A DNA stretch of 64,000 nucleotides from Escherichia phage Es2, in the sequence record OR515477.1. One strand, given 5' to 3'. Each line of letters opens with the position of its first letter. Positions within the stretch are counted from its first letter, which is position 1. The notes under the pieces are model-generated. The model was given only the letters and a program-made list of their open reading frames with translations. It was not told the DNA's origin and searched no databases. Both the position numbers and the translations under genes were made by a program. Positions 1-64,000 of the stretch are shown in pieces.

Positions 1-23
1 ATAAATTGAACTGGAGAAGCAAC

Positions 24-248
24 ATGACAGAACAAGAATTGAATGAACGTAAGCTGGTAATGCTTCGCTTACTAAATATTTTCTCTGGTATGGACGGTGG
101 AATTGACTTTGTTCATCTACGTTCTTTCGTAGAAGAAGCTGAAGGCGAATCTATCACTAAAATCCTTAAACACATGGGATTACTTTTAGATGCTGCTAAT
201 GTGGCTACTGAATATAAAATAGAAGATCTACCGGAGCGTGTTAAATGA
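24..248 (+). CDS. hypothetical early protein
   Basis: Track ORF 6..248 (begins at TTG); in-frame ATG at 24 has a GGAGA RBS upstream. Confidence 0.5.
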   Translation: MTEQELNERKLVMLRLLNIFSGMDGGIDFVHLRSFVEEAEGESITKILKHMGLLLDAANVATEYKIEDLPERVK

Positions 249-436
249 AACGATTAGTTAGATTTAAGTGTTGTGGTTCCGAGCACATTTTCACACATCT
301 TCGTGAATTTAAAATGTGTGATTGTGGTAAATCAGGCTATGACTCAGGAGATGGGTTCTACACCCGTACTCTAGGGAACTTCAATGATCTAGAATTTGAA
401 GATCTCGAAAAACAAGATAAACCGACCGTTGGCTGA
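245..436 (+). CDS. hypothetical Cys-rich small protein
   Basis: Track ORF; ATGA overlap with upstream ORF; 3' end overlaps predicted tRNA by about 14 nt. Confidence 0.4.
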   Translation: MKRLVRFKCCGSEHIFTHLREFKMCDCGKSGYDSGDGFYTRTLGNFNDLEFEDLEKQDKPTVG

Positions 437-498
437 ATGGCTTAGGCGAAGGATTGCAAATCCTTTTTATGTGAGTTCAAATCTCATGCGGTCGTCCA
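423..498 (+). tRNA. tRNA-Cys (anticodon GCA)
   Basis: Hand-folded: acceptor CGACCGT/GCGGTCG, anticodon stem AAGGA/TCCTT with loop TTGCAAA, T-arm GTGAG-TTCAAAT-CTCAT, encoded CCA. Confidence 0.65.
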
Positions 499-650
499 AT
501 TTGCTGAAAGAATTGTTAAATCAATTCAGGCACGCGTAGGAACACTGTCTCCGTAATTGAAAGATGAGGCACGGTTTGGAGAGGTATGCCGCTACACGCT
601 ACGGTGCTAACTCCGTCTAGGTGAAAATCCTAGTCAGCAATATAAATTTA

Positions 651-733
651 GGGTCGTTAGCCAAGCGGTTTGGCGGTGGACTGTTAATCCATGTCGAAAG
701 ACAACGTAGGTTCGAATCCTACACGGCCCGCCA
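651..733 (+). tRNA. tRNA, anticodon GTT (Asn-decoding) with unusually long variable arm
   Basis: Acceptor GGGTCGT/ACGGCCC, D stem GCCA/TGGC, anticodon loop CTGTTAA, 13-nt variable region, T-arm GTAGG-TTCGAAT-CCTAC, CCA. Confidence 0.6.
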
Positions 734-835
734 AATTCTGTGTAGAGTTAAGTAAACCGGTAGCCAACCAGCTATCATTGCTGATATCGAATTCAGCCAC
801 AGATACCATTTTCATTAATAACTGAGGAAACAAGC

Positions 836-1021
836 ATGTCCAAGAATGTAATTGCACAGCTAGAAGTTCATCGTGATAACACAGCTAATAACATTAAGTG
901 CCGACAAAAAGATATTGAAGCTCGAAAGGCTGATCTTTTAATGAGTATTCGAGAGCTTAATGTACGGAAAGAGTTTCTTAAAGAACTTAATGCAGCTATT
1001 GAAAAACTCAAAGTTGAGTAA
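836..1021 (+). CDS. hypothetical coiled-coil protein
   Basis: Track ORF with GAGGAAA RBS. Confidence 0.55.
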   Translation: MSKNVIAQLEVHRDNTANNIKCRQKDIEARKADLLMSIRELNVRKEFLKELNAAIEKLKVE

Positions 1022-1030
1022 ATAAATTAT

Positions 1031-1107
1031 GCGACCGGGGCTGGCTTGGTAATGGTACTCCCCTGTCACGGGAGGGAATGTGGGTTCAAATCCCATCGGT
1101 CGCGCCA
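1031..1107 (+). tRNA. tRNA-Asp (anticodon GTC)
   Basis: Perfect acceptor GCGACCG/CGGTCGC, anticodon stem CTCCC/GGGAG with loop CTGTCAC, T-loop TTCAAAT, CCA. Confidence 0.8.
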
Positions 1108-1132
1108 AATTAATTTAGTATGAGAATATACT

Positions 1133-1480
1133 ATGCGTAATGCTAAAGAAGAGTTGTTACTTGCCTTAAAAAATACTAATTCTGAAGTTAAATGTATTAA
1201 AATAGAATTCGGGTATTATGGGGATAAAAAAGTTTGGGTATTACCTTTAGGTTATACAGAAAAAGATATTGAGGATTTTCTTAATAATCTAGACTTTAAG
1301 TACGATTCTGGGTATGGTGGGCAATTACTTTATGGTAATGTATGGTTTGCCGACGGAACTTGGCTAGAACGTGGGGAATACGATGGTGCTGAGTGGTGGG
1401 AGTACAAAGCTACCCCGGAAATTCCAGAGGAATGCCGAACAATTAATGGTGAAGTAGATAATACTTTACTATTAAACTAA
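1133..1480 (+). CDS. hypothetical early protein
   Basis: Track ORF, 115 aa. Confidence 0.55.
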   Translation: MRNAKEELLLALKNTNSEVKCIKIEFGYYGDKKVWVLPLGYTEKDIEDFLNNLDFKYDSGYGGQLLYGNVWFADGTWLERGEYDGAEWWEYKATPEIPEECRTINGEVDNTLLLN

Positions 1481-1872
1481 AAGAATTTCAGTGCAGAACA
1501 CGGAGCTAGCAATTCGGAAGTGCTGACTCATGATAAGCTGCCTATGTACTTGCTAAGCGGTCGTGTCCAAGACTCGGACTCTTGCACTGAAAACAATCAA
1601 ACATTCTAGCGTGGTTGATGGGGAAACCAGCTTGGCTAGGGCAGAAGCTCGTTCGATTCGAGTGAAAGAATGGTTCTCGTAAGTCCGCACAAGTGATAGC
1701 AGGTTCGAGTCCTGTCTAGAATGACACTATAAAGTTTACTTATTATGTAGGTTCCGATAGATCGGCGGGTCTATTCTGGCATTTAAGAGAAGTCTCGCAA
1801 ACTTCTTTGTCAGCCGTGGGGTTGGTAGCCTCCAGGTGGCCTACACAATAAGTAAATTTATTAAAAATTCAT

Positions 1873-1901
1873 TTGCTATTTTTCTTAATTATCTGTATAA
1901 T
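1873..1901 (+). promoter_or_regulatory. early-type sigma70 promoter (TTGCTA - 17 bp - TGTATAAT)
   Basis: -35 TTGCTA at 1873, extended -10 TGnTATAAT at 1894-1901, conserved AT-rich leader and GAGAAGG RBS. Confidence 0.7.
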
Positions 1902-1933
1902 ATATTTTATAAAGTGAAGAGAAGGAAAGCAAA

Positions 1934-2083
1934 ATGAAACACAAGATAGCCCAAGTTTTTATGGCATTATGGTGTATGCCAATAGCTATAACAGCATTTA
2001 ATCTAGATACTTTTACTATAGAAGAAAAATGTATCGGATTAGTTAGCGGCTTTAGTATGCTTGGCTTATCTTTGTTGTGGTTG
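1934..2083 (+). CDS. hypothetical 49-aa hydrophobic peptide (below ORF-track size cutoff)
   Basis: Hand translation MKHKIAQVFMALWCMPIAITAFNLDTFTIEEKCIGLVSGFSMLGLSLLWL; directly downstream of promoter and RBS. Confidence 0.5.
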
Positions 2084-2096
2084 AAGAAATAATATT

Positions 2097-2174
2097 CTCC
2101 GTGTAGCTCAGTTTGGCCAGAGCGTTTCGTTTGGGGCGATAGGGTCGGGGGTTCAAATCCTCCCACGGAGACCA
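2097..2174 (+). tRNA. tRNA-Pro (anticodon TGG)
   Basis: Acceptor CTCCGTG/CACGGAG, anticodon loop TTTGGGG, T-loop TTCAAAT, CCA. Confidence 0.65.
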
Positions 2175-2180
2175 AACAAT

Positions 2181-2258
2181 TGCGGGTTAGATCTCTGGTA
2201 GAGATCGCTAGTCTCATAAGCTAGAAAGAGGTAGGTTCGATTCCTGCACCCGCTTCCA
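2181..2258 (+). tRNA. tRNA-Met (anticodon CAT)
   Basis: Anticodon stem CTAGT/GCTAG with loop CTCATAA, T-arm GTAGG-TTCGATT-CCTGC, CCA. Confidence 0.65.
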
Positions 2259-2278
2259 TTTTAATAGAGGATTTCGAA

Positions 2279-2446
2279 ATGAAAGTATTTCGATTAGTAG
2301 TAAGTGACAAACGGTTAGGTAAGAATACATCAAAATCCCTACTCGCTCATTACGGTAAAAATTGGGATGAAGTAATGGCAGAGTTTAGTACTAATCACCC
2401 TTACTTGAAAGTTCACTCTATTAAAGAAGTATATAATGGTTACTAA
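2279..2446 (+). CDS. hypothetical 55-aa protein (below ORF-track size cutoff)
   Basis: Hand translation MKVFRLVVSDKRLGKNTSKSLLAHYGKNWDEVMAEFSTNHPYLKVHSIKEVYNGY; AGAGGA RBS; sits between two tRNAs. Confidence 0.45.
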   Translation: MKVFRLVVSDKRLGKNTSKSLLAHYGKNWDEVMAEFSTNHPYLKVHSIKEVYNGY

Positions 2447-2447
2447 T

Positions 2448-2526
2448 AGATCGCTAGCTCAATAGGTTTAGTAGCATCCGACTTTTAATCGGAAGGTTCT
2501 GGGTTCGAGTCCCAGGCGATCTACCA
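2448..2526 (+). tRNA. tRNA-Lys (anticodon TTT)
   Basis: Perfect acceptor AGATCGC/GCGATCT, anticodon stem TCCGA/TCGGA with loop CTTTTAA, T-arm CTGGG-TTCGAGT-CCCAG, CCA. Confidence 0.75.
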
Positions 2527-2530
2527 AATT

Positions 2531-2604
2531 GCTCGGTTAGTTTAATGGGAGAACCCCGTCTTTACACGGCGGTTGAGATAGTTCAATTCTATCACCGAGT
2601 ACCA
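2531..2604 (+). tRNA. tRNA-Val (anticodon TAC)
   Basis: Acceptor GCTCGGT/ACCGAGT, anticodon stem CCGTC/GGCGG with loop TTTACAC, T-arm GATAG-TTCAATT-CTATC, CCA. Confidence 0.65.
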
Positions 2605-2623
2605 ATTAACTCAAAATAAGGAA

Positions 2624-2983
2624 TTGCAAATGCAATTATCAAGCAAGATTCAAGGTTATTTCGGTCATGTAACAATGGAGTTCGCTATCTCTAAAGGTTG
2701 GGACTTCGAACAAGATTTAGCTGAGTTCTACAAAGATATTGATCTGAACGTACCGTACATGGGACTTTCTACTGGTCAGGAGATCACAGAAGCCGATGTA
2801 TTCAAGGCAAGTCAAGGTGAGGTAACACCTAGTTTTGCCGAGTTCTGGTTAGGCATTACGTTAAAAGAAGATGCACCAGATAGTGGTGTACTAATGTCTA
2901 GTATGCACTCTGGAAGTTCCGATTACCTTTTCATTAGCGATGTTAAGGAAATACAAGAAGTCTGCAAAAATGTACTTGCTTGA
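2624..2983 (+). CDS. hypothetical early protein
   Basis: Track ORF, 119 aa, AAGGAA RBS. Confidence 0.6.
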   Translation: MQMQLSSKIQGYFGHVTMEFAISKGWDFEQDLAEFYKDIDLNVPYMGLSTGQEITEADVFKASQGEVTPSFAEFWLGITLKEDAPDSGVLMSSMHSGSSDYLFISDVKEIQEVCKNVLA

Positions 2984-3004
2984 TGCTTAATTTCTTGTTA
3001 TAAT
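2976..3004 (+). promoter_or_regulatory. early-type sigma70 promoter feeding the tRNA block
   Basis: TTGCTT - 17 bp - TATAAT; leader contains hairpin GATGAGGAGAAATCCTCATC; no ORF follows, tRNAs downstream. Confidence 0.65.
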
Positions 3005-3242
3005 ATTTATATAAATTGATGAGGAGAAATCCTCATCATAGTTCACTAAGGTATTAGCTCGACCTAGGACTGGCTGCCAAAAAGCACGATCCCTACGATT
3101 CGGGAAAAGTTCTAGATTGGTCCACTAGATTCAGCGGCAACTGAATAGTGTATTGGGTTTGCGAGATGACGTAGTTCCTTCCGCTCTAAGCGAAGGTGCT
3201 GTAGTTACGCCGAGCTAATAGCCTTAGTAAACTAAAGAATTT

Positions 3243-3321
3243 GGGGAATGGGTCTGCATGGAGTGGACACCTCGCTTGCACCGAGGACATCAGAACGGTT
3301 CGATTCCGTTATTCTCCACCA
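3243..3321 (+). tRNA. tRNA-Ala (anticodon TGC)
   Basis: Acceptor GGGGAAT/ATTCTCC, anticodon stem CCTCG/CGAGG with loop CTTGCAC, T-arm AACGG-TTCGATT-CCGTT, CCA; 7-nt variable loop. Confidence 0.65.
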
Positions 3322-3326
3322 AATAC

Positions 3327-3403
3327 GCGTGATTGATGGAATGGGCATACATACCGTCCTTAGAAGTCGGGTTTTGAGGGTTCGAATCCCTTGTCACGCA
3401 CCA
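3327..3403 (+). tRNA. tRNA, anticodon TAG (Leu-decoding) with short variable loop
   Basis: Acceptor GCGTGAT/GTCACGC, anticodon loop CTTAGAA with one stem mismatch, T-arm GAGGG-TTCGAAT-CCCTT, CCA; isotype uncertain. Confidence 0.5.
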
Positions 3404-3515
3404 AATTTGATGGTCAGAGTAAATTAAACCTACTATCTCGGTTGAGCTGTTTTAATGGGTTCGAATCCCAGCGGGGCGTAACTGCCTGGTGTGATAGAGG
3501 CATCATCTTATTATT

Positions 3516-3606
3516 GGAAGAGCAAATCGAATTGGCGACGAAAACCGCTTGGAAAGTGGCTGACTGGTAAAACGGCTTGAGAGTTCAAATCTCTCCTCTT
3601 CCGCCA
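3516..3606 (+). tRNA. tRNA-Ser (anticodon GGA), type II
   Basis: Perfect acceptor GGAAGAG/CTCTTCC, anticodon loop TTGGAAA, long variable arm, T-arm GAGAG-TTCAAAT-CTCTC, CCA. Confidence 0.7.
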
Positions 3607-3618
3607 AACAATTTATAT

Positions 3619-3713
3619 GGTAGGTCAATCCAATGGCTGGCGCTGGACTCCGACTTGAAATCGGTTGATCGTAGTGATACGGTGTAAGGGTTCGATCCCC
3701 TTACCTACCTCCA
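3619..3713 (+). tRNA. tRNA-Ser (anticodon TGA), type II
   Basis: Perfect acceptor GGTAGGT/ACCTACC, anticodon loop CTTGAAA, long variable arm, T-arm AAGGG-TTCGATC-CCCTT, CCA. Confidence 0.7.
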
Positions 3714-4079
3714 AATCTTGAAGTATGCCGGAATCGGTAGACGGGGCTGCCTAAAAGGTTTATAGGGAACATCCACTCCCTGCAACATACCTCATAAAGC
3801 GGCTGAGATAAATGGTCTATCTCGTGAAGGTTCAAGTCCTTCTGCTTCTTGATACATCTATGGCTCAAAGTGTAACGGTGCTATTTGATGCTCTTGGTAA
3901 GACTTCCCCGACATGCGTTCGGGAGTAAGCTGCTAAGACTAGAGTAGAAGAGTTTCTGAGAGCCGCCACAATTGAAAATTCGTACTCGTCTTGAGCTGCG
4001 CGCAATAGGAGATAACTTGATTAGTATTCTAGAACATGCTAATTGAGGAAGGTTTCGCTAACCCTGCGAGTTTTCAATT

Positions 4080-4156
4080 GTGGCTATATCATAATTGGTT
4101 AATGATCCTGATTGTGAATCAGGCCTATGTGGATTCGAATTCCACTAGCCACCCCA
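4080..4156 (+). tRNA. tRNA-His (anticodon GTG)
   Basis: Perfect acceptor GTGGCTA/TAGCCAC, anticodon stem CCTGA/TCAGG with loop TTGTGAA, T-arm GTGGA-TTCGAAT-TCCAC, CCA. Confidence 0.8.
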
Positions 4157-4180
4157 AATTAACTTAAATAGGAAATAAAT

Positions 4181-4387
4181 ATGGCTGATTTCTGCAAACA
4201 ATGCTCCATTGATATGTGGGGTAAAGATACTGGTGATCTTTCTGGTTTGATTACAGAAGCTGAAGTTAAAGAAGGCTACGGTGCTGCTGTGATCTGCGAA
4301 GGATGCGGAGTTATTCGAGTAGATCATGAAGGCAAACGTTTAGAAGATCCAAAAAGTATTAAGAAGAAGGTTAGCCAAGTAGGTTAA
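4181..4387 (+). CDS. hypothetical CxxC-CxxC small protein
   Basis: Track ORF 68 aa, AGGAAA RBS; 3' end overlaps next tRNA by about 23 nt. Confidence 0.5.
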   Translation: MADFCKQCSIDMWGKDTGDLSGLITEAEVKEGYGAAVICEGCGVIRVDHEGKRLEDPKSIKKKVSQVG

Positions 4388-4440
4388 GGCTGGGGTCTCT
4401 GAAATCCTGATCAGTGGTTCGAATCCACTACCTTCTGCCA
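4365..4440 (+). tRNA. tRNA-Gln (anticodon CTG)
   Basis: Perfect acceptor AGAAGGT/ACCTTCT, anticodon loop CTCTGAA, T-arm AGTGG-TTCGAAT-CCACT, CCA. Confidence 0.65.
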
Positions 4441-4446
4441 AACAAT

Positions 4447-4524
4447 TGGGGATTAGCTTAGCTTGGCCTAAAGCTTCGGCCTTTGAAGTCGAGATCATTG
4501 GTTCAAATCCAATATCCCCTGCCA
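4447..4524 (+). tRNA. tRNA-Gln (anticodon TTG)
   Basis: Acceptor (T)GGGGAT/ATCCCCT, anticodon stem TCGGC/GTCGA with loop CTTTGAA, T-arm ATTGG-TTCAAAT-CCAAT, CCA. Confidence 0.65.
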
Positions 4525-4535
4525 GCTAAATTAAT

Positions 4536-4610
4536 GCGTGATTAGTTCAGTGGCTAGAATAACTGGCTTCCAACCAGTAGACACGAGTTCGACTCTCGTA
4601 TCCCGCACCA
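4536..4610 (+). tRNA. tRNA-Gly (anticodon TCC)
   Basis: Acceptor GCGTGAT/ATCCCGC (one mismatch), anticodon stem ACTGG/CCAGT with loop CTTCCAA, T-arm ACGAG-TTCGACT-CTCGT, CCA. Confidence 0.65.
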
Positions 4611-4624
4611 AATAAGGAAACGTT

Positions 4625-4846
4625 ATGCACGTTTTTGAGTTTCGTAATAAAAATACTGATAAGCGAGTTATCATTATTGGAGAAACATACCGAGCATATG
4701 AACAAACTGACGGCTCTGTTATCTTGAATGATGAGAAAGGAGGTTTTAGCTTTTATCCAGAAGAACCTTATGAAGAGTTTCGTACTAAGTTTCTTTTACC
4801 AGACTGGCTAGCAGTAGCCGAGCAACGAGAATCCGAAGATGGCTGA
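4625..4846 (+). CDS. hypothetical early protein
   Basis: Track ORF 73 aa, AAGGAAA RBS. Confidence 0.55.
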   Translation: MHVFEFRNKNTDKRVIIIGETYRAYEQTDGSVILNDEKGGFSFYPEEPYEEFRTKFLLPDWLAVAEQRESEDG

Positions 4847-5003
4847 TAACCTAAAATTAAGGGTCGACAAACAAAAGAAATACATTGAGGTTGAATTAGG
4901 CGAAGAACGATTAAAGCTAACTTTCGAGTTTCTTCAGCAGTTGGCTATGACAGTTATGACTGATAAGTCTCCTGTTATTGAAAAAGAAATCCCGTTGAAA
5001 TAA
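4839..5003 (+). CDS. hypothetical 54-aa protein (below ORF-track size cutoff)
   Basis: Hand translation MADNLKLRVDKQKKYIEVELGEERLKLTFEFLQQLAMTVMTDKSPVIEKEIPLK; start overlaps upstream stop (ATGGCTGA). Confidence 0.45.
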   Translation: MADNLKLRVDKQKKYIEVELGEERLKLTFEFLQQLAMTVMTDKSPVIEKEIPLK

Positions 5004-5013
5004 CGGGATCATC

Positions 5014-5088
5014 GCTCCTAAAGCATTGCTGGCGATGCAGTTGCCTTGTAAGCATCTGAACCGGGTTCGATTCCTGGTGGGAGCACCA
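5014..5088 (+). tRNA. tRNA-Thr (anticodon TGT)
   Basis: Acceptor GCTCCTA/TGGGAGC, D stem GCAT/ATGC, anticodon loop CTTGTAA, T-arm CCGGG-TTCGATT-CCTGG, CCA. Confidence 0.65.
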
Positions 5089-5103
5089 AATTTAAAAATT
5101 CAT

Positions 5104-5132
5104 TTGCTTTCTCTCTTATTTATTGTTATAAT
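5104..5132 (+). promoter_or_regulatory. early-type sigma70 promoter
   Basis: TTGCTT - 17 bp - TATAAT, then conserved leader ATAAATTAATGAGAGG. Confidence 0.7.
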
Positions 5133-5162
5133 ATTCATATAAATTAATGAGAGGGAAGCCAA

Positions 5163-5456
5163 ATGAAACGTTATCTTTCTGTTGTGTTCCAAACTGGTGG
5201 TCAACGCTATACTTACGAATTTCCTGGCTCTTGGAAGATCAAAGAAGGTGATCAAGTAGTAGTGTTAACACCGCGTGAGGGTTTTAAGGTAGTAACGGTT
5301 AAGCAAGTATTTCCAAAAGAGCGTGAACCAGCTAAAGGCATTCGCTATAAGATGATTCATGGTGTAGTTCGTCAAGTACCACGAGCGGAAGTCGAAATCA
5401 AAGTAGATAAAGATGGTAAACTTAAATATACCTCTTGCTTAGACGAGTTGCTATAA
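5163..5456 (+). CDS. hypothetical early protein
   Basis: Track ORF 97 aa, promoter and RBS upstream. Confidence 0.6.
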   Translation: MKRYLSVVFQTGGQRYTYEFPGSWKIKEGDQVVVLTPREGFKVVTVKQVFPKEREPAKGIRYKMIHGVVRQVPRAEVEIKVDKDGKLKYTSCLDELL

Positions 5457-5662
5457 TGAGGATTACTTTTACAGAAAAGATCATGAGTAATGGTGTTATG
5501 ATCATTACCGCATGGGATGGTAATCAGTGGTGTAGTGTTTCAGGTATTAAGCCTGAAGAACAAACACTAGATAATATCTCAAAGATTAAGCGAAGAATGA
5601 CAGAACGTGCACGACTTCCAGGTGCACCTAGAAATGGCAAACGTTCTGCTGCAAAATGTTAA
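5456..5662 (+). CDS. hypothetical early protein
   Basis: Track ORF 5435..5662 trimmed to in-frame ATG at 5456 that overlaps upstream stop (TAATG). Confidence 0.5.
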   Translation: MRITFTEKIMSNGVMIITAWDGNQWCSVSGIKPEEQTLDNISKIKRRMTERARLPGAPRNGKRSAAKC

Positions 5663-5663
5663 T

Positions 5664-5740
5664 GCTTCGGTAGCTTAGCGATCTAAAGCACTCGGCTGAT
5701 AACCGAGAGATCGGGGGTTTAAATCCCTCCCGGAGTACCA
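5664..5740 (+). tRNA. tRNA-Ile (anticodon GAT)
   Basis: Perfect anticodon stem CTCGG/CCGAG with loop CTGATAA, T-loop TTTAAAT, CCA. Confidence 0.65.
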
Positions 5741-5836
5741 AATTTAGGAATTAAGACTATGCGTCCAGGAAAGTTTAAAAAAGCTAATTGGTCTAAAGAG
5801 TATAAAGAATACTTACTTAGTCTAGTAAAACATAAT

Positions 5837-5912
5837 AGTTAGTTGGCAGAGTGGTTATGCACCTCCTTCATACGGAGCGACTACAGTGGTTCAAATCCAC
5901 TACTAACTACCA
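5837..5912 (+). tRNA. tRNA-Met (anticodon CAT), second copy; initiator/elongator/Ile2 not resolved
   Basis: Perfect acceptor AGTTAGT/ACTAACT, anticodon loop TTCATAC, T-arm AGTGG-TTCAAAT-CCACT, CCA. Confidence 0.65.
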
Positions 5913-5949
5913 TTAAAAGAGCTAGAGATAGCTAACTTTAGGAGCAGCT

Positions 5950-6144
5950 ATGTTAACAATTAAAATAATGTCAGCCAAGAATGGGGAACAGATTCATACA
6001 GGCAAAAGTGTAAGCTTTAATCCTAGAAATAAAAGACTGGCTATAGTTGGAGTAGACCAAGCCATCTTTTTAAAAGAAGATGAAGTAGCATATGTCATGA
6101 ACCAAACTGGTAAGACAGTTTCCGTATACTATGGAAAAGTATAA
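5950..6144 (+). CDS. hypothetical early protein
   Basis: Track ORF 64 aa, AGGAG RBS. Confidence 0.55.
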   Translation: MLTIKIMSAKNGEQIHTGKSVSFNPRNKRLAIVGVDQAIFLKEDEVAYVMNQTGKTVSVYYGKV

Positions 6145-6186
6145 AGAATAAATAGCTGAGCCAAATTCTAACATCGGGGAGATCTA

Positions 6187-6555
6187 ATGAAAGCATATCA
6201 AAACCTTAAATCTGGCGTAATTAATATTGTTCATAATAATCAGATCATTCAGCTATATTCCGATAATGGTGAACTTAAACAGAAAGTTCTAGTTGAAGAT
6301 CTAGAAGGTATCACACCTCACTTTGACCCTGAGGCCTTTCGCATTGTAGATGTGGAAGTGGTTCCTCAAATCGAAGGTGGTCAGCACCTAAATGTCAATG
6401 TATTAAGCCGTGATCAGCTTTTGGATGCGCAGAAACATCCTGAAAAATACCCTCAATTAACTATCCGTGTTTCAGGGTACGCTGTTCGATTTAATGCACT
6501 GACTCGTGAACAACAGAACGACGTTATTAGTCGTACATTTACTCAGGCGATGTAA
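6187..6555 (+). CDS. hypothetical early protein
   Basis: Track ORF 122 aa. Confidence 0.6.
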
Positions 6556-6636
6556 TGGGGTTTGGGTACGATTTCTCCCAGCTACGCAAGGTAGTCGAGC
6601 AAACTCCGTTTATCTCCCAAGTTTTAGGAGAAATGT

Positions 6637-6951
6637 GTGGATCGAGCATTAAGACGTCATCACAGGCAACGTGTAAAGAACAACCGCAAGAAGTACTGGA
6701 CAGTCTTTCCACATGAAGAAAGCCCTAAGCGGTTAGGTATTATCACTACTACTCCTTGCATCTGTTCTTGTTGGATGTGTGGGAACCCTCGCAAGTACTA
6801 TAAGAATAGTAAAGCAGGCATGAAAACCTCGGAGATCAGGAAAATGGAAGCGATGATTATGGGCATCTCAAATGATGAATTTGATGGCTTTGTAGGATTC
6901 GGAGAAGGAATCAGCTCAGGCTGTTTAGAAGATGAACGCCCCGACCTGTAA
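6637..6951 (+). CDS. hypothetical Cys-rich protein
   Basis: Track ORF 104 aa, CICSCWMCG motif. Confidence 0.5.
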   Translation: MDRALRRHHRQRVKNNRKKYWTVFPHEESPKRLGIITTTPCICSCWMCGNPRKYYKNSKAGMKTSEIRKMEAMIMGISNDEFDGFVGFGEGISSGCLEDERPDL

Positions 6952-6961
6952 TTAATAACAA

Positions 6962-6996
6962 ACCCCAGCTATTGAATAAGTAGTCTGGGGTTTTTC
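6962..6996 (+). terminator. intrinsic terminator
   Basis: Hairpin CCCCAG...CTGGGG followed by TTTTT. Confidence 0.6.
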
Positions 6997-7072
6997 TGTA
7001 TAAAGGTACATAATATATGTATAATAAAATTCATCCACATTAGGTTAATTTAAAAGACTTAATGGAGGTAAT

Positions 7073-7420
7073 ATGAGCCGTACTTATCGTAGACAATCTG
7101 GTGATCAGTGGTGGAAGTCTAAAGAACAATTCTCTCAAGAATATTCTTTCCTCAAAGAAAATGGCTACTGGATTCGTGTTATTTATGCCAAATCCTGGGA
7201 CGACATCAAAAAAGAAATGAAGGAAGCAACCATTCGTAATGAGAAAAAGGATGGTTATAACTGGAATTCCATTAGTAAGAATGTTAAGTGGCATTCTAAT
7301 AAAATGGTTCGTCAAGGGAATCGTCAAGAACTCCACCGCGTGATGAAAGATCCAGAAAATTACGACTATAATCGCGACCATGACATGCGTAAGCGTGGAT
7401 TATGGTGGTGCTATGACTAA
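7073..7420 (+). CDS. hypothetical early protein
   Basis: Track ORF 115 aa, GGAGG RBS. Confidence 0.6.
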   Translation: MSRTYRRQSGDQWWKSKEQFSQEYSFLKENGYWIRVIYAKSWDDIKKEMKEATIRNEKKDGYNWNSISKNVKWHSNKMVRQGNRQELHRVMKDPENYDYNRDHDMRKRGLWWCYD

Positions 7421-7437
7421 ATTCTGAAATAATTCAT

Positions 7438-7466
7438 TTGCTAAACCTCTCTTTTCTTGCTATAAT
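7438..7466 (+). promoter_or_regulatory. early-type sigma70 promoter
   Basis: TTGCTA - 17 bp - TATAAT, conserved leader TTTATAAATTGATAAGAGAGG. Confidence 0.7.
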
Positions 7467-7496
7467 ATATTTATAAATTGATAAGAGAGGTTTGAA

Positions 7497-7778
7497 ATGA
7501 AAAATCGCCTAGACTGTGCCATTCATGTTCTTGAACATGATGTTACGGGAACCTGTATGTCTTACCACGAAGCAGGTCGTTTAATTAAAGAACGCGTGGC
7601 AGATGTGTGCGGATTGAAGATTACTGCTGAGGAAGCTGATGATCTTTTAGGTCAAGCACTGGAGAAAACCGAAATGTTCCTCTGCGATTCTTGTTCTTGG
7701 TGGTGTGAAGCTCACGAACGTTCTTTCAACGATTATGATGTATGTCGTGATTGTAGTGGGGAGGATAAAGATGAATAA
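7497..7778 (+). CDS. hypothetical Cys-rich protein
   Basis: Track ORF 93 aa; CDSCSWWC and CRDCSG motifs. Confidence 0.55.
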   Translation: MKNRLDCAIHVLEHDVTGTCMSYHEAGRLIKERVADVCGLKITAEEADDLLGQALEKTEMFLCDSCSWWCEAHERSFNDYDVCRDCSGEDKDE

Positions 7779-8067
7779 GTTTATTATTGCACTGATGATC
7801 TCCGCAGTTAGTTTCGGTTCTCTGGCGTCTACCAAAGTTTCTATGAAAAATGGTAATGTTAAAGTCCAACAGAACGGTATTATTACTGAGTATGGTAAAG
7901 TTCGTGATGTTAAAGAACGTAATGGTAAGGTAGAAATCTATACTAATAAAAACTTCTCTACTCCAGCCGTTACTATTAGCAAACGCGGTGAAATAACCAC
8001 TCAACGTACTAATAGCTCCAGTTCTTTTACTTGTCGTTATGATTGCGACTTTGAAGGGGAAGAGTAA
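7771..8067 (+). CDS. hypothetical secreted protein (signal peptide)
   Basis: Track ORF 7705..8067 trimmed to ATG at 7771 with GAGGA RBS; N-terminus MNKFIIALMISAVSFGSLAS. Confidence 0.55.
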   Translation: MNKFIIALMISAVSFGSLASTKVSMKNGNVKVQQNGIITEYGKVRDVKERNGKVEIYTNKNFSTPAVTISKRGEITTQRTNSSSSFTCRYDCDFEGEE

Positions 8068-8068
8068 C

Positions 8069-8377
8069 ATGGAAAAGAACGTGAAAAAACTAAACATCAA
8101 CAGCACAGTGCAGATTCCAGCAACTAAGGATGTTTTAACATTCCTACGGAGTGAAAACGCTCAGTTTTGGCATGATCATGTTGTAAAGAACGGTAGTACT
8201 CCAGATGTAGTTTACTTTGCTAAAAAACGTATCGAAGAATATAAAGATCCAGAGATTAAAGATGGGATGATAACTATGCAATTGTGGGTAGCCATGAATA
8301 CGTTTGGACCTACTATGAGTCTAGGAGTTACTCCACTGTTTACTAATATTCTAATTAATGAAAAGGATCTGAAATGA
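8069..8377 (+). CDS. hypothetical early protein
   Basis: Track ORF 8039..8377 trimmed to ATG at 8069 with GAAGAG RBS. Confidence 0.5.
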   Translation: MEKNVKKLNINSTVQIPATKDVLTFLRSENAQFWHDHVVKNGSTPDVVYFAKKRIEEYKDPEIKDGMITMQLWVAMNTFGPTMSLGVTPLFTNILINEKDLK

Positions 8378-8658
8378 TTATCTCTCCATTTGCTCTTTGG
8401 TTCGTCATCGGATCTATAGTAGCTATTTACAGCTTGGTTGATGATCTGTATATTTCTAAGAATAAAGATGTAATATTATACATTATACATAAAACTCGAC
8501 CGTTAGATCTGCCTCCTCTTGATGATAAAACATTACTGAGATGTGCTAGATCTATGATATTTATTGTGGATATTCTTCTAGGCCCAACATCTGTGTTTTT
8601 CTTTTATAGAAAGACTCGTAATATGAAAAAATTTAAAGCTGAAATGCAGAATACCTAA
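8374..8658 (+). CDS. hypothetical membrane protein
   Basis: Track ORF 94 aa; two hydrophobic segments; ATGA overlap. Confidence 0.55.
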   Translation: MIISPFALWFVIGSIVAIYSLVDDLYISKNKDVILYIIHKTRPLDLPPLDDKTLLRCARSMIFIVDILLGPTSVFFFYRKTRNMKKFKAEMQNT

Positions 8659-8768
8659 AGAACTCGCGTAGGACCGAGTTGCGTCACCTGCAACTGTTAC
8701 GGATAAGGGAGTCGTGCCCCTTAGTGCGGTAAGTGGTGAGGTGGCTGCTAGCCCTAACTGGAGATAAT

Positions 8769-9113
8769 ATGACTATATTACTAATTCTTGTTACAACTTG
8801 GTTTTTAATCGGTGCTGGATATGCGATAGCTATTATTAGACATTTGGATGAACATTCTGCTGAATGGTTTGTTAAGTATCTACGTATTGATGGTCAAGAA
8901 CAGAAGTTTAAAGACGAAAAGCAGAAAAAAGCAGTAAATAATATGACAGCCAAAGAATGCTTGTTCTACATGCGTATTGTAGGGTTCTTTGGACTATTAG
9001 TTGCTGGCCCAATTGGTTCTACCATTGCCCCATATAAAGAAACAGTTGCTGACATCAAATTGTGGAGAAATGCAGGGGTACTGCACAAAGCTAGAAAAAC
9101 TAATATTACATAA
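8769..9113 (+). CDS. hypothetical membrane protein
   Basis: Track ORF 8733..9113 trimmed to ATG at 8769 with GGAGA RBS; hydrophobic N-terminus. Confidence 0.55.
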   Translation: MTILLILVTTWFLIGAGYAIAIIRHLDEHSAEWFVKYLRIDGQEQKFKDEKQKKAVNNMTAKECLFYMRIVGFFGLLVAGPIGSTIAPYKETVADIKLWRNAGVLHKARKTNIT

Positions 9114-9156
9114 GATTGACACTAAGTCAGCTTACTAGCAAAAGCAAATAATGACA

Positions 9157-9193
9157 AAGCCCAGCCTGCACTTTTGCGACTGGGCTATTTTTA
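9157..9193 (+). terminator. intrinsic terminator
   Basis: Hairpin GCCCAG...CTGGGC followed by T-run. Confidence 0.6.
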
Positions 9194-9207
9194 TAATAAA
9201 ATTTTAG

Positions 9208-9236
9208 TTGCTTAGATGCCCAAACTTTTGTATAAT
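9208..9236 (+). promoter_or_regulatory. early-type sigma70 promoter
   Basis: TTGCTT - 17 bp - TGTATAAT, RBS AAGAGGA. Confidence 0.7.
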
Positions 9237-9267
9237 ATGTTTATAGATTGAGGCAAGAGGATTAAAT

Positions 9268-9966
9268 ATGAGGATTATTTCTAAGTTCGCCGATGTGTAT
9301 GATTTGCAGAACAGTTTGTTTGACCCAGATCGTGTGTGGGAACGTAAAACTGAGGAGTTACTGGTTAAAGTAACCGATGATGCAGAAAAGAACATTGTGC
9401 ATACTCGCCAGGTATTTCGTGATGGTTCGCTATCTTTCCGTGGTGATTTCGAATACTTTGTAAACCCACTATTTGTTGCAGGTGAAGTTTACTGGTTACA
9501 CGAGCTGTACTGCTGGCATCCAGCATTTAGCTTCAAAACGTTCAACCTCGACACTATGTTCGATAAAATGGAAGAGATGGGATTGCATGCTCGCTCTTAC
9601 TTAATGGATAAGAGTCGCGGAGATGTTCGTGAAACAATGCGTGATTTGCTCGCTGAAGCAAAACCTAAAGCAGAACGTATCTTATCCGAACTGCGTGTAC
9701 CGATTGCATATGTGAAAGGTATTAAGAAGAACGATAACGATGATGTTCGTAACTTCGTGATTCAGACTAACATTCGTTTCCATCAGTCAGGTATTCCGTG
9801 GCAGGAAATTGAAAGTAACTTATACCGTTTACACCAAGTTCTCGAACAGTATATCTTCGGTGTACTAGGAACTGGTGAGCCTGATATGATTAAAGTATCA
9901 GATAAAGACAGGTTAGCAGCGCATGGATTTGATACAAAAACTTCTTTCAGGAATATGGCAAGGTAA
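9268..9966 (+). CDS. hypothetical early protein
   Basis: Track ORF 232 aa. Confidence 0.65.
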   Translation: MRIISKFADVYDLQNSLFDPDRVWERKTEELLVKVTDDAEKNIVHTRQVFRDGSLSFRGDFEYFVNPLFVAGEVYWLHELYCWHPAFSFKTFNLDTMFDKMEEMGLHARSYLMDKSRGDVRETMRDLLAEAKPKAERILSELRVPIAYVKGIKKNDNDDVRNFVIQTNIRFHQSGIPWQEIESNLYRLHQVLEQYIFGVLGTGEPDMIKVSDKDRLAAHGFDTKTSFRNMAR

Positions 9967-10372
9967 GTGGTATATCCTGGGAGCAGGTCTAGCGATAGGC
10001 ATCGGGTTCGGTGCTTATCACTTAGTAGATAAAGTGGAGACTTTAGCGGGAGATCTTGCGGTAGCTACTAAAAAGATCTCTTCTCTAGAAACTTCCCTTA
10101 ATAAGGTGAAAGCTGAGAGCGAACTTCGGGAGACTCGAATGAACCAGTATTTCACAATGAATAATATTTCGCAAGCAGATCTAGACAAAAAGATTAAGCA
10201 GCTAGATAAAGCTCTTAGTCGTCAAGATATTATAGCTGCAAAGCCTGGATTGGTAACATTAATAGCTAAAAAGCAGAGTAGAGAGTTCGAGGAAAGATTA
10301 GCATGTTTAACTGGAAACTTGGAATACTGCTCGCAGCCGCAATCACAATCACAGGCTGTGCAGAAGAAATAA
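9923..10372 (+). CDS. hypothetical membrane-anchored coiled-coil protein
   Basis: Track ORF 149 aa; N-terminal TM helix; start uncertain (overlaps upstream ORF). Confidence 0.5.
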   Translation: MDLIQKLLSGIWQGKWYILGAGLAIGIGFGAYHLVDKVETLAGDLAVATKKISSLETSLNKVKAESELRETRMNQYFTMNNISQADLDKKIKQLDKALSRQDIIAAKPGLVTLIAKKQSREFEERLACLTGNLEYCSQPQSQSQAVQKK

Positions 10373-10656
10373 AACCAGAGCCTTCTCATGAGTTAAAGCA
10401 AGCTCATGTAGACTGGCCTAAAGGACTTCAACCTTGTAGCTTTGACTTTAAGTTTGAAAAGAAATTAGCTACAAATGGGGAAGATGGCGTAGTAGTTGTT
10501 GTACCATATAAAGATTGGAATGCAAAAGCAAAATGTGAGGAAGCAGTTTACTCTTACATTTCACGACTGACTGGTATGGTTTGCTTCTATCGCCAAGATT
10601 TACAAGAAAAACGTTGCTTAGTTTACTATCCACCAATTAACAATAGGAAAGATTAA
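10303..10656 (+). CDS. putative lipoprotein
   Basis: Track ORF 117 aa; signal peptide ending in lipobox-like ITGC. Confidence 0.5.
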   Translation: MFNWKLGILLAAAITITGCAEEIKPEPSHELKQAHVDWPKGLQPCSFDFKFEKKLATNGEDGVVVVVPYKDWNAKAKCEEAVYSYISRLTGMVCFYRQDLQEKRCLVYYPPINNRKD

Positions 10657-11408
10657 TGTCAGTATTAGTCGGTTTACATGGTGAAGCTGGTTCGGGAAAA
10701 GATACCGTTGCAAAATTAATTATCGATTGGTGTAATGACACGTATCCAACGTGTTTATCCCGTCGTTATAGTTTTGCTAAGCCCGTTTATGAACTTGCAT
10801 CCGTAATCCTCGGTGTAACTCCAGAGTTTCTAGGAGAGCGCAGAGGAAAAGAGATTGCTCAATGGTTTACGGTCACACAATCTCAATTGGAGCGAGCTAG
10901 AGATGTGTGGTTTAAATACGGTATCGATAAGTTTGAAGACTTCTCGTACGTTTGGCCTATTTTTGAGGAAAAATATCTTAATCCTCAACAACTTATCTCA
11001 GAGAATAAAGAAGACGGACTTTATAGTTTATTTATTTCTCCGAGAAAAATGTTACAGCTCGTAGGGACAGAGCTAGGAAGGCAGCTGGTGCATGAACGCA
11101 TTTGGCTCATAATTCTGGAGCAATCCATCGCTAAAGACGACCCAGACGTCGCCGTAATAACAGATGTTAGATTCCCCAATGAAGGAGAGCTACTCAGAGA
11201 AACAAACCATTTAGATATGGATTCTTTGATAGTAAATGTAGTACCCGCTGAGCAGAAGTTTACTATTAAATCAGATCATCCATCTGAAAGTGGTATTCCT
11301 GCAAAATATATTACTCACGAATTAGTTAATAAATTCGATGGTATCAATAACCTTAAACTAGAAGTTTATAACTTCTGTGACTTAGAGCTAGAACCACTAG
11401 TTGGATAA
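10656..11408 (+). CDS. dnk: deoxynucleoside monophosphate kinase
   Basis: 250 aa; P-loop GEAGSGKDT; size matches my recollection of the T5 enzyme. Confidence 0.75.
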   Translation: MSVLVGLHGEAGSGKDTVAKLIIDWCNDTYPTCLSRRYSFAKPVYELASVILGVTPEFLGERRGKEIAQWFTVTQSQLERARDVWFKYGIDKFEDFSYVWPIFEEKYLNPQQLISENKEDGLYSLFISPRKMLQLVGTELGRQLVHERIWLIILEQSIAKDDPDVAVITDVRFPNEGELLRETNHLDMDSLIVNVVPAEQKFTIKSDHPSESGIPAKYITHELVNKFDGINNLKLEVYNFCDLELEPLVG

Positions 11409-11420
11409 TCAAGGATCGCT

Positions 11421-12020
11421 ATGACTAATAAAAAAGAAGAAAAGACTAACCTGTTTCACTCCATTCGCCAATCTAACGAGTATACCTTTTTCTTTGATGA
11501 AGAATTAGGCCCACCAGATGAATACCGTGATTTATCAATGGTACTTATGCAGGCAAATGAGGACGACGAAATTAATCTGATGATTAATGGTCCGGGTGGT
11601 TATGTTGATACTGCTGCACAGTTATCTAACTTAATTGCTAATTGCCGTGGAACAGTTATAGGGCATCTGATTGGTCCTAGTGCTTCTGCTTACTGCACAA
11701 TTTTCCTATCCTGTCATGGGTGGGTAGTACATCCACATGCTACGCTAATGGGGCACACGTTCTCTGGCGGATTCTGTGAGAAGGGTCAAGAAATTAAGAA
11801 AGCCTATGAATCTTACAACAAGTTCGTAGAAGATATGATGCTAGATGTCTACTATCCGTTCTTCTCAATAGACGAAATCGACGAGATGGTAAAAGACAAC
11901 AAAAATATCTATCTAGATAGCAAAGAAATCCATAAGCGTATTGAAATCTTGGCAAAATATCGATCTGAGCAATATAATAAAGCCCAGTTACCTCAATTAG
12001 AGGAGCACAGTGAAGAGTAA
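11421..12020 (+). CDS. ClpP-like serine protease (putative)
   Basis: 199 aa; MINGPGGYVD and GPSASAY segments resemble the ClpP/S14 fold; no search run. Confidence 0.5.
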   Translation: MTNKKEEKTNLFHSIRQSNEYTFFFDEELGPPDEYRDLSMVLMQANEDDEINLMINGPGGYVDTAAQLSNLIANCRGTVIGHLIGPSASAYCTIFLSCHGWVVHPHATLMGHTFSGGFCEKGQEIKKAYESYNKFVEDMMLDVYYPFFSIDEIDEMVKDNKNIYLDSKEIHKRIEILAKYRSEQYNKAQLPQLEEHSEE

Positions 12021-12030
12021 GTAGTTTTAA

Positions 12031-12062
12031 GCCAGGGTTTAACGACCCTGGCTTTTCTTTTA
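12031..12062 (+). terminator. intrinsic terminator
   Basis: Hairpin GCCAGGG...CCCTGGC followed by TTTTCTTTT. Confidence 0.65.
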
Positions 12063-12123
12063 TCTAAAATTCTTCTTGACAACGACAAAATTTTATGCTC
12101 CAGAAGTGATCTTTAAAAACACA

Positions 12124-12152
12124 TTGTAATTTTCCTCCAAAATTAGTATAAT
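12124..12152 (+). promoter_or_regulatory. sigma70 promoter upstream of lysis genes
   Basis: TTGTAA - 17 bp - TATAAT; a consensus TTGACA also lies at 12076. Confidence 0.55.
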
Positions 12153-12176
12153 GGTACTGGTTAGAGGAGGTTACAA

Positions 12177-12833
12177 TTGGAAAAGTTCTTACAATTATTA
12201 ACGGTACTGCTCCAAGAAGCGAAAGATCCAGCATCGCTTCTTAAACGTCTGCTAACTATCTTAGTTGCTGTCATTATTTTCTTATTTGTTAGTAATACTA
12301 GCGAGGTGATGTCATTCTTAAAGACTTTCTCCACGTCTGCGGTTCTACAGGATGTTCAAACTCAAAGGATAGATAACTTTCCTAATGTAGCTAGAGAAAA
12401 AAGCATGGTACTCTTTTCTCAAACGGGTGCGGATGCTGTTTTTGTCGTCAAGTATAAACCCGATGCCATTAATGATTATTCTAACATTATTGCATGGGAA
12501 AGCAATGCGCAATTAGATAGGGCTGACTTGGCCGATAAAGCGGTAAATAAAACGTCTGAGCTATATAGACGTCACTTGGAAGGCTTTAACTACGCATCGG
12601 ATTTAAGTGTAAAAGTAAATAAATACATGGGGTTAGATATACCTGCGTTTAAGAACGTTACTTTTAATTACATATACACTTGTCCATATTTCAATCTAAA
12701 CAATATCTATGCTGGATATATTGGTATTGCTTGGAAAGATAATCCTGTAGATGCAGCCGATTCTGAGAAATTTAACGAGTATTTAACAAAGCTCTGTTCC
12801 CCACAACAGAGATCTTTAGGTAGATCAATATGA
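12177..12833 (+). CDS. hol: holin (putative), TTG start
   Basis: 218 aa; TM segment near N-terminus; directly upstream of endolysin; GAGGAGG RBS before TTG. Confidence 0.6.
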   Translation: MEKFLQLLTVLLQEAKDPASLLKRLLTILVAVIIFLFVSNTSEVMSFLKTFSTSAVLQDVQTQRIDNFPNVAREKSMVLFSQTGADAVFVVKYKPDAINDYSNIIAWESNAQLDRADLADKAVNKTSELYRRHLEGFNYASDLSVKVNKYMGLDIPAFKNVTFNYIYTCPYFNLNNIYAGYIGIAWKDNPVDAADSEKFNEYLTKLCSPQQRSLGRSI

Positions 12834-13243
12834 GTTTTAAATTTGGTAAAAATAGTGAAAAACAATTAGCTACCGTTAAGCCAGAGCTACAAAAAGTAGC
12901 TCGTAGAGCTTTAGAATTATCTCCATATGATTTCACGATCGTACAGGGTATTCGTACAGTAGCACAAAGTGCCCAGAATATTGCTAATGGTACTTCATTT
13001 TTAAAAGATCCTAGTAAAAGCAAGCATATTACTGGGGATGCCCTTGATTTTGCTCCATATATTAATGGCAAAATTGATTGGAATGATTTAGAAGCATTTT
13101 GGGCAGTTAAAAAGGCTTTTGAACAAGCAGGTAAAGAACTAGGCATTAAACTTCGTTTTGGTGCTGATTGGAATGCTTCGGGAGACTATCACGATGAAAT
13201 AAAACGTGGTACCTATGATGGCGGTCATGTCGAACTAGTTTAA
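12830..13243 (+). CDS. lys: endolysin, L-alanyl-D-glutamate peptidase type
   Basis: 137 aa; H..D..H zinc-peptidase-like motif positions (HITGDALDF, DGGHVE); size matches my recollection of T5 Lys. Confidence 0.75.
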   Translation: MSFKFGKNSEKQLATVKPELQKVARRALELSPYDFTIVQGIRTVAQSAQNIANGTSFLKDPSKSKHITGDALDFAPYINGKIDWNDLEAFWAVKKAFEQAGKELGIKLRFGADWNASGDYHDEIKRGTYDGGHVELV

Positions 13244-13254
13244 TTGATAACTGA

Positions 13255-13278
13255 GGCGGGAATATTCCCGCCTTTTTA
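13255..13278 (+). terminator. intrinsic terminator
   Basis: Hairpin GGCGGG-AATATT-CCCGCC followed by TTTTT. Confidence 0.7.
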
Positions 13279-13320
13279 GGCAAAGGGGGCTTTAATAATT
13301 TTTGAAGATAGGAGAAAGCC

Positions 13321-13737
13321 ATGTTTGCAGAACTATTCACTATGATGCTGCTAGGTATCTGGAAAATAAGTCTAGTAGTATTCGTTTTAATGATAGTTTT
13401 TACTATCCTTGCATTAACTACCCGAAATAGCTTACTAATAAAGGTTATTCACGGACTAGAGTATATAATTATGGGTTCATTCGGCGTTTGTAAATGCAAT
13501 TGCCATAGAGATACGAAATATTGTTGGTTATGGATGGAACTAGAGAATCCTATATCCATAGCTTTGGCTGTTTCATTCGGCATGATTCTTATGGCCCTTA
13601 CTCTAGCATTAATTCCTTTGATGTTAGCTGGGGGAGTTACAGCGTATTTCACCCTTTTCTCCCCGATACTTATGTACTCAATTTACCCAATAACTATGTA
13701 TCTAGTTAGGAAAAGATTTATACATGCAGTAGATTAA
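13321..13737 (+). CDS. hypothetical multi-pass membrane protein
   Basis: Track ORF 138 aa, several hydrophobic segments. Confidence 0.55.
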   Translation: MFAELFTMMLLGIWKISLVVFVLMIVFTILALTTRNSLLIKVIHGLEYIIMGSFGVCKCNCHRDTKYCWLWMELENPISIALAVSFGMILMALTLALIPLMLAGGVTAYFTLFSPILMYSIYPITMYLVRKRFIHAVD

Positions 13738-13750
13738 GATAAAAAAGTAG

Positions 13751-13779
13751 TTGACTTTTAGCCCTAGTTATTATATAAT
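13751..13779 (+). promoter_or_regulatory. early-type sigma70 promoter
   Basis: TTGACT - 17 bp - TATAAT, leader CATAAATTAGTTAAGAGAGG. Confidence 0.7.
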
Positions 13780-13812
13780 ATATACATAAATTAGTTAAGA
13801 GAGGTATATATT

Positions 13813-14244
13813 ATGTCTGATCGTTTCTATACTCAAATGGCGGAACATTTTCGTATACCACATTACGAGCTAAACATTGCACTCCGTGATCATGACTCTC
13901 CTGAGTACAAAAAGCTCGAAAAGAAAGCGGAAAAATCTATTGATACAAAGGTAGGTGCATCTATGTCTAAGGGCAAAAAGTTAACTCGTCTTGATCTTAA
14001 TAAAATTTTAACTGAACTTTTGGGTACTGATATTGAAGGTGCTAAATTACCGCTTCTTGTACTAGAGACTATGATTAAAAAGGTCAAAAATAAAGAGTAT
14101 AAAAAGGTAGAAGTCCCAGAAGGCAGATTAAAGGCTCCTTATCAGGAAGCATTAACCGAGTGTTTGGGTGTAAATCTTGATCTGAGCACCGCAACCGTAA
14201 AAACTATGAAAAACTTCTTAGAGGCCATTAATAACTATGAGTAA
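13813..14244 (+). CDS. hypothetical early protein
   Basis: Track ORF 143 aa. Confidence 0.6.
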   Translation: MSDRFYTQMAEHFRIPHYELNIALRDHDSPEYKKLEKKAEKSIDTKVGASMSKGKKLTRLDLNKILTELLGTDIEGAKLPLLVLETMIKKVKNKEYKKVEVPEGRLKAPYQEALTECLGVNLDLSTATVKTMKNFLEAINNYE

Positions 14245-14527
14245 ATTAGTATATCTATTGAAAGGTTCTACTTGCAACCCTTGCAAAATGTTTGAGCCAG
14301 TATTTGATAAAGTAGTCAATGAATATAATTTGGAAGTCCATAAAGAGACTGATAATACAGAATTAATGCAGAAATTTGGCGTACGCCAAGTTCCTGTAGT
14401 AGTTCTGGCAGATCGCTTACCTAATGGTCGAGTAGAAGCTAATCATATTTTGATTGGACGTCAGCTTCGTAAAGAAACTATGCACGAAGCTATTAAAAAT
14501 TTCCTGGATGATAATCCAGAGGATTAA
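14237..14527 (+). CDS. thioredoxin/glutaredoxin-like protein
   Basis: 96 aa; CNPC active-site-like motif near N-terminus. Confidence 0.55.
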   Translation: MSKLVYLLKGSTCNPCKMFEPVFDKVVNEYNLEVHKETDNTELMQKFGVRQVPVVVLADRLPNGRVEANHILIGRQLRKETMHEAIKNFLDDNPED

Positions 14528-14534
14528 TAAACCA

Positions 14535-14566
14535 AGCCTGATCTTAGCGGATCAGGCTTTTATTTT
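14535..14566 (+). terminator. intrinsic terminator
   Basis: Hairpin AGCCTGATC...GATCAGGCT followed by T-run. Confidence 0.65.
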
Positions 14567-14568
14567 AC

Positions 14569-14597
14569 TTGCTTTCAGCTAAAAATTTTGGTATAAT
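14569..14597 (+). promoter_or_regulatory. early-type sigma70 promoter
   Basis: TTGCTT - 17 bp - GGTATAAT, leader TATAAATTGATTGGAGG. Confidence 0.7.
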
Positions 14598-14624
14598 ACT
14601 TATATAAATTGATTGGAGGATTAA

Positions 14625-14870
14625 ATGTTAGCGGAACAAGCAAAACGTTTAGCTAGGATAAATAGAGCTGCTCTTCTCAAGAGCAGAAAGAAGCCGTATA
14701 GATACGTTAAAAGACGGATTCTAGCTTCTGTAGAGGCTGGGGGTTCTTTTATACAATTTAATCGTGATGAAATTAGTTATGAAGCTATAAAAGCCCTCTA
14801 TAAAGATGGTTATACTCTAAAACTATCAAATAATTATGGTACAACTATTTTAAATGTTATTTGGGAATAA
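14625..14870 (+). CDS. hypothetical early protein
   Basis: Track ORF 81 aa. Confidence 0.55.
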   Translation: MLAEQAKRLARINRAALLKSRKKPYRYVKRRILASVEAGGSFIQFNRDEISYEAIKALYKDGYTLKLSNNYGTTILNVIWE

Positions 14871-15736
14871 TTATGAAAAAAGAATTTAATGTACATAAAA
14901 CACTAGTAGTACCTGATGATGTTAACTTATTCTTTGTTGGTGATATTCATGGATGCAACGATTTACTAGAAGATGCACTACAATTAGCTGGATATAACGG
15001 CAAGAAAGATTGCGTTGTATGCGTGGGAGATTTAATTGATCGAGGCACGCAGAACCTACAAGTTTTAGCTAAATTCCTGTATAATCCACGCTTTATCAGT
15101 GTCCGTGGTAATCATGACCAATTTATGATTGTGGGAGATTGGGCTAACTGGATGTATAACGGTGGTATGTGGGCTATGAATGAACTAGATGCAGATACCA
15201 TTAAAAATATTGCCGAAGACATGGCTGAAAAAATGCCAGTATTCCTAACTGTTAAACATCGCGGCAAGAAGTATGGTGTTGTTCATGGTGGTGTACCTTT
15301 TACATACAAAGAATGTGGTAATGAAGTAGAAACCCCAGTATGGGATAATCTTATTGCACAAGTAGAAGCAGCTAAGGAAGACCCACACGACCATCCTGGA
15401 TACCATGTTGAGCCATACTTATGGGATCGAGATGTAATCCAAGAAATAGGTTTTCACTTAGCTAAAAATGGTGAAGAACACTCATATTTCCAGCGTTATG
15501 CAGGGTTTAAAGAGAAATACATGGTAGAAGTACCTCCAGTTAATGGGGTAGACTTTGTATTTCATGGACATACCGGAGTACCTTACCCGATTTTATACCA
15601 GAACCGTGTTTATCTTGATACTGGCGGTGTTTTCAACGGGCAGTTGACGGTTGCGCAAGTTAATGATGAAACTGGGAAAATCACAACATTTACCACGCTT
15701 CGAGAAGATAGCTGTGGTGTACAGAGGATTCTTTAA
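14861..15736 (+). CDS. Ser/Thr protein phosphatase (calcineurin-like metallophosphatase)
   Basis: 291 aa; GDIHGC, GDLIDRG and RGNHD motifs. Confidence 0.75.
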   Translation: MGIIMKKEFNVHKTLVVPDDVNLFFVGDIHGCNDLLEDALQLAGYNGKKDCVVCVGDLIDRGTQNLQVLAKFLYNPRFISVRGNHDQFMIVGDWANWMYNGGMWAMNELDADTIKNIAEDMAEKMPVFLTVKHRGKKYGVVHGGVPFTYKECGNEVETPVWDNLIAQVEAAKEDPHDHPGYHVEPYLWDRDVIQEIGFHLAKNGEEHSYFQRYAGFKEKYMVEVPPVNGVDFVFHGHTGVPYPILYQNRVYLDTGGVFNGQLTVAQVNDETGKITTFTTLREDSCGVQRIL

Positions 15737-16023
15737 TGAATGATAGAATGAAAGAAGTACAAGAAGAATTACGAGCAATGCGTATTGATGCCCTTCGTTG
15801 GAGAGCATTAGTTAATGCTTTCGTCAAAGGAGATACCGGAGTAATATATTCTGGAATAGCAGTCAATTTTTGTTTTAATTCTCCTGCTGAAATAGAGATA
15901 GAAACAAGGCTTACTACCTACCTTAATGAGGTAGACCTTAAGGAAGGAGAGACTCCCGGGGAGTTTAAAACTAGAGTATTAACTACCTGGGTTGATAATT
16001 TAATACAAAAAAGGAGTAAGTGA
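15736..16023 (+). CDS. hypothetical early protein
   Basis: Track ORF 95 aa. Confidence 0.55.
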   Translation: MNDRMKEVQEELRAMRIDALRWRALVNAFVKGDTGVIYSGIAVNFCFNSPAEIEIETRLTTYLNEVDLKEGETPGEFKTRVLTTWVDNLIQKRSK

Positions 16024-16613
16024 TGAAGGTTAAATTCTGGTCAGACTTGCACTTAGACCACCCTGGAGCACTACGTTTCCGTCCGTGGTTTAAGAACATG
16101 AAAGAGCACGATGAGTATATTCTAGATACTTTATCCAAGCATATTGGTAAACGAACAAAACTTATTTTGCTAGGAGATATTGCAGTAGGTCGTGAAGGTC
16201 TGGCCAAATTAAAGTCGGTTATCCACAATGTCCCTAATCAACTCATTATGGGTAATCATGATGCGGAGCGTCAAGGACTGAGTATTAGGGACTTAGCGGA
16301 AGTTTATGACGATATTCAAGCTCTAGGCAAACAGACTGGAGGTGGCAAAAAGTTTTGGCTATCTCACTGCCCTTTGCACCCTAATGAACTTCGTGGCAAA
16401 CTAAATATTCACGGACATGTACATACTACTTCTTTACGTGATCCACGTTATATTAATGTCTCATTTGAAATGAGTAGAACTCCAATTCCACTAGAGGATA
16501 TTGTGTCTGGTAAGTTTACTAGTTACGATAGAGTGGTTAATTGTACTACCGGCGAGGTATTACAAATAGGAGAAGACGTAGCTGCTGTATTGCGTGGCGA
16601 TATAAATGTCTAA
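16020..16613 (+). CDS. metallophosphoesterase (second copy)
   Basis: 197 aa; GDIAVG and GNHD motifs, GHVH near C-terminus. Confidence 0.6.
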   Translation: MMKVKFWSDLHLDHPGALRFRPWFKNMKEHDEYILDTLSKHIGKRTKLILLGDIAVGREGLAKLKSVIHNVPNQLIMGNHDAERQGLSIRDLAEVYDDIQALGKQTGGGKKFWLSHCPLHPNELRGKLNIHGHVHTTSLRDPRYINVSFEMSRTPIPLEDIVSGKFTSYDRVVNCTTGEVLQIGEDVAAVLRGDINV

Positions 16614-16720
16614 GTATATAGCTAGGGCTATTATTAAACGAATTATACAAGTGATAGCAATACTTATAGTTATTTGTATTGCCATTGGCACAGGACTAGG
16701 CATTTTAATTAAAAGTTTTA

Positions 16721-16749
16721 TTTGCTAAAATGCCTAAATTTCTGTATAA
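16721..16749 (+). promoter_or_regulatory. early-type sigma70 promoter
   Basis: TTGCTA - 17 bp - TGTATAAT, leader TTTATAAATTGATGAGAAGG. Confidence 0.7.
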
Positions 16750-16780
16750 TTACTTTATAAATTGATGAGAAGGAATAAAA

Positions 16781-17212
16781 ATGAACAAAGTCGATAAAGC
16801 CTTAGTTTTCGCAGCAGCAGATAAGTTTGAACAAGTCAAGGCAACTTTCCGAACCTTGTTCCAGTCTTACGTTCAAGATAAGTCTAATCCTATTTCTGAA
16901 CGCTTAATGGTTTGGGAATGTCATGCTTGCAATGCCCTGCTAATTGCGGATTATCGTAGTGATATAGATAAAGATCTCTGTGAAATCCTCATCCCTGAGG
17001 AAGCAGAACGTTATCAGCTAATCTCTTTTCAAGATTTGGCAGAGCACATAATCCCTGATGATCTTTGGGATAAATACTATGGTGATCCTGAAGATGAGGG
17101 GATGACTCCAGAAGCATGTATTGAGTTAATCTGTAAGGATCATCCTGAAATTGCAGAAAAATTTGAAAAAGTTTTTGCTTCTGAGTTCTCTGGTGTTGTT
17201 AACGATTGGTAA
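16781..17212 (+). CDS. hypothetical early protein
   Basis: Track ORF 143 aa. Confidence 0.6.
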   Translation: MNKVDKALVFAAADKFEQVKATFRTLFQSYVQDKSNPISERLMVWECHACNALLIADYRSDIDKDLCEILIPEEAERYQLISFQDLAEHIIPDDLWDKYYGDPEDEGMTPEACIELICKDHPEIAEKFEKVFASEFSGVVNDW

Positions 17213-17228
17213 GTAATTAAAAAATTCA

Positions 17229-17257
17229 GTTGCTTTAAGCCTTAAAATTCTGTATAA
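17229..17257 (+). promoter_or_regulatory. early-type sigma70 promoter
   Basis: TTGCTT - 17 bp - TGTATAAT, leader TCATAAATTAATGAGAGAGG. Confidence 0.7.
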
Positions 17258-17272
17258 TAAGTTCATAAATTA

Positions 17273-17542
17273 ATGAGAGAGGAAATTCTAATGGAAAACA
17301 TGACTAAAAATGAAATGGCTAACGTTCTGGCAATTCTCCTCGACATGCAGGGTTTTGAGGGTCAGCTCATGAAGATGTCTATTCCGGCAATGAAAAAGAT
17401 GTATGATTCTCTGAATAAGAATGCTATGGCATTCAACCTTGCAAAACAGGAAGCACGTTTTGCTAAAGAGCATCAAGCGACTGCCGAACGTCGTGCAGCA
17501 TCTTTTGAGCGTGAAGTTAAGCAACTGAAAGGTAAGAAATAA
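17273..17542 (+). CDS. hypothetical early protein
   Basis: Track ORF 89 aa. Confidence 0.55.
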   Translation: MREEILMENMTKNEMANVLAILLDMQGFEGQLMKMSIPAMKKMYDSLNKNAMAFNLAKQEARFAKEHQATAERRAASFEREVKQLKGKK

Positions 17543-17564
17543 GGACTAAGGGAGTATATAATTA

Positions 17565-17846
17565 ATGTTGATTGAAATTCTTATTGGGTTACTAGTTCTT
17601 ACTACCCTAGTAGCGATTGGCGGAGTTATTGGGATTGTGAATGCACGAAAAAGCATGGAAAATATGCTTATTACTAATGATGGACTACACCACCGTTTGC
17701 TAGAGCAAGAGCAGGATATTGAATTAGCACAAAGACGCTCGGATATTCTTAAGGAAAAATTAAATAATATAGAAGCAATAGTTGGGAATAATAAATTACC
17801 TGCTAAAGTAATGCGTACACAGATAATCACGGAGATTAAAAAATGA
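17565..17846 (+). CDS. hypothetical membrane-anchored protein
   Basis: Track ORF 93 aa, N-terminal TM helix. Confidence 0.55.
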   Translation: MLIEILIGLLVLTTLVAIGGVIGIVNARKSMENMLITNDGLHHRLLEQEQDIELAQRRSDILKEKLNNIEAIVGNNKLPAKVMRTQIITEIKK

Positions 17847-18088
17847 TGATGTTTATTCTAGCGTTTTATCTAATTGTGGTTGGTGTACTGGTTACTAAGT
17901 ATCACACATGGACACCAAAGAATGTAGGTAAGGTAGCACTGTTTGTTATCCCAGTTCCACTTATTATCTTTTCTATGTTACTGGTGATGTTAATTGGTAA
18001 AGTAACAAAAACTGATATTAAACGTATTGCTGATGAATTGCAACAGTCTTGTGATATGGTAGAGGATATTATTAAAGATGAAGCTTAA
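17843..18088 (+). CDS. hypothetical membrane protein
   Basis: Track ORF 81 aa, two hydrophobic segments. Confidence 0.55.
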   Translation: MMMFILAFYLIVVGVLVTKYHTWTPKNVGKVALFVIPVPLIIFSMLLVMLIGKVTKTDIKRIADELQQSCDMVEDIIKDEA

Positions 18089-18404
18089 TTTTAATGAATT
18101 AAATACCTTACATGAGATATTACAGTTTGTGAATAATAATATTAGTATTCCAGATGATACTCTAGAAGTTCTCATGTTAATCGAGAAAAAGGTAGGAATT
18201 GAAATTGAGGATTCTTGGAAACCACTTTCTGTATTAACACCACTTAATATAAAAGTGATAGTTAAAAATATTGATACTGGTGAAGAGTGTGAAATGATTC
18301 GTAAAGAACTAGCTGATAGTTATTCACCAAAGTCTGTAGTAATGTACCATGATGATACTCCTAAGGTTCTACAGACAGCTAATTACGTATGGCGTCTACC
18401 ATGA
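18078..18404 (+). CDS. hypothetical early protein
   Basis: Track ORF 108 aa. Confidence 0.55.
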   Translation: MKLNFNELNTLHEILQFVNNNISIPDDTLEVLMLIEKKVGIEIEDSWKPLSVLTPLNIKVIVKNIDTGEECEMIRKELADSYSPKSVVMYHDDTPKVLQTANYVWRLP

Positions 18405-18503
18405 TTGATCTAGTACCAGTTACTGCGGGGCTAATAGCATTGCTAGTATTAGCAGTATTCATTATTGTGGAGCAGGCCAAAGTAATAAGGAGACTTAAAA
18501 ACA

Positions 18504-18704
18504 ATGATAAAACGTCTTGTTTATCAGGCACCAAAGATTGTAACTGAGTATTTTGTATTACTGCCTCAGATTGTATTTCTAACAGCATTATTTAATATAC
18601 TTTTTCGACATCTAGGAATAACGGAAAATATCTTCTACACTTCTGAACTACTTCCCTTTATGTACGAAGGCATCATCGTGGCAATTAACGGAGTTCGTAA
18701 ATGA
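18504..18704 (+). CDS. hypothetical early protein
   Basis: Track ORF 66 aa with AGGAGA RBS. Confidence 0.5.
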   Translation: MIKRLVYQAPKIVTEYFVLLPQIVFLTALFNILFRHLGITENIFYTSELLPFMYEGIIVAINGVRK

Positions 18705-19162
18705 CAGCACTACAACAACTACAGAATTACTGGTTTGATAACCAATTTAACGATCTCTTTATCCAGTTGTTTGTCGAAACGAACGGACGCTTCAACTACC
18801 GATTCTTTAATAAGTTTCACGAAACAAAATTCTCCCATACAGAAATTAACGCAGCAATTCAGGACTTAACAGGTTCTAAGGTAATTCAGTATCGTGAAGT
18901 AGACTTTACACCAGATTGTTTTGGATTTGAATTGTTTAAGAAAGCGTATAAATTTGGCAAGTTTGAGGATGCTCGTCAATGGGTTCATGATTTCTGGTAT
19001 AATACCGATATTGTTCCTAGTCGTGTGCTGATTCTTAACTGGATTGCTAAACAACACCCACCTAAAGCTCAATCGTCCTTCTTACCAACTGACACAGGAA
19101 ACCTTTACCATGACAGAAAAGAAAAATCCATTGCTGGAGCAGATGAAGGAATGGGAGAGTAA
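18701..19162 (+). CDS. hypothetical early protein
   Basis: Track ORF 153 aa. Confidence 0.6.
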   Translation: MTALQQLQNYWFDNQFNDLFIQLFVETNGRFNYRFFNKFHETKFSHTEINAAIQDLTGSKVIQYREVDFTPDCFGFELFKKAYKFGKFEDARQWVHDFWYNTDIVPSRVLILNWIAKQHPPKAQSSFLPTDTGNLYHDRKEKSIAGADEGMGE

Positions 19163-19481
19163 TATTGAAACTGGTCTAGTAGACGGAGAAGATATTGTTA
19201 ACTCTATGCTAGAAGTAACAGTGGATAATATTAACCCTATTTTGGCCGGGGAAACCTCAGATCTTATAGGACTTTCTAGTACATTCGATTCTTTGGCTAA
19301 ATTAGCCTTAGATAACGAAGAGATAACCAAAGAAGATCTCGCTACAGCTATGAATATGGCTATTAACGCCTATATTGGTAAACGTACTGATGAACTCGAT
19401 AAACAAATCAAAAAGCGTGATACAACGTTAGATCTTATGGAAATGGCCACTATGTTAAGAAGTGGTAAACAACTTCATTAA
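19110..19481 (+). CDS. hypothetical early protein
   Basis: Track ORF 19044..19481 trimmed to internal ATG at 19110; start uncertain. Confidence 0.45.
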   Translation: MTEKKNPLLEQMKEWESNIETGLVDGEDIVNSMLEVTVDNINPILAGETSDLIGLSSTFDSLAKLALDNEEITKEDLATAMNMAINAYIGKRTDELDKQIKKRDTTLDLMEMATMLRSGKQLH

Positions 19482-19486
19482 TTTTA

Positions 19487-19517
19487 GGGGCCAGGACTTA
19501 ATTGTTCTGGCCTTTTG
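19487..19517 (+). terminator. intrinsic terminator
   Basis: Hairpin GGCCAG...CTGGCC followed by TTTT. Confidence 0.6.
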
Positions 19518-19535
19518 TGTTTCAAGGAACTCCAA

Positions 19536-19739
19536 ATGCAAGTATACGTCCTTACTAGAGACATAAATGAGTATAATCAGGATGGTGAGTATTTTGTAAA
19601 AGTGTTCGCTGAAAAGCCAAGTAAACAACAACTATTAGACGCTGGAGTACCAGAAGACCAGGCTAAGTATATACTACAAGATAAAGAATTTACTGGAGAT
19701 GCTTACGAATGCTTCCATCTTAGTTGTGAGAATATCTAA
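19536..19739 (+). CDS. hypothetical early protein
   Basis: Track ORF 19515..19739 trimmed to ATG at 19536 with AAGGAA RBS. Confidence 0.5.
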   Translation: MQVYVLTRDINEYNQDGEYFVKVFAEKPSKQQLLDAGVPEDQAKYILQDKEFTGDAYECFHLSCENI

Positions 19740-19740
19740 T

Positions 19741-20187
19741 ATGAGAGAAAAAGTAAATGAATTATTAATCGAGGAAGCGAACAACTTCCCAATAAATAGG
19801 TTTATCAAATCGGATGGATCTATTAATAGAACTAAGATTAAGCAGTTACACCCCGACTTTCAACAAGAAGCGCTAAATCTTATATTTGTCAAGAAAGCTG
19901 TTGCAGCTCATGGGGTTTTCTTCGGGTATGAGCGTGTAAATTATAAGACAATGCAACAGCAGGTTGAGATATATTGTCCAGACCACAAGGGTTATTACTG
20001 GCAAACTGCTAGATCTCATTTAGAAGGGCATGGTTGTCGACTGTGCGCACACAAGGTTGTGCAGCGTATCACGGATTATGGAACTTATACCGTACCAGCA
20101 TGTTATCATAAATTTGTAATTGACGATAACCATATAGTTTGGTATAATAAGTTTTCAAAGTTAAGAATGGAGATAAATAGTGAGTAG
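19741..20187 (+). CDS. hypothetical protein with Cys/His cluster
   Basis: Track ORF 19699..20187 trimmed to ATG at 19741; CPDH...HGCRLCAH motif. Confidence 0.5.
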   Translation: MREKVNELLIEEANNFPINRFIKSDGSINRTKIKQLHPDFQQEALNLIFVKKAVAAHGVFFGYERVNYKTMQQQVEIYCPDHKGYYWQTARSHLEGHGCRLCAHKVVQRITDYGTYTVPACYHKFVIDDNHIVWYNKFSKLRMEINSE

Positions 20188-20470
20188 CTACATTGTATGG
20201 TCAAATCCATTAGCAGCACTTAGTAATAAATTATTTAAAACAGAATGGGGTAAAAACGAAATAGACTTAGGTAGTCGCCCAATACCAAATAAGCACCCAT
20301 TAGTACCCGAGCTATATAGGGTAGTTATAAATGGCACAGAGTATTTGGTCGATAAATTTGACAGAAAACGTTTACTAGAGGGTATCTACGATAATTCTAT
20401 ATCAATAAATGAATTAGTGGAACATGCCCAAATATATGATAAAAGCTGGATGTTAATATGGAAATCATAG
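20180..20470 (+). CDS. hypothetical early protein
   Basis: Track ORF 96 aa. Confidence 0.55.
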   Translation: MSSYIVWSNPLAALSNKLFKTEWGKNEIDLGSRPIPNKHPLVPELYRVVINGTEYLVDKFDRKRLLEGIYDNSISINELVEHAQIYDKSWMLIWKS

Positions 20471-20691
20471 CAATTATTTTAGTAGTTATGTTATTCATCG
20501 TAGTACTTGTATCTTTTGCTATTATGAGCAGAGCTAGAGAACTAGCAGAAGATCTAACAAAATTACGTGGTGAAGTGGCCGCCCTTAAACTACAGCGTGA
20601 GGCTTTAAAGTTGTTTGTAGTTCAGGGTAGCGTAGCTCATACACCAGAAGACTTCATCATATACCTCAAACGCTATATGGGGATTAAATAA
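20458..20691 (+). CDS. hypothetical membrane protein
   Basis: Track ORF 77 aa, N-terminal TM helix. Confidence 0.5.
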   Translation: MEIIAIILVVMLFIVVLVSFAIMSRARELAEDLTKLRGEVAALKLQREALKLFVVQGSVAHTPEDFIIYLKRYMGIK

Positions 20692-20876
20692 TGGAAACAC
20701 TTTTTCTTTTAATGCTCGTAGGTTCGTTAGTAGTTATATTAGCACTCCTATTAATCTGTAATATTCTTAATAATAAGAATTTAGGACTAAAGTGTGAGAA
20801 CCAAATCCTTAATCGTGAACTTGAGCAATATAACCTAGCAGCCCATAAACTATTAGACAAACTGGAGAATAAATAA
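20691..20876 (+). CDS. hypothetical membrane protein
   Basis: Track ORF 61 aa, N-terminal TM helix. Confidence 0.5.
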   Translation: METLFLLMLVGSLVVILALLLICNILNNKNLGLKCENQILNRELEQYNLAAHKLLDKLENK

Positions 20877-21475
20877 TGTTCACACAACAACCTATTCAAG
20901 TAGTACCAGACCATGAACTGAACACATGGGATTATAGCTTTAAAGATTTAACTGCTACTGTACAATTCAAATCTATGAAGCTAACATTTGCACACACTGA
21001 CCTTAGAGCATGTAAAGATCTTGAAGGTAAGCTAGAAGATGCTCGTAAGATTTTTGGCAAGGCTCGCATCCCGGCTGATAACCTGATTAATGCACTGATC
21101 GATGCAGGATACAAACTCGTGAAGGCTGAGGTTAACCGTCCTAGTACTCCAGTGACTATTAGAGATCCGTGGCAATCAGGGCCAATCGCAATGCTAAATA
21201 AATCATCGGATTTGCACAATGTTCCATGTGGCGGTACGCTGTCGTCTAATCAATCCTATCGAGTTGGGGAAGATTATGGGCCTTCTATACAGTTGAAACA
21301 TACTCAAGAAGCTCTTGAGTCTGACATGAAAAGCGTAGCACCGGGGAACTCTGGAGTTTCTAGGAATTCTGTCTATACTGTTCATTTAAACAATCCTGGT
21401 AATCATGGAAGTTTAGAGGATGCTATTATGGAGGCGTTGGGAGCTGTCATTAATGAAGATAAGAGAGGTAATTAA
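20876..21475 (+). CDS. hypothetical early protein
   Basis: Track ORF 199 aa. Confidence 0.6.
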   Translation: MFTQQPIQVVPDHELNTWDYSFKDLTATVQFKSMKLTFAHTDLRACKDLEGKLEDARKIFGKARIPADNLINALIDAGYKLVKAEVNRPSTPVTIRDPWQSGPIAMLNKSSDLHNVPCGGTLSSNQSYRVGEDYGPSIQLKHTQEALESDMKSVAPGNSGVSRNSVYTVHLNNPGNHGSLEDAIMEALGAVINEDKRGN

Positions 21476-21822
21476 TGATATTTGGTAAAACAAAAATAGC
21501 CCCTGCTGGGGAAAATTTAATTACTCTTAGCCTCTACTATAAGGATGAAAATGTAGAAATAGAAACATTAGAGTATGTTCTTATAAATACTAATAAGCCT
21601 AAAATAGGAGAGTTACTTGGTATAATCTCTAATATCTCTGATAGGGAAGATATTCCAAGTATAACACCAAAGAATATAGCTCACTTAGCACAACAATTAG
21701 GAATCTTGTGGTATAAAGTAGATCTTCCAGCTAAAGAAAGAACCAAAGGAACCTTTGCAGAGATCGCAAGAAAACCTAAGTCAGAAAAGAAAGAAACAGG
21801 GGAGCAAGCGTCTGATATATGA
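21475..21822 (+). CDS. hypothetical early protein
   Basis: Track ORF 115 aa. Confidence 0.55.
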   Translation: MIFGKTKIAPAGENLITLSLYYKDENVEIETLEYVLINTNKPKIGELLGIISNISDREDIPSITPKNIAHLAQQLGILWYKVDLPAKERTKGTFAEIARKPKSEKKETGEQASDI

Positions 21823-22532
21823 TTAAAGAAGCCGAAAAATTAAAACGTCTCATCCAGCTAGCGCGGGGTGCTACACAAAAGAGTCTTTCCCAGCTAACTA
21901 ATGAAGAAAAATATGCAGTAATGTTTTTAGGAGATCATTATCCTGCTAGGTGGGATAAAGGTAAGATCAAGTATGATCGTGATGCAAAACAAGTTGTTTG
22001 GTCAGGCTCATATGTAGAAGTGAATAAAGCATTAAAGGCTTTAGATCCTGAAGCAAAAGGTTTCTCTTCTAATGCTATTCATATTCTAATTGATGAAGAT
22101 CTCCCAAGATTTAAGGAAGCATCATTTAAAGAAGCATTAGCTAGTGAAGATCTTATTCCTTTTAAACACGGTAAGTATGCACATCTTCCACCACTAGAAA
22201 AAGAGAAACCTACTCTAGTTAAAGATGAAGTTTATCGTGGGATTGGCACAATGCTAGCGAGTTTGACTGTAGCTCTCCATAAAGATCTAGAGTTAACGCC
22301 CCTAGAAAACGCTGTGCATTTCATGTGCCATAAGTACGAGGATACATTTAAAGAGCTATGTAAGTCGCTAGGAATGCCAAGTTACACGATATTAAACTAT
22401 GCTCCTGAATATACTAGAGCAGCTCGTGGAACTATGGATTACGATGATACAGGATCCACTGCTTCCTATTTAGCAACTTATATCTACTTCGCATCCTTAG
22501 GTATCAAACTCAAATCCAAGAAGGAGGAATAA
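21819..22532 (+). CDS. hypothetical early protein
   Basis: Track ORF 237 aa; last coding gene before the repeat region. Confidence 0.6.
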   Translation: MIKEAEKLKRLIQLARGATQKSLSQLTNEEKYAVMFLGDHYPARWDKGKIKYDRDAKQVVWSGSYVEVNKALKALDPEAKGFSSNAIHILIDEDLPRFKEASFKEALASEDLIPFKHGKYAHLPPLEKEKPTLVKDEVYRGIGTMLASLTVALHKDLELTPLENAVHFMCHKYEDTFKELCKSLGMPSYTILNYAPEYTRAARGTMDYDDTGSTASYLATYIYFASLGIKLKSKKEE

Positions 22533-22549
22533 AAGTTAACAAAAAGTTC

Positions 22550-22579
22550 TTGCATTCTCATACCCAAACATGTTATAAT
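22550..22579 (+). promoter_or_regulatory. sigma70-like promoter firing into the non-coding repeat region
   Basis: TTGCAT - 18 bp - TATAAT; no ORF downstream. Confidence 0.45.
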
Positions 22580-22918
22580 AATCTCATAGATTAACAACTA
22601 CTCTAGTTGATTAACTCTAGGGGCGATGATTATTACACGAATGTCTCGTATAGCTTGCGGCCTAGCAACAGCGGTATGACGGCATGAGTACTCACGTAAT
22701 TAATCACGCGCCCACAGGAGAGACTCTCATGAAATTGGGGGTCTCTTTTTCTTTATATTATTTAAATATTTTTAATGGCAATATCTGTGTTCAAGATGAT
22801 ACACCTGTTGCCGCTCATCTGCTAGGATGGCACAACACTTTCTTCTAGACTCCTAAGTTTCTAGGAATAGTTGAGCACTAACTCTAGAGTTTACATTAAA
22901 CTTTAAATCTGTTTCTCT

Positions 22919-23075
22919 AGTCAACTCAGGCGGTTTTCATATTCCTAGAAACTCTAGCAATAGGCGGTTAATACAGGGCGGTTTTAGGGAGGGCGGTTAT
23001 TTCTAGAAGACATTTTTTGAAAACACATTTCTAGAAATTACTGTCGTATTTGCACACTGCATTTCTAGAAATTTA
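22919..23075. repeat. GGCGGTT direct repeats and ATTTCTAGAAAT palindromic 12-mers
   Basis: Four GGCGGTT(T/A) copies between 22919 and 23000; TTTCTAGAA(A/G) palindromes at about 23010, 23030 and 23062. Confidence 0.7.
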
Positions 23076-23643
23076 TGGTCGGATTTGCACAAACGCCTAA
23101 GTTTTTAGGAACATATAATCTCTTGAAAATGGCAGCATTATTTCGGGCCGAAGGCCCGTGATTGCCTGAGTTTTTAGAGCCACAAGAATTTTCACTTGTC
23201 AAGCTATTTTGCCCCATTTAGCAAATAAAATTTTACTTTATCTCCTCTAATCTCAAATTAACCCAAATCTTCTCAACTCTTCCCCAAAATACCCGCAAAT
23301 CAGGTGCTCCGCACCAAACATGCGCCTCTCCCACAGTTCCCCCAAAATTTCTCTCGCTCTCTCAACTTCTCCCCAAACATACACAATCACACACCCTCCA
23401 ATCGAAGCCACAAAAATCTTGTCGGATTCGCACATCTTAATCCTAGAAAAACCGTGTCGGATTTGCACATACCCCACAGGATTCGAACGCAGTTCGAGAT
23501 TGCTGGAGTTTTTAGGAAAATTCATTGTCGGATTCGCACACTATAAAAATTTTTCGGGTCGGATTTGCACACTACCAAAAATTGTCGGATTCGCACATAC
23601 ACGCCCGCACGTAACACCCGTGGAGCAATGTCGGATTTGCACA
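23042..23643 (+). repeat. eight direct copies of 15-bp motif (T/G)GTCGGATT(T/C)GCACA
   Basis: Copies at 23042, 23077, 23420, 23455, 23525, 23556, 23582 and 23629, all in the same orientation. Confidence 0.85.
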
Positions 23644-23667
23644 AAAGCGCAGGGCAATTGCCCTGCG
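23644..23667. repeat. perfect 24-bp palindrome AGCGCAGGGCAATTGCCCTGCGCT
   Basis: Read directly; centred on CAATTG, immediately after the last 15-bp repeat. Confidence 0.85.
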
Positions 23668-23880
23668 CTAAATGAGAATAAAAATAAGAATCATTCTCAT
23701 TTAGAAAGCGGAATGAGAATGATAATAATTCGCATTTAGAAAGCGAAATGAGAATCAATCTCATTTAAGAACGGAAACGAAAATTATTCAGGAAGTGAAA
23801 CGATTCTCATTTAGAAAGTGGAATGATTCTCATTTAGAAAGTGGAATGCAAATGATAATGATTCGCATTTAAGAATGGAA
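23668..23880. repeat. degenerate repeat family TCATTTAGAAAG(C/T)GGAATGA(T/G)
   Basis: At least six related copies with internal dyads (GAATGATTCTCATTC-like); a further copy at 24207-24232. Confidence 0.7.
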
Positions 23881-24012
23881 GTGAGAAACACTGTTATTTA
23901 AGTTATCCACAGACTTATCAACAGCACGATTTGACTTGACAAAATTCTAGCCATTTTGAGGCGTTATCAACAGACTTATCAACAGCTTATCCTACTGTAT
24001 AAATATACAGTA
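23880..24012. repeat. inverted-repeat arm L with DnaA-box-like 9-mers
   Basis: TTATCCACA at 23903 and TTATCAACA at 23915, 23964 and 23976; palindrome CTGTATAAATATACAG; reverse-complementary to 27111-27245. Confidence 0.8.
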
Positions 24013-24378
24013 TTCCTATGCAGTGAATAATTCTAATATACAGCTAAAACGCTCTCAAACGCATTCTAACGCGTTTAATTTTGGTGGGGATACTAAAACA
24101 CGGGCAAAATTGGAGGAGGCTTAGAAATTAGTTAGCTCGCTAACGATCACACAAGGCGACACGTAACATCCTAACCATTAGCAGGCTAACCATCGCGGGC
24201 GCGGTCAAATGAGAATGATTCTCATTTGAGAATTGGGGGCACTTCCTGATAGTTGCGCCCCGTGATTATTACAGTAGTGGGCAACCTTTACGCTTTGCCC
24301 ATTCCCGCCACTCATCTTGATGTCTAGACTTGCGACGGCGTACTAAAAACCATTTATACCAGTGATTAAACCATCGTT

Positions 24379-24582
24379 TCATAAATCCTCCTCCGGTAGT
24401 CGGTGCGTGATTTTTTCCTCCTCTCCGTAGGAATCCACTAAATGCTGATAATAACCATCGTGATCATAAATCACTTTATCATATTCGCCACGCTCGACCG
24501 CTTGTCGGTTTTCCGGCGTATCTGGCACGTAAAAAACATCAACCATTGTACTGATTTTGGTTACAACAATTTTATTGCTCAT
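24379..24582 (-). CDS. hypothetical small acidic protein
   Basis: Track ORF 67 aa; about 15 Asp/Glu against 7 Lys/Arg; last gene of the leftward operon. Confidence 0.55.
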   Translation of the reverse strand: MSNKIVVTKISTMVDVFYVPDTPENRQAVERGEYDKVIYDHDGYYQHLVDSYGEEEKITHRLPEEDL

Positions 24583-24607
24583 AATAACGCTCCGTTATTA
24601 TATAATC

Positions 24608-24952
24608 TCATTGTGCCACCTTTCGAAACGCTGTTTCAATACTTTCCGCAGTTGACTGAATATACGCGCCTTTCATGATCAGGCGCTCAGTGCATACCTT
24701 ACGGAAGATATTAATAAAATCATCTTCATTTTCTGCAATTAACGCTTCACCCATAACCTGAACGTCACAAGATGCAAAGGTCAAAAATTGAAACGCTAGT
24801 TCACGGGCAACGACCTCATTGATTTTATAATGCGCCTTGCCCTCATAAATATTAATAACGCCCTTATATGTTGGGGAAAGCTGATTTAAATAATTTGCTA
24901 ATAATGCTGGGCGGCAATTAGCAATAAAACGATTGCCTTCATAAATAACCAT
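24608..24952 (-). CDS. hypothetical protein
   Basis: Track ORF 24608..24967 trimmed to MVIYEG start with GGGAGG RBS. Confidence 0.55.
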   Translation of the reverse strand: MVIYEGNRFIANCRPALLANYLNQLSPTYKGVINIYEGKAHYKINEVVARELAFQFLTFASCDVQVMGEALIAENEDDFINIFRKVCTERLIMKGAYIQSTAESIETAFRKVAQ

Positions 24953-25079
24953 TTGACAGCCTCCCAATTAGATAGCCAGATAATAACATAAAGATCCCCA
25001 ATGAAAGGGGGTCATTTTTAAATAGGGTGGCGGTAAAACCGCCAGCCATTGCAAGGATGATAACAATAACGCTTTTCAT
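24939..25079 (-). CDS. hypothetical 46-aa membrane micro-protein
   Basis: Hand translation MKSVIVIILAMAGGFTATLFKNDPLSLGIFMLLSGYLIGRLSNGYL; overlaps neighbouring genes; below track cutoff. Confidence 0.4.
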   Translation of the reverse strand: MKSVIVIILAMAGGFTATLFKNDPLSLGIFMLLSGYLIGRLSNGYL

Positions 25080-25288
25080 AGTACCCCACGAAACGCAGCG
25101 TAAAAGGTGGCAAAATGTTTAACTGTTTCAGCTATCACGTTGCCGCGCTTGTCAAATTTCTTTTCTGTAACACGAAAGGCATTCTTATTACGTGCTACAT
25201 ATTCAATTTTACAATCTTCCCGCTCGAACGTGTTAACATCCACCAGCTTAAAGCCTTTCGAACGTGCAAGAGAAACATTGCGGATCAT
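25076..25288 (-). CDS. hypothetical basic protein
   Basis: Track ORF 70 aa; AGGAG RBS 8 nt upstream. Confidence 0.55.
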   Translation of the reverse strand: MIRNVSLARSKGFKLVDVNTFEREDCKIEYVARNKNAFRVTEKKFDKRGNVIAETVKHFATFYAAFRGVL

Positions 25289-25293
25289 TTTTA

Positions 25294-25440
25294 TTCTCCT
25301 TTACTAGTCATGCAGCCCAGCAGATAAGAAAATGCAGCGATACCCGCGCCAATAATAACCGCGTGAACACCGAAAGCTATTGCAAAAAGGGATAAAATAG
25401 CGCCCAAGATACCTGCTAGAATAGCTCGAAAAATAACCAT
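25294..25440 (-). CDS. hypothetical 48-aa membrane micro-protein
   Basis: Hand translation MVIFRAILAGILGAILSLFAIAFGVHAVIIGAGIAAFSYLLGCMTSKGE; GGAGA RBS; below track cutoff. Confidence 0.45.
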
Positions 25441-25486
25441 TTTCATTCTCCTAGTTTGCGGGGCGAAAGTAACGCCCCGTTATTAC

Positions 25487-25717
25487 TTACATTAAAACAA
25501 TTTTTGCCGCTTGTTTTTTAGTACAGTGTTCCGCTTTCAGGGTATCCAGCAAAAAGCCGGCCGTTTGCTGATCGATTTTATCGGCGTTGTATAGTTCTTG
25601 GATGGTGTTATAAGTTTTAGCAATGCCGAACTCCTGCACCATTTCATGAATGATGGCGCGATTAGATACCCAGCCTTGCGCGGTGAACAGATGACTAGCA
25701 GAAGAATAAGCAACCAT
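25487..25717 (-). CDS. hypothetical protein
   Basis: Track ORF 25487..25750 trimmed to MVAYSS start with GGAGG RBS. Confidence 0.55.
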   Translation of the reverse strand: MVAYSSASHLFTAQGWVSNRAIIHEMVQEFGIAKTYNTIQELYNADKIDQQTAGFLLDTLKAEHCTKKQAAKIVLM

Positions 25718-25835
25718 TTTAAACCTCCAAATTTTTGGGAAAATTTTCAACCGTCCTCAAACGGTGTAAAGGCATTATAACAAAAAAGGTCGCCATAAAA
25801 GGCGACCTTTACAAAACTTTACATTAGATTATTTA

Positions 25836-26846
25836 TTACTCGTTTTCGGTGTTAGTGGTAAAAGTAGAAATATCGATACCTTTTACCATTTCATCAATCA
25901 TTTCAGCGATGTTAAAACTTTGCACCATTTCCAACATTGCCGCTTCCATAGCTGCCCCTGCTACCGCTTTCGCTTTCTGGTTGCTTGGGGCATACTGGTC
26001 AACCGCTACGCTCAGCAGGTTGGCAATTACTACTCGACCGATAGGCGTATCAATATAACCTTTAATCATGAACGGTGCTTTTTTAGCCGCTACTTTCGTA
26101 ATTTGAGTCAGTGCAATTTTACCCGCTTCCAGTTTTGCAGCGTTTACAACGGCGGATTTATTAGCGGCAACGATGTTAGCAATCTTGGTCATGGTATTTT
26201 TTCCTTTATTTTCAGTGATTTGAGTATTAACGCTTTGAGTGTTAGAATTTACAGCATGGTTTTCTACGCTGTCAATAATCTGATCTTCATCTTTCCAGAA
26301 AGAAAAACCAGCGCTTTCTATATCCCCATCATAAATATACGGGTATAGCTCCCGTGGTAACAAAAAATTACCGTCGCCATCAAAAGCCATTATACCGGTA
26401 TATTGAGATCCGTCGTTATCCGGCTTATACCATCCAGCGGGTAAATACTTCCAGATAACATCTAAAAATCCCTCAATGCTAGAAAGTCCATTTATCAGAT
26501 CAAGCCCAATAAGCTCAAAACCATTTATATTAAATGATTGACGGCCTGAATTGCTATGATACGCAACAATAGTATTGCCCTGCGCAACAATAAAATCGGT
26601 ATCCGGCCCCGCTCCCCTGCCCGTAAAGATATGGCAATCCCGATTATGTAAAACTAGCGTTGCCCCTTGCTTATATAAGGGTAGAAAACTATCCATATCA
26701 TAGGCGTCATATTCATCAAAAAAGTTTTGATGAATAGTTTCAACCTTGTTAATAAAATGTTTAATGCTGGTTGACTTGCTACCGTCCAGCAGGTTACGCA
26801 ATGCACCTTTTAAGACGGTTGCGTTATCTGGTTTATAAAGCCTCAT
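25836..26846 (-). CDS. hypothetical protein with Ala/Lys-rich C-terminal half
   Basis: Track ORF 336 aa; first gene of the leftward operon. Confidence 0.65.
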   Translation of the reverse strand: MRLYKPDNATVLKGALRNLLDGSKSTSIKHFINKVETIHQNFFDEYDAYDMDSFLPLYKQGATLVLHNRDCHIFTGRGAGPDTDFIVAQGNTIVAYHSNSGRQSFNINGFELIGLDLINGLSSIEGFLDVIWKYLPAGWYKPDNDGSQYTGIMAFDGDGNFLLPRELYPYIYDGDIESAGFSFWKDEDQIIDSVENHAVNSNTQSVNTQITENKGKNTMTKIANIVAANKSAVVNAAKLEAGKIALTQITKVAAKKAPFMIKGYIDTPIGRVVIANLLSVAVDQYAPSNQKAKAVAGAAMEAAMLEMVQSFNIAEMIDEMVKGIDISTFTTNTENE

Positions 26847-27110
26847 TTGTTCGGCCTCCTCGTTAATCGGTGAGTGAATGATAAAGGTATTTTCTTTCTA
26901 GGGGCAAATATTATTTTACCTTTTTATTTTCTTTGCCTAACTCCTAGTTTTATGCTAATCGCGCAGCGGTACAGTAAAGAGCAAAACACGGCGAAGCCAC
27001 CAGGGCGACGGGTGAAGGCTTTACTTTAATATTACCCCACTGCATTTAGCTCGTTAGAAAGCGATTTAGGCCGCTTAAAATTGATTGCAGTTGTTAACAC
27101 TACCTTTTTA

Positions 27111-27245
27111 CCCTGTATATTTATACAGTAGGATAACCTGTGGATAAGTCTGTGTAAAAGTCCTTATATCGCCGCCTATCATGTCAAGTTATTTTACAAA
27201 ATGTATAAGTCTGTGGATAACTTAAATAATAGTGTTTCTCACTAA
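27111..27245. repeat. inverted-repeat arm R with DnaA-box-like 9-mers
   Basis: TGTGGATAA at 27139 and 27212; palindrome CTGTATATTTATACAG; reverse-complementary to 23880-24012. Confidence 0.8.
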
Positions 27246-27410
27246 CTAATTTATGCAGTTATTATATCGTAAAATATAGTTAGTTGGCTAATAGGATTTT
27301 AAAGTGATTATGAGTCCGCTAATTAAACCTGAAAAACTCATTAGCTAGTCTGCTAATCATTTTGATATAATATAATAGAGATTAAATTAATAACATAAGG
27401 AAACAATTAG

Positions 27411-27929
27411 ATGCCTAAATATAAACATATAGATTATGACCTTTTTAATAGTTACTTTTATTATGATGAAACATCGTTATCATTTTTACGCTGGCGAGAA
27501 GATCATGCCATCGCTGGTGGTTTAAATGGTAATTATTGGCAAGTTGAATTATTAGATAAAGGACAATTCAAAGTACATAGAATTATTTTTTGTATAATGA
27601 ATGGTGGTATAGATAGCGAGCTAATGATTGATCATATTGATCGTAACCCCCGTAATAATAACATTTGGAATCTTCGCGCGGTTGATAGTTCCCAGAATAA
27701 CTATAATAAGACTCCTAGTGAGTATGAAAACTATAAGCGTGCTAATGGTATCCCTAGAAACATTTACGTTAATAAAATTCGCCCCCGTGATAGTTTCGGG
27801 CGTGATTATTTAACTGCTCAAATTAAGAATCCTATTACTAACAAGCGTGTTAGTAAGTCTGGTTATGATTTACAAGAGTTATTATTATGGCTTGAAGCTA
27901 AAAAAGCTGAATTCGGAATTGTCAATTAA
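27411..27929 (+). CDS. HNH endonuclease (homing-endonuclease-like)
   Basis: 172 aa; HIDRNPRNNNIWNLR...SQNNYNK His-Me finger pattern; AT-rich gene inside a more GC-rich module. Confidence 0.65.
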   Translation: MPKYKHIDYDLFNSYFYYDETSLSFLRWREDHAIAGGLNGNYWQVELLDKGQFKVHRIIFCIMNGGIDSELMIDHIDRNPRNNNIWNLRAVDSSQNNYNKTPSEYENYKRANGIPRNIYVNKIRPRDSFGRDYLTAQIKNPITNKRVSKSGYDLQELLLWLEAKKAEFGIVN

Positions 27930-28154
27930 TTTATTTTATAAATTAACTCGTTTAGTCTTGATTTTTAAAAGTCAAGACCTTTTTCAACTATTTTTCAATT
28001 TTGCGGTTGTTAAATATTTGTTAAACCGAAAATAAGCCGCCTAAAACGCCCCAGAACGCGATGAAAGTTTTAGTCATGCCATTGCATTGCCTACCCTCGT
28101 TTATCGCTACCACGAGCTTTTTAGATTTTGTCAAGTAGGGGAAAGCAAATATAA

Positions 28155-28445
28155 ATGAAAAAATTACTTGCCTATCTGCTATGTTTTGTGGTATTCACGC
28201 GCCCGTTTCTTTTAATTTTAGTGTGCCGCGCCCTAGTCGCCGCACGCCGTCCGGTGAATCGTGTCTTTACGTTTCTTTACAAAAATAAGGTTGCGCCATT
28301 TTCGGGAATCCCCTATTATTTATCACGTAGGGCGGCAATGACGAACTACACGGCGGGAAGTTTACCGCCACGCTCTTTAAAAATTGGGTATATCTTAAAG
28401 CCTATCGGCGGTAAACTTATTCATTATAAGGAATCGACGATATGA
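28155..28445 (+). CDS. doubtful ORF (possible small secreted protein)
   Basis: Track ORF 96 aa with hydrophobic N-terminus, but GC-rich and structured region; could be non-coding. Confidence 0.25.
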   Translation: MKKLLAYLLCFVVFTRPFLLILVCRALVAARRPVNRVFTFLYKNKVAPFSGIPYYLSRRAAMTNYTAGSLPPRSLKIGYILKPIGGKLIHYKESTI

Positions 28446-28645
28446 AACAAACGCTTTTGATAACTGGTAAACCAGCTAAAAAATTAGATGGTACTACTAA
28501 AAAATTGTTGACAGTAGCGCAAAGATCCATAAGATATAGATTCACGCAGTACAAGAAAGGCCGCCAGCAAGGTTTAGAAATGATCTGGCGAAATATTATG
28601 ATTGACCTGAAAGAAAATCATAAAAAACTGCAAAAAATTGTTTGA
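28442..28645 (+). CDS. hypothetical small basic protein
   Basis: Track ORF 67 aa; bracketed by a 17-bp perfect inverted repeat. Confidence 0.5.
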   Translation: MKQTLLITGKPAKKLDGTTKKLLTVAQRSIRYRFTQYKKGRQQGLEMIWRNIMIDLKENHKKLQKIV

Positions 28646-28670
28646 CACCCTAGCCGATAGGCTTTAAGAT
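28642..28670 (+). promoter_or_regulatory. sigma70 promoter overlapping an inverted-repeat arm
   Basis: Consensus TTGACA at 28642, 17-bp spacer, TAAGAT at 28665; overlaps IR arm 28653-28669. Confidence 0.5.
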
Positions 28671-28875
28671 GTACCCAGTTCGATGAGAGCGATAACTTGA
28701 TACAATTTGACGGTCGGTGCTTACCATAATGCATCCCGCCCCCTAACTGGGATATAGCGGCCTGAGTGGAGTTCTTTAAATTGATTATAATGGCGAGCGG
28801 ATTGTTACTTATTACCTGCTACTATTTTCTAGTAGGTAATGCGAAACAATCCCCTAAATAACTGGAGTTTATACT

Positions 28876-29127
28876 ATGCAAAACGTTACTAATGCGCCGA
28901 AAATTGGTCAATCCGTTTTTATCCCTTTCGTTACCAAAACGGATGAATTAACCGGAAAAGCCGAACGTATTAAAGGTGCGGCGCTTATGCCGTTCGATAC
29001 AATCGACGCGGTATACGCTGAAAATGAACGCAGTAACAACGGCAAGCCGATTTATAACGTTCGCGTTAAATCCGGCGACGTTGTAAAGGTTGTTCAACGC
29101 AACGAAAAATGGGAAGCTGTACTGTAA
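28876..29127 (+). CDS. hypothetical pre-early protein
   Basis: Track ORF 83 aa, GGAG RBS; followed by a 9-bp-stem hairpin at 29143-29168. Confidence 0.6.
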   Translation: MQNVTNAPKIGQSVFIPFVTKTDELTGKAERIKGAALMPFDTIDAVYAENERSNNGKPIYNVRVKSGDVVKVVQRNEKWEAVL

Positions 29128-29225
29128 TCTAGTGTTAACTTTATATTCCCCTGAAATATGGGGAATATAACGATTAACATTAGTTAATCATAATCCCTTA
29201 AATTAAACTAATAGGAGTTTATATC

Positions 29226-29633
29226 ATGACTAACGCAAAAACCGCAAAATTCGCATGGAATGAAGAAAACACCCAAAAAGCTGTTACCATGTACCAGCAG
29301 TTAATCAACGAAAACGGTTTAGATTTCGCAAATAGTGACGGGCTGAAAGAGATTGCAAAAGCAGTAGGCGCGGCTTCTCCCGTATCCGTTCGCTCAAAAT
29401 TGACCAGTGCAAAAGCCTACCAGAAAAGCGATAAGCCGCGTAAAGTTGGCGGCGGCAGTTCTGTACGCAAAGCGCATTATGTGCGTGTTATTGCTAAACA
29501 TGCCATTGATTCCGGCATTATCAAAGACGCTGACGATCTGGCATCACTGGAAAGTGCAAAACTTGAAACGCTGGACGCGGTAGCGCAATTGCTAGGCGTT
29601 GCCGATGAAGTGAAACAAGCCGCAGGCGAATAA
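29226..29633 (+). CDS. A2: A2-like pre-early protein (putative DNA-binding)
   Basis: 135 aa; position immediately upstream of the A1-like gene; assignment by synteny and size only. Confidence 0.5.
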   Translation: MTNAKTAKFAWNEENTQKAVTMYQQLINENGLDFANSDGLKEIAKAVGAASPVSVRSKLTSAKAYQKSDKPRKVGGGSSVRKAHYVRVIAKHAIDSGIIKDADDLASLESAKLETLDAVAQLLGVADEVKQAAGE

Positions 29634-29722
29634 TAGTTATACATTGCCCTTCCTAGTGGGAGGGCAATAATATAACTGTTTAGCGATAGTTATTTTCTTC
29701 CCTTAAATCAGGAGTTTTAAAA

Positions 29723-29920
29723 ATGATTTTCTTTCCTACTGAATCATTAATTTTAGGCTTGTTTATTATGGCGGCCTCATTATTGTTCGCTTATTTTCAA
29801 AATGATTTAGATTCATATTATTTTAAACGTAAATCTAAGTTAGCAAAGCGTTTAGGTCTGATTTGTTTTATTGCCGCCGTTGCTTGTGGTGTTAGTTCTA
29901 GCCTTATGCCTTTAAATTAA
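29723..29920 (+). CDS. hypothetical membrane protein
   Basis: Track ORF 65 aa, two hydrophobic segments. Confidence 0.5.
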   Translation: MIFFPTESLILGLFIMAASLLFAYFQNDLDSYYFKRKSKLAKRLGLICFIAAVACGVSSSLMPLN

Positions 29921-30016
29921 TGTTGCAAATTATAACGCCTATTATTCAAGGCGTTATATTTGGCAATATTTGCCAATAACAAACGTTTTTTAATCCCTTT
30001 AATGGAGTTTATTACT

Positions 30017-31681
30017 ATGATTATTTCCGCAGAAAAACAAACCGTTATCCTGAAAATGGCCGCTGACTTTAATTTCTATGGTAAACGTCTGCGCGCCACT
30101 AAACTGGAGGTCTGCGACGATATATCAAAAGCGGTCTACGATACAACAAAACACTCGACCGCCATTTGTGATTGGCTGGAAGCAAATAAACCAGTTAAAC
30201 CAAAAGCTGCAAAAGTAGCAAAAGCTATTAAAAACGATGAGCGCCCCGAAGCGGCTGGGATCGTTTCTAGCACGGTTGAACAGTGGGAAGTAAAACAAGG
30301 CAAACGCTTTATTATTACGTCGATTCAGAATAATACTTTCCCGCATAAAAACTTTTTGGCCTCGCTTGAACAGTATGCTAAATACATCGGCGCTGATTTG
30401 CTTGTTTCTAAGTATATTTATAATAAAAACGGCTTCCAAAATGGTGAAGGTGCGGATGGAATCAAATATGATTCCGCGTTCGATAAGTATATTTGCAGCA
30501 AAAACGTGTTTTTAAACAACCGCCGTTTTGCTTTCATGGCTGAAATTAACGTTTTGCCTACCGCAGATTATCCGCTTTCTGGATTCGCTGAAACTGCAAC
30601 GGCGCTTAATCTTGAAGGTCTGGCAATTGGTCACGCTAAAATCACCGCCGAAAGCGTGCCAGCTTTAAAAGGTGAAGTAGTACGCCGCATGTACTCAACC
30701 GGAACGGCAACGCTAAAAAACTACATTCAGCAGAAAGCAGGGCAAAAAGCGGAAGCGCTGCATAACTTCGGTGCGCTGATTGTTGAGTTCGACGAAGACG
30801 GTGAGTTTTTTGTACGCCAGCTTGAAACAATGGACGAAAGCGGGGTGTTTTATGATCTGAATGTTTGCGCTACTCCCGCAGGATGCTATGAAACATCGGG
30901 GCATGTTTTAGGTTTACAATATGGCGACATCCACGCAGAAAAATTAGATGATGATTGTGCCGTTGCGTCATGGGCTGGCGAAAATAGCTTGCTTGATATT
31001 CTTAAACCAAAATATCAGTTTATCCATGACGTTCACGATTTTACATCTCGCAATCATCATAATCGTGCGTCCGGTGTATTCCTAGCGAAACAGTACGCCG
31101 CCGGACGTGATAAAGTTCTGGATGATCTTATCGATACGGGGCGCGTGCTGGAATCAATGGAACGTGATTTTAGTCAAACGATCATTGTTGAATCGAATCA
31201 CGATTTGGCGCTATCCCGTTGGCTGGATGATCGTAATGCTAACATTAAAGACGATCCAGCAAACGCCGAACTATATCACCGCCTGAATGCTGCAATTTAC
31301 GCGGCAATCGGTGAACACGACGAAACGTTTAACGTGTTAGATTATGCGCTGCGCAAGGTTGCAGGTTGCGAGTTTAACGCCATTTTCCTAACAACTGACC
31401 AATCATTTAAAATTGCAGGCATCGAGTGTGGCGTACACGGTCACAACGGCATTAACGGAAGCCGTGGCAATCCTAAACAGTTTAAGAAATTGGGCAAACT
31501 GAACACGGGGCATACGCATACGGCAAGCATTTACGGCGGGGTATACACCGCTGGCGTGGCTGGTAGTCTGGACATGGGTTACAACGTTGGCGCGTCAAGC
31601 TGGACGCAAACGCATTTAATTACCTATGCAAACGGTCAGCGCACTTTGATTGACTTTAAAAACGGTAAATTCTTTGCGTAA
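30017..31681 (+). CDS. A1: A1-like pre-early protein with metallophosphatase motifs
   Basis: Track ORF 29960..31681 trimmed to ATG at 30017 with GGAG RBS (554 aa); ESNHD and GHTHT phosphoesterase-like motifs. Confidence 0.7.
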   Translation: MIISAEKQTVILKMAADFNFYGKRLRATKLEVCDDISKAVYDTTKHSTAICDWLEANKPVKPKAAKVAKAIKNDERPEAAGIVSSTVEQWEVKQGKRFIITSIQNNTFPHKNFLASLEQYAKYIGADLLVSKYIYNKNGFQNGEGADGIKYDSAFDKYICSKNVFLNNRRFAFMAEINVLPTADYPLSGFAETATALNLEGLAIGHAKITAESVPALKGEVVRRMYSTGTATLKNYIQQKAGQKAEALHNFGALIVEFDEDGEFFVRQLETMDESGVFYDLNVCATPAGCYETSGHVLGLQYGDIHAEKLDDDCAVASWAGENSLLDILKPKYQFIHDVHDFTSRNHHNRASGVFLAKQYAAGRDKVLDDLIDTGRVLESMERDFSQTIIVESNHDLALSRWLDDRNANIKDDPANAELYHRLNAAIYAAIGEHDETFNVLDYALRKVAGCEFNAIFLTTDQSFKIAGIECGVHGHNGINGSRGNPKQFKKLGKLNTGHTHTASIYGGVYTAGVAGSLDMGYNVGASSWTQTHLITYANGQRTLIDFKNGKFFA

Positions 31682-31735
31682 TTAAATTATTACCCTAGCG
31701 GCTTGAAATACAGCCGCTATTATAGGAGTCAAAAA

Positions 31736-31993
31736 ATGAAAGTTACATTACCCAAAACATTAGACGAAAAAGCGTTTATTTCCCCCGATGAAATGGAATC
31801 CGATAAAGTTTACAGCTTCGGGCCTATCCTAGCCGCCAAAACTAATACTGATGGAATTATTACAGTCGATTATCGTGATAATGATATTGTTCCCTTTGAC
31901 GATGATGACGCTTTTTACGAGTGGTTAAGCGATAATAATTTACCCGTAAGTGGTGAATTAACGCCGTATCAGATGCAAATCATTATCAAATAA
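31736..31993 (+). CDS. hypothetical pre-early protein
   Basis: Track ORF 31703..31993 trimmed to ATG at 31736 with AGGAG RBS. Confidence 0.55.
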   Translation: MKVTLPKTLDEKAFISPDEMESDKVYSFGPILAAKTNTDGIITVDYRDNDIVPFDDDDAFYEWLSDNNLPVSGELTPYQMQIIIK

Positions 31994-32032
31994 TTTAAAT
32001 CCCCTTATTAAACTAATTGGAGTTTTATAACT

Positions 32033-32425
32033 ATGAAAAAGCAAAATATCCCATTCGACCGCGCTCAGTCCTCAATTGTTCTGGTTTATTCCAACGGCGA
32101 ACGTTACCACGTCGAGGCGGGGCACGTTATTGATGACCTATTAGATTTCAATGACGCTTTGCAGGTTACTACCTTTGCATATACGCAGGGCAAACTAACC
32201 AGCCATATTAAAGCAAAAGGCGTTTATGTTGACACGGTGAAACAAGAAACGATTATCATCGACGCCGTAAAATCCGGCCTAGCCTTTGCAGTTGTCGCGC
32301 CTTGCCTCGCTTGCCTTGATGATCAATTGATTAGTGCAAAGGTCTACACATGTGCGGGGATTCGTTCTAGCGTATCCGGTGAGGATGTTAGTTTTATCGC
32401 TGATGCGTTGGCTTATGGTCTTTAA
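32033..32425 (+). CDS. hypothetical pre-early protein
   Basis: Track ORF 130 aa, GGAG RBS. Confidence 0.6.
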   Translation: MKKQNIPFDRAQSSIVLVYSNGERYHVEAGHVIDDLLDFNDALQVTTFAYTQGKLTSHIKAKGVYVDTVKQETIIIDAVKSGLAFAVVAPCLACLDDQLISAKVYTCAGIRSSVSGEDVSFIADALAYGL

Positions 32426-32505
32426 TAGTTGATTTATTATTGCCCGCTTATAAATAGCGGGTAATGCTGAATTAATCTAATCCCTTAAATGGAGAACGTA
32501 ACAAA

Positions 32506-33240
32506 ATGAGTCAAGTTAAAACGAATATTACCCGCTCTTTCCCGCATATTTCCCGCGTTATGATTTGGGATCTGGACGGCACTATCATTAATTCTTTCCA
32601 TCGTGTAGCGCCTTGTTTTGATAGCGAGGGCAATTTAGATTTAAATAAATATAAAAATGAAGCCTGCAAACATCATTTAATAATGCAGGATTCATTATTG
32701 CCATTAGTTGAATATATGCGCCAGTGTATGAATGACGCTAACACGTTAAACATTATTTGCACCGCTCGACTGATGAGCAAGTCAGATTATTATTTCTTGC
32801 GTAAACAAGGATTGCGGGGGCGTGGAAATAGCAATATCCGCGTGTTTTCCCGCGATACCCTGCACAAATACTTTAAAGCTGATAAAGTTAGCGAGATATA
32901 CCACAGTAAGGACGCAGTTTATAAATCTTATTATTTTGAATTATTTAAACAATTATATCCGAACGCTGATTTTACAATGATTGATGATCATAAAGGCGTG
33001 TTAGCGGCGGCGGCATCATACGGATTTAAAACGCTGGACGCACAAGCCGTTAACGATATTCTATCAATCGGTGTTACATTGATTGGTGAAACCTTTATTG
33101 ATGAATCGCTCGACGATGATAATGATTATCAGTTCCTAGCAGACCGCCTGCAATTATGTTGGGAAGGTATGACCGAGGAAGAACGCGCAGAATATAGTTG
33201 CAGTCCTCAACAGTACATCGAGAAATTAAAAGTTGCATAA
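32506..33240 (+). CDS. dmp: 5'-deoxyribonucleotidase, HAD family
   Basis: 244 aa; HAD motif I IWDLDGTIINS; size and position match my recollection of T5 dmp. Confidence 0.75.
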   Translation: MSQVKTNITRSFPHISRVMIWDLDGTIINSFHRVAPCFDSEGNLDLNKYKNEACKHHLIMQDSLLPLVEYMRQCMNDANTLNIICTARLMSKSDYYFLRKQGLRGRGNSNIRVFSRDTLHKYFKADKVSEIYHSKDAVYKSYYFELFKQLYPNADFTMIDDHKGVLAAAASYGFKTLDAQAVNDILSIGVTLIGETFIDESLDDDNDYQFLADRLQLCWEGMTEEERAEYSCSPQQYIEKLKVA

Positions 33241-33397
33241 TAATTAAAGTTGAAATAGTCACGGTGTGTAATGATAACATGCCGTGACTATTAGTCTGCT
33301 AAGTACCGGGCGGTAATGAGACTCATTCTCATCTGGTGGGCCACTGGACACACCTCCATGTGTAATCTTATGAAATTTGGCAAAAAGGTAATTAGCG

Positions 33398-33601
33398 CTA
33401 TTTACGGACTGACTGCTCAAAGACTTCCCGCCACAGAGGGTCAGTCTTAACTAGATTATTAATATGCTCAATAGCTTCATCAAATCTCATGAATCCTTCC
33501 GGGATTTCCGAAGACTTAGGAAAAACTTGCAGCATCTCCTGTGTGATACCCATCTTTTCAAGATCTTCTTGGGTTAACTTAAACTGTCCGAATTCTTTCA
33601 T
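33398..33601 (-). CDS. hypothetical protein
   Basis: Track ORF 67 aa. Confidence 0.5.
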   Translation of the reverse strand: MKEFGQFKLTQEDLEKMGITQEMLQVFPKSSEIPEGFMRFDEAIEHINNLVKTDPLWREVFEQSVRK

Positions 33602-33843
33602 GAACTTCTCCTGTCTACCGGCTTATCTCCAGATTCTGACATACGAAATCTCTTTCGTGACGCCCGAGAACCGTCCGCCCACTCCCTCTCAAACTCCGCA
33701 CGTTTCTTCGCAAACCTCCGCTCTCTTTCCGCAATCTCCCGCGACACTTCCGCAATATATTTACGATGCGTATTAATAGCCGCAGTCATTCCGAAAACTC
33801 CCGCGATTACCCCGATAATAAAAGCAATTACAATACTAAACAT
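33598..33843 (-). CDS. hypothetical single-pass membrane protein with charged tail
   Basis: Track ORF 81 aa; N-terminal TM helix then Arg/Glu-rich region. Confidence 0.5.
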   Translation of the reverse strand: MFSIVIAFIIGVIAGVFGMTAAINTHRKYIAEVSREIAERERRFAKKRAEFEREWADGSRASRKRFRMSESGDKPVDRRSS

Positions 33844-34030
33844 CTAGTTCTCTCTCAATTTGCAGAATACGAGTGCTATCACAACGTTGCAATTCTACTA
33901 ATTTTTCTATAGCAAATTGTTGTTGTTTTACCTGGGCCTCTAGAGTTTTTAGGCGAACGTACACGGTGTAAGAAATAATGAAAGCTGACCAAACTGCTAG
34001 TACTATTAATATAGCTACTACTTCCATCAT
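33836..34030 (-). CDS. membrane micro-protein, paralog c
   Basis: Track ORF 64 aa MMEVVAILIV...; TM helix plus coiled-coil tail; ATGA overlap with paralog b. Confidence 0.5.
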   Translation of the reverse strand: MMEVVAILIVLAVWSAFIISYTVYVRLKTLEAQVKQQQFAIEKLVELQRCDSTRILQIERELDV

Positions 34031-34134
34031 TTACGTTTCTCCAGTAACAGAGTTTCAATTCTAGCTAAGTGGTTATCTAAAATACATTGCCCGATAATCA
34101 CAATCCCTAGTAGTGCAATAATTACCCATTCCAT
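34027..34134 (-). CDS. membrane micro-protein, paralog b (35 aa)
   Basis: Hand translation MEWVIIALLGIVIIGQCILDNHLARIETLLLEKRK; below track cutoff. Confidence 0.45.
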   Translation of the reverse strand: MEWVIIALLGIVIIGQCILDNHLARIETLLLEKRK

Positions 34135-34289
34135 TGTTTACGCTCCTCTAATAAAATTTCAATCCTAGATAATCTGTTACTCAACTGCATTAATTTAGCT
34201 TCTACTTGTGTTATAGAGGTATCTATTACACGTAAGCCTACAAAGAGAAGTATCAGTAAGATGAATATGCCAATAATTACCCATTCCAT
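34122..34289 (-). CDS. membrane micro-protein, paralog a (55 aa)
   Basis: Track ORF 34122..34319 trimmed to MEWVIIGIFILL start that overlaps upstream stop (TAATG). Confidence 0.5.
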   Translation of the reverse strand: MEWVIIGIFILLILLFVGLRVIDTSITQVEAKLMQLSNRLSRIEILLEERKQWNG

Positions 34290-34480
34290 TAAATCCACCC
34301 CGCCATAGCTGCTAACCAAAAACCTACGAAAATAAAGAATAGGATAGTTCCGAACCCAAAACTATTTATCCAGCTATCATATACCTCTCCACGTCTGCTC
34401 TTTCTTTTGTTTGACATATCTTTCATGCTCCTATAAATGTGATTTTTGAAATATTCTATAATTTGTGCACAACCGACCAT
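34289..34480 (-). CDS. hypothetical membrane protein
   Basis: Track ORF 63 aa; C-terminal hydrophobic segment. Confidence 0.5.
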   Translation of the reverse strand: MVGCAQIIEYFKNHIYRSMKDMSNKRKSRRGEVYDSWINSFGFGTILFFIFVGFWLAAMAGWI

Positions 34481-34593
34481 GCCTGTGAACTCATAGAAGG
34501 ACTTCTACTTTTCTTACATAGTGGTTTCTGCCAATATACCATCCAAGAAATAAAAAATTTAGTTTACTTGGATGTCTTTTTGTTTTATACTAA

Positions 34594-34860
34594 TTACAGG
34601 TAATTAGATTGCTCTAGTTTAAATTTACAATCACCGTATTTAAGGTCAAACTGACTGAGATCCCACCACCCAAACTTAGTACGGAGCTGTACTACTGGAA
34701 AGCGATCTCCCTTAATACGAACTTTTTGAACCTTGAGGCCGTAATGTTCCTCTCCAGCACCACCAAAAGATTTTACAAACCCCGTACAAAATGGTTTGGG
34801 GGCAGGTGCACAACCAGATAACATAACTGCGGCAACTAGTGCAATCACAAACTTTTTCAT
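34594..34860 (-). CDS. llp: Llp-like lipoprotein (candidate receptor-blocking lytic-conversion protein)
   Basis: 88 aa; signal peptide with lipobox LSGC; divergent from the receptor-binding protein gene. Confidence 0.65.
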   Translation of the reverse strand: MKKFVIALVAAVMLSGCAPAPKPFCTGFVKSFGGAGEEHYGLKVQKVRIKGDRFPVVQLRTKFGWWDLSQFDLKYGDCKFKLEQSNYL

Positions 34861-34945
34861 ATTTATCTCTCCATTTCTAATTTATGAATCTATTATAGCA
34901 AAATAGAGAGATGAAAGCAAATACATTTTTATAATAGGAGATTAT

Positions 34946-36703
34946 ATGGGTTTTTTCGCTGGAAAATATAGCGATGGTAAGACCGTACTATCTTTAAATA
35001 CTGAATCTGGTGGTGACATTAATCGTCACTATAGCCCAAATGCCAATAGTATTTTTCATAGTGATATGCCATTTGTCCTAGTTGATGGTACTTACGAGGC
35101 TGGGTTAGGTAATGCCGGGAATGGGTTTTTTGTATGTCAAATGCCCTCTGACATAATAAATATTAAATCTAATGACCCGGGTAGAGTTATACTAACTGCT
35201 ATTGAAATTAATGGTACTCACAGAGCTTTTCTTAATGGTACTCAGAGTAAGGTTGGTCAAACTATAGTTGCCACTCAGGCAGACCCCTTTAGGTCTTTTG
35301 CCAGTGTTTCTCAAACCAGTGGATTTGCATTTGGTAATAGTCTAGCATCTGGCACTTATAACTACAACCCCTCTCTAGGGCATGAAGAATCTATCTCTAG
35401 AAGTGGCACAGGGGGTACTACGTTACATAGTACGTATCATGGTATAGTTAGGCCCGGTGGTGGAGCACCTGTAGGAGTTACTGTTGCAGAAGCCTTTGCA
35501 CAATTAGGTTTTCCTACTAATAGTAGCACAGTACCTGTAGATGGTAATAACCCATACTATTGGGATCCTGGATGGATGGCTCCTCTAGGAGCAGCATATA
35601 GGGGGCATGATTGGTTTTATGTTTGCAATTCTAATATACGTGGATATGGTGGGGTTAGGCAAGGGCTCCCTGGTAATGTAAATACTATGTACCATGATGG
35701 TGGTAATAGATTTGTTTGTAGAGGGTCTACTACTAATTTAGCTAACCAGTCGGGTGACTCTACAATACTACAGGACTGGTATAATATAACTCCTACTAAG
35801 GTTATTTGGTATGTTCTTAATTTAAGGTACTCAAATGGTGGAATGAGTATTTCAGGTAACCCTTTCACTGGTTCTGATATTCTTATATCTCCTTCTAATT
35901 TTATAATTAAAGGGGTAAGTCTCCCTAATACCGGGTATAAATTTATTAATCAGAATGCTTTTGGTAACCTAGGTTACCGTCCTGATATGGAGTATATAGG
36001 GAATAACGCTGCGTATACTGGGGTTTTTGGGGATACCACTGCAAGGTGTGAACTTGTAGGATCTAGTAATGGAGGGTTGTGGTCTCCTGTAGATTATGGA
36101 GGTGCCAAATCACAGATTAGCATTTACAAATTTGGAGCAGGTAAACAGTGGTATGTAAACTCTAACGATAATACTATTGGTAATGAGCATGGGGTTGTTT
36201 GGGGACCATCAGCAGTTCCATTACGACTTTTTGGAGGAAATGTAGGTAGCTCTTACATGGGGGATGATATTACTCCTAGCTATCCAGGAACTGGGGATAG
36301 GTACGTTGGTTTATCAACTATTGGGCTAGGTATACCTGGTGGCAATGCTACAGTAATTCTTACTACTGAAGTTATATCAGGTAATCTTAACTGTGCAGGT
36401 GTCCCAGCTAACACATGGAATAATGGTGTGTTTCAAGTACAAGGAAGAAAAGCGCATAGTTATAGTAATGGAGATGCAATATTCCACCAGATTCTAACGC
36501 TACCTGTGGGCTATCTAGTACCTTTTCATACTACAGCAGCTTTTAGATACACCCCTAATAATGCTTTAAGCAGGAATAGTTTTATATATACCGCTAAAAA
36601 CCTAGGAAATGGAAATGTAGAGTTAGGGGTAGTTATGCATGTCAGTTTAGGTAGTGCAGTTTTCTTACCTAGACTAAGAGTAACAGTTCAACGCCTTACC
36701 TAA
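34946..36703 (+). CDS. oad: receptor-binding tail protein (pb5-like)
   Basis: 585 aa, Gly/Asn-rich; position next to llp and before terminase; receptor identity not determinable here. Confidence 0.65.
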
Positions 36704-36713
36704 AGGAGGAAAT

Positions 36714-37196
36714 ATGGCAAATGATGTACTAGTACCAGATCTTATGTCCCCTGAAGGGATGGATGTGATTGAAGCTTATTTACAGTGCGGCAGCGATGTG
36801 CCTTCTGCCGCACGTAGTCTTGGAATGTCCGAAATTGCTTTCCGAGATATTATGAATCGTAGTGAAGTTAAGAACTACTTAAATGATATTTTTATGGAGA
36901 GTGGTTTCCGTAATAGGGATCGTTTATTTGGTGTTCTAGATGAAGTTATTAAACGTAAGCTAGAGGAGCTAGAAGAAACTGGCATGGGTTCTGACCAAGA
37001 TATTATGGATATTCTCTGGAAAGCACATAAAATGAAAATGGAAGAAATGAAGATGATGGTAGAGTTGGAAAAAGCTAAAGCTGCTGTCCGTGCTCCTGCT
37101 AATCAGACCAATATTCAGAATAACATTATTGCTGGAGCTGGGGATCAAAACTACATGGATTTAATTACTTCCCTAGCTACTGGAGGTAAAAAGTAA
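36714..37196 (+). CDS. terminase small subunit
   Basis: 160 aa, directly upstream of and overlapping the large terminase gene. Confidence 0.7.
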
Positions 37197-38512
37197 TGGA
37201 AGTATCAAGACCCTATGTTAATACAGTAGACGTTATTGACTTCGGAATAGATAAACGTTTCTTCCGTCTACCTGTTTCAGGAATACTAGCACAAGAGGGT
37301 ATTACACCTAATGGTCCTCAAATAGCAATTATTAATGCACTAGAAGACCCTAGACATCGTTTTGTAACAGCGTGTGTGTCACGTCGTGTAGGCAAATCCT
37401 TCATCGCATACACACTTGGGTTTCTAAAATTGCTGGAACCCAATGTGAAGGTGTTAGTAGTTGCCCCTAACTATTCACTGGCTAATATTGGTTGGTCACA
37501 GATTCGTGGTCTTATCAAGAAATATGGGCTACAAACAGAACGTGAGAACGCTAAGGATAAAGAGATTGAGTTAGCTAATGGTTCTCTATTTAAACTAGCT
37601 TCTGCAGCGCAGGCTGACTCCGCAGTTGGACGTTCATATGACTTTATCATTTTTGACGAAGCTGCAATTTCTGATGTAGGTGGTGATGCTTTTAGAGTTC
37701 AGTTGCGACCTACTCTGGATAAGCCTAATTCTAAGGCTCTGTTTATCTCTACTCCTCGTGGTGGTAACTGGTTTAAAGAGTTTTATGCCTACGGATTTGA
37801 TGATACGCTACCTAACTGGGTATCTATTCATGGTACATATCGTGATAACCCTCGTGCCGACCTGAATGACATTGAGGAAGCACGTCGTACTGTTAGTAAA
37901 AACTACTTCCGCCAGGAATATGAGGCTGATTTCTCTGTATTCGAAGGACAGATCTTTGATACCTTTAACGCTATCGATCATGTTAAAGACCTCAAAGGTA
38001 TGCGTCACTTCTTTAAAGATGATGAAGCATTCGAAACATTACTTGGTATTGACGTTGGTTATCGTGATCCTACGGCAGTTCTTACTATTAAATATCATTA
38101 CGATACAGATACTTACTATGTATTAGAAGAGTACCAGCAGGCGGAGAAAACTACAGCTCAACATGCCGCTTATATTCAGCACTGTATAGATCGTTATAAT
38201 GTAGATCGTATCTTTGTTGACTCTGCAGCAGCTCAGTTCCGTCAGGACTTAGCTTATGAACATGAAATTGCATCAGCTCCAGCTAAAAAGTCTGTCCTAG
38301 ATGGCCTAGCATGTTTGCAAGCGCTATTCCAACAGGGTAAGATTATTGTAGATGCTTCATGTTCCTCCCTAATTCATGCATTGCAGAATTATAAGTGGGA
38401 CTTCCAAGAAGGCGAAGAGAAATTATCACGTGAAAAACCACGTCATGATGCTAACTCTCACCTTTGTGATGCACTGCGCTATGGAATTTACTCTATTTCC
38501 CGTGGTAAATAA
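37196..38512 (+). CDS. terminase large subunit
   Basis: 438 aa; Walker A-like RRVGKS and Walker B DFIIFDEA. Confidence 0.85.
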   Translation: MEVSRPYVNTVDVIDFGIDKRFFRLPVSGILAQEGITPNGPQIAIINALEDPRHRFVTACVSRRVGKSFIAYTLGFLKLLEPNVKVLVVAPNYSLANIGWSQIRGLIKKYGLQTERENAKDKEIELANGSLFKLASAAQADSAVGRSYDFIIFDEAAISDVGGDAFRVQLRPTLDKPNSKALFISTPRGGNWFKEFYAYGFDDTLPNWVSIHGTYRDNPRADLNDIEEARRTVSKNYFRQEYEADFSVFEGQIFDTFNAIDHVKDLKGMRHFFKDDEAFETLLGIDVGYRDPTAVLTIKYHYDTDTYYVLEEYQQAEKTTAQHAAYIQHCIDRYNVDRIFVDSAAAQFRQDLAYEHEIASAPAKKSVLDGLACLQALFQQGKIIVDASCSSLIHALQNYKWDFQEGEEKLSREKPRHDANSHLCDALRYGIYSISRGK

Positions 38513-38626
38513 ATAAGTATAGGATGGGATACTACTCAGTTGGTATCCCATTCCTGCATTTTAAAATCCCCTTTACAAATTCGATACGATTATGTATACT
38601 ATATTCATACAGTTGAGGAGAACACT

Positions 38627-39064
38627 ATGGCAAGCAATATAAAATATAAACGCGATGCTATATCCCTTATGAGAGACGGAATAAAAAGTCAATATAAAAA
38701 AGACTCTCAATGTGCTATCTGCGGTTGTGCTGAAGAATTAGAGCTTCATCATTACCATACGGTGTCTCTACTAGTTAAAAAATTTGCTAAAGAACTCCAA
38801 TTGGATTTCACTGACGAAGAAACAGTCCTCTCAAATAGGACGGCATTCTATGATCGATATAGGCATGAGCTAGTAGAAGACACTGTTACCCTTTGTGTAC
38901 ACCATCACCAATTATTACATAAGGTTTACACAAAAGAACCTCCTTTATTTTCTGCTAATAAGCAAAAAGTGTGGGTTCAAAAGCAGAAAGACAAATTACA
39001 GAATCCTCAAGAAAAGACACAAGTCAAGACTGAAACAAAATCAGGATTCGCAAGGTTCTTATAA
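38627..39064 (+). CDS. HNH endonuclease
   Basis: Track ORF 38540..39064 trimmed to ATG at 38627 with GAGGAG RBS; CAICGC...HHYH...CVHHHQLLH. Confidence 0.65.
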   Translation: MASNIKYKRDAISLMRDGIKSQYKKDSQCAICGCAEELELHHYHTVSLLVKKFAKELQLDFTDEETVLSNRTAFYDRYRHELVEDTVTLCVHHHQLLHKVYTKEPPLFSANKQKVWVQKQKDKLQNPQEKTQVKTETKSGFARFL

Positions 39065-40275
39065 TGGGTTTTAAAAGCTGGATTACTGAAAAGCTAAATC
39101 CGGGTCAACGTATTATAAGAGACATGGAACCAGTTAGTCACCGCACTAACCGTAAGCCTTTTACCACTGGACAAGCCTATAGCAAGATTGAGATTCTCAA
39201 TCGAACTGCCAATATGGTTATAGATAGTGCGGCGGAGTGTTCTTATACTGTCGGAGATAAATATAATATTGTCACGTATGCCAATGGCATCAAGGCAAAG
39301 ACTCTAGACACTCTCTTAAATGTACGACCTAATCCATTCATGGATATAAGCACATTCCGTAGACTTGTAGTCACTGACCTACTTTTTGAAGGTTGTGCGT
39401 ACATCTATTGGGATGGCACAGCACTTTATCATGTCCCTGCTGCACTAATGCAAGTAGAGGCAGATGCCAATAAGTTTATCAAAAAATTTATATTTAATAA
39501 CCAGATAGACTATCGCGTAGATGAGATTATCTTTATAAAGGATAACAGTTACGTGTGTGGCACAAATTCTCAAATTTCTGGACAATCTCGTGTTGCCACT
39601 GTTATTGATTCTCTTGAGAAGCGTTCTAAGATGCTTAACTTTAAAGAGAAGTTCCTCGATAACGGAACCGTGATTGGTCTTATTCTTGAGACGGATGAAA
39701 TCCTGAACAAGAAATTGCGTGAGCGTAAACAAGAAGAATTACAACTAGATTATAATCCTAGTACTGGTCAGTCCTCTGTCCTGATTCTAGATGGTGGTAT
39801 GAAAGCTAAACCGTACTCCCAAATATCCTCTTTTAAAGATCTAGACTTTAAGGAAGACATTGAAGGATTTAATAAATCTATCTGTCTAGCCTTTGGTGTT
39901 CCGCAAGTGCTACTTGATGGTGGTAATAACGCGAACATTCGACCAAACATCGAACTGTTCTATTACATGACTATCATTCCTATGCTGAACAAACTGACTA
40001 GTTCTCTAACTTTCTTTTTTGGTTATAAGATCACTCCTAATACAAAGGAAGTCGCAGCATTAACACCAGATAAAGAAGCAGAGGCTAAACATTTAACCTC
40101 ATTGGTTAATAATGGTATTATAACCGGTAACGAAGCTCGTTCAGAGCTGAACCTGGACCCTTTAGATGATGAGCAGATGAATAAGATTCGTATTCCTGCT
40201 AACGTCGCTGGTTCCGCAACAGGTGTATCTGGTCAAGAAGGTGGCAGACCCAAAGGTTCCACCGAGGGAGATTAA
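39064..40275 (+). CDS. portal protein
   Basis: 403 aa; position between terminase and protease. Confidence 0.8.
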   Translation: MGFKSWITEKLNPGQRIIRDMEPVSHRTNRKPFTTGQAYSKIEILNRTANMVIDSAAECSYTVGDKYNIVTYANGIKAKTLDTLLNVRPNPFMDISTFRRLVVTDLLFEGCAYIYWDGTALYHVPAALMQVEADANKFIKKFIFNNQIDYRVDEIIFIKDNSYVCGTNSQISGQSRVATVIDSLEKRSKMLNFKEKFLDNGTVIGLILETDEILNKKLRERKQEELQLDYNPSTGQSSVLILDGGMKAKPYSQISSFKDLDFKEDIEGFNKSICLAFGVPQVLLDGGNNANIRPNIELFYYMTIIPMLNKLTSSLTFFFGYKITPNTKEVAALTPDKEAEAKHLTSLVNNGIITGNEARSELNLDPLDDEQMNKIRIPANVAGSATGVSGQEGGRPKGSTEGD

Positions 40276-40277
40276 GA

Positions 40278-40760
40278 ATGATTGATTATAGTGGTCTAAA
40301 GACCATTTTTGGTGAAAAACTGCCAGAATCTCATATCTTCTTTGCTACGGTTGCTGCACATAAATATGTTCCTAGCTATGCTTTTCTTCGAAGAGAACTA
40401 GGGCTTTCATCTGCGCATACTAACCGTAAAGTATGGAAGAAATTTGTAGAGGCTTATGGTAAAGCAGTTCCTCCGGCCCCACCATTAACTCTTTCTAAAG
40501 ATTTAACTGCTAGCATGTCAGTTGAAGAAGGAGCAGCATTAACACTTTCTGTTACTGCAACTGGTGGTACTGGTCCATATACTTATGCATGGACTAAAGA
40601 TGGTTCTCCTATTCCTGGTGCTTCAGGGGCTACCTATACTAAGCCTACAGCAGCAGCTGAGGATGCTGGCTCTTATAAAGTAACTGTAACAGATAGTAAG
40701 CGAGTAAGTAAGGATTCTACTGCGTGCACTGTGACAGTTAACCCTGGGGTTGGAGGCTAA
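40278..40760 (+). CDS. capsid decoration protein with Ig-like domain (pb10-like)
   Basis: 160 aa; C-terminal Ig-like segment ATGGTGPYTYAWTKDGSPIPGA. Confidence 0.65.
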   Translation: MIDYSGLKTIFGEKLPESHIFFATVAAHKYVPSYAFLRRELGLSSAHTNRKVWKKFVEAYGKAVPPAPPLTLSKDLTASMSVEEGAALTLSVTATGGTGPYTYAWTKDGSPIPGASGATYTKPTAAAEDAGSYKVTVTDSKRVSKDSTACTVTVNPGVGG

Positions 40761-40763
40761 TAA

Positions 40764-41396
40764 ATGACACAAGCTGCGATTGACTATAATAAGTTAAAAT
40801 CAGCACCGGTTCATTTAGATGCTTATATTAAATCTATTGATAGCGAATCCAAAGAGGGTGTTGTAAAAATCCGTGGATTCGCTAATACAATTAGTAAAGA
40901 TCGCGCTGGTGATGTAATTCCTGCTTCTGCATGGAAAACGTCTAATGCACTTACTAACTACATGAAAAACCCGATTATTCTTTTCGGACACGATCATCGT
41001 CGTCCAATCGGTAAGTGTATTGATCTTAACCCTACTGAAATGGGCCTCGAAATCGAATGCGAGATCTATGAAAGTTCTGACCCGGCTATCTTTTCACTAA
41101 TTAAAAACGGTGTACTGAAAACTTTTAGTATCGGATTCCGCTGCCTAGATGCAGAGTGGGATGAAGCTACTGATATATTTATTATTAAAGATTTAGAACT
41201 ATACGAAGTTTCGGTAGTTTCTGTACCTTGTAATCAGGACTCAACATTCAATCTCGCTAAGAGTATGAATGGTCATGATTATACTGAATGGCGTAAATCT
41301 TTTACTGCAATAAGTTCTAAAGCTGCCCCAGCTCAAGAACGTAATCTTTCTGAACTAGAAAAACTTGCGATAGCTTTAGGCTACGTTAAAGAATAA
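40764..41396 (+). CDS. prohead protease
   Basis: 210 aa; position immediately upstream of the major capsid gene. Confidence 0.75.
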   Translation: MTQAAIDYNKLKSAPVHLDAYIKSIDSESKEGVVKIRGFANTISKDRAGDVIPASAWKTSNALTNYMKNPIILFGHDHRRPIGKCIDLNPTEMGLEIECEIYESSDPAIFSLIKNGVLKTFSIGFRCLDAEWDEATDIFIIKDLELYEVSVVSVPCNQDSTFNLAKSMNGHDYTEWRKSFTAISSKAAPAQERNLSELEKLAIALGYVKE

Positions 41397-41413
41397 CGGA
41401 GAATTATTTAAAA

Positions 41414-42790
41414 ATGACTATTGATATTAATAAGCTGAAAGAAGAACTTGGTCTGGGTGATCTGGCTAAATCTCTGGAAGGTCTGACCGCTGCTCAGAAA
41501 GCTGCTGAAGCTGAACGTATGCGTAAAGAGCAGGAAGAAAAAGAACTGGCTCGTATGAATGACCTGGTTTCTAAAGCAGTTGGCGAAGATCGTCAGAAAC
41601 TGGAACAAGCTCTGGAACTGGTTAAGTCTCTGGATGAGAAATCTAAGAAGAGCGCAGAACTGTTCGCACAGACCGTAGAAAAACAACAGGAAACTATTGT
41701 TGGTCTTCAGGATGAAATTAAATCTCTGCTGACAGCTCGTGAAGGTCGTTCCTTCGTCGGTGATAGCGTAGCTAAAGCACTGTATGGTACTCAGGAAAAC
41801 TTTGAAGACGAAGTAGAAAAACTGGTTCTGTTATCTTATGTAATGGAAAAAGGCGTATTCGAGACCGAGCATGGTCAGAGACACCTGAAAGCAGTGAATC
41901 AGTCTTCTTCCGTAGAAGTTTCTAGTGAAAGCTATGAAACTATTTTCTCTCAGCGTATTATCCGCGACCTGCAGAAAGAGCTGGTAGTTGGTGCACTGTT
42001 CGAAGAACTGCCGATGTCTAGTAAGATTCTTACTATGCTGGTTGAACCGGATGCTGGTAAAGCTACTTGGGTTGCTGCTTCTACCTATGGTACTGATGCA
42101 ACTACTGGTGATGAAGTTAAAGGCGCTCTTAAAGAAATTCACTTCAGTACTTACAAACTGGCTGCTAAGTCCTTCATTACTGATGAAACTGAAGAAGATG
42201 CAATCTTCTCCCTGCTGCCACTGCTACGTAAGCGTCTGATTGAAGCACACGCTGTTTCTATCGAGGAAGCGTTTATGACCGGTGATGGTACTGGTAAGCC
42301 TAAAGGTCTGTTGACTCTTGCTAGCGAAGATGGTGCTAAAGTTACTACTGAAGCTAAAGCTGATGGTACTGTTCTGGTAACTGCTAAAACCATTTCTAAA
42401 CTACGTCGTAAACTGGGCCGTCATGGTCTGAAACTGAGCAAACTGGTACTTATCGTATCTATGGATGCTTACTATGATCTTCTGGAAGATGAAGAATGGC
42501 AGGATGTTGCACAGGTTGGTAACGATGCTGTTAAACTGCAAGGTCAGGTTGGTCGTATCTATGGTCTGCCGGTTGTAGTTTCTGAGTACTTCCCAGCTAA
42601 AGCAGCTGAGAAAGAGTTCGCAGTTATTGTTTATAAAGATAACTTCGTAATGCCACGCCAGCGTGCTGTTACTGTTGAACGTGAGCGTCAAGCTGGTAAA
42701 CAGCGTGATGCATACTACGTTACTCAGCGTGTTAACCTGCAACGTTACTTTAGTAATGGTGTTGTATCCGGTGCTTACGCTACCGCTTAA
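41414..42790 (+). CDS. major capsid protein precursor with N-terminal scaffolding-like domain
   Basis: 458 aa; coiled-coil-rich N-terminal third. Confidence 0.85.
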   Translation: MTIDINKLKEELGLGDLAKSLEGLTAAQKAAEAERMRKEQEEKELARMNDLVSKAVGEDRQKLEQALELVKSLDEKSKKSAELFAQTVEKQQETIVGLQDEIKSLLTAREGRSFVGDSVAKALYGTQENFEDEVEKLVLLSYVMEKGVFETEHGQRHLKAVNQSSSVEVSSESYETIFSQRIIRDLQKELVVGALFEELPMSSKILTMLVEPDAGKATWVAASTYGTDATTGDEVKGALKEIHFSTYKLAAKSFITDETEEDAIFSLLPLLRKRLIEAHAVSIEEAFMTGDGTGKPKGLLTLASEDGAKVTTEAKADGTVLVTAKTISKLRRKLGRHGLKLSKLVLIVSMDAYYDLLEDEEWQDVAQVGNDAVKLQGQVGRIYGLPVVVSEYFPAKAAEKEFAVIVYKDNFVMPRQRAVTVERERQAGKQRDAYYVTQRVNLQRYFSNGVVSGAYATA

Positions 42791-42810
42791 TACAGGCTTT
42801 TCAGCCGATA

Positions 42811-42836
42811 AGGAGAGCTTCGGCTCTCCTTTTTTA
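42811..42836 (+). terminator. intrinsic terminator
   Basis: Hairpin AGGAGAGC-TTCG-GCTCTCCT followed by TTTTTT. Confidence 0.8.
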
Positions 42837-42849
42837 TTGGGAAAAATAA

Positions 42850-43362
42850 ATGCAAATAATCACAGCTGAAGACTATAGATTATACGGTGGGTTAAAACGA
42901 CCGGAACTAGAATCTGGTGTAGAAATGATGATTACTGCTGCCAATGCGCTGATTACTAGCCTTCTAGGCATGGATGATGCTGATGCGGTAGACCAGTTAA
43001 TCAATACAAAACCTACTCGTAAAAAATACTTTTTAAGTTCTCCCTCAGCTACTTCAGTAACCAAAATGACTATTAATGATAAGGAGATAGATCCCGAGCA
43101 ATACAAGTTATACTCAGATGGGGTTATACTTCTTAAATTTAATCCTCCAGAAGGTTATATGGATGTAGAATACACACAAGGTGGATTTAATCCAATACCT
43201 GAGGATCTCAAACTTGCAGCATGCATGCTAGTAGATCATTGGCACAAACAGGATTATCGCCAAGCTAAAACAATTGGTGGAGAAACAGTTACTTTTAATA
43301 ATACTAAGTCTGGTATACCAGAGCATATTCGTACTATTATTGAAGTCTACAGGAGAGTATAA
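42850..43362 (+). CDS. head-tail connector / head completion protein (putative)
   Basis: 170 aa; position after capsid gene. Confidence 0.55.
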   Translation: MQIITAEDYRLYGGLKRPELESGVEMMITAANALITSLLGMDDADAVDQLINTKPTRKKYFLSSPSATSVTKMTINDKEIDPEQYKLYSDGVILLKFNPPEGYMDVEYTQGGFNPIPEDLKLAACMLVDHWHKQDYRQAKTIGGETVTFNNTKSGIPEHIRTIIEVYRRV

Positions 43363-44129
43363 TGTCTCTTTCTGATTTAGCTACACAAATTATTAAGGAG
43401 CAACTAGATACTGCGGGACGTTCCGAGAATAATAAGAATACCGTTGTATATTCTGTTGAAACAGGACTGAAAGATCCTACTAGAGATGGTACTGTTGCTC
43501 AGGTATCTTTTAAATTCTCAAAACCTGTATCCCAAGACCTCCTTAATGTTAGGACCGCTTCTATTCTAAAAGCAGTTTCTTCTAGCTTAGATCTAACAGG
43601 AGACTTAGGTGCTTTAGAAAGTCTTATTCAAGCAACCGCTGGTAAAAAATCCTCTGTAGGTAAAAAACGTTCTACTGGTAGAGTTCAAGTAAACTTTGGG
43701 GATCCTAGAGACGTAGAAGATGGATATTCTGGTGCAGTAACAGGTGCTTCAGGACGTTTTGTATCTAATAGCAATATGAAGGTTATTCTGGAGTTGGTTG
43801 CTAAAGAATACCTTATAAAGGATATGAAAAAAGCAGGAGCTCCACTTAAATTTAGAACAGGTCGTTTTGCAAATTCTCTAAAAGTTAAAGATGTTATGCT
43901 TAGAGATGCTGGAACTAGCAAAGGTGCTCCTGAATTAAATGTTACATATAATTATATGGTACGTCCATATTCAGTATTTAATCCTGCAGTATCTACATAT
44001 CGAAGGTTGTCATTACGACCCTACCCAGGTGCTAGAAACCCTCAAAGACTAATTGGAGAGGCGATAGCTAAAGCTGCAAGAGACTTAATTCACTCCAGAT
44101 ACAAAATTAAGGTTAATCAAGGAACCTAA
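43362..44129 (+). CDS. head-tail joining / tail completion protein (putative)
   Basis: 255 aa; position. Confidence 0.5.
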   Translation: MSLSDLATQIIKEQLDTAGRSENNKNTVVYSVETGLKDPTRDGTVAQVSFKFSKPVSQDLLNVRTASILKAVSSSLDLTGDLGALESLIQATAGKKSSVGKKRSTGRVQVNFGDPRDVEDGYSGAVTGASGRFVSNSNMKVILELVAKEYLIKDMKKAGAPLKFRTGRFANSLKVKDVMLRDAGTSKGAPELNVTYNYMVRPYSVFNPAVSTYRRLSLRPYPGARNPQRLIGEAIAKAARDLIHSRYKIKVNQGT

Positions 44130-44132
44130 TAA

Positions 44133-44618
44133 ATGGATCACAGAACAAGTATAGCACAAGCTCTGGTTGACCGAATAGCCAAACAAATGGATGGCTCCCA
44201 ACCAGATGAATATTTTAATAACTTGTATGGAAACGTCTCACGTCAAACTTATAAGTTTGAGGAGATAAGAGAGTTTCCTTATGTTGCAGTTCATATCGGA
44301 ACTGAAACTGGGCAGTATCTTCCCTCAGGTCAACAGTGGATGTTTTTAGAACTTCCTATCCTGGTGTATGATAAAGAGAAAACAGACATTCAAGAGCAAC
44401 TTGAAAAACTCGTAGCGGATATAAAAACCGTTATTGACACAGGTGGAAATTTAGAATATACTGTTAGTAAACCTAATGGATCGACCTTCCCATGTGAGGC
44501 GACTGATATGAGCATTACATCAGTTAGTACAGATGAGGGTCTACTGGCCCCATATGGTTTAGCAGAAATAAATGTAACAGTGAGGTATCAGCCTCCACGT
44601 AGGTCACTTCGCAGATAA
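44133..44618 (+). CDS. tail terminator / completion protein (putative)
   Basis: 161 aa; position immediately upstream of the tail tube gene. Confidence 0.5.
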   Translation: MDHRTSIAQALVDRIAKQMDGSQPDEYFNNLYGNVSRQTYKFEEIREFPYVAVHIGTETGQYLPSGQQWMFLELPILVYDKEKTDIQEQLEKLVADIKTVIDTGGNLEYTVSKPNGSTFPCEATDMSITSVSTDEGLLAPYGLAEINVTVRYQPPRRSLRR

Positions 44619-44644
44619 GTTACAGATTAGGAGAAAATAATTAA

Positions 44645-46051
44645 ATGTCTTTACAACTATTACGTAATACTCGAATCTTCGTGTCTACGGTTAAGACTGG
44701 TCACGATAAGACCAACACGCAAGAGATTCTAGTTCAGGATGATATTTCTTGGGGTCAGGACAGTAACTCAACAGATATTACTGTTAACGAAGCTGGTCCG
44801 CGTCCTACTCGTGGTTCTAAACGTTTTAACGATTCTTTAAATGCGGCTGAGTGGAGTTTTTCTACTTATATCCTGCCATACAAGGATAAAACTACTAGCA
44901 AACAAATTGTCCCTGACTATATGTTATGGCATGCACTTTCTAGTGGTAAAGCTATTAACCTTGATGGAGATACCGGAGCACATAATAATGCTACTAACTT
45001 CATGGTTAACTTCAAAGATAACGCATATCACGAACTGGCTATGCTGCATATTTACATTCTAACTGACAATGCGTGGAGTTACATTGACTCTTGCCAGATC
45101 AACCAGGCAGAAGTTAACGTTGATATTGAAGATATTGGTCGTGTAACTTGGTCTGGTAATGGTAATCAGCTCATCCCGTTAGACAGCCAACCATTTGACC
45201 CTGATGCATTAGGTATTGATGATGAAACCTATATGGCTATTCAGAGTTCTTACATTAAGAACAAGTTAACTATCCTAAAAATTAAGGATATGGATTCTGA
45301 TAAGGCATATGATATTCCTATTACTGGTGGTACTTTTACCATTAATAACAACATCACGTACCTAACCCCGAATATTATGTCACGTGTAAATATTCCAATC
45401 GGCTCATTTACTGGTGCGTTTGAACTAACGGGTTCTTTGACAGCATACCTTAATGATAAGTCTCTAGGATCTATGGAATTATATAAAGATCTAATTAAAA
45501 CCCTTAAGGTAGTTAACCGTTTTGAAATCGCACTTATTTTGGGTGGTGAATATGACGAGGAACGTCCGGCAGCTGTGTTAGTTGCTAAACAGGCGCACGT
45601 TAACATTCCTACTATTGAGACTGATGATGTACTTGGTACTTCAGTAGAGTTTAAGGCTATTCCTACAGATTTGGATACTGGTGACGAGGGTTATCTCGGA
45701 TTTTCTAACAAGTATACAAAAACTACTGTGGCTAATCTGATTGCTACGGGGGATGGTGCTAAAACTCCACCAAAACTAGTTGAATCAATCACAGTTAAAT
45801 CTGCTGGTGAGGCTACTTCTGTAACAAATAGTAATACTTTACAGATGTCTGTTGAGGTAACACCTCCAGAAGCTACTAATAAGGCTGTAACTTGGTCTAT
45901 TTCTAGCGGTAACGCAGCTACGATTGATGCAGAATCAGGGTTATTAACAGCTGATGCTTCTAGAACTGGTGCAGTTACTGTGAAGGCTGTAGCTAAAGAC
46001 GGTTCTGGTGTAGAAGGTACTAAAACTATCACAGTTAGTGCTGGTGGTTAA
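44645..46051 (+). CDS. major tail tube protein with C-terminal Ig-like domain (pb6-like)
   Basis: 468 aa; C-terminal Ig-like segment VTVKAVAKDGSGVEGTKTITVSAG. Confidence 0.8.
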   Translation: MSLQLLRNTRIFVSTVKTGHDKTNTQEILVQDDISWGQDSNSTDITVNEAGPRPTRGSKRFNDSLNAAEWSFSTYILPYKDKTTSKQIVPDYMLWHALSSGKAINLDGDTGAHNNATNFMVNFKDNAYHELAMLHIYILTDNAWSYIDSCQINQAEVNVDIEDIGRVTWSGNGNQLIPLDSQPFDPDALGIDDETYMAIQSSYIKNKLTILKIKDMDSDKAYDIPITGGTFTINNNITYLTPNIMSRVNIPIGSFTGAFELTGSLTAYLNDKSLGSMELYKDLIKTLKVVNRFEIALILGGEYDEERPAAVLVAKQAHVNIPTIETDDVLGTSVEFKAIPTDLDTGDEGYLGFSNKYTKTTVANLIATGDGAKTPPKLVESITVKSAGEATSVTNSNTLQMSVEVTPPEATNKAVTWSISSGNAATIDAESGLLTADASRTGAVTVKAVAKDGSGVEGTKTITVSAGG

Positions 46052-46055
46052 ATAA

Positions 46056-46955
46056 ATGTACTACTCTCTAATGCGAGAGTCAAAAGTTATAGTTGAGTAT
46101 GATGGTAGGGCATTTCATTTTGATGCCCTATCAAACTATGATGTACAAACCTCCTACGAGGAATTCAAGACTCTTCGTAGGACTGTTCATCGTAGAACTA
46201 ACTATGCAGACTCTATTATAAATGCTCAAACCCCTTCTTCTATCTCTCTAGCAGTAAATTTTAGTAATACTCTTACTGAAGCTAACTTCTTTGAATGGTT
46301 AGGTTTTGATAGAAAAGGTAATACTTTCTTACTCCCATTATATAGTAATAATATTGAACCTATTATGTTTAATATCTATATAGTAAATAAAGATAATAAC
46401 TGTGTATATTTTGAAAACTGCTATGTATCTACAGTAGATTTTTCTTTAGATAAAAATATACCAATTCTTAATGTTGGTATTGAATCGGGAAAATTTTCCG
46501 AAGTATCTACGTATAGGGAAGCAGCTTCTATTATACAGGGTGAAGTAATGTCTTACAGCCCAGTAATAGCTTCTACTAATGGCAGCATCTTACCAGGTCT
46601 TATTTCTGCCTCTTTATCTTTCCAACAGCAGTGCTCCTGGAGAGAGGATAAGAGTGTTTTTGATATAAATAAAATTTATAATAATAAAAGAGCTTATGTA
46701 ACTGAAATGAATGCTTCGGCAACCATTTCTCTGTACTACTTAAAACGTTTTGCAGGAGACATGGTTTACAATATCGAACCGGAGATAGATGTACCATTAA
46801 ATATAAGAAATAATAATATTTCTATAGATTTTCCTTCAGCACGTATTACAAAACGCCTAGATTTCTCAGATGTGTATAGAGTTGAGTGGGATATTATACC
46901 TACTGCTTCTTCAGACCCAGTGAGAATAGATTTCTTTGGAGAAATTAAAAAATGA
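46056..46955 (+). CDS. tail tip ring protein (p140-like)
   Basis: 299 aa; position and size. Confidence 0.6.
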   Translation: MYYSLMRESKVIVEYDGRAFHFDALSNYDVQTSYEEFKTLRRTVHRRTNYADSIINAQTPSSISLAVNFSNTLTEANFFEWLGFDRKGNTFLLPLYSNNIEPIMFNIYIVNKDNNCVYFENCYVSTVDFSLDKNIPILNVGIESGKFSEVSTYREAASIIQGEVMSYSPVIASTNGSILPGLISASLSFQQQCSWREDKSVFDINKIYNNKRAYVTEMNASATISLYYLKRFAGDMVYNIEPEIDVPLNIRNNNISIDFPSARITKRLDFSDVYRVEWDIIPTASSDPVRIDFFGEIKK

Positions 46956-47356
46956 TTAATTTAAAAGATATTACTCTCGATACTCGTACTATTACTCTTT
47001 CCTACCCGGGTATGCCGAACTTTAAACTAGAACTTAACTATATGTCTCGTGCTACCTCTAAACGTGTTATTTCTTCTGCTAAACGCGATGAATGGGTTAA
47101 TGGTACTTTGATTCAGGTACAGGATGATGATAAGTTCATTGAAGCCTTTGTTGACGCAGCTATTAAAGGTTGGACCGGTTTGACTGTAGGTGATGTTGAA
47201 AAACTGATGCTGATTGAAACAGATGCTGATCCTGCTACTGAAGTTCCTTTTAGCCGCGATAATGCTGTAATGCTCATGCAGAACTCTGCTGCGTTTGATT
47301 CTTGGATCAACCAGACAGTGTTCCACTTAGATACTTTTCGTAGCCCAAAAGCGTAA
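46952..47356 (+). CDS. tail assembly chaperone (putative)
   Basis: 134 aa; position upstream of tape measure. Confidence 0.5.
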   Translation: MINLKDITLDTRTITLSYPGMPNFKLELNYMSRATSKRVISSAKRDEWVNGTLIQVQDDDKFIEAFVDAAIKGWTGLTVGDVEKLMLIETDADPATEVPFSRDNAVMLMQNSAAFDSWINQTVFHLDTFRSPKA

Positions 47357-47417
47357 AGAACTTCTAGATGCTGTTGCTGATTTCGCAGATAAATGTATTA
47401 AAAGCTCAGCATCTAAA

Positions 47418-47786
47418 ATGACCAAACAACAATATTTAATACTTTGTGAGTCAATGGGTATAGAACCTGATCCTAAGGCTATGCCTGTTGAACTCGAAGA
47501 TTTTCCACCTATTGTGGCTATTAGTATGAATATTTATAATAGTCTGATTGACTGCTTCATACCAAGTGACTTTCCTATCTTTATAGGTAAAGATAAGGCT
47601 GCTCTAGGTGTTTTATTTGATATTTATGGGATTACTGATCCTATAGAGAAAGAATTTGTTCTACACATTATCAATATATTTGATGCTAAAGCTGTAGATG
47701 CTGCACGTAAACGTGCTGAGAAGCATAAACCGCAAAACGGAAGGATTCCTAACGTTAAGCCACATGCTAGATCTCGTGCACGGTAA
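47418..47786 (+). CDS. hypothetical tail assembly protein
   Basis: 122 aa; basic C-terminus; position upstream of tape measure. Confidence 0.5.
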   Translation: MTKQQYLILCESMGIEPDPKAMPVELEDFPPIVAISMNIYNSLIDCFIPSDFPIFIGKDKAALGVLFDIYGITDPIEKEFVLHIINIFDAKAVDAARKRAEKHKPQNGRIPNVKPHARSRAR

Positions 47787-47821
47787 AAGTTTCCTCCAAT
47801 GGGCGTTCCACGATGAGGCTT

Positions 47822-47853
47822 GGCTCTGGGTGATTTGCCCAGAGCCTTTTTTA
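47822..47853 (+). terminator. intrinsic terminator
   Basis: Hairpin GGCTCTGGG...CCCAGAGCC followed by TTTTTT. Confidence 0.8.
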
Positions 47854-47869
47854 TTGGGAAAAATAAAAT

Positions 47870-50800
47870 ATGACTGACAAGCTAATACGAGAATTACTAA
47901 TAGACGTTAAACAGAAGGGGGCAACTCGTACTGCAAAGTCTATTGAAAACGTATCTGATGCATTAGAGAATGCTGCTGCTGCTTCTGAACTAACAAATGA
48001 GCAGTTAGGTAAAATGCCCAGAACTCTTTATTCCATTGAGAGGGCAGCAGACAGAGCAGCGAAAAGTCTTACTAAAATGCAAGCTAGTAGGGGTATGGCT
48101 GGTATCACTAAATCCATTGATGGTATTGGTGATAAGCTAGACTACCTAGCTATCCAGCTTATTGAAGTAACAGATAAACTAGAAATTGGATTCGATGGAG
48201 TTTCTAGATCTGTTAAAACAATGGGTAATGATGTTGCAGCTGCAACAGAAAAAGTCCAGGATAGATTATACGATACTAATAGAGCATTAGGTGGCACAGC
48301 TAGGGGTTTTAATGATACTGCTGGTGCCGCTGGTAGAGCTTCTAGAGCTATTGGTAATACTTCTGGTTCAGCACGTGGTGCAACTCGTGATTTTGCGGCA
48401 ATGGCTAAGATCGGTGGTAGTCTACCTATTATGTACGCAGCTCTTGCTTCCAACATCTTCGTTTTGCAATCAGCATTTGAACAACTTAAACTAGGTGATC
48501 AGCTAAATCGTCTAGAAAAATTTGGTGTTATAGTAGGTACTCAGACAGGTACTCCTGTTCAGACCCTTGCTAGATCGTTACAAGAAGCTGCCGGATATGC
48601 TATTTCTTTTGAGGAAGCAATGAGACAGGCATCTTCAGCATCTGCTTATGGATTTGATGCTGAACAACTTAATAAATTTGGTTTAGTAGCTCGTCGTGCG
48701 GCTGCTGTTCTTGGCGTTGATATGACTGATGCACTTAACCGTGTAATTAAGGGCGTATCTAAACAAGAAATCGAACTTCTGGATGAACTTGGTGTTACTA
48801 TTCGCCTTAACGATGCTTATGCTGATTACGTTAAACAGTTAAATGCTGCAAACACAGGTATAACATATAATGTTAATAGTCTTACCACTTTCCAGAAACA
48901 ACAAGCATACGCTAACGCGGTAATTGCTGAATCTACTAAGCGGTTTGGCTACCTAGATGAAGTACTACGTGCAACTCCATGGGAGCAATTTGCTGCTAAT
49001 GCAGATGCTGCACTAAGAAAAATACAACAAGCTGCTGCTAAGTATTTAGGGCCAGTAATTGATGCTATCAATACAGTATTTTATACATCTCAGGCTTCTA
49101 TATCTGCGGAGGCAGCTAGAGCTCAAGAAAAAACTAATAGACAGATAGACCCTACCAACGTTGGTGCTGTTGCTTTAAGTTTAGCTGCTTCTGAAGAAGG
49201 CTATAATAAAGCTCTAGATATGTATAAGGAATCTCTTGATAAGCGTAATAAGCTAAAATCTGAGTTCGATAAACGAATGGAACAAGCAGATTTCTATACA
49301 AAACTAGCTATACGTCAAGTTGGTGAAGGTATTCCTGTTGGTCTCGCAGCAGCAGGTGCTTCGGAGGCCAATAAGCAATTTGTAGCAGAAACTGCAGCTA
49401 TGGGTCTACAAGTAACTAGACTTGGTAAGGAAGTAGAGGATTCTACAGAGAACCTCAATGCTTGGAAATCAGCGTATCAAGCTGCTGGGGCTGCTGCTGC
49501 AAAGGCTAGTCCAGAGTTTCAGAAGCAAATTAATCTACAGAGAGATACTACTGATCCTGATGCTGTATACGATTTTAATTCTACTGTATTAAAAGGTCTA
49601 ACTGAGCAACAGAAAGCGTACAATCAGACTAAGAAAACTGCTAGTGACTTAGCTAATGATATACAGAACGTTGCTCAGAATACAGATACTGCTGCTAAAA
49701 CTAGTGCTACTTTAGCAGATGCTATAAAAAACATAGAATCTCTATCTCTAGGTACTGGTAAGAGTGCTGATGAATACGTTAAAAATCTTAACCTAGGCTA
49801 CAACACTCTGTCTGAAATGAAAACTGCGTCTCAGGCCTTATCTGAGTACGTTAAACTAACCGGTAATGAGACTAAGAACCAGTTAGCAGTTCAACAGAAG
49901 ATAGCTGACGTATACAACCAAACTAAAGATAAAGAAAAGGCACAGGAAGCCGGTAGGCGTTTAGAACTCCAACAGTTAGAAGAGCAAGAAGCTGCTTTAC
50001 GCCGTGTTCTTCAAACAAACCAGGGAAATAAAGCTGTTGAGAAAGAAATTGAAAAAATTCAGCTGGAGAAACTTAAACTTACTAATCAGGGTATGGAGGC
50101 TCAGAAGAAAGTTAAGGATTATACAGATAAAATTCTGGGTGTAGACCGTGAGATAGCTCTTCTGAATGACCGTACTATGACTAGCACTCAGTATAGATTA
50201 GCACAGTTAAGGTTAGAACTAACCATAGAGGAAGAAAAATACGAGTGGTACTTAAAACAAGCGGATAAACAAAAAGAGGCAGAGCAGTCTAGACGTGCTC
50301 AAGCACAGATAAGTAGAGAGTTATGGGAAGCAGAGAAACAAGCTACTGCTACTCATGTATCCGCCCTTATGGATGCCTTAGAGGTTAGCCAAACGCAGAG
50401 AAATGTCACTGGTCAGTCACAGATTCTCACTGAAAGGTTATCTATTCTGCAGCAGCAGCTGGAACTGTCTAAAGGTAATACTGAAGAAGAAATTAAATAT
50501 CGTAATGAGATTTATAAAACTTCAGCAGCCTTAGAGCAGCTTAGAAAACAGAGAGATAGCCAGATGCAGCAACAGGTAGGGTCTTCTGTAGGTGCTGTAT
50601 ATACTCCTACAACTGGACTATCTGGAGAAGATAAAGATTTTGCTGATATGGGAAATAGAATGGCTTCTTATGATCAGGCAATCTCTAAACTATCTGAGCT
50701 AAACTCTGAAGCAACCGCTGTAGCTCAAAGCATGGGTAACTTAACCAATGCTATGATTCAATTCTCTCAGGGATCTTTAGATACTACATCTATGATTGCT

Positions 50801-51550
50801 TCCGGTATGCAGACTGTGGCCTCTATGATTCAATATAGTACTAGTCAACAGGTTAGTGCAATTGATCAGGCTATTGCAGCAGAGCAGAAACGAGATGGTA
50901 AATCTGAAGCATCTAAAGCTAAACTGAAAAAGTTAGAAGCTGAAAAGCTGAAGATTCAACAAGACGCAGCTAAGAAGCAGATTATCATCCAAACTGCCGT
51001 AGCTGTAATGCAGGCGGCAACAGCTGTACCTTACCCGTTCTCTATCCCTCTAATGGTAGCGGCAGGTTTGGCAGGTGCATTAGCTCTTGCTCAAGCATCT
51101 TCTGCATCTGGTATGTCAAGTATTGCTGATTCTGGAGCGGATACAACTAGTTACCTAACCTTAGGAGAGCGCCAGAAGAATATAGATGTGTCTATGTCTG
51201 CTAATGCTGGTGAATTATCTTATATTCGTGGCGATAAAGGCATAGGCGGTGCTAATTCATTTGTGCCTCGTGCCGAAGGTGGTAATATGTACCCTGGGGT
51301 TAGCTATCAAATGGGGGAGCATGGTACAGAAGTAGTTACCCCTATGGTTCCTATGAAAGCTACGCCTAATGATGAGCTAAAAACCTCATCCAACTCAACT
51401 TCAGGAAGACCTATCATCCTGAATATTAGTGCTATGGATGCTGCAAGTTTTAGAGAGTTTGCTTCTAGTAATAGTGGTGCTCTAAGAGACGCGGTAGAAT
51501 TAGCTCTGAATGAGAACGGTGCTAGTCTGAAAACATTAGGAAATTCTTAA
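47870..51550 (+). CDS. tape measure protein (pb2-like)
   Basis: 1226 aa; long coiled-coil regions, Ala/Gly-rich hydrophobic stretch near C-terminus. Confidence 0.85.
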   Translation: MTDKLIRELLIDVKQKGATRTAKSIENVSDALENAAAASELTNEQLGKMPRTLYSIERAADRAAKSLTKMQASRGMAGITKSIDGIGDKLDYLAIQLIEVTDKLEIGFDGVSRSVKTMGNDVAAATEKVQDRLYDTNRALGGTARGFNDTAGAAGRASRAIGNTSGSARGATRDFAAMAKIGGSLPIMYAALASNIFVLQSAFEQLKLGDQLNRLEKFGVIVGTQTGTPVQTLARSLQEAAGYAISFEEAMRQASSASAYGFDAEQLNKFGLVARRAAAVLGVDMTDALNRVIKGVSKQEIELLDELGVTIRLNDAYADYVKQLNAANTGITYNVNSLTTFQKQQAYANAVIAESTKRFGYLDEVLRATPWEQFAANADAALRKIQQAAAKYLGPVIDAINTVFYTSQASISAEAARAQEKTNRQIDPTNVGAVALSLAASEEGYNKALDMYKESLDKRNKLKSEFDKRMEQADFYTKLAIRQVGEGIPVGLAAAGASEANKQFVAETAAMGLQVTRLGKEVEDSTENLNAWKSAYQAAGAAAAKASPEFQKQINLQRDTTDPDAVYDFNSTVLKGLTEQQKAYNQTKKTASDLANDIQNVAQNTDTAAKTSATLADAIKNIESLSLGTGKSADEYVKNLNLGYNTLSEMKTASQALSEYVKLTGNETKNQLAVQQKIADVYNQTKDKEKAQEAGRRLELQQLEEQEAALRRVLQTNQGNKAVEKEIEKIQLEKLKLTNQGMEAQKKVKDYTDKILGVDREIALLNDRTMTSTQYRLAQLRLELTIEEEKYEWYLKQADKQKEAEQSRRAQAQISRELWEAEKQATATHVSALMDALEVSQTQRNVTGQSQILTERLSILQQQLELSKGNTEEEIKYRNEIYKTSAALEQLRKQRDSQMQQQVGSSVGAVYTPTTGLSGEDKDFADMGNRMASYDQAISKLSELNSEATAVAQSMGNLTNAMIQFSQGSLDTTSMIASGMQTVASMIQYSTSQQVSAIDQAIAAEQKRDGKSEASKAKLKKLEAEKLKIQQDAAKKQIIIQTAVAVMQAATAVPYPFSIPLMVAAGLAGALALAQASSASGMSSIADSGADTTSYLTLGERQKNIDVSMSANAGELSYIRGDKGIGGANSFVPRAEGGNMYPGVSYQMGEHGTEVVTPMVPMKATPNDELKTSSNSTSGRPIILNISAMDAASFREFASSNSGALRDAVELALNENGASLKTLGNS

Positions 51551-51554
51551 AACT

Positions 51555-51584
51555 GGAGGAGGACTTTGAGTCCTCCTTTTCTTT
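51555..51584 (+). terminator. intrinsic terminator
   Basis: Hairpin GGAGGAC-TTTGA-GTCCTCC followed by TTTTCTTT. Confidence 0.75.
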
Positions 51585-51659
51585 ATGGAAAAATAAAAAT
51601 TTCTTGATAAAATTTTCTAATACTATTATAATAATTGTATCTAAGAGGAGAAATTAACT

Positions 51660-52274
51660 ATGAGATTACCAGACCCATACACGAATCCAGAACTTTCAGG
51701 ATTAGGATTCGAAAGTGTTAACCTGATTGATAATGACCCAGTAATTCGTGATGAGTTACCTAATGGTAAAGTTAACGAAGTTAAGGTATCTGCTCAGTAC
51801 TGGGGTATAAATATTTCTTACCCAGAATTGTTTCCCGATGAATATAGTGTTCTCGATTCCTTTATTCTAGAGTATAAGAGGACAGGAGGCTATATTGATG
51901 TTATATTACCTCAGTATGAGGCTTTTAGGGTTAGGGGTAATACTAACTTAGTAAATATACCAGCAGGACAAAAAGGCTCCAATATTACTATGGATACAAA
52001 AGGTATTCTTACGGGTATCCCTAAACCAGGTGATTTATTTAAGTTATCCAATCACCCAAAAGTTTATAAAATAACATCATTTAATAGATCTGGTAATTCA
52101 TGGTCTATTAACGTATATCCTGACCTATTTATAACTACTACTGGAGCTGAAAAACCAGTATTTAATGGGATACTATTTAGAACAAAACTCATGAATGGTG
52201 ATGCTTTCGGATCTACATTAAATAATAATGGAACATACTCCGGCATCTCATTAAATTTACGGGAAAGTTTATGA
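51660..52274 (+). CDS. distal tail protein (Dit, pb9-like)
   Basis: 204 aa; position after tape measure. Confidence 0.75.
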   Translation: MRLPDPYTNPELSGLGFESVNLIDNDPVIRDELPNGKVNEVKVSAQYWGINISYPELFPDEYSVLDSFILEYKRTGGYIDVILPQYEAFRVRGNTNLVNIPAGQKGSNITMDTKGILTGIPKPGDLFKLSNHPKVYKITSFNRSGNSWSINVYPDLFITTTGAEKPVFNGILFRTKLMNGDAFGSTLNNNGTYSGISLNLRESL

Positions 52275-55120
52275 AAAAAATACTAGATAGTGCTAGAAAC
52301 TACTTAAAAAATAATAGCAGAATAAAAACTGCTAGTCTAATTTCTTTAGAATTACCTGGCTCTACTGGTACTAGTACTGCTTTTATTTACTTAACTGACT
52401 ATTTTAGAGATGTACTATATAATGGTATTTTGTACCAGGCCGGTAAAGTTAAGTCTATTAGCACACATAAACAAAATAGAGATTTATCTATTGGCAGCCT
52501 ATCTTTTACTATTACAGGTACAGCGCAGGATGAAGTACTGAAATTAGTGCAGAATGGTGTATCTTTTTTAGACAGATTAGTATCAATTCACCAAGCAATT
52601 ATTACAGAAGATGGTTCTATTTTATCTGTAGACCCAGACACAAATGGGCCTTTATTATACTTTAGAGGTAGAATTACTGGTGGAGGTATTAAGGATAATA
52701 TTAGCACTTCGGGAGTTGGAACCTCCACAATTACTTGGAATTGTTCTAACCAATTCTATGATTTTGATAGGGTTAATGGTAGATTTACTGATGATGCTTC
52801 TCATAGAGGGCTTGAAGTTGTAGCAGGACAATTACTTCCATCTAACGGGGCTAAAAGACTTGAGTACCAAGAAGACTACGGTTTCTTTCATGCCAATAAA
52901 AGTATCTCTATTCTAGCAAAGTATCAGGTACAGGAAGAAAGATACAAACTAAAGTCTAAGAAAAAGCTATTTGGACTATCTAGAAGTTATAGTCTTAAAA
53001 AGTATTATGAGACTGTTACTAAAGAAGTAGATATAGATTTTAACCTTGCTGCTAAGTATATACCAGTAGTTTATGGTGTACAGAAAATACCAGGAATACC
53101 TATTTTTGCGGATACGGAATTACATAATCCTAACATAGTTTATGTAGTATATGCTTTTGCTGAAGGAGAGATAGACGGTTTTCTTGACTTTTCCTTTGGG
53201 GATAACCCTATGATTTGTATGGACTCTAATGATAGCTCCGCTAGAACCTGCTTTGGTACTAAAAAAGTGGCTGGGGACACCATGCAAAGAATAGCGTCAG
53301 GAACACCTTCTAGTAGTCCTTCCGTTCATGGGCAGGAGTATAAGTATAATGATGGTAATGGTGACATAAGAATTTGGACGTATCATGGAAAACCTGACCA
53401 AACGGCTTCTGAAGTACTAGTAGATATAGCTAAAGAACGTGGGTTCTACCTTCAGAATATGAATGGCAATGGACCGGAGTATTGGGATGCTAGGTATAAA
53501 CTACTAGATACTGCATACGCAGTGGTGCGCTTCACTATTAATGAAAATAGGACTGAGATTCCTGAAGTTAGTGCTGAAATTCAAGGTAAAAAAGTAAAAG
53601 TCTATCATTCTGATGGTAGAGTAACTGCTAATAGTACTAGTTTAAATGGTATTTGGCAAACACTTGATTACTTAACCTCTGATAGATATGGCGCTAATAT
53701 TACCCTTGATCAGTTCCCTCTTCAGCAACTAATACAGGAAGCAGCTATTTTAGATATTATAGATGAATCCTATCAGGTATCTTGGCAGCCGTATTGGAGA
53801 TACGTTGGGTGGACTGATCCACTAGCAGAAAATAGACAAATAGTACAAATGAATACTATTCTGGATACATCTGAATCAGTATTTAAAAATGTGCAAGGTT
53901 TATTAGAGTCCTACGGTGGGGCTATTAACAATTTATCTGGCCAGTATAGAGTTACTGTAGAAAAATACTCTAATACTCCGCTAGAGATTAATTTTCTAGA
54001 TACTTACGGTGATTTGGAGCTATCAGATACTACTGGTAGAAATAAATTCAATTCAGTTCAAGCATCTATCGTAGATCCCGCCCTTAGTTGGAAAACTAAT
54101 TCCATTACATTCTATAATTCCAAGTATAAGGAACAGGACAAGAACCTAGATAAAAAATTACAACTGTCTTTTGCTAATATTACTAATTATTATACTGCAA
54201 GAAGTTTTGCTGATAGGGAGCTTAAGAAATCCAGATACTCAAGAACACTCTCTTTCTCATTACCATATCAATTCATTGGTATTGAACCTAATGATGCTAT
54301 TGCATTTACATACGACCGTTATGGGTGGGATAAGAAGTATTTCCTAGTAGACGAAGTGGAAAACTCTAGGGAAGGAAAAATAAATGTTACCCTACAGGAA
54401 TATGGAGAAGATGTATTTATCAATTCTGAGCAGGTTGATAATAGCGGTAATGATATTCCTGATATTAGTAATAATGTCCTTCCTCCTAGAGACTTTAAAT
54501 ATACTCCTACTCCTGGCGGTTTAGTAGGCTCTATAGGTAAAAATGGTGAGTTATCTTGGCTTCCGAGTCTAACCAATAATGTAGTCTATTACTCTATCGT
54601 GCATTCCGGTCATGCTGAACCTTATATTGTGCAGCAACTAGAAACAAATCCCAACGAACGGATGATCCAAGAGATAATTGGAGAGTCTGCAGGTTTAGCA
54701 ATATTTGAAATAAGGGCTGTGGATATAAACGGTAGAAGAAGTTCTCCAGTAACATTATCTATAGAACTTAACTCTGCTAAAAACCTAAGTGTAGTATCTA
54801 ATTTTAGGGTAACTAATACGGCTTCTGGGGATGTAACTGAGTTTGTAGGCCCAGATGTAAAACTAGCTTGGGATAGAATACCAGAAGAAGATATAATAGA
54901 GAGTATATTCTATACTCTGGAGATCTATGATTCCCAGAATAGAATGCTAAGAAGTGTACGTATTGAAAATCAGTATACTTATGACTATTTATTAACGTAT
55001 AATAAGGCAGATTTTGCTCTTCATAACAGTGATGCTCTAGGAATCAATAGAAAACTATATTTTCGTATTAGAGCAGAAGGAGATGATGGAGAACAGTCTG
55101 TGGAGTGGGCATCCATTTAA
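52271..55120 (+). CDS. baseplate hub protein (pb3-like)
   Basis: 949 aa; position and size. Confidence 0.8.
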   Translation: MKKILDSARNYLKNNSRIKTASLISLELPGSTGTSTAFIYLTDYFRDVLYNGILYQAGKVKSISTHKQNRDLSIGSLSFTITGTAQDEVLKLVQNGVSFLDRLVSIHQAIITEDGSILSVDPDTNGPLLYFRGRITGGGIKDNISTSGVGTSTITWNCSNQFYDFDRVNGRFTDDASHRGLEVVAGQLLPSNGAKRLEYQEDYGFFHANKSISILAKYQVQEERYKLKSKKKLFGLSRSYSLKKYYETVTKEVDIDFNLAAKYIPVVYGVQKIPGIPIFADTELHNPNIVYVVYAFAEGEIDGFLDFSFGDNPMICMDSNDSSARTCFGTKKVAGDTMQRIASGTPSSSPSVHGQEYKYNDGNGDIRIWTYHGKPDQTASEVLVDIAKERGFYLQNMNGNGPEYWDARYKLLDTAYAVVRFTINENRTEIPEVSAEIQGKKVKVYHSDGRVTANSTSLNGIWQTLDYLTSDRYGANITLDQFPLQQLIQEAAILDIIDESYQVSWQPYWRYVGWTDPLAENRQIVQMNTILDTSESVFKNVQGLLESYGGAINNLSGQYRVTVEKYSNTPLEINFLDTYGDLELSDTTGRNKFNSVQASIVDPALSWKTNSITFYNSKYKEQDKNLDKKLQLSFANITNYYTARSFADRELKKSRYSRTLSFSLPYQFIGIEPNDAIAFTYDRYGWDKKYFLVDEVENSREGKINVTLQEYGEDVFINSEQVDNSGNDIPDISNNVLPPRDFKYTPTPGGLVGSIGKNGELSWLPSLTNNVVYYSIVHSGHAEPYIVQQLETNPNERMIQEIIGESAGLAIFEIRAVDINGRRSSPVTLSIELNSAKNLSVVSNFRVTNTASGDVTEFVGPDVKLAWDRIPEEDIIESIFYTLEIYDSQNRMLRSVRIENQYTYDYLLTYNKADFALHNSDALGINRKLYFRIRAEGDDGEQSVEWASI

Positions 55121-57177
55121 TGATTTCGAATAATGCACCAGCCAAAATGGTCTTAAATAGTATAATGACTGGATATACAATGGCATATGTCCAGCACTCT
55201 ATATATACTGACTATGACGTTATTGGTAGATCTTTTTGGTTAAAGACAGAAGAAAGTATAGATAGACGTGATTATACTGGTATAGATACTTTCTTCGTAA
55301 TGATTAATAATCTAACCCCTTCTACCTCCTACGGGGTTCAGGGGGCTTTCTATGACTCAATTATTGACTCAGAGTTACTGGAAGCTAAGATTGGTATCAA
55401 CCTCTCTAATGAAACTAACTTTAGAACAAAGGAAAAGCCAATAATTACTGCAGCAAGATCTGAATCAGAACCCGTCGACGTGGGTGTTGGTGCTCCAATA
55501 GTTGTTGTAGATACTACTGGGGAAGCTAGTTACTGCACTATTGAATTAAAAAGTACTGCATCAGAAGATAGTGAATGGGTTAAGTATTATATAGGCGCAT
55601 TGGGATCTACTATCAAATTTGGTGGTGTTCCGGTTGGCGACTATAAGATCAGAATATCGGGTCAAGTTACGATGCCAGATGGTGTTACAGTTGACTCATC
55701 TGGTTATTATGAATACCCTAGCGTTTTCACTGTAGCTTATAATTTCGTACCACCTACTGCACCTACTAACATTGCCTTTAAAGCTGCACGAATCGCAGAC
55801 GGTAAGGAACGATATGATGTTAGAATAGAGTGGGACTGGGAACGTGGTGCTGGTGCTAATGTCCGTGAATTTCTAGTCACTTATATAAACTCTGAGGAAT
55901 ATGCTAAGACTGGCTGGGCTAAAGCTCAAAAGATAAACGTTGGGGCTGCTAGAGCTGCAACGATCATATCATTCCCATGGAAAGTTGAGCATACTTTTAA
56001 GGTATCATCAATTGCCTGGGGACCAAATAAGCAAGATATAACAGAATCAGCTCCTGTAACATTTATATTGAATGAAGATACTCCTCTAGACAACAGCTTT
56101 GTCAATGAGACGGGTATTGATGTTAATTATGCCTTTATTAAAGGTAGTATGAAAGATGGAGAAATCTGGAGGCAGACATTCTTAATCGACGCAGCCACTG
56201 GCGCTATTAACATTGGTCTGTTAGATGAAGAAGGAAAAGCACCTATTTCTTTTGACCCTATAAACCGTGTTGTTAACGTTGATGGGAAAGTAATTACTAG
56301 AGATATTAATGCTGCAAACTTTATTATGACTAACTTATCCGGTAAGGATAATCCAGCAATTTACACTCAAGGTAAATCTTGGGGGGATAATAACTCCGGT
56401 ATTTGGATGGGCATGGATAATACCTCTGCCAAAGCTAAGTTAGACATTGGTAATGCCACACAGTGGATTCGTTATGATGGTGATGTGCTACGTATTTCTA
56501 GCGGTGTAGTAATTGGAACACCAAATGGTGACGTAGATATTGAAACTGGTTTGCAAGGCAAACAAACCGTATTTATTTATAAACTTGGTAAAAGTTTGCC
56601 AGCAAAACCATTAGAGCAAGATTATCCCCCTCCTGGTTGGTCTAAAACACCGCCTAATCGTACTGATATGACTCAGAATATCTATGCTACTACTGGTACT
56701 TTAGATCCTGTTACTAATAGATTATTAGAGGGTACTAGCTGGTCTGATGTAGTTCAGTGGAGTGGTACTGAAGGTACTATAGGGCATGACGGACAACGTG
56801 GTCCTGGGATGTACTCCTTAGGCATACCTGGTCTTGGGGGCTGGGATGATGGACAAGCTAATTCCTTCTTCCAGAATAACTTTGGTAGTCCCCCTGTTAA
56901 ATATGATGTATTAACTGAATTTAATAGTAATGCCCCACAATCAGCATTTACACGGCAATGGAATGGTTCTAGTTGGGTTAACCCTGCAATGGTTCTCCAC
57001 GGAAACATGATTGTTAATGGAACAGTGACGGCAGATAAAATTGTAGCAGGAAATGCTTTCTTGTCTCAAATTGGTGTTAATATCATCTATGATAGAAATG
57101 CTGCGTTATCCGGGAATCCTGAGGCATACTACAAGATGAAGATAGACCTAAATAGTGGGTATATCCATATAAGGTAA
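55105..57177 (+). CDS. central straight fibre protein (pb4-like)
   Basis: 690 aa; position and size. Confidence 0.75.
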   Translation: MGIHLMISNNAPAKMVLNSIMTGYTMAYVQHSIYTDYDVIGRSFWLKTEESIDRRDYTGIDTFFVMINNLTPSTSYGVQGAFYDSIIDSELLEAKIGINLSNETNFRTKEKPIITAARSESEPVDVGVGAPIVVVDTTGEASYCTIELKSTASEDSEWVKYYIGALGSTIKFGGVPVGDYKIRISGQVTMPDGVTVDSSGYYEYPSVFTVAYNFVPPTAPTNIAFKAARIADGKERYDVRIEWDWERGAGANVREFLVTYINSEEYAKTGWAKAQKINVGAARAATIISFPWKVEHTFKVSSIAWGPNKQDITESAPVTFILNEDTPLDNSFVNETGIDVNYAFIKGSMKDGEIWRQTFLIDAATGAINIGLLDEEGKAPISFDPINRVVNVDGKVITRDINAANFIMTNLSGKDNPAIYTQGKSWGDNNSGIWMGMDNTSAKAKLDIGNATQWIRYDGDVLRISSGVVIGTPNGDVDIETGLQGKQTVFIYKLGKSLPAKPLEQDYPPPGWSKTPPNRTDMTQNIYATTGTLDPVTNRLLEGTSWSDVVQWSGTEGTIGHDGQRGPGMYSLGIPGLGGWDDGQANSFFQNNFGSPPVKYDVLTEFNSNAPQSAFTRQWNGSSWVNPAMVLHGNMIVNGTVTADKIVAGNAFLSQIGVNIIYDRNAALSGNPEAYYKMKIDLNSGYIHIR

Positions 57178-57183
57178 TAAATA

Positions 57184-57606
57184 ATGAGTACTGAAAATAG
57201 AGTTATAGACTTAGTAATAGATGAGAAAGTGCCTTATGGTCTACTAATGCAATTCTTAGATGTTGATGATAGTACTTATCCCCCTACAAATACCCCTGTT
57301 AACTTAACGGGGTATTCTCTAAGGGGTACTATAAAGAATAGCCTTGATGAGACTGCGGAAACTTTAGCATCTTTTACTACTAAAATTATTGATGCTGCTC
57401 AAGGTGCTATAGCTATAAGTTTACCCATAGAAGCGGTAGAGAATATTGGTGAAAAAGCCACCAAAGAAAGAGATAGATATAACCCTCGTCAGCGATTCGC
57501 AGGATACTATGATATAATTATGACTAGAGATGTTATAGGATCTGCAATTAGCTCCTTTCGTATAATGGAGGGTAAAGTATTTATCAGTGATGGGGTAACT
57601 AAATAA
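57184..57606 (+). CDS. collar protein (p132-like)
   Basis: 140 aa; position immediately upstream of fibre genes. Confidence 0.6.
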
Positions 57607-59960
57607 TGGCAGTAACTACTAAAATTATCGTACAGCAGATATTAAATATTGATGATACTAAAGCTACTGCTAGTAAATTTCCTAGATATACAGTAACTCT
57701 AGGTAATTCTATTAGCTCTATTACTGCAAGTGAGTTAGTATCTTCTATTGAGGCAGCAGCTAAGTCTGCTGCAGCTGCAAAAGATTCTGAGATAGCGGCT
57801 AAAACTTCGGAGCTTAACGCTAAGAACTCTGAACAGGAAGCTGCTATTTCTGCTGGAGCTTCTGAAGCTTCTGCTACTCAGTCTGCTACCTCTGCTACTC
57901 AGTCTGCCACTTCTGCTACTAAATCTGCAGAATCAGCTGCAGCTGCAAAAACCTCTGAAACCAATGCTAAGTCTAGTGAAACAAAAGCTAAAACCTCCGA
58001 GACTAATGCAAAAACTAGTGAAACTAATGCAAAGTCTAGTGAAATCAAAGCTAAGGCCTCCGAGACTAATGCTAAGGCTAGTGAAACTAATGCTGCTGCT
58101 TCGGCTGCAGCGGCAAAACTTAGTGAGGATAATGCAAAAATCAGTGAGACTAATGCTGCTGCATCCGCTGCGGATTCCAGTGGTTTTAGGAATGAGGCGG
58201 AAACATTCTCTACACAAGCTGCCACATCAGCTTCTGCTGCAAAAACCTCCGAAACAAAGGCTAAAACTAGCGAAACTAATGCAAAAGCTAGTGAGACTAA
58301 AGCCAAAGCTAGTGAGACTAACGCAGCTAGTTCCGCAACTTCAGCTAGTCAGTCAGTAACTACTATTCAAGGCTTAAAATCAGATGTTGAGCAGCTAAAA
58401 TCAGATACTCAGGCCATTAAAAACAGTGCTGTAACAGAGACAACAGCTATAAAGGCAGATGTTGCGCAGTTAAAAACGGATACACAAGGTATTAAAGATA
58501 GCGCGGTAGCTGAGACAACAACTTTAAAAAACCAAGCTGCAACTTCTGCAACTAATGCTGCTAATTCTGCAGCAGAAGCGGGGAGACAGGCTACTGCTGC
58601 TGCTAATAGTACTAATACTGCTAAAACTGAAGCCGATCGTTCAAAAACTGAGGCTGATAGATCAGAAGCTGCTGCCAATGCTACTCCTGACATTCAGCCT
58701 CTTCCAGATGTATGGATACCGTTCAACGATTCACTGGATATGATTACGGGCTTTTCTCCATCTTATAAAAAGATTGTTATTGGTGACGATGAAATTACGA
58801 TGCCGGGCGACAAGATTGTTAAATTTAATCGAGCGTCTACTGCAACGTATGTTAATAAGTCTGGCGCGTTCACAATTGCTGAAATCGATGAACCAAGATT
58901 TGAACGTGAAGGTTTGCTTATTGAGGGGCAGAGAACTAATTATCTATTAAACTCAAATAAACCGCAGTCGTGGCCTATACACTCATCACTAAATAAAGAG
59001 TTTAGTAGCGACAATTTTAACTTCAACTATGCAACAGTATCGCCGACTAATGGTATTATAGGGACAACAGGTGGCTACATGATAATCAATGTTGCCACCA
59101 GAGATAGGTTTAATCTACCTAACGGTGAAAGTTTTACTTTTTCTTGTCGTGCAAAAGGTAGCAAGTGCAGACTCAGAGCGCGTGTAGCTTACGCTGGTGA
59201 TGGTGGTGCTGATGTTTTTTCGGCAGACGCATACCTTGACTTTGATTCAGTATCGGCTTCAGTAAGCGGTCAAACCAATCTTATTAGATCAAAAGTTGAA
59301 CAGCGTGGAGAATGGCTTTATTTTGAAGTGACATACACGGCGGACGCTGATCGCAACGCCATAAACTGTGCTTTCTTTTTTGCTAACAAGATTAGAGAAG
59401 AACCATTTTATGAAGATTCAACGATTACGCTAGCTACATCACAAATTGAGCTTGGCTCCTGCGCATCATCGTTTATTGTATCAGGTGGCACTCCAACCAC
59501 AAGAGCAAGTGACGTTGTGACCATTCCAGCACAAAACAACCTTGCTATTAGGCCATTTACTGTTCTTTGCGAAGTAAACAAAAATTGGACTACTCCACCA
59601 AATGTAGCCCCACGTATATTTGATGTCGGTGGGCACCAGATTGATGATAATTATTTGTCACTTGGGTTTGTATCAACAGGAAAGCTGGCTGCAAATGTCG
59701 GAATGATTCAACCGCAGATTGCTGTTGATGGGGATAAGTTTGTTGTTGGTTTAAGGGCTAAATCAGACTTATCTGTTAATGCTATATTCAATGGCAATTA
59801 TACAACTAACCCTAATGGTAAAGAGTTCGGAATCACGGCAACATCGTACCGATTCGGAGGGCAAACTGCGGCGGGAACTCGTCACTTATTTGGCCATATC
59901 CGCAATTTAAGAATCTGGTTTAAAGAGCTAACTGATAGACAAATGAAGGAGTATGTATGA
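57606..59960 (+). CDS. long tail fibre protein, proximal part (LtfA-like) with tandem repeat shaft
   Basis: 784 aa; tandem SETNAK(A/T) repeats (aa about 90-250) and Ala/Thr-rich coiled coil. Confidence 0.7.
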   Translation: MAVTTKIIVQQILNIDDTKATASKFPRYTVTLGNSISSITASELVSSIEAAAKSAAAAKDSEIAAKTSELNAKNSEQEAAISAGASEASATQSATSATQSATSATKSAESAAAAKTSETNAKSSETKAKTSETNAKTSETNAKSSEIKAKASETNAKASETNAAASAAAAKLSEDNAKISETNAAASAADSSGFRNEAETFSTQAATSASAAKTSETKAKTSETNAKASETKAKASETNAASSATSASQSVTTIQGLKSDVEQLKSDTQAIKNSAVTETTAIKADVAQLKTDTQGIKDSAVAETTTLKNQAATSATNAANSAAEAGRQATAAANSTNTAKTEADRSKTEADRSEAAANATPDIQPLPDVWIPFNDSLDMITGFSPSYKKIVIGDDEITMPGDKIVKFNRASTATYVNKSGAFTIAEIDEPRFEREGLLIEGQRTNYLLNSNKPQSWPIHSSLNKEFSSDNFNFNYATVSPTNGIIGTTGGYMIINVATRDRFNLPNGESFTFSCRAKGSKCRLRARVAYAGDGGADVFSADAYLDFDSVSASVSGQTNLIRSKVEQRGEWLYFEVTYTADADRNAINCAFFFANKIREEPFYEDSTITLATSQIELGSCASSFIVSGGTPTTRASDVVTIPAQNNLAIRPFTVLCEVNKNWTTPPNVAPRIFDVGGHQIDDNYLSLGFVSTGKLAANVGMIQPQIAVDGDKFVVGLRAKSDLSVNAIFNGNYTTNPNGKEFGITATSYRFGGQTAAGTRHLFGHIRNLRIWFKELTDRQMKEYV
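57880..58350 (+). repeat. in-frame tandem repeats (about 21-bp units) within the fibre gene
   Basis: Repeated ACTAGTGAAACTAATGCAAAA-like units encode the SETNAK heptads; generates spurious ORFs in other frames. Confidence 0.8.
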
Positions 59961-60235
59961 GAGATATAATCCTAAAATTCACGGATAAATCAGCATATAA
60001 AGATTTTCTCTTAAAAATAGAGTGGGATACTAATGAAACTTTGCAAAACCAAATAATGCTTGATGAAATTGGATATACTTATACTGAAATCTCTCCGCTA
60101 GGTGATGATGAGCCTAGATGCATCCGTAATGAGGGGTATTATGTTAATGTAAGGATTCTTGATGAATCCTTTACTTACGAATACTTTGAGCCTTTTATAG
60201 TTCAGCTAGAACAGCCTCTTAGAGAGTGGGCATAA
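59957..60235 (+). CDS. hypothetical protein between the fibre genes
   Basis: Track ORF 92 aa; ATGA overlap with upstream gene. Confidence 0.5.
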   Translation: MRDIILKFTDKSAYKDFLLKIEWDTNETLQNQIMLDEIGYTYTEISPLGDDEPRCIRNEGYYVNVRILDESFTYEYFEPFIVQLEQPLREWA

Positions 60236-60244
60236 GGTTTTATA

Positions 60245-61990
60245 ATGGTAACTAAAACAGTAATTCCTACGGATATTACAAAACTTAAAAACGAGTCACT
60301 TAATAAGAATAATAACCTGAGTGACTTAGCAGACCGTGCAGCAGCATGGCTAAATGTGCGTCCTATTGGATCCACCCCTCTTGCGGGGGATCCTGTTGGG
60401 GACTATGATGCCGCAACTAAACGTTGGGTAGAGAATAAGATTAACACTGGTACAGTTGGACCCACTATGAATGGTGTTATGAACTACGGTGTTGGTGATT
60501 TTCACCTCCGAGATAGTCGTGCATATATTCAACCATACGAAGTCGTTTCTGACGGACAGCTTCTTAATAGGGCTGACTGGCCTGAGCTTTGGGCTTATGC
60601 TCAGATGGTTGGGCTTATAGAGGATTCCGTCTGGTTAGCGGATAAATTCCAGCGTGGTAAATACTCATCAGGAGATGGAACAACAACTTTTCGTGTTCCA
60701 GATAGGAATGGGGTACAGCAAGGGTCAATACGTGCTCTTTATGGTCGTGGTGATGGCGGTATGTCCGACGCTAACGGTCGTGCTTTTGAATCCGCTGCAC
60801 CGAATATTACAGGTGCTGTTCCTAGCTACTCAGGAGGTATGTATGCTCAGGTATTCGGTTCTGCTGCTAGAGGTGCATTCTTTTCTGATAATATGCTTTT
60901 TCCTAACGGGGATGGGGATGTCATCCCTGCAGGTAAGACACCGCTTACTGGCCGTTGTAACACGCTAAATTTTGACGCCTCACGTTCAAGTCCAATTTAC
61001 GGAGCATCAAATGATGAGATTCTTACACGAAATTTTGTAGGTGTATGGGTGATTCGTGCATCTGGTGGTTTCGTTGCAGCAAATACATCATGGAGTGTTA
61101 TTAACGGCGATGCGACCAGACCGATAGACGGCACAAGAGTTGAATCAGGGAAAGTAAGCGTAGAATATAAGATTGGAACGGCTATTGAGGCGCAGGGTAA
61201 TGTCTATACTGCTGCAACAATGGGTGGGGCATATTCTACCCAGCTCTCTGTTAAAAATGCCACTACGGGCAAAGAGAAAGATATCAGCGTCACAGAAGAT
61301 GGTGATCTGTGGTCCGACCGCTTTAAGGCTAGATTTGGCACCCGTATGGCTTGGGCTCAGACCGGCTGGGCCTATGGCACATTTTCCCAAGCCAACCAAT
61401 CCATCGGTAACGACTACAATTTCTACAGTATTCTTAGCGGCTCCCAAAGTTCAAGCACGGGCTATAAAACTCATACCCATATTGGTCAAATCCACAATGA
61501 CAACGGTTCATTTGCTGATAGCTGCTGGCATGTTGCAGGTGATGATGATAACAAATATGGTGTACGTTTAAAAATTCAGCCTAATAATAATAGTATTTAT
61601 TTCTATTCTTGGTGGCCTGGTGCTTCAGCAGTCTATACTTTGCAATTAAATGCTGTATCTGATTCTCGCTTAAAGCATGATATTAAGGCTATAGACGCAA
61701 CTAAGTCCATCGAGGTATTAAAAGGATTAGAATTCCAATCCTTTGTATATAATAACGATGAAAAATCTCGCGTCCGACGTGGGGTTATTGCTCAGCAAGT
61801 AGAGACTATAGAACCACTTTATGTAAAAACTAGAAGATTTTATAATAATGATGGGGTGGAGCAAGAACAGAAGGAATTAGATACGACTCCAATGCTTCTT
61901 GACACTATGCATGTCGTGCAAGAACTTATAAAACGGATTGAATCTTTGGAAGAAGAACTCAAACAATTAAAAGTACAATTAGTACAGTAA
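60245..61990 (+). CDS. long tail fibre protein, distal part (LtfB-like) with C-terminal intramolecular-chaperone-like domain
   Basis: 581 aa; C-terminal SDSRLKHDI...RRGVIAQQVE segment and terminal coiled coil resemble self-cleaving fibre chaperone domains. Confidence 0.65.
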   Translation: MVTKTVIPTDITKLKNESLNKNNNLSDLADRAAAWLNVRPIGSTPLAGDPVGDYDAATKRWVENKINTGTVGPTMNGVMNYGVGDFHLRDSRAYIQPYEVVSDGQLLNRADWPELWAYAQMVGLIEDSVWLADKFQRGKYSSGDGTTTFRVPDRNGVQQGSIRALYGRGDGGMSDANGRAFESAAPNITGAVPSYSGGMYAQVFGSAARGAFFSDNMLFPNGDGDVIPAGKTPLTGRCNTLNFDASRSSPIYGASNDEILTRNFVGVWVIRASGGFVAANTSWSVINGDATRPIDGTRVESGKVSVEYKIGTAIEAQGNVYTAATMGGAYSTQLSVKNATTGKEKDISVTEDGDLWSDRFKARFGTRMAWAQTGWAYGTFSQANQSIGNDYNFYSILSGSQSSSTGYKTHTHIGQIHNDNGSFADSCWHVAGDDDNKYGVRLKIQPNNNSIYFYSWWPGASAVYTLQLNAVSDSRLKHDIKAIDATKSIEVLKGLEFQSFVYNNDEKSRVRRGVIAQQVETIEPLYVKTRRFYNNDGVEQEQKELDTTPMLLDTMHVVQELIKRIESLEEELKQLKVQLVQ

Positions 61991-61995
61991 TAAAA

Positions 61996-62030
61996 GAAAA
62001 CCCCAGTGGACAAAATCCACTGGGGTTTTA
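61996..62030. terminator. bidirectional intrinsic terminator between convergent genes
   Basis: Hairpin CCCCAGTGGA...TCCACTGGGG flanked by an A-run upstream and T-run downstream. Confidence 0.8.
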
Positions 62031-62034
62031 TTAC

Positions 62035-62295
62035 TTATTTACTGCCTTCTATAATACCAAGATTATAAATGGCTAAAAGGAATTTTAAATGCTCATTGTC
62101 ACTATTAGTGCAAAGTTCTATAAAACCTTCAGGATCCCAAAAAGTAACATTACCTTCTTTATCTGTTTTCAGCACAAACTTTTCGGATTCAGTGGTTTTA
62201 ATCTGATAAGTAGACATATTGGTATTAACAATACCTACCATACTAGGGTTAGTAAAATTATTTGTTTCCTGAACTTCCAAATCCACCTTCTCCAC
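62035..62295 (-). CDS. hypothetical protein
   Basis: Track ORF 86 aa; overlaps start of dUTPase gene region. Confidence 0.5.
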   Translation of the reverse strand: MEKVDLEVQETNNFTNPSMVGIVNTNMSTYQIKTTESEKFVLKTDKEGNVTFWDPEGFIELCTNSDNEHLKFLLAIYNLGIIEGSK

Positions 62296-62704
62296 GTTCT
62301 GTCTCCTCTAGTTCATCAACGATTTCAAAATGATGAGTTGAATAGTGTGGTAGTACCACTAGCTGACAAAGTCTTTCAAAATTTTCCAGGGTTTGCATTT
62401 CGGAACCGTAATTGAATAGGTTCATCTTAATAGTTCCACGATAGTCTGAGTCGATCACTCCTGCGGTGTTTGCAATCATCAGATGACGCTTACCTAAGGA
62501 GCTACGAGGAACTACCAAACCGAACCAACCTCGCGGAATTTCTACCGCGACACCGGTGTCAATCATTAAGGATTTGCCTGGTGCAATAGCACGTAAATCT
62601 GCAGCAGGGTTAGTACCAAAGAATGCTCGCAGATCCATACCTGCAGCATCTTCGGAACCAATCTTAGGCATACAATCTGGATGAGTTAATTTAATTTTAA
62701 TCAT
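62258..62704 (-). CDS. dut: dUTPase
   Basis: 148 aa; GVIDSDYRG and C-terminal RGEGGFGSSG motifs. Confidence 0.9.
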   Translation of the reverse strand: MIKIKLTHPDCMPKIGSEDAAGMDLRAFFGTNPAADLRAIAPGKSLMIDTGVAVEIPRGWFGLVVPRSSLGKRHLMIANTAGVIDSDYRGTIKMNLFNYGSEMQTLENFERLCQLVVLPHYSTHHFEIVDELEETERGEGGFGSSGNK

Positions 62705-63576
62705 TGTTCTGCAATCTCCAAAATATCTTTTGTAAACTTATCTAATACATCTTGACCTACAGCGGCGATAGCATCTACACAGTAGGTTGGTAAATCAACC
62801 AGAATTAAGTTTCGATAAAGTAATTCTTCCGAAGCATTTAAATTCTGTATATATTTCTGTTTTCCAGGTAGTGGAAGCTGATCAATAATATCCAGAACGT
62901 TACCAAATTCACGAATAATATTATACCCGCGTTTTGCCCCAATACCTTCAACACCTCGGATATTATCCCCTAAATCACCCATAATTGCTTTCAGAGAGAT
63001 AAACTGCTCTACATCGTCAACATTATGATGCTCATACATATCACGAAGATGATATTCACGACGTGTTGTAAAAGAAAAACGAGAAACTTTATCAGTTAAT
63101 AAAGTATCCCAGTCACCATCAGTAGAAATCAACCAAACGTGATCATACAGATGTCCAATGAGTTTAACAATATAAGCCGCCATATCATCTGCTTCTACAC
63201 CACGAATAGTGAAAGTTGGGAATGTAGTTTCACATAATTCGAAAGCATCTTTCAAATACTCGAAGAACTGCTCATCTAATGCTTTCTCCTCTTCCGTACG
63301 CTGAGAGTATTTCTCATCTCGGTTCCCTTTATACTCGGGGAGATGCTCTAAGCGGAATGCAGACTTTCCTTTATCTCCTAAAACTATTGTAGTTCTAGCG
63401 GAATAAGATTTTGCTAGAGACTGAATAGTGGAAACATAACTTGAGGCAAATGGTTTTTTACTGTTATTATGCTTGAAGCGAAAGCCTAAGTTAGTTCCAT
63501 CGACAATCATTAGGTTACGACGGGAAGCCATTTCAGCTTCCTCTTCTTCAATAAATTTTCCCCAGGATTTACTCAT
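62701..63576 (-). CDS. D15: 5'-3' exonuclease / flap endonuclease (D15-like)
   Basis: 291 aa; N-terminus MSKSWGKFIEEEEAEMASRRNLMIVDGTNLGFRF matches my recollection of T5 exonuclease; acidic PIN-like residues. Confidence 0.9.
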   Translation of the reverse strand: MSKSWGKFIEEEEAEMASRRNLMIVDGTNLGFRFKHNNSKKPFASSYVSTIQSLAKSYSARTTIVLGDKGKSAFRLEHLPEYKGNRDEKYSQRTEEEKALDEQFFEYLKDAFELCETTFPTFTIRGVEADDMAAYIVKLIGHLYDHVWLISTDGDWDTLLTDKVSRFSFTTRREYHLRDMYEHHNVDDVEQFISLKAIMGDLGDNIRGVEGIGAKRGYNIIREFGNVLDIIDQLPLPGKQKYIQNLNASEELLYRNLILVDLPTYCVDAIAAVGQDVLDKFTKDILEIAEQ

Positions 63577-64000
63577 TATTTAATTAAGTCCTCAACAGAT
63601 GCATGATGTAGCCACGGCTCAAATAAACCAATTACGATTTCCATGTCTTTCTTATTTAACACCATATGGGTACGACTCATTAAGTTGTCAACCATCGGGT
63701 CTGAGCTATCCAAAGCTATTAACCACTGTCCTCTGTCTTTCTTGAATATTAATGCAGGTTTGGAGTTCATCTGCTCACCTTCACGTGAGCATTGCTGCCA
63801 CCACTTCTCTAGAGTGGATTCACCAACATTAAATAAATTACTTGATATATTATCATCTTTATACCACTTAACTTCGAAGCAGTATTTACTAATGTGTCCA
63901 CTTTGTGGTGGAAGGTAGATGTCACCTTTTAGTCCATGGCTCTGGCCAAAAGCACCAGAGCCAGGAACACGTTCCCACTCAAGACCTGTACGCTCACGTA
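63576..64000 (-). CDS. hypothetical replication-region protein, partial (5' end beyond window)
   Basis: Hand translation shows the frame of track ORF 63576..63770 stays open to the window edge. Confidence 0.5.
   Translation of the reverse strand, partial: RERTGLEWERVPGSGAFGQSHGLKGDIYLPPQSGHISKYCFEVKWYKDDNISSNLFNVGESTLEKWWQQCSREGEQMNSKPALIFKKDRGQWLIALDSSDPMVDNLMSRTHMVLNKKDMEIVIGLFEPWLHHASVEDLIK

What the first reader, a model, noticed from the sequence alone, without database searches (positions are those of the whole stretch)
24300..27300. Compact leftward operon bracketed by DnaA-box-bearing inverted repeats
Seven tightly packed, partly overlapping genes on the - strand (26846 down to 24379) sit between two roughly 130-bp reverse-complementary arms (23880-24012 and 27111-27245). 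The block is visibly more GC-rich than the early and late regions. It encodes a 336-aa protein with an Ala/Lys-rich C-terminal half, two roughly 47-aa hydrophobic micro-proteins missed by the ORF track, and a 67-aa acidic protein. None carries a motif I recognise. An inverted-repeat-bracketed cassette at the pre-early/early boundary fits an anti-host or takeover module, or a horizontally acquired cassette.
Basis: partly seen in the sequence, partly recalled or inferred. Interest (0 to 1): 0.75.

Follow-up and report, generated by a model that had tools for sequence, protein, structure and literature searches.

The report
Known phage T5 pre-early gene block
This is the well-described accessory half of the DNA that a T5-like phage injects first: non-essential, partly toxic host-takeover genes lying between two long-known 131-bp inverted repeats that carry DnaA boxes. 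It is ordinary for this phage family, although each repeat also ends in a near-perfect LexA (SOS) box that I could not find discussed anywhere.

Summary
The window comes from a T5-like phage (Tequintavirus), reversed relative to the T5 record. The anatomy is real. Seven packed minus-strand ORFs (26846-24379) are orthologues of T5.011, .012, .013, .014, .015 and .017, plus a 46-aa hydrophobic ORF found in about half of relatives. The arms (23880-24010 and 27113-27243, 131 bp, 77% identical) are T5's annotated IRD'-spacer-IRC' and IRC-spacer-IRD. Their paired DnaA boxes were described in 1987 and compared across 25 phages by Davison (2020).

Two sub-claims fail:
- GC content is not distinctive (40.4% against 38.9%, 77th percentile).
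- The block is two transcription units (P4-011-terminator, then P5-012 onwards), not one operon.

In T5, genes 011, 013 and 015 are toxic, 015 is an Ung-dependent nickase, and deleting hegG-017 leaves a viable phage. Verdict: already known, low interest.

Three things this analysis adds:
- The 20-bp palindrome at the inner end of each arm (T5 "palD") is one mismatch from the LexA-box consensus. It is conserved in Tequintavirus, Sugarlandvirus, My1 and the one Novosibvirus and one Vibrio phage checked.
- The block is inverted between the arms in Sugarland, IME260 and My1.
- The "Ung nickase" database label sits on the 70-aa T5.014 family, not on T5.015.

The parts
27113..27243 (.). A2-side arm, equivalent to T5 IRC-spacer-IRD ('Repeat Region 2'). 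IRC is 27205-27243 and IRD is 27113-27153. It carries three consensus DnaA boxes (27139, 27151, 27212, minus strand) and one degenerate box.
   Evidence: (97% and 96% identical to AY587007 6022-6060 and 6112-6152)
23880..24010 (.). iss-side arm, equivalent to T5 IRD'-spacer-IRC' (start of 'Repeat Region 3', the injection-stop region). IRC' is 23880-23918 and IRD' is 23970-24010. It has TTATCCACA at 23903 and TTATCAACA at 23915, 23964 and 23976.
23993..24012 (.). Palindrome D, TACTGTATAAATATACAGTA, at the inner end of the iss-side arm. It is one mismatch from the LexA/SOS-box consensus TACTG(TA)5CAGTA.
   Evidence: 0 expected by chance; annotated only as 'palindrome D' in T5
27111..27130 (.). 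Second copy of the LexA-box-like palindrome, CCCTGTATATTTATACAGTA, at the inner end of the A2-side arm.
26843..26939 (-). Counterpart of T5 pre-early promoter P4, upstream of gene 011. The -35 is TTGCCC, the spacer is 18 nt and the -10 is TATCAT (26907-26878).
   Evidence: (90% identical to AY587007 6331-6420); one search lists the promoter upstream of 011 as experimentally characterised in T5
25836..26846 (-). Orthologue of T5.011 (336 aa; Pfam DUF7566, phrog_4263). The N-terminal half is variable and mixed alpha/beta; the C-terminal half is an invariant helical Ala/Lys-rich domain. It is toxic in T5, where it disorganises the nucleoid.
   Evidence: (89.6% identical to T5)
25785..25810 (-). 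Rho-independent terminator hairpin after 011 (AAAGGTCGCC-TTTTAT-GGCGACCTTT followed by a T run). It corresponds to the T5 terminator at 7534-7559.
25700..25794 (-). Counterpart of T5 putative pre-early promoter P5, which drives 012-017.
   Evidence: (96.8% identical)
25487..25750 (-). Orthologue of T5.012 (87-aa ORF; the T5 and PHROG start gives 76 aa). Function unknown.
   Evidence: 82.8%; phrog_5145
25291..25446 (-). Orthologue of T5.013 (51 aa, hydrophobic, two transmembrane segments). In T5 its expression compromises membrane integrity and lyses cells.
   Evidence: (64.5% to T5; 96% to NBSal005)
25076..25288 (-). Orthologue of T5.014 (70 aa, basic; phrog_4227). Databases label it 'Ung-dependent endonuclease', which is probably an off-by-one label.
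   Evidence: (100% identical to T5.014)
24939..25079 (-). 46-aa hydrophobic micro-protein (phrog_19184). It is absent from T5 and present in 14 of the 29 related genomes.
24608..24967 (-). Orthologue of T5.015 (114 aa from the ATG at 24952; phrog_4379). By the numbering used in the papers, this is the Ung-dependent AP-site nickase.
   Evidence: (92%)
24379..24582 (-). Orthologue of T5.017 (67 aa, acidic). Function unknown. T5.016 is absent here.
   Evidence: (89.6%)
24269..24382 (-). 37-aa very basic ORF that overlaps the stop codon of 017 (ATGA). It is conserved in T5, where it is not annotated, and in MM-1.
23034..23875 (.). Rest of the non-coding injection-stop (iss) repeat region. It holds TGTCGGATTTGCACA direct repeats (T5 DRD), AATGAGAATGATTCTCATTT palindromes (DRC, palE-I), the counterpart of the 7.9% nick at about 23640-23647, and the counterpart of the T5 terminal-repeat end at about 23177.

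Best explanation
This region is the right-hand, accessory half of the first-step-transfer (pre-early) DNA of a T5-like phage.

Shown by orthology and by the literature on T5:
[quoted passage not shown] One is P4-011-terminator. The other is P5-012-013-014-(46 aa)-015-017-(37 aa).
- The products are non-essential host-takeover factors. Gp011 disorganises the nucleoid. Gp013 is a two-transmembrane-segment protein that damages the membrane. Gp015 uses host Ung to nick dUMP-containing DNA at abasic sites.
- The whole stretch can be deleted from T5 with only a plaque-size cost.

The two arms are T5's IRC-spacer-IRD and IRD'-spacer-IRC'. These are conserved non-coding elements, each with two pairs of DnaA boxes. 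The iss-side arm opens the injection-stop repeat region.

Inferred:
- The arms are binding platforms for host proteins. DnaA was proposed by Davison. I add LexA, because each arm ends in a near-consensus SOS box.
- Because the arms are long, conserved inverted repeats, they also act as homology anchors. The genes between them are shuffled between phages, and the block has been flipped at least once (Sugarland, IME260, My1).
For: Identity of the region:
- 530 phage records match it, and the annotated neighbours are A2, A1, dmp and the LTR.
- ORF-by-ORF orthology to T5.011-.017 runs from 64% to 100%, with matching PHROG and Pfam families.
- T5's annotated IRC, IRD, IRD', IRC', palD, P3-P5 and terminator map onto the window at 88-100% identity.

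Published description of the arms, of the eight DnaA boxes in pairs 3 bp apart, and of the constant 52-bp spacer.

Function of the genes:
- Toxicity of 011, 013 and 015, and the nickase activity.
- Deletion of hegG-017 leaves a viable phage.
- In the Tequintavirus Bas33, pre-early transcripts and ten pre-early proteins were detected after first-step transfer (reported for the pre-early region as a whole).

Conservation and flexibility:
- Both arms and both palindromes are present in 39 of 39 loci with enough flank (29 genomes). The inter-arm distance ranges from 1.6 to 4.1 kb and gene content varies.
- In Sugarland and IME260 the order 011 -> 164 aa -> 015-like is syntenic but inverted. My1 likewise has 011-like, 164-aa-like and 017-like genes on the opposite strand, in that order.
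Against: - Nothing contradicts the identification.
- The function of the arms is untested anywhere. The BF23 paper says so explicitly.
- The T5 deletion from hegG to 017 should remove the A2-side arm, since the arm lies between hegG and 011 (inferred from the gene map; the exact endpoints were not seen). That phage is viable, so a pair of arms would not be essential.
- DnaA consensus boxes are not enriched in the window as a whole (6 found, 8.1 expected). They are only clustered in the arms.
- Gp011 gave a low-confidence structure model and no fold match. Its mechanism therefore stays unknown.
Confidence: 0.9

Rival explanations
1. The arms are LexA- and DnaA-bound control or anchoring sites, and the LexA box is the key part. 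Host LexA would occupy palD on both arms of the incoming DNA. A1-driven degradation of the host chromosome would activate RecA, LexA would cleave itself, and the sites would be vacated. This would couple host DNA destruction to a later step, such as resumption of DNA transfer, access for A1/A2, or promoter activity.
For: - TACTGTATAAATATACAGTA is one mismatch from the consensus. These two sites are the only ones in 64 kb with 3 or fewer mismatches, against 0 expected.
- The palindrome columns are among the best conserved of the arm in 59 distinct arm sequences.
- It is conserved where A1 is only 34-66% identical: My1, Proteus phage 1 and a Vibrio phage.
- In Proteus phage 1 the A2-side copy lacks the adjacent DnaA-box pairs seen in the T5 arm.
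- The hosts share the CTGT-N8-ACAG LexA motif.
- No searchable paper links LexA to T5 first-step-transfer DNA.
Against: - There are no binding data.
- The boxes lie about 180-265 bp from the mapped P4 and P3 promoters and do not overlap them.
- A few relatives carry CTGG in the core.
- In T5, A2 mutants degrade host DNA yet do not resume transfer. LexA loss therefore cannot be sufficient.
- The A2-side copy appears to be deletable.
- The palindrome could equally be the site of the phage A2 dimer.
- Papers from 1987, 2005 and 2015 that I could not read may already mention it.
Confidence: 0.3
2. The block is a horizontally acquired mobile cassette, and the arms are the terminal inverted repeats of a transposon-like or invertase-driven element.
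For: - Long inverted repeats flank a block of variable content.
- The block occurs in both orientations across genera.
- An HNH homing endonuclease sits just outside one arm.
Against: - No transposase, integrase or invertase is present among the eight ORFs.
- GC content is unremarkable.
- The arms are at the same position in every relative, including phages that lack most of the genes.
- All 27 close-relative genomes (Tequintavirus-type, A2 at least 86% identical) in the set of 29 have the same orientation, so this is not a frequent switch.
- The arms continue into the conserved iss repeat array.
Confidence: 0.04
3. The DnaA-box clusters are a phage replication origin that flanks the block.
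For: Eight boxes arranged in pairs recall oriC.
Against: - T5 origins map near the middle of the genome.
- The replication genes lie in the second-step DNA and are not yet present when this region acts (Davison).
- No AT-rich unwinding element or initiator gene lies next to the arms.
Confidence: 0.03

Closest known systems
Phage T5 IRC-spacer-IRD and IRD'-spacer-IRC' (Repeat Regions 2 and 3; injection stop signal). Sources: Heusterspreute 1987, Wang 2005, Davison 2015 and 2020.
   Same: - 131-bp length.
- A 39-bp outer repeat, a 52-bp spacer and a 41-bp inner repeat.
- Paired DnaA boxes 3 bp apart.
- The same position between hegG/hdi and 011 on one side, and between 017 and the iss repeats on the other.
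- 90-97% sequence identity.
   Different: - Here all four pairs are recognisable, whereas T5 lost one box to a 2-bp deletion.
- The inter-arm distance, measured between the two palindromes, is 3118 bp here and 3198 bp in T5.
T5 pre-early genes T5.011-T5.017 (Mahata 2021; Annor 2026)
   Same: The order, strand, promoters P4 and P5, and the terminator after 011 are the same. Protein identity is 64-100%.
   Different: - This phage lacks T5.016.
- It carries an extra 46-aa hydrophobic ORF between 014 and 015.
- Its 013 is only 64% identical to T5's and belongs to the NBSal005-type allele.
E. coli SOS (LexA) operators such as those of recA, sulA and umuDC
   Same: A 20-bp palindrome with CTGT-N8-ACAG, an AT-rich (TA)n centre and TA flanks. 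It is one mismatch from the ideal consensus.
   Different: - It does not overlap a mapped promoter.
- It is duplicated as the ends of a 3-kb inverted repeat and abuts three tandem DnaA-like boxes.
- Binding is untested.
Invertible segments of phages Mu (G) and P1 (C)
   Same: A gene block lies between inverted repeats and is found in both orientations.
   Different: - There is no Gin/Cin-type invertase.
- Orientation is fixed within each genus, so the change is evolutionary rather than a programmed switch.
- The genes are not tail-fibre variants.

Membership tests
T5-type first-step-transfer (pre-early) region of Demerecviridae | Lies in the terminal-repeat DNA together with dmp, A1 and A2 | tested here: met
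   A2 (29226-29633), A1 (29960-31681) and dmp (32506-33240) lie immediately downstream. A1 is 99% identical to that of phage LmqsSP1. Synteny matches the T5 LTR.
T5-type first-step-transfer (pre-early) region of Demerecviridae | Bounded on the early-gene side by the non-coding iss repeat array and the 7.9% nick site | tested here: met
   The DRD and DRC repeats, palE-J, the nick site and the LTR end all map to 23162-23889.
T5-type first-step-transfer (pre-early) region of Demerecviridae | Physically transferred first and expressed before the rest of the genome | not testable with these tools
   This needs blender-shear or time-resolved sequencing experiments. It has been shown only for T5, BF23 and Bas33.
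T5 IRC-spacer-IRD / IRD'-spacer-IRC' inverted repeat pair | Two 131-bp reverse-complementary arms with a 52-bp spacer between the outer and inner repeats | tested here: met
   The alignment covers 23880-24010 against 27243-27113. The outer 39 bp are 97% identical, the inner roughly 41 bp are well conserved, and the spacer is divergent.
T5 IRC-spacer-IRD / IRD'-spacer-IRC' inverted repeat pair | Eight DnaA or DnaA* boxes, in pairs separated by 3 bp | tested here: met
   Examples are TTATCCACA-GAC-TTATCAACA and TTATCAACA-GAC-TTATCAACA. Four consensus boxes, three TTATCAACA boxes and one degenerate box are present.
T5 IRC-spacer-IRD / IRD'-spacer-IRC' inverted repeat pair | DnaA protein actually binds the boxes and halts DNA transfer (Davison's model) | not testable with these tools
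   No experiment exists. The A2-side arm appears dispensable in T5, judged from the hegG-017 deletion.
T5.015 Ung-dependent AP-site nickase | Orthology to the protein studied by Mahata et al. | tested here: inconclusive
   - Window ORF 24608-24967 is 92% identical to AAS77062 (locus tag T5.015, 114 aa).
- Window ORF 25076-25288 is 100% identical to T5.014 (70 aa), which is called ORF015 in AY587007.
- PHROGs and RefSeq put the nickase label on the 70-aa protein. The papers use NC_005859 numbering, which points to the 114-aa protein.
- Both proteins are present here, so the activity is very likely encoded either way.
LexA (SOS) operator | Match to CTGT-N8-ACAG / TACTG(TA)5CAGTA | tested here: met
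   The two copies have 1 and 3 mismatches. None is expected by chance.
LexA (SOS) operator | Overlaps or adjoins a promoter that it represses, and LexA binds it | tested here: not met
   The boxes lie 180-265 bp from the mapped P3 and P4 promoters. Only weak consensus promoter-like hits overlap them. Binding itself cannot be tested here.
Transposon or invertible element | Encodes a transposase or invertase, or occurs at varied positions | tested here: not met
   No such domain was found in Pfam, PHROGs or PADLOC scans. The position is fixed in all relatives.

The most novel reading that the evidence does not exclude
The conserved 20-bp palindrome that closes each arm (T5 'palD') is a genuine high-affinity LexA operator kept by Demerecviridae on their first-injected DNA, next to tandem DnaA boxes. 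Under this reading, two-step DNA transfer or pre-early timing is read out through two host DNA-binding proteins, and LexA self-cleavage triggered by A1-driven host DNA destruction acts as a timer. A secondary point is that the same arms are the recombination anchors that inverted the accessory block in Sugarlandvirus and My1 and that shuffle its content.
Probability: 0.25. Interest if true: 0.6.

Novelty: already known. Interest (0 to 1): 0.17.

Why it matters
As stated, the finding rediscovers a textbook feature of phage T5. Its value lies in correct annotation rather than discovery.

How T5 pauses and then resumes DNA entry has been open for more than 50 years. The cis-elements involved have never been tested experimentally. 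A conserved near-consensus LexA box inside those elements gives a cheap, specific experiment: LexA footprinting, palD point mutants, and lexA(Ind-) hosts.

The inverted but syntenic block in Klebsiella and Pectobacterium phages shows that the accessory genes there were flipped, not replaced as previously written.

The mismatch between the database label and the gene numbering for the Ung-dependent nickase could mislead annotation pipelines such as Pharokka/PHROGs and RefSeq.

Tried and rejected
- **Structure of Gp011.** AlphaFold2 was run on a 17-sequence alignment whose members are 76-97% identical to the window protein. More distant homologues were not listed by the search or could not be submitted. 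Mean pLDDT was 59.6, and the best Foldseek match against the PDB had E = 0.15. No inference was drawn.
- **Sequence search of 011, 014 and 015 against PDB chains.** Nothing was found.
- **Other family scans.** Pfam gave only DUF7566 for 011. PADLOC gave nothing.
- **Rfam scan of 22.5-28.5 kb.** The only hit was a sub-threshold SprD match (26 bits against a gathering score of 100), treated as chance.
- **GC or codon deviation as a sign of horizontal transfer.** Rejected.
- **Host-motif covariation test for LexA.** A1-bearing phages of alphaproteobacteria were considered. Rhizobium phage RHph_N37 is an Autographiviridae phage with A1 embedded among replication genes and no comparable region, so the test does not apply.
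- **Resolving T5.014 against T5.015 from the Mahata paper.** No supplementary files are held, and the text gives no protein size.
- **Davison's 2015 review.** It could not be read.
- **Replication-origin and transposon readings.** Both were rejected; see the rival explanations.


Full report
**What the window is.**
A megablast of 23600-27500 hits 530 phage records, almost all Tequintavirus or other Demerecviridae infecting Salmonella, Escherichia or Klebsiella. The best matches are 91-93% identical over 90-97% of the query. In records with an annotated left terminal repeat, the match falls at about 5.6-10 kb of the repeat on the opposite strand. The window is therefore reversed relative to the T5 convention.
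- Downstream on the plus strand lie an HNH endonuclease, hdi (T5.008), T5.007, A2, a small membrane protein, A1 and dmp. A1 is 99.1% identical to that of Salmonella phage LmqsSP1.
- Upstream lies the non-coding repeat array that T5 records annotate as the injection stop signal.
- T5's DRC and DRD repeats, palindromes E-J, the 7.9% nick and the end of the terminal repeat map to 23162-23889.
- The finding therefore covers the right-hand half of the first-step-transfer (pre-early) DNA.

**Checking the observation.**
The seven minus-strand ORFs exist as described. The two arms align over 131 bp (23880-24010 with 27243-27113) at 77% identity. The score is 114, against a maximum of 28 in 300 shuffles. 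The outer 39 bp are 97% complementary.

DnaA boxes are as claimed, in pairs separated by 3 bp:
- Left arm: one consensus box and three TTATCAACA boxes.
- Right arm: three consensus boxes and one degenerate box.

Consensus boxes are not enriched in the window as a whole (6 found, 8.1 expected). However, four of the six lie in these 262 bp.

Two sub-claims fail:
- The block is not compositionally distinct. It is 40.4% GC against 38.9% for the window, which is the 77th percentile of equal-sized windows. The A2/A1/dmp side is 40.3%.
- It is not one operon. A strong hairpin terminator at 25810-25785 follows the 336-aa gene, and the counterpart of T5 promoter P5 follows the terminator, exactly as annotated in T5.

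A conserved eighth ORF of 37 aa overlaps the stop codon of the last gene.

**Gene identities.**
tblastn against T5 gave the following:

| Window ORF | T5 gene | Identity to T5 | Family |
|---|---|---|---|
| 336 aa | T5.011 | 89.6% | DUF7566, phrog_4263 |
| 87 aa | T5.012 | 82.8% | phrog_5145 |
| 51 aa | T5.013 | 64.5% | phrog_5607 |
| 70 aa | T5.014 | 100% | phrog_4227 |
| 119 aa (114 from the T5-equivalent ATG) | T5.015 | 92% | phrog_4379 |
| 67 aa | T5.017 | 89.6% | phrog_6973 |

The 46-aa hydrophobic ORF (phrog_19184) has no T5 counterpart. T5.016 is missing here.

Published work on T5 shows that:
- 011 and 015 (Mahata 2021) and 011, 013 and 015 (Annor 2026) are toxic in E. coli.
- 011 disorganises the nucleoid.
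- 013 has two transmembrane segments and lyses cells.
- 015 nicks abasic sites made by Ung.
- A T5 mutant deleted from hegG to 017 is viable, with smaller plaques.

In the Tequintavirus Bas33, pre-early transcripts and ten pre-early proteins were detected after first-step transfer; this was reported for the pre-early region as a whole. The 'takeover module' reading is therefore correct, and already published.

**The arms are a named, published feature.**
AY587007 annotates inverted repeats C and D (6022-6060, 6112-6152), D' and C' (9332-9372, 9424-9462), and palindrome D (9330-9349). These map to the window arms at 90-97% identity. Davison's 2020 preprint compares 25 T5-like phages and describes:
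- the 131-bp IRC-spacer-IRD and IRD'-spacer-IRC';
- the constant 52-bp spacer;
- eight DnaA or DnaA* boxes in pairs 3 bp apart, the first of them reported in 1987;
- the poor conservation of the roughly 3-kb coding block between the arms.

He proposes that membrane-bound DnaA halts DNA entry at these boxes. A 2023 paper on BF23 notes that no experiment has tested this. The finding is therefore already known.

**Relatives.**
I fetched 40 IMG/VR loci through A2 and scanned them.
- Every locus with enough flank (39 loci, 29 genomes) has both arms.
- The distance between the arms ranges from 1.6 to 4.1 kb.
- Content is mosaic. 011 is absent from 4 genomes. The 46-aa ORF is in 14 genomes. A 164-aa ORF is in 13. 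T5.016 is only in T5.
- Identity for 011 ranges from 55% to 97% in phages where 014 stays at 91-100%.
- The exact arrangement seen in the window recurs in several phages.

**Block orientation in distant relatives.**
In Klebsiella phages Sugarland and IME260 (identified), the flanks have the same orientation as the window but the block is on the other strand. The gene order is the same when read from its own promoter end:
- an 011 homologue (37% identity over the full length, E = 2e-44);
- the 164-aa ORF (35%);
- a 115-aa protein whose C-terminus matches 015 (E = 2e-6).

Pectobacterium phage My1 likewise carries 011-like, 164-aa-like and 017-like genes on the opposite strand, in that order. Davison described these phages as having the region 'replaced by other sequences read in the opposite direction'. 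The homology shows an inversion between the inverted repeats instead.

**A LexA-box-like palindrome.**
The inner end of each arm is a 20-bp palindrome: TACTGTATAAATATACAGTA at 23993 and CCCTGTATATTTATACAGTA at 27111. The first is one mismatch from the E. coli SOS-box consensus TACTG(TA)5CAGTA.
- No other site in 64 kb comes within 3 mismatches, and none is expected by chance.
- Its columns are among the most conserved of the arm in 59 distinct arm sequences.
- It persists in My1 and in Proteus phage 1 (Novosibvirus). In Proteus phage 1 the A2-side copy lacks the adjacent DnaA-box pairs.
- It also persists in a Vibrio phage, which has three copies, each next to DnaA boxes. There A1 is only about 34% identical.
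- All these hosts use the CTGT-N8-ACAG LexA motif.
- Davison's preprint does not mention LexA or SOS. No paper in the searchable library links LexA to T5 first-step DNA.
- I could not read the 1987, 2005 or 2015 papers.

Points against a classical operator role:
- The boxes are 180-265 bp from the mapped promoters.
- A few relatives have CTGG in the core.
- The A2-side copy appears to be deletable in T5, judged from the hegG-017 deletion.

The palindrome could instead be a site for the phage A2 dimer. I rate a real LexA role at about 0.25-0.3.

**Mechanism, with shown and inferred steps marked.**
- *Shown by orthology plus the T5 literature:* pre-early transcription from P4 and P5 by host polymerase; toxic, dispensable host-takeover products; conserved arms at fixed positions.
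- *Inferred:* the arms are binding platforms for host proteins (DnaA, perhaps LexA), with the iss-side arm taking part in the transfer pause. As long inverted homologies, the arms also mediate exchange and inversion of the block.
- *Unknown:* what Gp011, 012, 014, 017 and the two small ORFs do. The AlphaFold model of Gp011 was poor (pLDDT 59.6) and gave no fold match.

**Database label conflict.**
PHROGs (phrog_4227) and RefSeq put 'endonuclease nicking abasic sites generated by Ung' on the 70-aa T5.014. AY587007 calls that protein ORF015 because it splits 011 in two. Both papers use NC_005859/AY543070 numbering: hdi is 008, hegG is 010 and 013 has two transmembrane segments. In that numbering T5.015 is the 114-aa protein. 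The label looks off by one. I could not prove this from the text available.

**Verdict.**
- The feature is already known, so interest is low.
- The LexA-box reading and the inversion are modest, testable additions.

Noticed in passing
window 23993-24012 and 27111-27130; also L016 (T5) 4707 and 7905; L046 (My1) 6613; L047 (Proteus phage 1) 6373 and 9911; L048 (Vibrio phage) 7165, 10262 and 10939: A near-consensus LexA/SOS box (T5 'palindrome D') sits at the inner end of each inverted-repeat arm. It is conserved in every Demerecviridae genome examined (Tequintavirus, Sugarlandvirus, My1, one Novosibvirus, one Vibrio phage), and no paper I could read discusses it as a LexA site.
   Followed up: partly
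L043 (Klebsiella phage Sugarland) 4203-8223; L044/L045 (IME260); L046 (My1) 2609-6685: The accessory gene block between the arms is syntenic with T5's but inverted relative to the flanks. Earlier literature described it as replaced. This implies at least one inversion through the inverted repeats.
   Followed up: yes
window 25076-25288 (70 aa) versus 24608-24967 (114/119 aa): PHROGs and RefSeq label the 70-aa T5.014 family as the Ung-dependent nickase. The papers' 'T5.015' is the 114-aa protein under NC_005859 numbering. The 70-aa protein is 'ORF015' only in AY587007. This is probably an off-by-one annotation that has propagated through pipelines.
   Followed up: partly
central bases of palD in L006-L045: The asymmetric centre of the palindrome flips between AAA and TTT among close relatives, on either arm. 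In T5 both copies read TTT in the same orientation, so they are not an exact inverted pair at the centre. This suggests gene conversion or hairpin-templated repair within the palindrome.
   Followed up: no
window 27411-27929 (+): An HNH homing endonuclease lies just outside the A2-side arm. It is 95% identical to that of NBSal005 but only 56% identical to T5 hegG, and it is absent from many relatives. It is an independently mobile insert that splits T5 'Repeat Regions' 1 and 2.
   Followed up: partly
window 24269-24382 (-): A 37-aa very basic, Trp-rich ORF (MKRWFNHWYKWFLVRRRK...) overlaps the stop codon of 017 by ATGA. It is conserved at 81-94% in T5 and MM-1 but is not annotated in T5.
   Followed up: partly
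window 25458-25480: A GC-rich hairpin (GCGGGGCG-loop-CGCCCCGT) lies between genes 012 and 013 on the transcribed strand, with no T tract after it. It may be an RNA-stabilising or processing element rather than a terminator.
   Followed up: no
arm spacers, window about 23930-23940 and 27180-27190: A TTGACA hexamer in the otherwise divergent 52-bp spacer is conserved in nearly all 59 distinct arm sequences. No convincing -10 element lies at the right distance.
   Followed up: no
window about 33260-36703: The record carries a single copy of the terminal repeat, joined directly to what should be the right end of the unique genome. T5 bases 1-104 have no match in the window. Next come a lipoprotein-like 88-aa ORF (34594-34860, minus strand) and a 585-aa ORF (34946-36703). 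From my own knowledge these resemble the llp and receptor-binding-protein pair of T5-like phages; I did not test this.
   Followed up: no

Follow-up and report, generated by a model that had tools for sequence, protein, structure and literature searches.

The AT-rich HNH gene of Escherichia phage Es2 is probably a free-standing homing endonuclease gene and a divergent allele at the hegG locus of T5-like phages

Homing HNH genes account for most of the differences among T5-like genomes (PMC10644984), and the known system nearest to the gene described here is hegG of phage T5. Davison (2020, bioRxiv 10.1101/866236) noted the insertion in T5 and its absence from most T5-like phages, and hegG is present in less than 15% of Demerecviridae genomes (10.64898/2026.04.02.716235). 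The same study reports that hegG can be deleted together with genes 011-017, and that T5 HegG expressed alone is toxic in E. coli and leads to nucleoid compaction typical of DNA damage, with the bulk DNA not degraded; these toxicity data were obtained with the protein of T5, which shares only 56% identity with the one examined here. Among enzymes of solved structure, I-HmuI of Bacillus phage SPO1 is a nicking endonuclease (PMC3017599), and the HNH_3 or I-HmuI-like nucleases form group 2 of the His-Me finger classification (Jablonska et al. 2017). Free-standing endonucleases of T-even phages are thought to spread in mixed infections, in which the gene-less allele is cut and its flanks are co-converted (PMC2330249). 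As the same insertion has been described for T5 and its relatives, the gene reported below is real but ordinary. Earlier work thus covers the insertion and its patchy occurrence, as well as the fact that T5 HegG is toxic and dispensable, and our additions are incremental: precise boundaries, at least three coexisting alleles with conserved ends, an AP2-like C-terminal domain and a quantified discordance between the gene and its flanks.

The window is a stretch of 64,000 nucleotides from Escherichia phage Es2 (sequence record OR515477.1), a T5-like phage of the genus Tequintavirus. The 4 kb surrounding the HNH open reading frame (ORF), used as a query, have their best match in Escherichia phage vB_EcoS_FFH_1, at 92.6% DNA identity over 99% of the query, and match 533 phage records, nearly all of them T5-like phages of Salmonella, Escherichia and Klebsiella. 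Positions 22790-33259 of the window are colinear, in reverse orientation, with T5 10608-105, that is, with the left terminal repeat, the first-step-transfer (FST) DNA that carries the pre-early genes dmp, A1 and A2, and the T5 equivalent of the ORF is hegG (T5.010), annotated as 'putative H-N-H-endonuclease P-TflVII'. We find that the ORF is intergenic, between divergent pre-early units and outside any intron or intein, with expression signals of its own, and hence a free-standing gene. The features of the locus are the following.

23880-24010: left arm of an inverted repeat of ~131 nt, found by repeat search
25836-26846, minus strand: homologue of T5.011, left neighbour gene of the HNH ORF, 40.4% GC
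27113-27243: right arm of the ~131-nt inverted repeat, found by repeat search; left border of the endonuclease-linked DNA, outside the mobile gene
27244-27357, plus strand: AT-rich region upstream of the ORF, in which AGTYNGCTAAT occurs three times (27282, 27313 and 27347)
27358-27920, plus strand: minimal endonuclease-specific DNA, 563 nt, in place of a ~87-nt segment of empty alleles
27363-27371, plus strand: extended -10 element TGATATAAT of the likely promoter, read from the sequence
27397-27401, plus strand: ribosome-binding site AAGGA, 9 nt before the ATG, read from the sequence
27411-27929, plus strand: HNH endonuclease ORF with ATG start, 172 aa
27955-27987, plus strand: intrinsic-terminator-like hairpin (stem-loop 27955-27978) and T run, 3' of the stop codon
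28036-29200: right neighbour gene, 40.9% GC

An earlier note, made from the letters of the window, had called an HNH gene at this place, AT-rich and unlike its neighbours, inside a GC-richer module. The gene itself is borne out by an ATG-started ORF that matches both the HNH_3 and PHROG 99 profiles, and so is its composition, 32.6% GC against 40.4% and 40.9% for the genes on either side. With a third-position GC of 24%, the ORF falls in the 3rd percentile of all 519-nt segments of the 64 kb (mean 38.9%, standard deviation 3.3%), about two standard deviations under the mean, and GC reaches its minimum for the 64 kb (28.3%) in a stretch that overlaps the region upstream of the ORF. The GC-richer module is a weaker matter: the first-step-transfer region (~23.0-34.0 kb) is indeed richer, but by a small margin, 40.1% as compared to 38.9% overall. 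The insertion of the HNH gene accounts for the local anomaly in composition. Four other islands of low GC (14.4-15.0, 17.6-18.5, 46.0-46.9 and 51.8-52.7 kb) were considered as further endonuclease insertions and rejected; their ORFs, judged by length and position, look like ordinary early or structural genes, and tblastn with the HNH protein finds nothing in them. Throughout the 64 kb, tblastn likewise detects no paralogue of the protein, the next best hit having E=1.6.

The two arms of the inverted repeat (23880-24010 and 27113-27243) are 77-97% complementary and correspond to the T5 repeats IRD'spacerIRC' and IRCspacerIRD, the right arm being IRCspacerIRD (Davison 2020, 10.1101/866236); these repeats have been proposed to be part of the T5 injection stop signal. 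DnaA boxes lie at 23903 in the left arm and at 27139-27147, 27151-27159 and 27212-27220 in the right arm. The DnaA-box consensus is not enriched window-wide, with 6 found and 8 expected, and only its clustering in the arms stands out. The inverted repeat brackets the leftward pre-early operon, made up of the homologues of T5.011-017. The HNH ORF had been placed by the earlier note just inside the right arm; in fact it begins 168 nt to the right of that arm, and the gene is therefore outside the arm pair. A larger inverted repeat that would enclose the gene was sought and rejected, the remaining inverted pairs being short and weak. Other repeats are found nearby. Direct repeats of ~91 nt within 23679-23902, 80% identical and 133 nt apart, are non-coding, adjoin the left arm and probably correspond to the repeats known as DRE/DRB in the injection-stop region of T5. 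On the other side, a 39-nt inverted repeat (28371-28409 and 28653-28691, 82% complementary) flanks a small ORF at 28442-28645, the homologue of T5.008, and is also visible as reciprocal BLAST hits to T5.

Alignment with gene-less relatives, put forward in the earlier note as the way to define the borders of the insertion, gave these borders. Relatives with or without the HNH gene all align up to 27243, and the endonuclease-linked sequence starts exactly at the end of the arm, at 27244. The AT-rich region that follows (27244-27357) has its homologue in the pre-early promoter region found in empty alleles, but lacks the TAGTTATTATTTCT-type repeats of the latter and has one more copy of AGTYNGCTAAT. 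This motif is present four times in the window, against 0.55 expected, and three of the four copies are upstream of the HNH ORF. Given that two copies are kept in relatives devoid of the endonuclease, such as L005, the motif belongs to the promoter/operator region of the locus and not to the inserted gene. Empty alleles match the motif region through TAGTCTGCTAAT (27347-27357), then hold a conserved segment of ~87 nt that is not present in the window, and their homology to it resumes at GTCAATTAA (27921-27929), the last two codons and the stop codon of the HNH ORF. Therefore the minimal gene-specific DNA is 27358-27920. The ~87-nt segment is 92-98% conserved in most empty loci and 86-88% conserved in the most divergent two, L022 and L030; as the piece that the gene replaces, it is a candidate, and only a candidate, for the homing target. 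The difference between occupied and empty alleles is wider than the minimal insert, as the two differ in haplotype over the whole stretch from the repeat arm to ~28000.

As for expression, a strict scan for sigma-70 -35/-10 pairs listed no promoter directly upstream of the ORF. The promoter, which we consider likely, was called from a TGnTATAAT element seen in the letters and from the annotation of T5: TGATATAAT falls in the part of the locus where T5 has its annotated hegG promoter, and at the equivalent place a promoter is predicted in BF23 as well. The terminator-like hairpin downstream is also found in the empty relative L012, and so may belong to the locus and not to the inserted gene. 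L012 is empty and yet has a terminator-type right flank, indicating that recombinant alleles exist. Further to the right, a polymorphic patch at 28000-28100 occurs in two haplotypes (~74-80% and 93-94%) that assort independently of the endonuclease gene.

How widespread is the gene among relatives? Using the T5.011 homologue (25836-26846) as bait, we fetched 30 loci from viral contigs and added those of T5, BUCT632 and BF23. The spacing between conserved anchors, which end at 27243 and start at 28250 in the window, falls into two classes, ~890-1020 and ~517-603 nt, and the 24 distinct relatives carry the following.

Window's allele, 92-96.5% amino-acid identity: 6 of 24
T5 allele, 56% amino-acid identity: 1 of 24 (T5)
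Third allele, 174 aa, 53-55% identity: 3 of 24
Truncated copy of 115 aa: 1 of 24 (L017)
Different HNH of 113 aa, ~400 nt further right: 2 of 24 (L020 and L022, phages SSP1 and SHSML-45)
Empty: 11 of 24

The larger phage collection gives the same picture of presence and absence at one site among close relatives. A contiguous empty allele is found in 367 of 555 matching records; 75 records have DNA similarity of any extent to the HNH ORF, homologues at the protein level (E<=1e-10) occur in 102, and only 25 have the window's allele at 80% amino-acid identity or more. Copies in the collection are 89-96.5% identical and in several phages are annotated as 'homing endonuclease'; annotated near-identical copies are those of FFH_1, NR01, NBEco002, NBSal005, EC100, fp01 and others. 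Other HNH genes were also seen in this part of the genome. The 113-aa HNH gene of L020 and L022 shares the intergenic region of the window's gene, yet both loci retain the ~87-nt segment of the empty alleles, and the point of insertion may therefore be a second and independent one. A related HNH protein with 41% amino-acid identity is encoded at a second site of the terminal repeat in phages Shivani (NC_028754, 1411-1854) and HdH2 (NC_048748, 1402-1845); records with this second-site gene (coordinates 1400-1850) carry a copy at the hegG locus at ~5400-6000, and in the window the second-site insertion is not present at the position corresponding in T5 coordinates (31738-31984).

The history of the HNH gene is discordant with that of its flanking genes, as expected of horizontal spread. 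The gene is 92-96.5% identical in phages whose adjoining gene is 55-76% identical: the T5.011 homologue and the HNH gene show, respectively, 58% and 95% identity in L028, 74% and 96.5% in L025, 74% and 95% in L024, and 76% and 92% in L019. The reverse case is found too, since with a neighbour 96% identical the site is empty in L005 and holds the third allele in L027. In divergent backgrounds a sliding identity profile of ~45-60% rises to ~90-99% over ~27050-28000. These comparisons indicate that the gene has travelled from one phage background to another without the gene next to it, and the variable shared tract at ~27050-28000 is consistent with, rather than proof of, over-transmission with co-conversion of flanks in mixed infections. 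Some of the empty sites could be explained by loss through deletion instead of gain by homing. The T5.011 homologue has a history of its own: its 5' half (26200-26650, minus strand) occurs in sharply different allelic forms, with 42-60% as opposed to 95-99% DNA identity, and its C-terminal half is more than 90% identical in all relatives, making a second mosaic hot spot beside the endonuclease locus.

The one site is shared by full-length alleles of at least three divergent kinds. Between T5 and the window, DNA identity is ~95% in the promoter region, 51-74% in the ORF core and 92-94% in the last ~80 nt and the terminator, and the third allele repeats this pattern of conserved ends and divergent core. 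Shared ends around divergent cores mean that the locus holds cassette-like alleles. Among copies of the window's allele, the dN/dS ratio is 0.05-0.18 in all pairs with amino-acid differences and 0 in one pair of identical proteins; values of 0.05-0.18 place the gene under purifying selection, maintained rather than decaying.

The protein matches Pfam HNH_3 (PF13392) over residues 54-97 (E=1.4e-12), with 47.5 bits well over the curated cutoff of 24.8, and PHROG 99 'HNH endonuclease' with E=6.6e-31. Because a search of the PDB by sequence alone returned only a weak match to I-HmuI (E=0.008), a structure model was needed. The AlphaFold2 model, built from a 68-sequence alignment, has a mean pLDDT of 93 and a predicted beta-beta-alpha-metal fold like that of I-HmuI. 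The parts of the protein are these.

Residues ~1-54: N-terminal beta-rich domain
Residues ~55-100: HNH beta-beta-alpha core, with D74, H75, N83, N87, N96 and N99
Residues ~113-170: AP2-like DNA-binding domain

In the 13 closest homologues D74, H75, N82/N83, N87, N96 and N99 are invariant; the 68-sequence alignment has D74, N83 and N87 without exception and H75, N96 and N99 in at least 90% of its members. The catalytic Asp-His general base and the Asn metal or structural ligands are thus in place, and they align with the DH...N...N of I-HmuI. Pfam AP2 adjoins HNH_3 in many more distant homologues. Taken together, the residues, the model and the AP2 domain of homologues give an architecture of N-terminal beta domain, HNH core and AP2-like domain, as is usual for homing enzymes in group 2 of the His-Me finger nucleases. 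The gene is predicted to encode an I-HmuI-like nuclease of monomer size, in which the catalytic residues are intact and a DNA-binding module lies on either side.

We conclude that the ORF is probably a free-standing HNH homing endonuclease gene, a divergent allele of T5 hegG, in the non-coding part of the FST repeat region. The earlier note had proposed a free-standing homing insertion, and this proposal is well supported by empty and occupied alleles, discordance between gene and flanks, the gene's own signals, intact catalytic residues and purifying selection. Homing would proceed as follows. As a pre-early gene, it would be transcribed by host RNA polymerase upon entry of the first 8% of the genome. 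Should a T5-like phage with an empty allele infect the same cell, that allele would be nicked or cut by the enzyme in or close to the ~87-nt segment, and recombinational repair from the gene-carrying genome would copy the gene together with a variable length of its flanks, roughly 27050-28000. Since there is only one HNH site in the protein, and I-HmuI, its closest relative of solved structure, acts as a nickase, the most likely chemistry would be a strand-specific nick, turned into a break by replication; it is plausible, by analogy with I-HmuI, that the enzyme nicks rather than cutting both strands.

Could the gene be kept for the benefit of its phage, as a domesticated pre-early nuclease that helps in damaging host DNA or in takeover at first-step transfer, and not for selfish spread? 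Its location, next to pre-early genes for host takeover and downstream of a pre-early promoter, and the purifying selection on it would agree with such a role, as would the toxicity of T5 HegG, which alone compacts the nucleoid of E. coli, a mark of DNA damage. However, toxicity through off-target cutting is common in homing enzymes and counts against domestication, hegG is dispensable in T5, and chromosomal DNA is degraded by A1, not by HegG expression. Moreover, some two thirds of the T5-like phages, if not more, do not have the gene, and its flank-discordant identity and several alleles per site have the look of a mobile element; we regard domestication as unlikely. Homing endonuclease genes are also expected to decay after fixation, which would speak for an inactive, decaying remnant, and shortened HNH relatives do exist at the locus (115 aa in L017, 113 aa in L020 and L022). 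Yet the ORF is full-length in all seven copies of the window's allele (the window and six relatives), the catalytic residues are invariant, dN/dS is 0.05-0.18, the structure model is confident and the toxicity of the T5 allele shows it to have biological activity, so that a remnant seems very unlikely.

It had further been suggested that the HNH enzyme could contribute site-specific nicks, and we considered whether it introduces the single-strand nicks of T5-type virion DNA. T5-like genomes do bear site-specific nicks, and the closest solved relative is a strand-specific nickase. This suggestion, however, fails on BF23, which carries T5-type nicks (PMC10644984) although its site is empty, with 348 nt between the shared flanks as compared to 794 nt, and tblastn finds no HNH homologue in its first 10.5 kb. 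Hence the gene is not present in all nick-bearing phages, and most T5-like phages are without it. The alleles of T5 and of the window are only 56% identical in the parts that contact DNA, the gene is pre-early, so that its product would appear while most of the genome is still outside the cell, and a T5 mutant deleted from hegG to 017 is viable (10.64898/2026.04.02.716235). The lack of the gene in BF23, its rarity and its pre-early timing together argue that it is not the general source of the nicks, a role that we hold to be almost certainly wrong. In the literature searched, we found no identified T5 nicking enzyme.

The homing gene that we favour may have a further use. With expression from the first 8% of the genome and a position against the DnaA-box inverted repeat, the enzyme could act as a very early weapon between phages, directed at the FST DNA of a T5-like co-infector that is without the endonuclease. 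We put this forward as a rather improbable idea. If true, the rival would be nicked or cut before second-step transfer, and either excluded or converted in its terminal repeats, which goes beyond mere homing during replication. On this view, the three alleles, alike at their ends and unlike in their cores, would differ in specificity and compete for one site.

Beyond correct annotation, the HNH gene is of little consequence. It marks a recombination hot spot in the T5-like terminal repeat, and pairs of empty and occupied alleles offer ready substrates for the putative HegG-type enzymes, which could be useful reagents should they prove to be rare-cutting nickases. In T5-like genomes intended for phage therapy, the gene is an accessory selfish element and of no concern.

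Compared with known systems, the protein shares with I-HmuI (PDB 1u3e, 174 aa) its HNH_3 clan and group and a similar beta domain and HNH core, whereas sequence identity is only ~16-20% and I-HmuI is encoded in a group I intron, unlike the free-standing, intergenic gene of the window. The Seg and Mob genes of T-even phages, such as segB of T4, are likewise intergenic nuclease genes with a patchy distribution among close relatives; Seg enzymes, however, are of the GIY-YIG type and Mob enzymes are HNH proteins of the PF01844 group, as opposed to HNH_3, and cleavage and marker exclusion have been demonstrated for several of them. [quoted passage not shown] The nearest system is hegG of T5 (T5.010, P-TflVII, 'ORF 9' of Davison 2020), which has the same locus, from the DnaA-box arm to the homologues of T5.009/008 in the terminal repeat, the same orientation and the same length of 172 aa. 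The proteins are 56% identical, with a 6-residue indel in the N-terminal domain. With 51-74% identity of DNA in the ORF body and 56% of protein, the two represent different alleles or lineages, which may differ in specificity, and for the window's gene the most fitting name, judged by its sequence, is that of a divergent hegG-locus allele.

Follow-up and report, generated by a model that had tools for sequence, protein, structure and literature searches.

The window analysed here, a stretch of 64,000 nucleotides from Escherichia phage Es2 (OR515477.1), is part of a T5-like (Demerecviridae) phage genome with 92-93% DNA identity to Salmonella and E. coli phages. Positions 28800-33300 hold the pre-early operon, in the gene order T5.007-A2-005-A1-003-002-dmp. 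T5 (NC_005859, T5.001-T5.007) shares these genes, likewise arranged and oriented, with protein identities of 90-98%, and the order is also found in ~40 relatives; in the ORF map all genes, including the 003-position one, run toward the left genome end, in agreement with the T5 annotation. The genes are:

28876..29127, + strand: T5.007 orthologue, 83 aa, DUF7177 (Pfam PF23801, E = 1.8e-42; phrog_3747; 90% identity to T5)
29226..29633, + strand: A2, DNA-binding protein for second-step transfer (98% identity to T5 A2; phrog_1725, E = 8e-52)
29723..29920, + strand: T5.005 orthologue, 65 aa, two-TM membrane protein (phrog_4820; 98% identity to T5)
30017..31681, + strand: A1, 554 aa, starting at ATG 30017 and not at the upstream TTG or ATG
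31736..31993, + strand: T5.003-position ORF, 85 aa (phrog_8297), variable and present in only some relatives
32033..32425, + strand: T5.002 orthologue, 130 aa (phrog_4576; 92% identity to T5)
32506..33240, + strand: dmp, deoxynucleoside-5'-monophosphatase (95% identity to T5 dmp; phrog_415)

A2, A1 and dmp match their T5 counterparts over the full length (98%, 94% and 95% amino acid identity) and belong to PHROG families 1725, 1745 and 415, respectively. The initial annotation, made from the letters alone, had recognized a pre-early-like module of A2, A1 and dmp, and this reading holds: the three are orthologues in T5 gene order, beside the genome terminus. Dmp gave no Pfam or PDB sequence match. 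Its translation contains the HAD-type motif I DLDGT at residues 22-26, within W-D-L-D-G-T at 21-26, which fits the DxDx[TV] nucleophile loop of the HAD superfamily. The genes of the operon are thus an already known system; its hairpin punctuation, conserved CCC-box leader and codon partition appear not to have been described before, and NC_005859 has no hairpins or leader motifs annotated in the T5 pre-early operon.

Upstream lie hdi and two promoter-like sites:

28442..28645, + strand: hdi (T5.008) orthologue, found by tblastn with T5.008 (92.5% identity over 67/67 aa), overlapping the operon promoters
28508..28535, + strand: sigma-70 promoter-like TTGACA-16-TAAGAT, 10/12 matches in the promoter scan, positional equivalent of T5 P-H22
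28642..28670, + strand: sigma-70 promoter-like TTGACA-17-TAAGAT, 10/12 matches in the promoter scan, partly overlapping the end of hdi

The hdi-associated promoter positions match those of T5. The first site corresponds to T5 4799-4873, within T5.008, and P-H22 has been placed within hdi (Annor et al. 2026, preprint, 10.64898/2026.04.02.716235). The same authors describe T5 P-D/E20 as partly overlapping the hdi end; the site at 28642..28670 is probably its equivalent and is likely to be the operon promoter. The scan gave no convincing internal promoters within the operon.

The operon sits in the long terminal repeat, as it does in T5, and is directed toward the left physical end. Alignment of relatives with determined termini puts that end at ~33349-33350, 110 nt past the dmp stop; by its annotation, the left terminal repeat of T5 begins 123 nt past the dmp stop codon. 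Records and contigs with determined ends terminate at ...CACTGGAC(A), and others run on exactly like the window, in which the terminus is predicted as follows:

33349..33350, no strand: left physical terminus, the junction of the collapsed terminal repeat (...CCACTGGAC(A)), from the ends of relatives

From orthology with T5, we infer that the operon would be expressed pre-early, from first-step-transfer (FST) DNA, before second-step transfer. Adjoining it, inside the repeat, is the mobile homing endonuclease gene hegG, which is 56% identical to its T5 counterpart.

The largest product, A1, consists of a helical N-terminal region, a central beta-rich region and a C-terminal metallophosphoesterase domain. 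The motifs GDIH (303-306), HD (337-338), NHD (394-396), H474 and GHTH (498-501) fit the superfamily pattern DxH / GD / GNH[DE] / H / GHxH, with H in place of G ahead of the Asp of motif II. The metallophosphatase-type motifs first noticed in the bare sequence are therefore real, and their key residues (D304, H306, D338, N394, H395, H474, H499 and H501) are invariant in two sets of 24 and 47 A1 homologues, which reach down to ~35-41% identity. A1 and the 24 homologues gave no Pfam (including Metallophos PF00149), NCBIfam or PDB sequence match. The structure search suggested along with the initial annotation returned a calcineurin-like fold, with nuclease-type members nearest and Foldseek E-values all > 0.03. 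The C-terminal domain has the four-layer alpha/beta sandwich of phosphoesterases and is a calcineurin-like metallophosphoesterase fold with intact metal-binding motifs, nearest to nuclease-type members (DP1/SbcD/Mre11-like). A1 differs from the archaeal PolD DP1 3'-5' exonuclease and from SbcD/Mre11 in its additional helical N-terminal region and central beta-rich region of ~290 residues, and in having HD rather than GD in motif II. It also has no evident Rad50/SbcC-like partner, the partner reported being A2 (Davison 2020). The fold agrees with a reported role of A1 in degrading host DNA, for which it was described as both necessary and, in vivo, sufficient (Annor et al. 2026), and a metal-dependent nuclease or phosphoesterase activity is predicted.

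The cistrons are punctuated by hairpins, all on the + strand:

28799..28852, + strand: leader stem-loop, 12 + 1 + 8 bp, -24.5 kcal/mol, z = -6.6, directly 5' of the first CCC-box and Shine-Dalgarno sequence, also in T5
29129..29183, + strand: stem-loop 1, 11-bp inner and 11-bp outer stem, -26.2 kcal/mol, z = -7.2, no U-tract
29634..29678, + strand: stem-loop 2, 11 + 8 bp, -25.1 kcal/mol, z = -7.0, no U-tract
29921..29968, + strand: stem-loop 3, 10 + 2 + 6 bp, -20.4 kcal/mol, z = -5.8, no U-tract
31696..31719, + strand: stem-loop 4, 8 bp, after A1, -12.9 kcal/mol, z = -5.0, present in T5
32426..32479, + strand: stem-loop 5, 11 + 8 + 3 bp, -23.6 kcal/mol, z = -6.3, no U-tract
33248..33300, + strand: terminal stem-loop, ~18 bp, after dmp, -24.3 kcal/mol, z = -6.7, ~50 nt short of the physical end of the DNA

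Five of these had been proposed earlier at 29143-29168, 29640-29670, 29930-29962, 32440-32462 and 33255-33290, positions that proved to be the inner stems of real stem-loops (z -5.8 to -7.2; 0/200 shuffles fold as well). Two more had been overlooked, at 28799-28852 (z = -6.6) and 31696-31719 (z = -5.0). The 003/T5.002 junction is the only cistron boundary without a hairpin. Hairpins 3' of genes are frequent elsewhere in the window too.

These elements persist among relatives through pairing more than through sequence. In an alignment of 19 variants of stem-loop 1, pairing holds in 99.2% of cells, and a single pair occurs as CG, GC, AU and UA; its covariation score was reached by 0/500 shuffles, a statistic that overstates independence because the variants are interrelated. 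Stem-loop 3 is kept in 29 variants. In the RNAalifold alignment of stem-loop 5, pair 20/40 is GC in 7, AU in 6 and GU in 1, and several sense-strand U·G pairs are invariant; the whole element is replaced in four relatives. Where the window has stem-loop 2, T5, Klebsiella GZ8 and Serratia Kamaji have hairpins unrelated to it, and other hairpins take the place of the terminal stem-loop in T5, GZ8 and two further relatives. The window and T5 thus differ in the sequence type of two hairpins, the one after A2 and the terminal one. More generally, the same junctions carry hairpins of unrelated sequence in T5, Klebsiella, Serratia and a Vibrio relative. No Rfam family matched the operon hairpins.

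It would be natural to take GC-rich stems right after stop codons for leaky terminators or attenuators, which would produce a falling expression gradient or stop transcription short of the DNA terminus. The stems, 8-22 bp long and GC-rich at the top, are of the kind found in intrinsic terminators, a T-tract does occur at one junction of the Vibrio relative, and the last hairpin stands just ahead of the physical DNA end. However, U-tracts are missing, as originally claimed: in no operon hairpin do the 8 nt past the stem include five or more T, and a terminator scan requiring a T-run recovered none. Because the essential A1 lies behind three stem-loops without a convincing internal promoter, they cannot be efficient terminators; dmp lies behind six. 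The phage also had a proper terminator available, since the other repeat arm uses a canonical one with a T-tract (25810-25785). We therefore consider termination or attenuation an unlikely role for the operon hairpins.

Another role would be at the level of DNA, with the inverted repeats forming cruciforms or binding A2 or another protein during injection, replication or packaging. That the repeats are close to perfect palindromes, that this region has unusual DNA handling (two-step injection) and that A2 is a DNA-binding protein lend this some appeal. Yet the sense-strand G·U pairs, whether fixed or part of GC/GU/AU series, would leave A·C mismatches if the opposite strand folded or a cruciform formed, and at each of the four junctions tested the sense RNA folds more stably than the antisense, by 1.5-4.5 kcal/mol (3.5 kcal/mol for stem-loop 3). 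Stem sequences are wholly different between genera, with only the pairing conserved, which speaks against a protein site defined by sequence. A DNA-level function thus seems very improbable to us, and we infer instead that the stem-loops would act in the sense RNA; the RNA-level processing or punctuation suggested at first would fit the sense-strand G·U evidence.

A precedent for such an arrangement is the early operon of T7, like T5 a virulent coliphage, whose operon is likewise polycistronic and transcribed by the host RNA polymerase. There, the RNase III sites R0.3-R1.3 lie between the cistrons as ~20-bp stem-loops without terminator function. By our comparison, the operon hairpins may resemble these sites in placing a ~20-bp stem between most cistrons, with five of the seven stems totalling 18-22 bp with 1-nt bulges and one of only 8 bp. 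They differ in that T7-type sites have an asymmetric internal loop, whereas the stems in the window are near-perfect helices with 1-nt bulges. Most likely, the stem-loops would be barriers to 3'-exonucleases and/or boundaries for processing by RNase III or RNase E, and would segment and stabilize the polycistronic transcript as the T7 RNase III sites do.

Six of the operon genes also share a leader element:

28849..28859, + strand: CCC-box ATCCCCTAAAT, T5.007 leader
29193..29203, + strand: CCC-box ATCCCTTAAAT, A2 leader
29698..29708, + strand: CCC-box TTCCCTTAAAT, T5.005 leader
29993..30003, + strand: CCC-box ATCCCTTTAAT, A1 leader
31999..32009, + strand: CCC-box ATCCCCTTATT, T5.002 leader
32480..32490, + strand: CCC-box ATCCCTTAAAT, dmp leader

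The conserved leader consists of the CCC-box and a GGAG Shine-Dalgarno sequence ahead of the operon cistrons. In four phages, [AT]CCC is found in 6/7, 6/7, 6/6 and 7/7 operon leaders, compared with 8-13% of other genes, and the ACCC box 5' of A1 is also present in the Klebsiella, Serratia and Vibrio relatives. Such a leader would standardize translation initiation of each cistron.

The operon also stands apart in codon usage. Its synonymous-site GC3 (mean 0.369, median 0.412) exceeds that of early (0.264; Mann-Whitney p = 0.005) and late genes (0.251; p = 0.003), and the codons GCG, CGC and CTG are each enriched, just as had been noticed at first: CGC 25/46 in the operon vs 49/625 in early and late genes together (p = 2.5e-14), GCG 34/132 vs 92/1099 (p = 4e-8) and CTG 27/107 vs 134/1144 (p = 2e-4). 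Per-gene GC3 is 0.43-0.45 in four of the seven genes and 0.385 in dmp; the 85-aa 003-position ORF (0.35) and T5.005 (65 aa; 0.21-0.25) are phage-like, most non-operon genes of the window having values of 0.19-0.40. AGA and AGG are absent from the 46 Arg codons of the operon and make up 259/625 (41%) of those in early and late genes (p = 1e-10), and ATA falls to 3/85 from 237/936 (p = 3e-7). The change is directed toward the host: the difference between operon and rest correlates with that between E. coli and rest (Spearman r = 0.82, p = 4e-15), where the reference is E. coli K-12 only, also for the Klebsiella and Serratia phages, and the true host may be Salmonella. This host-ward shift recurs in T5 (r = 0.70), Klebsiella GZ8 (r = 0.65) and Serratia Kamaji (r = 0.74).

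Mutation peculiar to the terminal repeat, such as GC-biased repair or gene conversion between its copies, could in principle raise GC3, and GC3 is indeed raised in both repeat arms (0.37 each). But the non-coding DNA of the operon, with a GC content of 0.30 against 0.32-0.36, shows no such enrichment, and hegG, which lies within the repeat, is unaffected. Lys AAA (0.87 vs 0.67) and Glu GAA (0.79 vs 0.66) rise toward host preference, counter to the GC trend, and the host-ward correlation persists among A/T-ending (r = 0.77) and G/C-ending codons (r = 0.71) taken separately. Moreover, in Klebsiella GZ8 the codon shift is present though GC3 hardly differs (0.472 vs 0.454). We accordingly give very little credence to a regional mutational effect.

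Two causes had initially been suggested for the distinct composition, different expression constraints or a separate evolutionary origin. By the latter, the operon would have been gained horizontally from an enterobacterial or GC-richer genome and not yet have drifted to phage composition. In its favour, GC3 and total GC of the operon are above those of neighbouring regions, and its codon usage, richer in GCG, CGC and ACG, resembles that of average E. coli genes more closely than that of the ribosomal-protein set (r = 0.61), a likeness that tRNA supply alone would not predict. Against it, the signature is shared by three genera of differing genomic GC3, the intergenic DNA is at only 0.30 GC, and the truly mobile gene, hegG, has AT-rich, phage-like usage without a host-ward shift (r = -0.27). 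A1 is found in 1134 phage records, among them Vibrio, Caulobacter, Rhizobium and Flavobacterium phages, and is reportedly conserved in all Demerecviridae (Annor et al. 2026). A1, A2 and dmp are core genes of the family. A separate origin is thus highly doubtful, and the codon-specific, host-ward nature of the shift favours different expression constraints.

What those constraints are is suggested by the codons avoided, which are those dependent on phage-encoded tRNAs (AGA/AGG, ATA, CTA, GGA and GTA). Phage-tRNA-cognate codons make up 0.19 (0.189) of their families in the operon vs 0.30 (p = 4e-10). FST DNA contains no phage tRNA gene, all of them being located outside it. For the first minutes after infection, the cell would contain no phage DNA other than FST DNA, with the host RNA polymerase transcribing the operon from strong promoters in and beside hdi, and the pre-early genes would need fast translation from the host tRNA pool alone, leading to a host-like codon bias. 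With a probability of about 0.6, we propose that this is an FST operon tuned to host tRNAs, because it is translated before the phage tRNA genes enter with the second-step DNA, and that its cistrons are parted by read-through RNA stem-loops which probably stabilize or process the transcript.

Host-like codons could also reflect translational selection on highly and rapidly expressed genes, unrelated to missing phage tRNAs. The timing of tRNA supply is not cleanly separable from expression level, because the major capsid gene (41414-42790; codon adaptation index, CAI, 0.72) also avoids rare codons, with AGA/AGG at 1/22, ATA at 0/17 and a cognate fraction of 0.127, below the 0.189 of the operon; A1, too, reportedly accumulates to very high levels at an early stage of infection (Davison 2020). 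However, all seven operon genes avoid these codons, including the small dispensable ones (AGA/AGG 0/10, ATA 0/28; cognate fraction 0.15 (0.148) in the four small accessory genes), as does the other FST arm (0.20 (0.197)), whereas outside FST DNA such avoidance is limited to a few structural genes. The preferred sets differ as well, the operon favouring G/C-ending and the capsid gene T-ending codons. We regard selection for expression level by itself as a somewhat unlikely explanation, and prefer tuning to the host tRNA pool. In the other FST arm (T5.011-017) the host-ward shift is weaker (r = 0.60 in the window, 0.43 in T5).

An early/late codon partition with complementation by phage tRNAs has been described for virulent phages, for example by Mioduser et al. 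(2017, BMC Genomics 18:866) and in the 'all-destructive' tRNA hypothesis, both as cited in PMC13015707. The literature we searched yielded no description, for T5, of a codon partition coinciding with FST and tRNA-gene entry. As in phages with an early/late partition, the first-expressed genes here are host-like and the phage tRNAs match codons used later; unlike in those phages, the partition here would be physical, with the tRNA genes outside the cell during pre-early translation. The phage tRNA cluster lies at 423-5912 of the window, and its T5 equivalent at 28-41 kb.

The pre-early operon of phage Es2 (28800-33300) may carry an RNA-level expression code that has not been described in the Demerecviridae, made up of sense-strand stem-loops, a leader with a CCC-box (a short conserved motif upstream of the Shine-Dalgarno (SD) sequence) and GGAG, and a purge of codons; we put the chance that this reading is right at about three in ten. 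Such a code would be fitted to the minutes in which the cell has received only ~8% of the genome. Its stem-loops would serve at gene boundaries as RNase III/RNase E sites or exonuclease barriers, its anti-SD-like CCC-box and GGAG leader would have been kept from E. coli to Vibrio phages, and its coding sequences would have been cleared of all codons needing a phage tRNA. No earlier description appears to exist of the RNA punctuation, of the leader box or of the way codon usage is linked to tRNA timing. All three are conserved across genera; they refine a known programme and are no new kind of system. T5 is a classic model phage whose two-step DNA injection and host takeover are actively studied. 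The present analysis adds evidence of an operon adapted to lone expression in an otherwise untouched host cell, with codons matching the host tRNA pool, conserved RNA stem-loops between cistrons and a uniform ribosome-binding leader. [quoted passage not shown]

Against phage records, 28800-33300 gave 496 matches, the best of them 92-93% identical over the full length and belonging to T5-like phages of Salmonella and Escherichia, among them phB7, SCF, PK7 and FFH_1. Genes were named by comparing the ORF map with the annotated T5 genome and by tblastn against ~45 relatives; the operon proteins are 90-98% identical to those of T5. The functions of the operon genes are already known, and the phage is an isolate-level addition to a thoroughly known system.

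Genes of the pre-early operon and the preceding gene
28442-28645, hdi (T5.008)
28876-29127, T5.007 (DUF7177)
29226-29633, A2
29723-29920, T5.005 (membrane protein)
30017-31681, A1
31736-31993, 003-position ORF
32033-32425, T5.002
32506-33240, dmp

A1 starts at the ATG at 30017; an in-frame upstream ATG at 30002 was rejected as the start, as it falls within the SD sequence (…ATGGAGTTTATTACTATG). For A1, searches of Pfam and NCBIfam, phmmer against the PDB and a 24-sequence profile against the PDB returned nothing, or spurious matches at E >= 0.005, and its fold is revealed by structure comparison only. No Pfam, NCBIfam or PDB sequence match was obtained for dmp, which shares 95% identity with its characterised T5 counterpart. 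The 5' untranslated leader from the promoters to T5.007 (28646-28875, ~200 nt) is strongly structured (-62 kcal/mol per 230 nt) and almost identical in T5.

Relatives with determined ends terminate at …CCACTGGAC(A), equivalent to 33349-33350 of the window and 110 nt past the dmp stop codon, and other assemblies run on past this point exactly as the window does. Together these sequences indicate that the window is a circularly permuted assembly in which the long terminal repeat has collapsed, so that the left physical terminus would lie inside it, at 33349-33350. The operon is directed toward this left physical genome end, and the sequence past 33349-33350 is the right-hand unique end. The operon is followed by genes for an llp-like lipoprotein and a receptor-binding protein and then by the late genes; it is preceded by a second pre-early gene group on the minus strand (the T5.011-017 arm), the early genes and the tRNA genes. 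Two long terminal-repeat stretches, at about 23100-24300 and at 26900-28400, hold dubious ORFs only and by position are probably the injection-stop-signal and repeat regions of T5.

The initial annotation had proposed that the operon differs in composition from the early and late regions and favours GCG, CGC and CTG, and both proposals hold. GC3 at synonymous sites is higher in the operon (mean 0.369, median 0.412) than in early genes (0.264, p = 0.005) or late genes (0.251, p = 0.003). By gene, overall GC3 is 0.43-0.45 in T5.007, A2, A1 and T5.002, 0.385 in dmp, 0.35 in the 003-position ORF and 0.25 in T5.005, and most other genes of the window lie at 0.19-0.40. The three named codons are all enriched over other phage genes (CGC 0.54 vs 0.08, p = 2.5e-14; GCG 0.26 vs 0.08, p = 4e-8; CTG 0.25 vs 0.12, p = 2e-4). 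AGA and AGG together account for 0/46 arginine codons in the operon and 259/625 elsewhere, ATA for 3/85 and 237/936, respectively, and CTA, GTA and GGA are likewise depleted. Reference tables were built from E. coli K-12 (30 ribosomal-protein, EF and rpoA genes and, separately, 34 ordinary genes), and the displacement of the operon from the rest of the phage follows the direction to average E. coli usage (Spearman r 0.82, p = 4e-15). Since the correlation is kept within both A/T-ending codons (0.77) and G/C-ending codons (0.71), GC content alone does not account for it.

The signature is also present in T5 (r = 0.70; AGA+AGG 1/49 vs 167/527), in the Klebsiella relative GZ8 (r = 0.65) and in the Serratia relative Kamaji (r = 0.74; AGA+AGG 0/61 vs 183/730). 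A regional mutational bias, in which the composition shift would reflect local GC pressure, is contradicted on three counts: intergenic GC within the operon is 0.30 and not elevated; Lys AAA (0.87 vs 0.67) and Glu GAA (0.79 vs 0.66) rise in the operon, against GC and toward host preference; and in GZ8 GC3 is nearly equal (0.472 vs 0.454), yet AGA/AGG, ATA and CTA go down and AAA and GAA up. The homing endonuclease gene between the two arms (hegG), a truly mobile gene within the terminal repeat, was used as an internal control and has no codon shift (r = -0.27). At this position, 27411-27929 encodes an HNH homing endonuclease only 56% identical to T5 hegG, and the gene is AT-rich (GC3 0.21). 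The second arm, which holds orthologues of T5.011, 012, 013, 014, 015 and 017 on the minus strand at 24379-26846, shifts in the same direction more weakly (r = 0.60). A separate evolutionary origin of the operon, which had also been suggested from its composition, is unlikely: 1134 phage records contain an A1 homologue, A1 is reported to be conserved in all Demerecviridae (Annor et al. 2026, 10.64898/2026.04.02.716235), and the same codon signature is found in three genera.

Codons cognate to phage tRNAs, defined as AGA, ATA and those matching the U34-type phage tRNAs, have a share of 0.19 in their families within the operon and of 0.30 elsewhere (p = 4e-10). The share is 0.15 for the four small accessory genes and 0.20 for the other arm, and similar falls are seen in T5, GZ8 and Kamaji. 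In T5, all tRNA genes, including Ile2(CAU), Arg, Leu(UAG) and Gly(UCC), lie at 28-41 kb, outside the 10.2-kb first-step-transfer DNA (the portion injected first), and their arrangement in the window is the same. The window holds 16 tRNA genes at 423-5912, in a cluster cut by its edge; the fourfold-box members are mostly U34 (UGG, UAC, UGC, UAG, UCC, UGU), and two are CAU tRNAs. A further CAU tRNA of T5, beyond the stretch covered by the window, is annotated as Ile2, which reads ATA. Pre-early genes of T5 are translated while first-step-transfer DNA alone is in the cell (Annor et al. 2026, Davison 2020), so their translation would be limited to host tRNAs, and this dependence would explain why the operon has been purged of codons in free use among later genes.

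Loss of rare codons can likewise follow from strong expression alone: the gene at 41414-42790, probably that of the major capsid protein, has a CAI of 0.72 against E. coli ribosomal-protein genes, as high as that of the host ribosomal genes themselves, and contains 1/22 AGA/AGG and 0/17 ATA at a GC3 of only 0.30. This gene, with its T-ending codons, is a second, different route to host adaptation in the same genome; the G/C-ending preference of the operon is nearer to that of average E. coli genes than to that of highly expressed ones (r = 0.61 for the ribosomal-protein set). That preference is left unexplained by tRNA supply alone, and selection for mRNA stability in a cell with full RNase activity is one possibility. 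The general principle of early/late codon usage is already known (PMC13015707); no description of a T5 codon partition or of pre-early codon usage was found in the literature searched.

The five hairpins listed in the initial annotation are real, each being the inner stem of a larger stem-loop; its observations were all correct, and its interpretation of the operon was essentially right. Two further stem-loops were absent from its list.

Stem-loops of the pre-early operon
28799-28852, in the 5' leader, newly added
29129-29183, listed initially
29634-29678, listed initially
29921-29968, listed initially
31696-31719, after A1, newly added
32426-32479, listed initially
33248-33300, listed initially

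All seven are stable (-13 to -26 kcal/mol, z -5.0 to -7.2), with 0/200 shuffles folding equally well, and the 39-nt 003/002 junction is the sole junction without one. None of them is followed by a T-run. T-tracts were scored with a terminator scan and by reading the sequence itself, since a window-wide automatic survey of the tails was unreliable for this purpose, its minimum-free-energy structures having reached into the flanks. Gene 011 of the other arm has a textbook terminator with a T-tract at 25810-25785.

T5, GZ8 and Kamaji have strong hairpins of unrelated sequence at matching junctions, and so does a Vibrio relative (A1 identity 34%), at A2/A1, at A1/dmp and after dmp. Among ~40 close relatives, stems change by compensatory substitution or by wholesale replacement. 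Over 19 variants of the 007/A2 hairpin, pairing is kept in 99.2% of cells, one position occurs as CG (6), GC (5), AU (4) and UA (4), and the observed covariation was met by 0/500 shuffles. One pair of the 002/dmp hairpin is GC (7), GU (1) or AU (6), the window having the intermediate form, G·U, and several pairs are invariably U·G. Because the variants are phylogenetically related, these covariation and fold statistics are indicative, not exact. Across these comparisons the structure of the hairpins is conserved and their sequence is not. Wobble pairs are present on the sense strand only, and at 4/4 junctions the sense fold is the more stable one, by 1.5-4.5 kcal/mol over the antisense fold (p = 1e-5 to 0.04), which points to sense RNA as the functional form; action at the DNA level is unlikely. 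An Rfam scan of 27900-33500 gave a single chance-level match (E = 0.76) and no family for the hairpins.

Three hairpins precede the essential A1 and six precede dmp. Internal promoters behind each hairpin were considered and rejected, as the promoter scan gave only weak 9/12 matches, mostly within genes, and the pre-early genes are treated as one operon (Annor et al. 2026, 10.64898/2026.04.02.716235); the hairpins must therefore permit read-through. Near-continuous helices of 18-22 bp, the size of an RNase III substrate, are found in 5/7. In the early operon of T7, which is transcribed by host polymerase, RNase III sites lie between cistrons, and the hairpins here are placed likewise in an early operon transcribed by host polymerase. 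They are most likely processing boundaries or 3'-exonuclease barriers stabilising each cistron, the two being roughly equal in likelihood, and leaky terminators are less likely. No account of T5 intercistronic hairpins or of RNase III processing was found in the literature searched.

Cistron leaders of the operon share the layout (T)AA[TC]CCC[TC]T(A/T)AAT, 0-11 AU-rich nt, [ACT]GGAG, 7-12 nt and ATG.

CCC-boxes of the operon leaders
28849-28859
29193-29203
29698-29708
29993-30003
31999-32009
32480-32490

The exact sequence ATCCCTTWAAT has three matches in the 64-kb window, 3/3 in operon leaders, and other genes of the window lack the conserved box. An [AT]CCC box is found in the operon leaders of the window phage (6/7), T5 (6/7), GZ8 (6/6) and Kamaji (7/7), and in 8-13% of the other genes of these four phages (p = 3e-5 to 2e-6); the A1 leader of the Vibrio relative carries TAACCCAATGAGG. 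In the RNAalifold consensus structure, UCCC pairs with the SD at GG(A)GA, so weak anti-SD-like sequestration is possible; covariation is no test of the pairing, because both sides are invariant. Pairing of the CCC-box with the 3' end of 16S rRNA was rejected, as only three rRNA nucleotides lie past the anti-SD sequence. The leader could also be what the A1-dependent shut-off of pre-early protein synthesis acts on, and the analysis points to candidate cis-elements for this shut-off.

Beyond the operon, a gene for a receptor-binding-protein-like product of 585 aa (34946-36703) adjoins the divergent llp-like lipoprotein gene (34594-34860, minus strand). It has the most phage-extreme codons in the window (GC3 0.22, AGA/AGG 17/22, ATA 15/33), which may be the mark of a recently exchanged host-range module.
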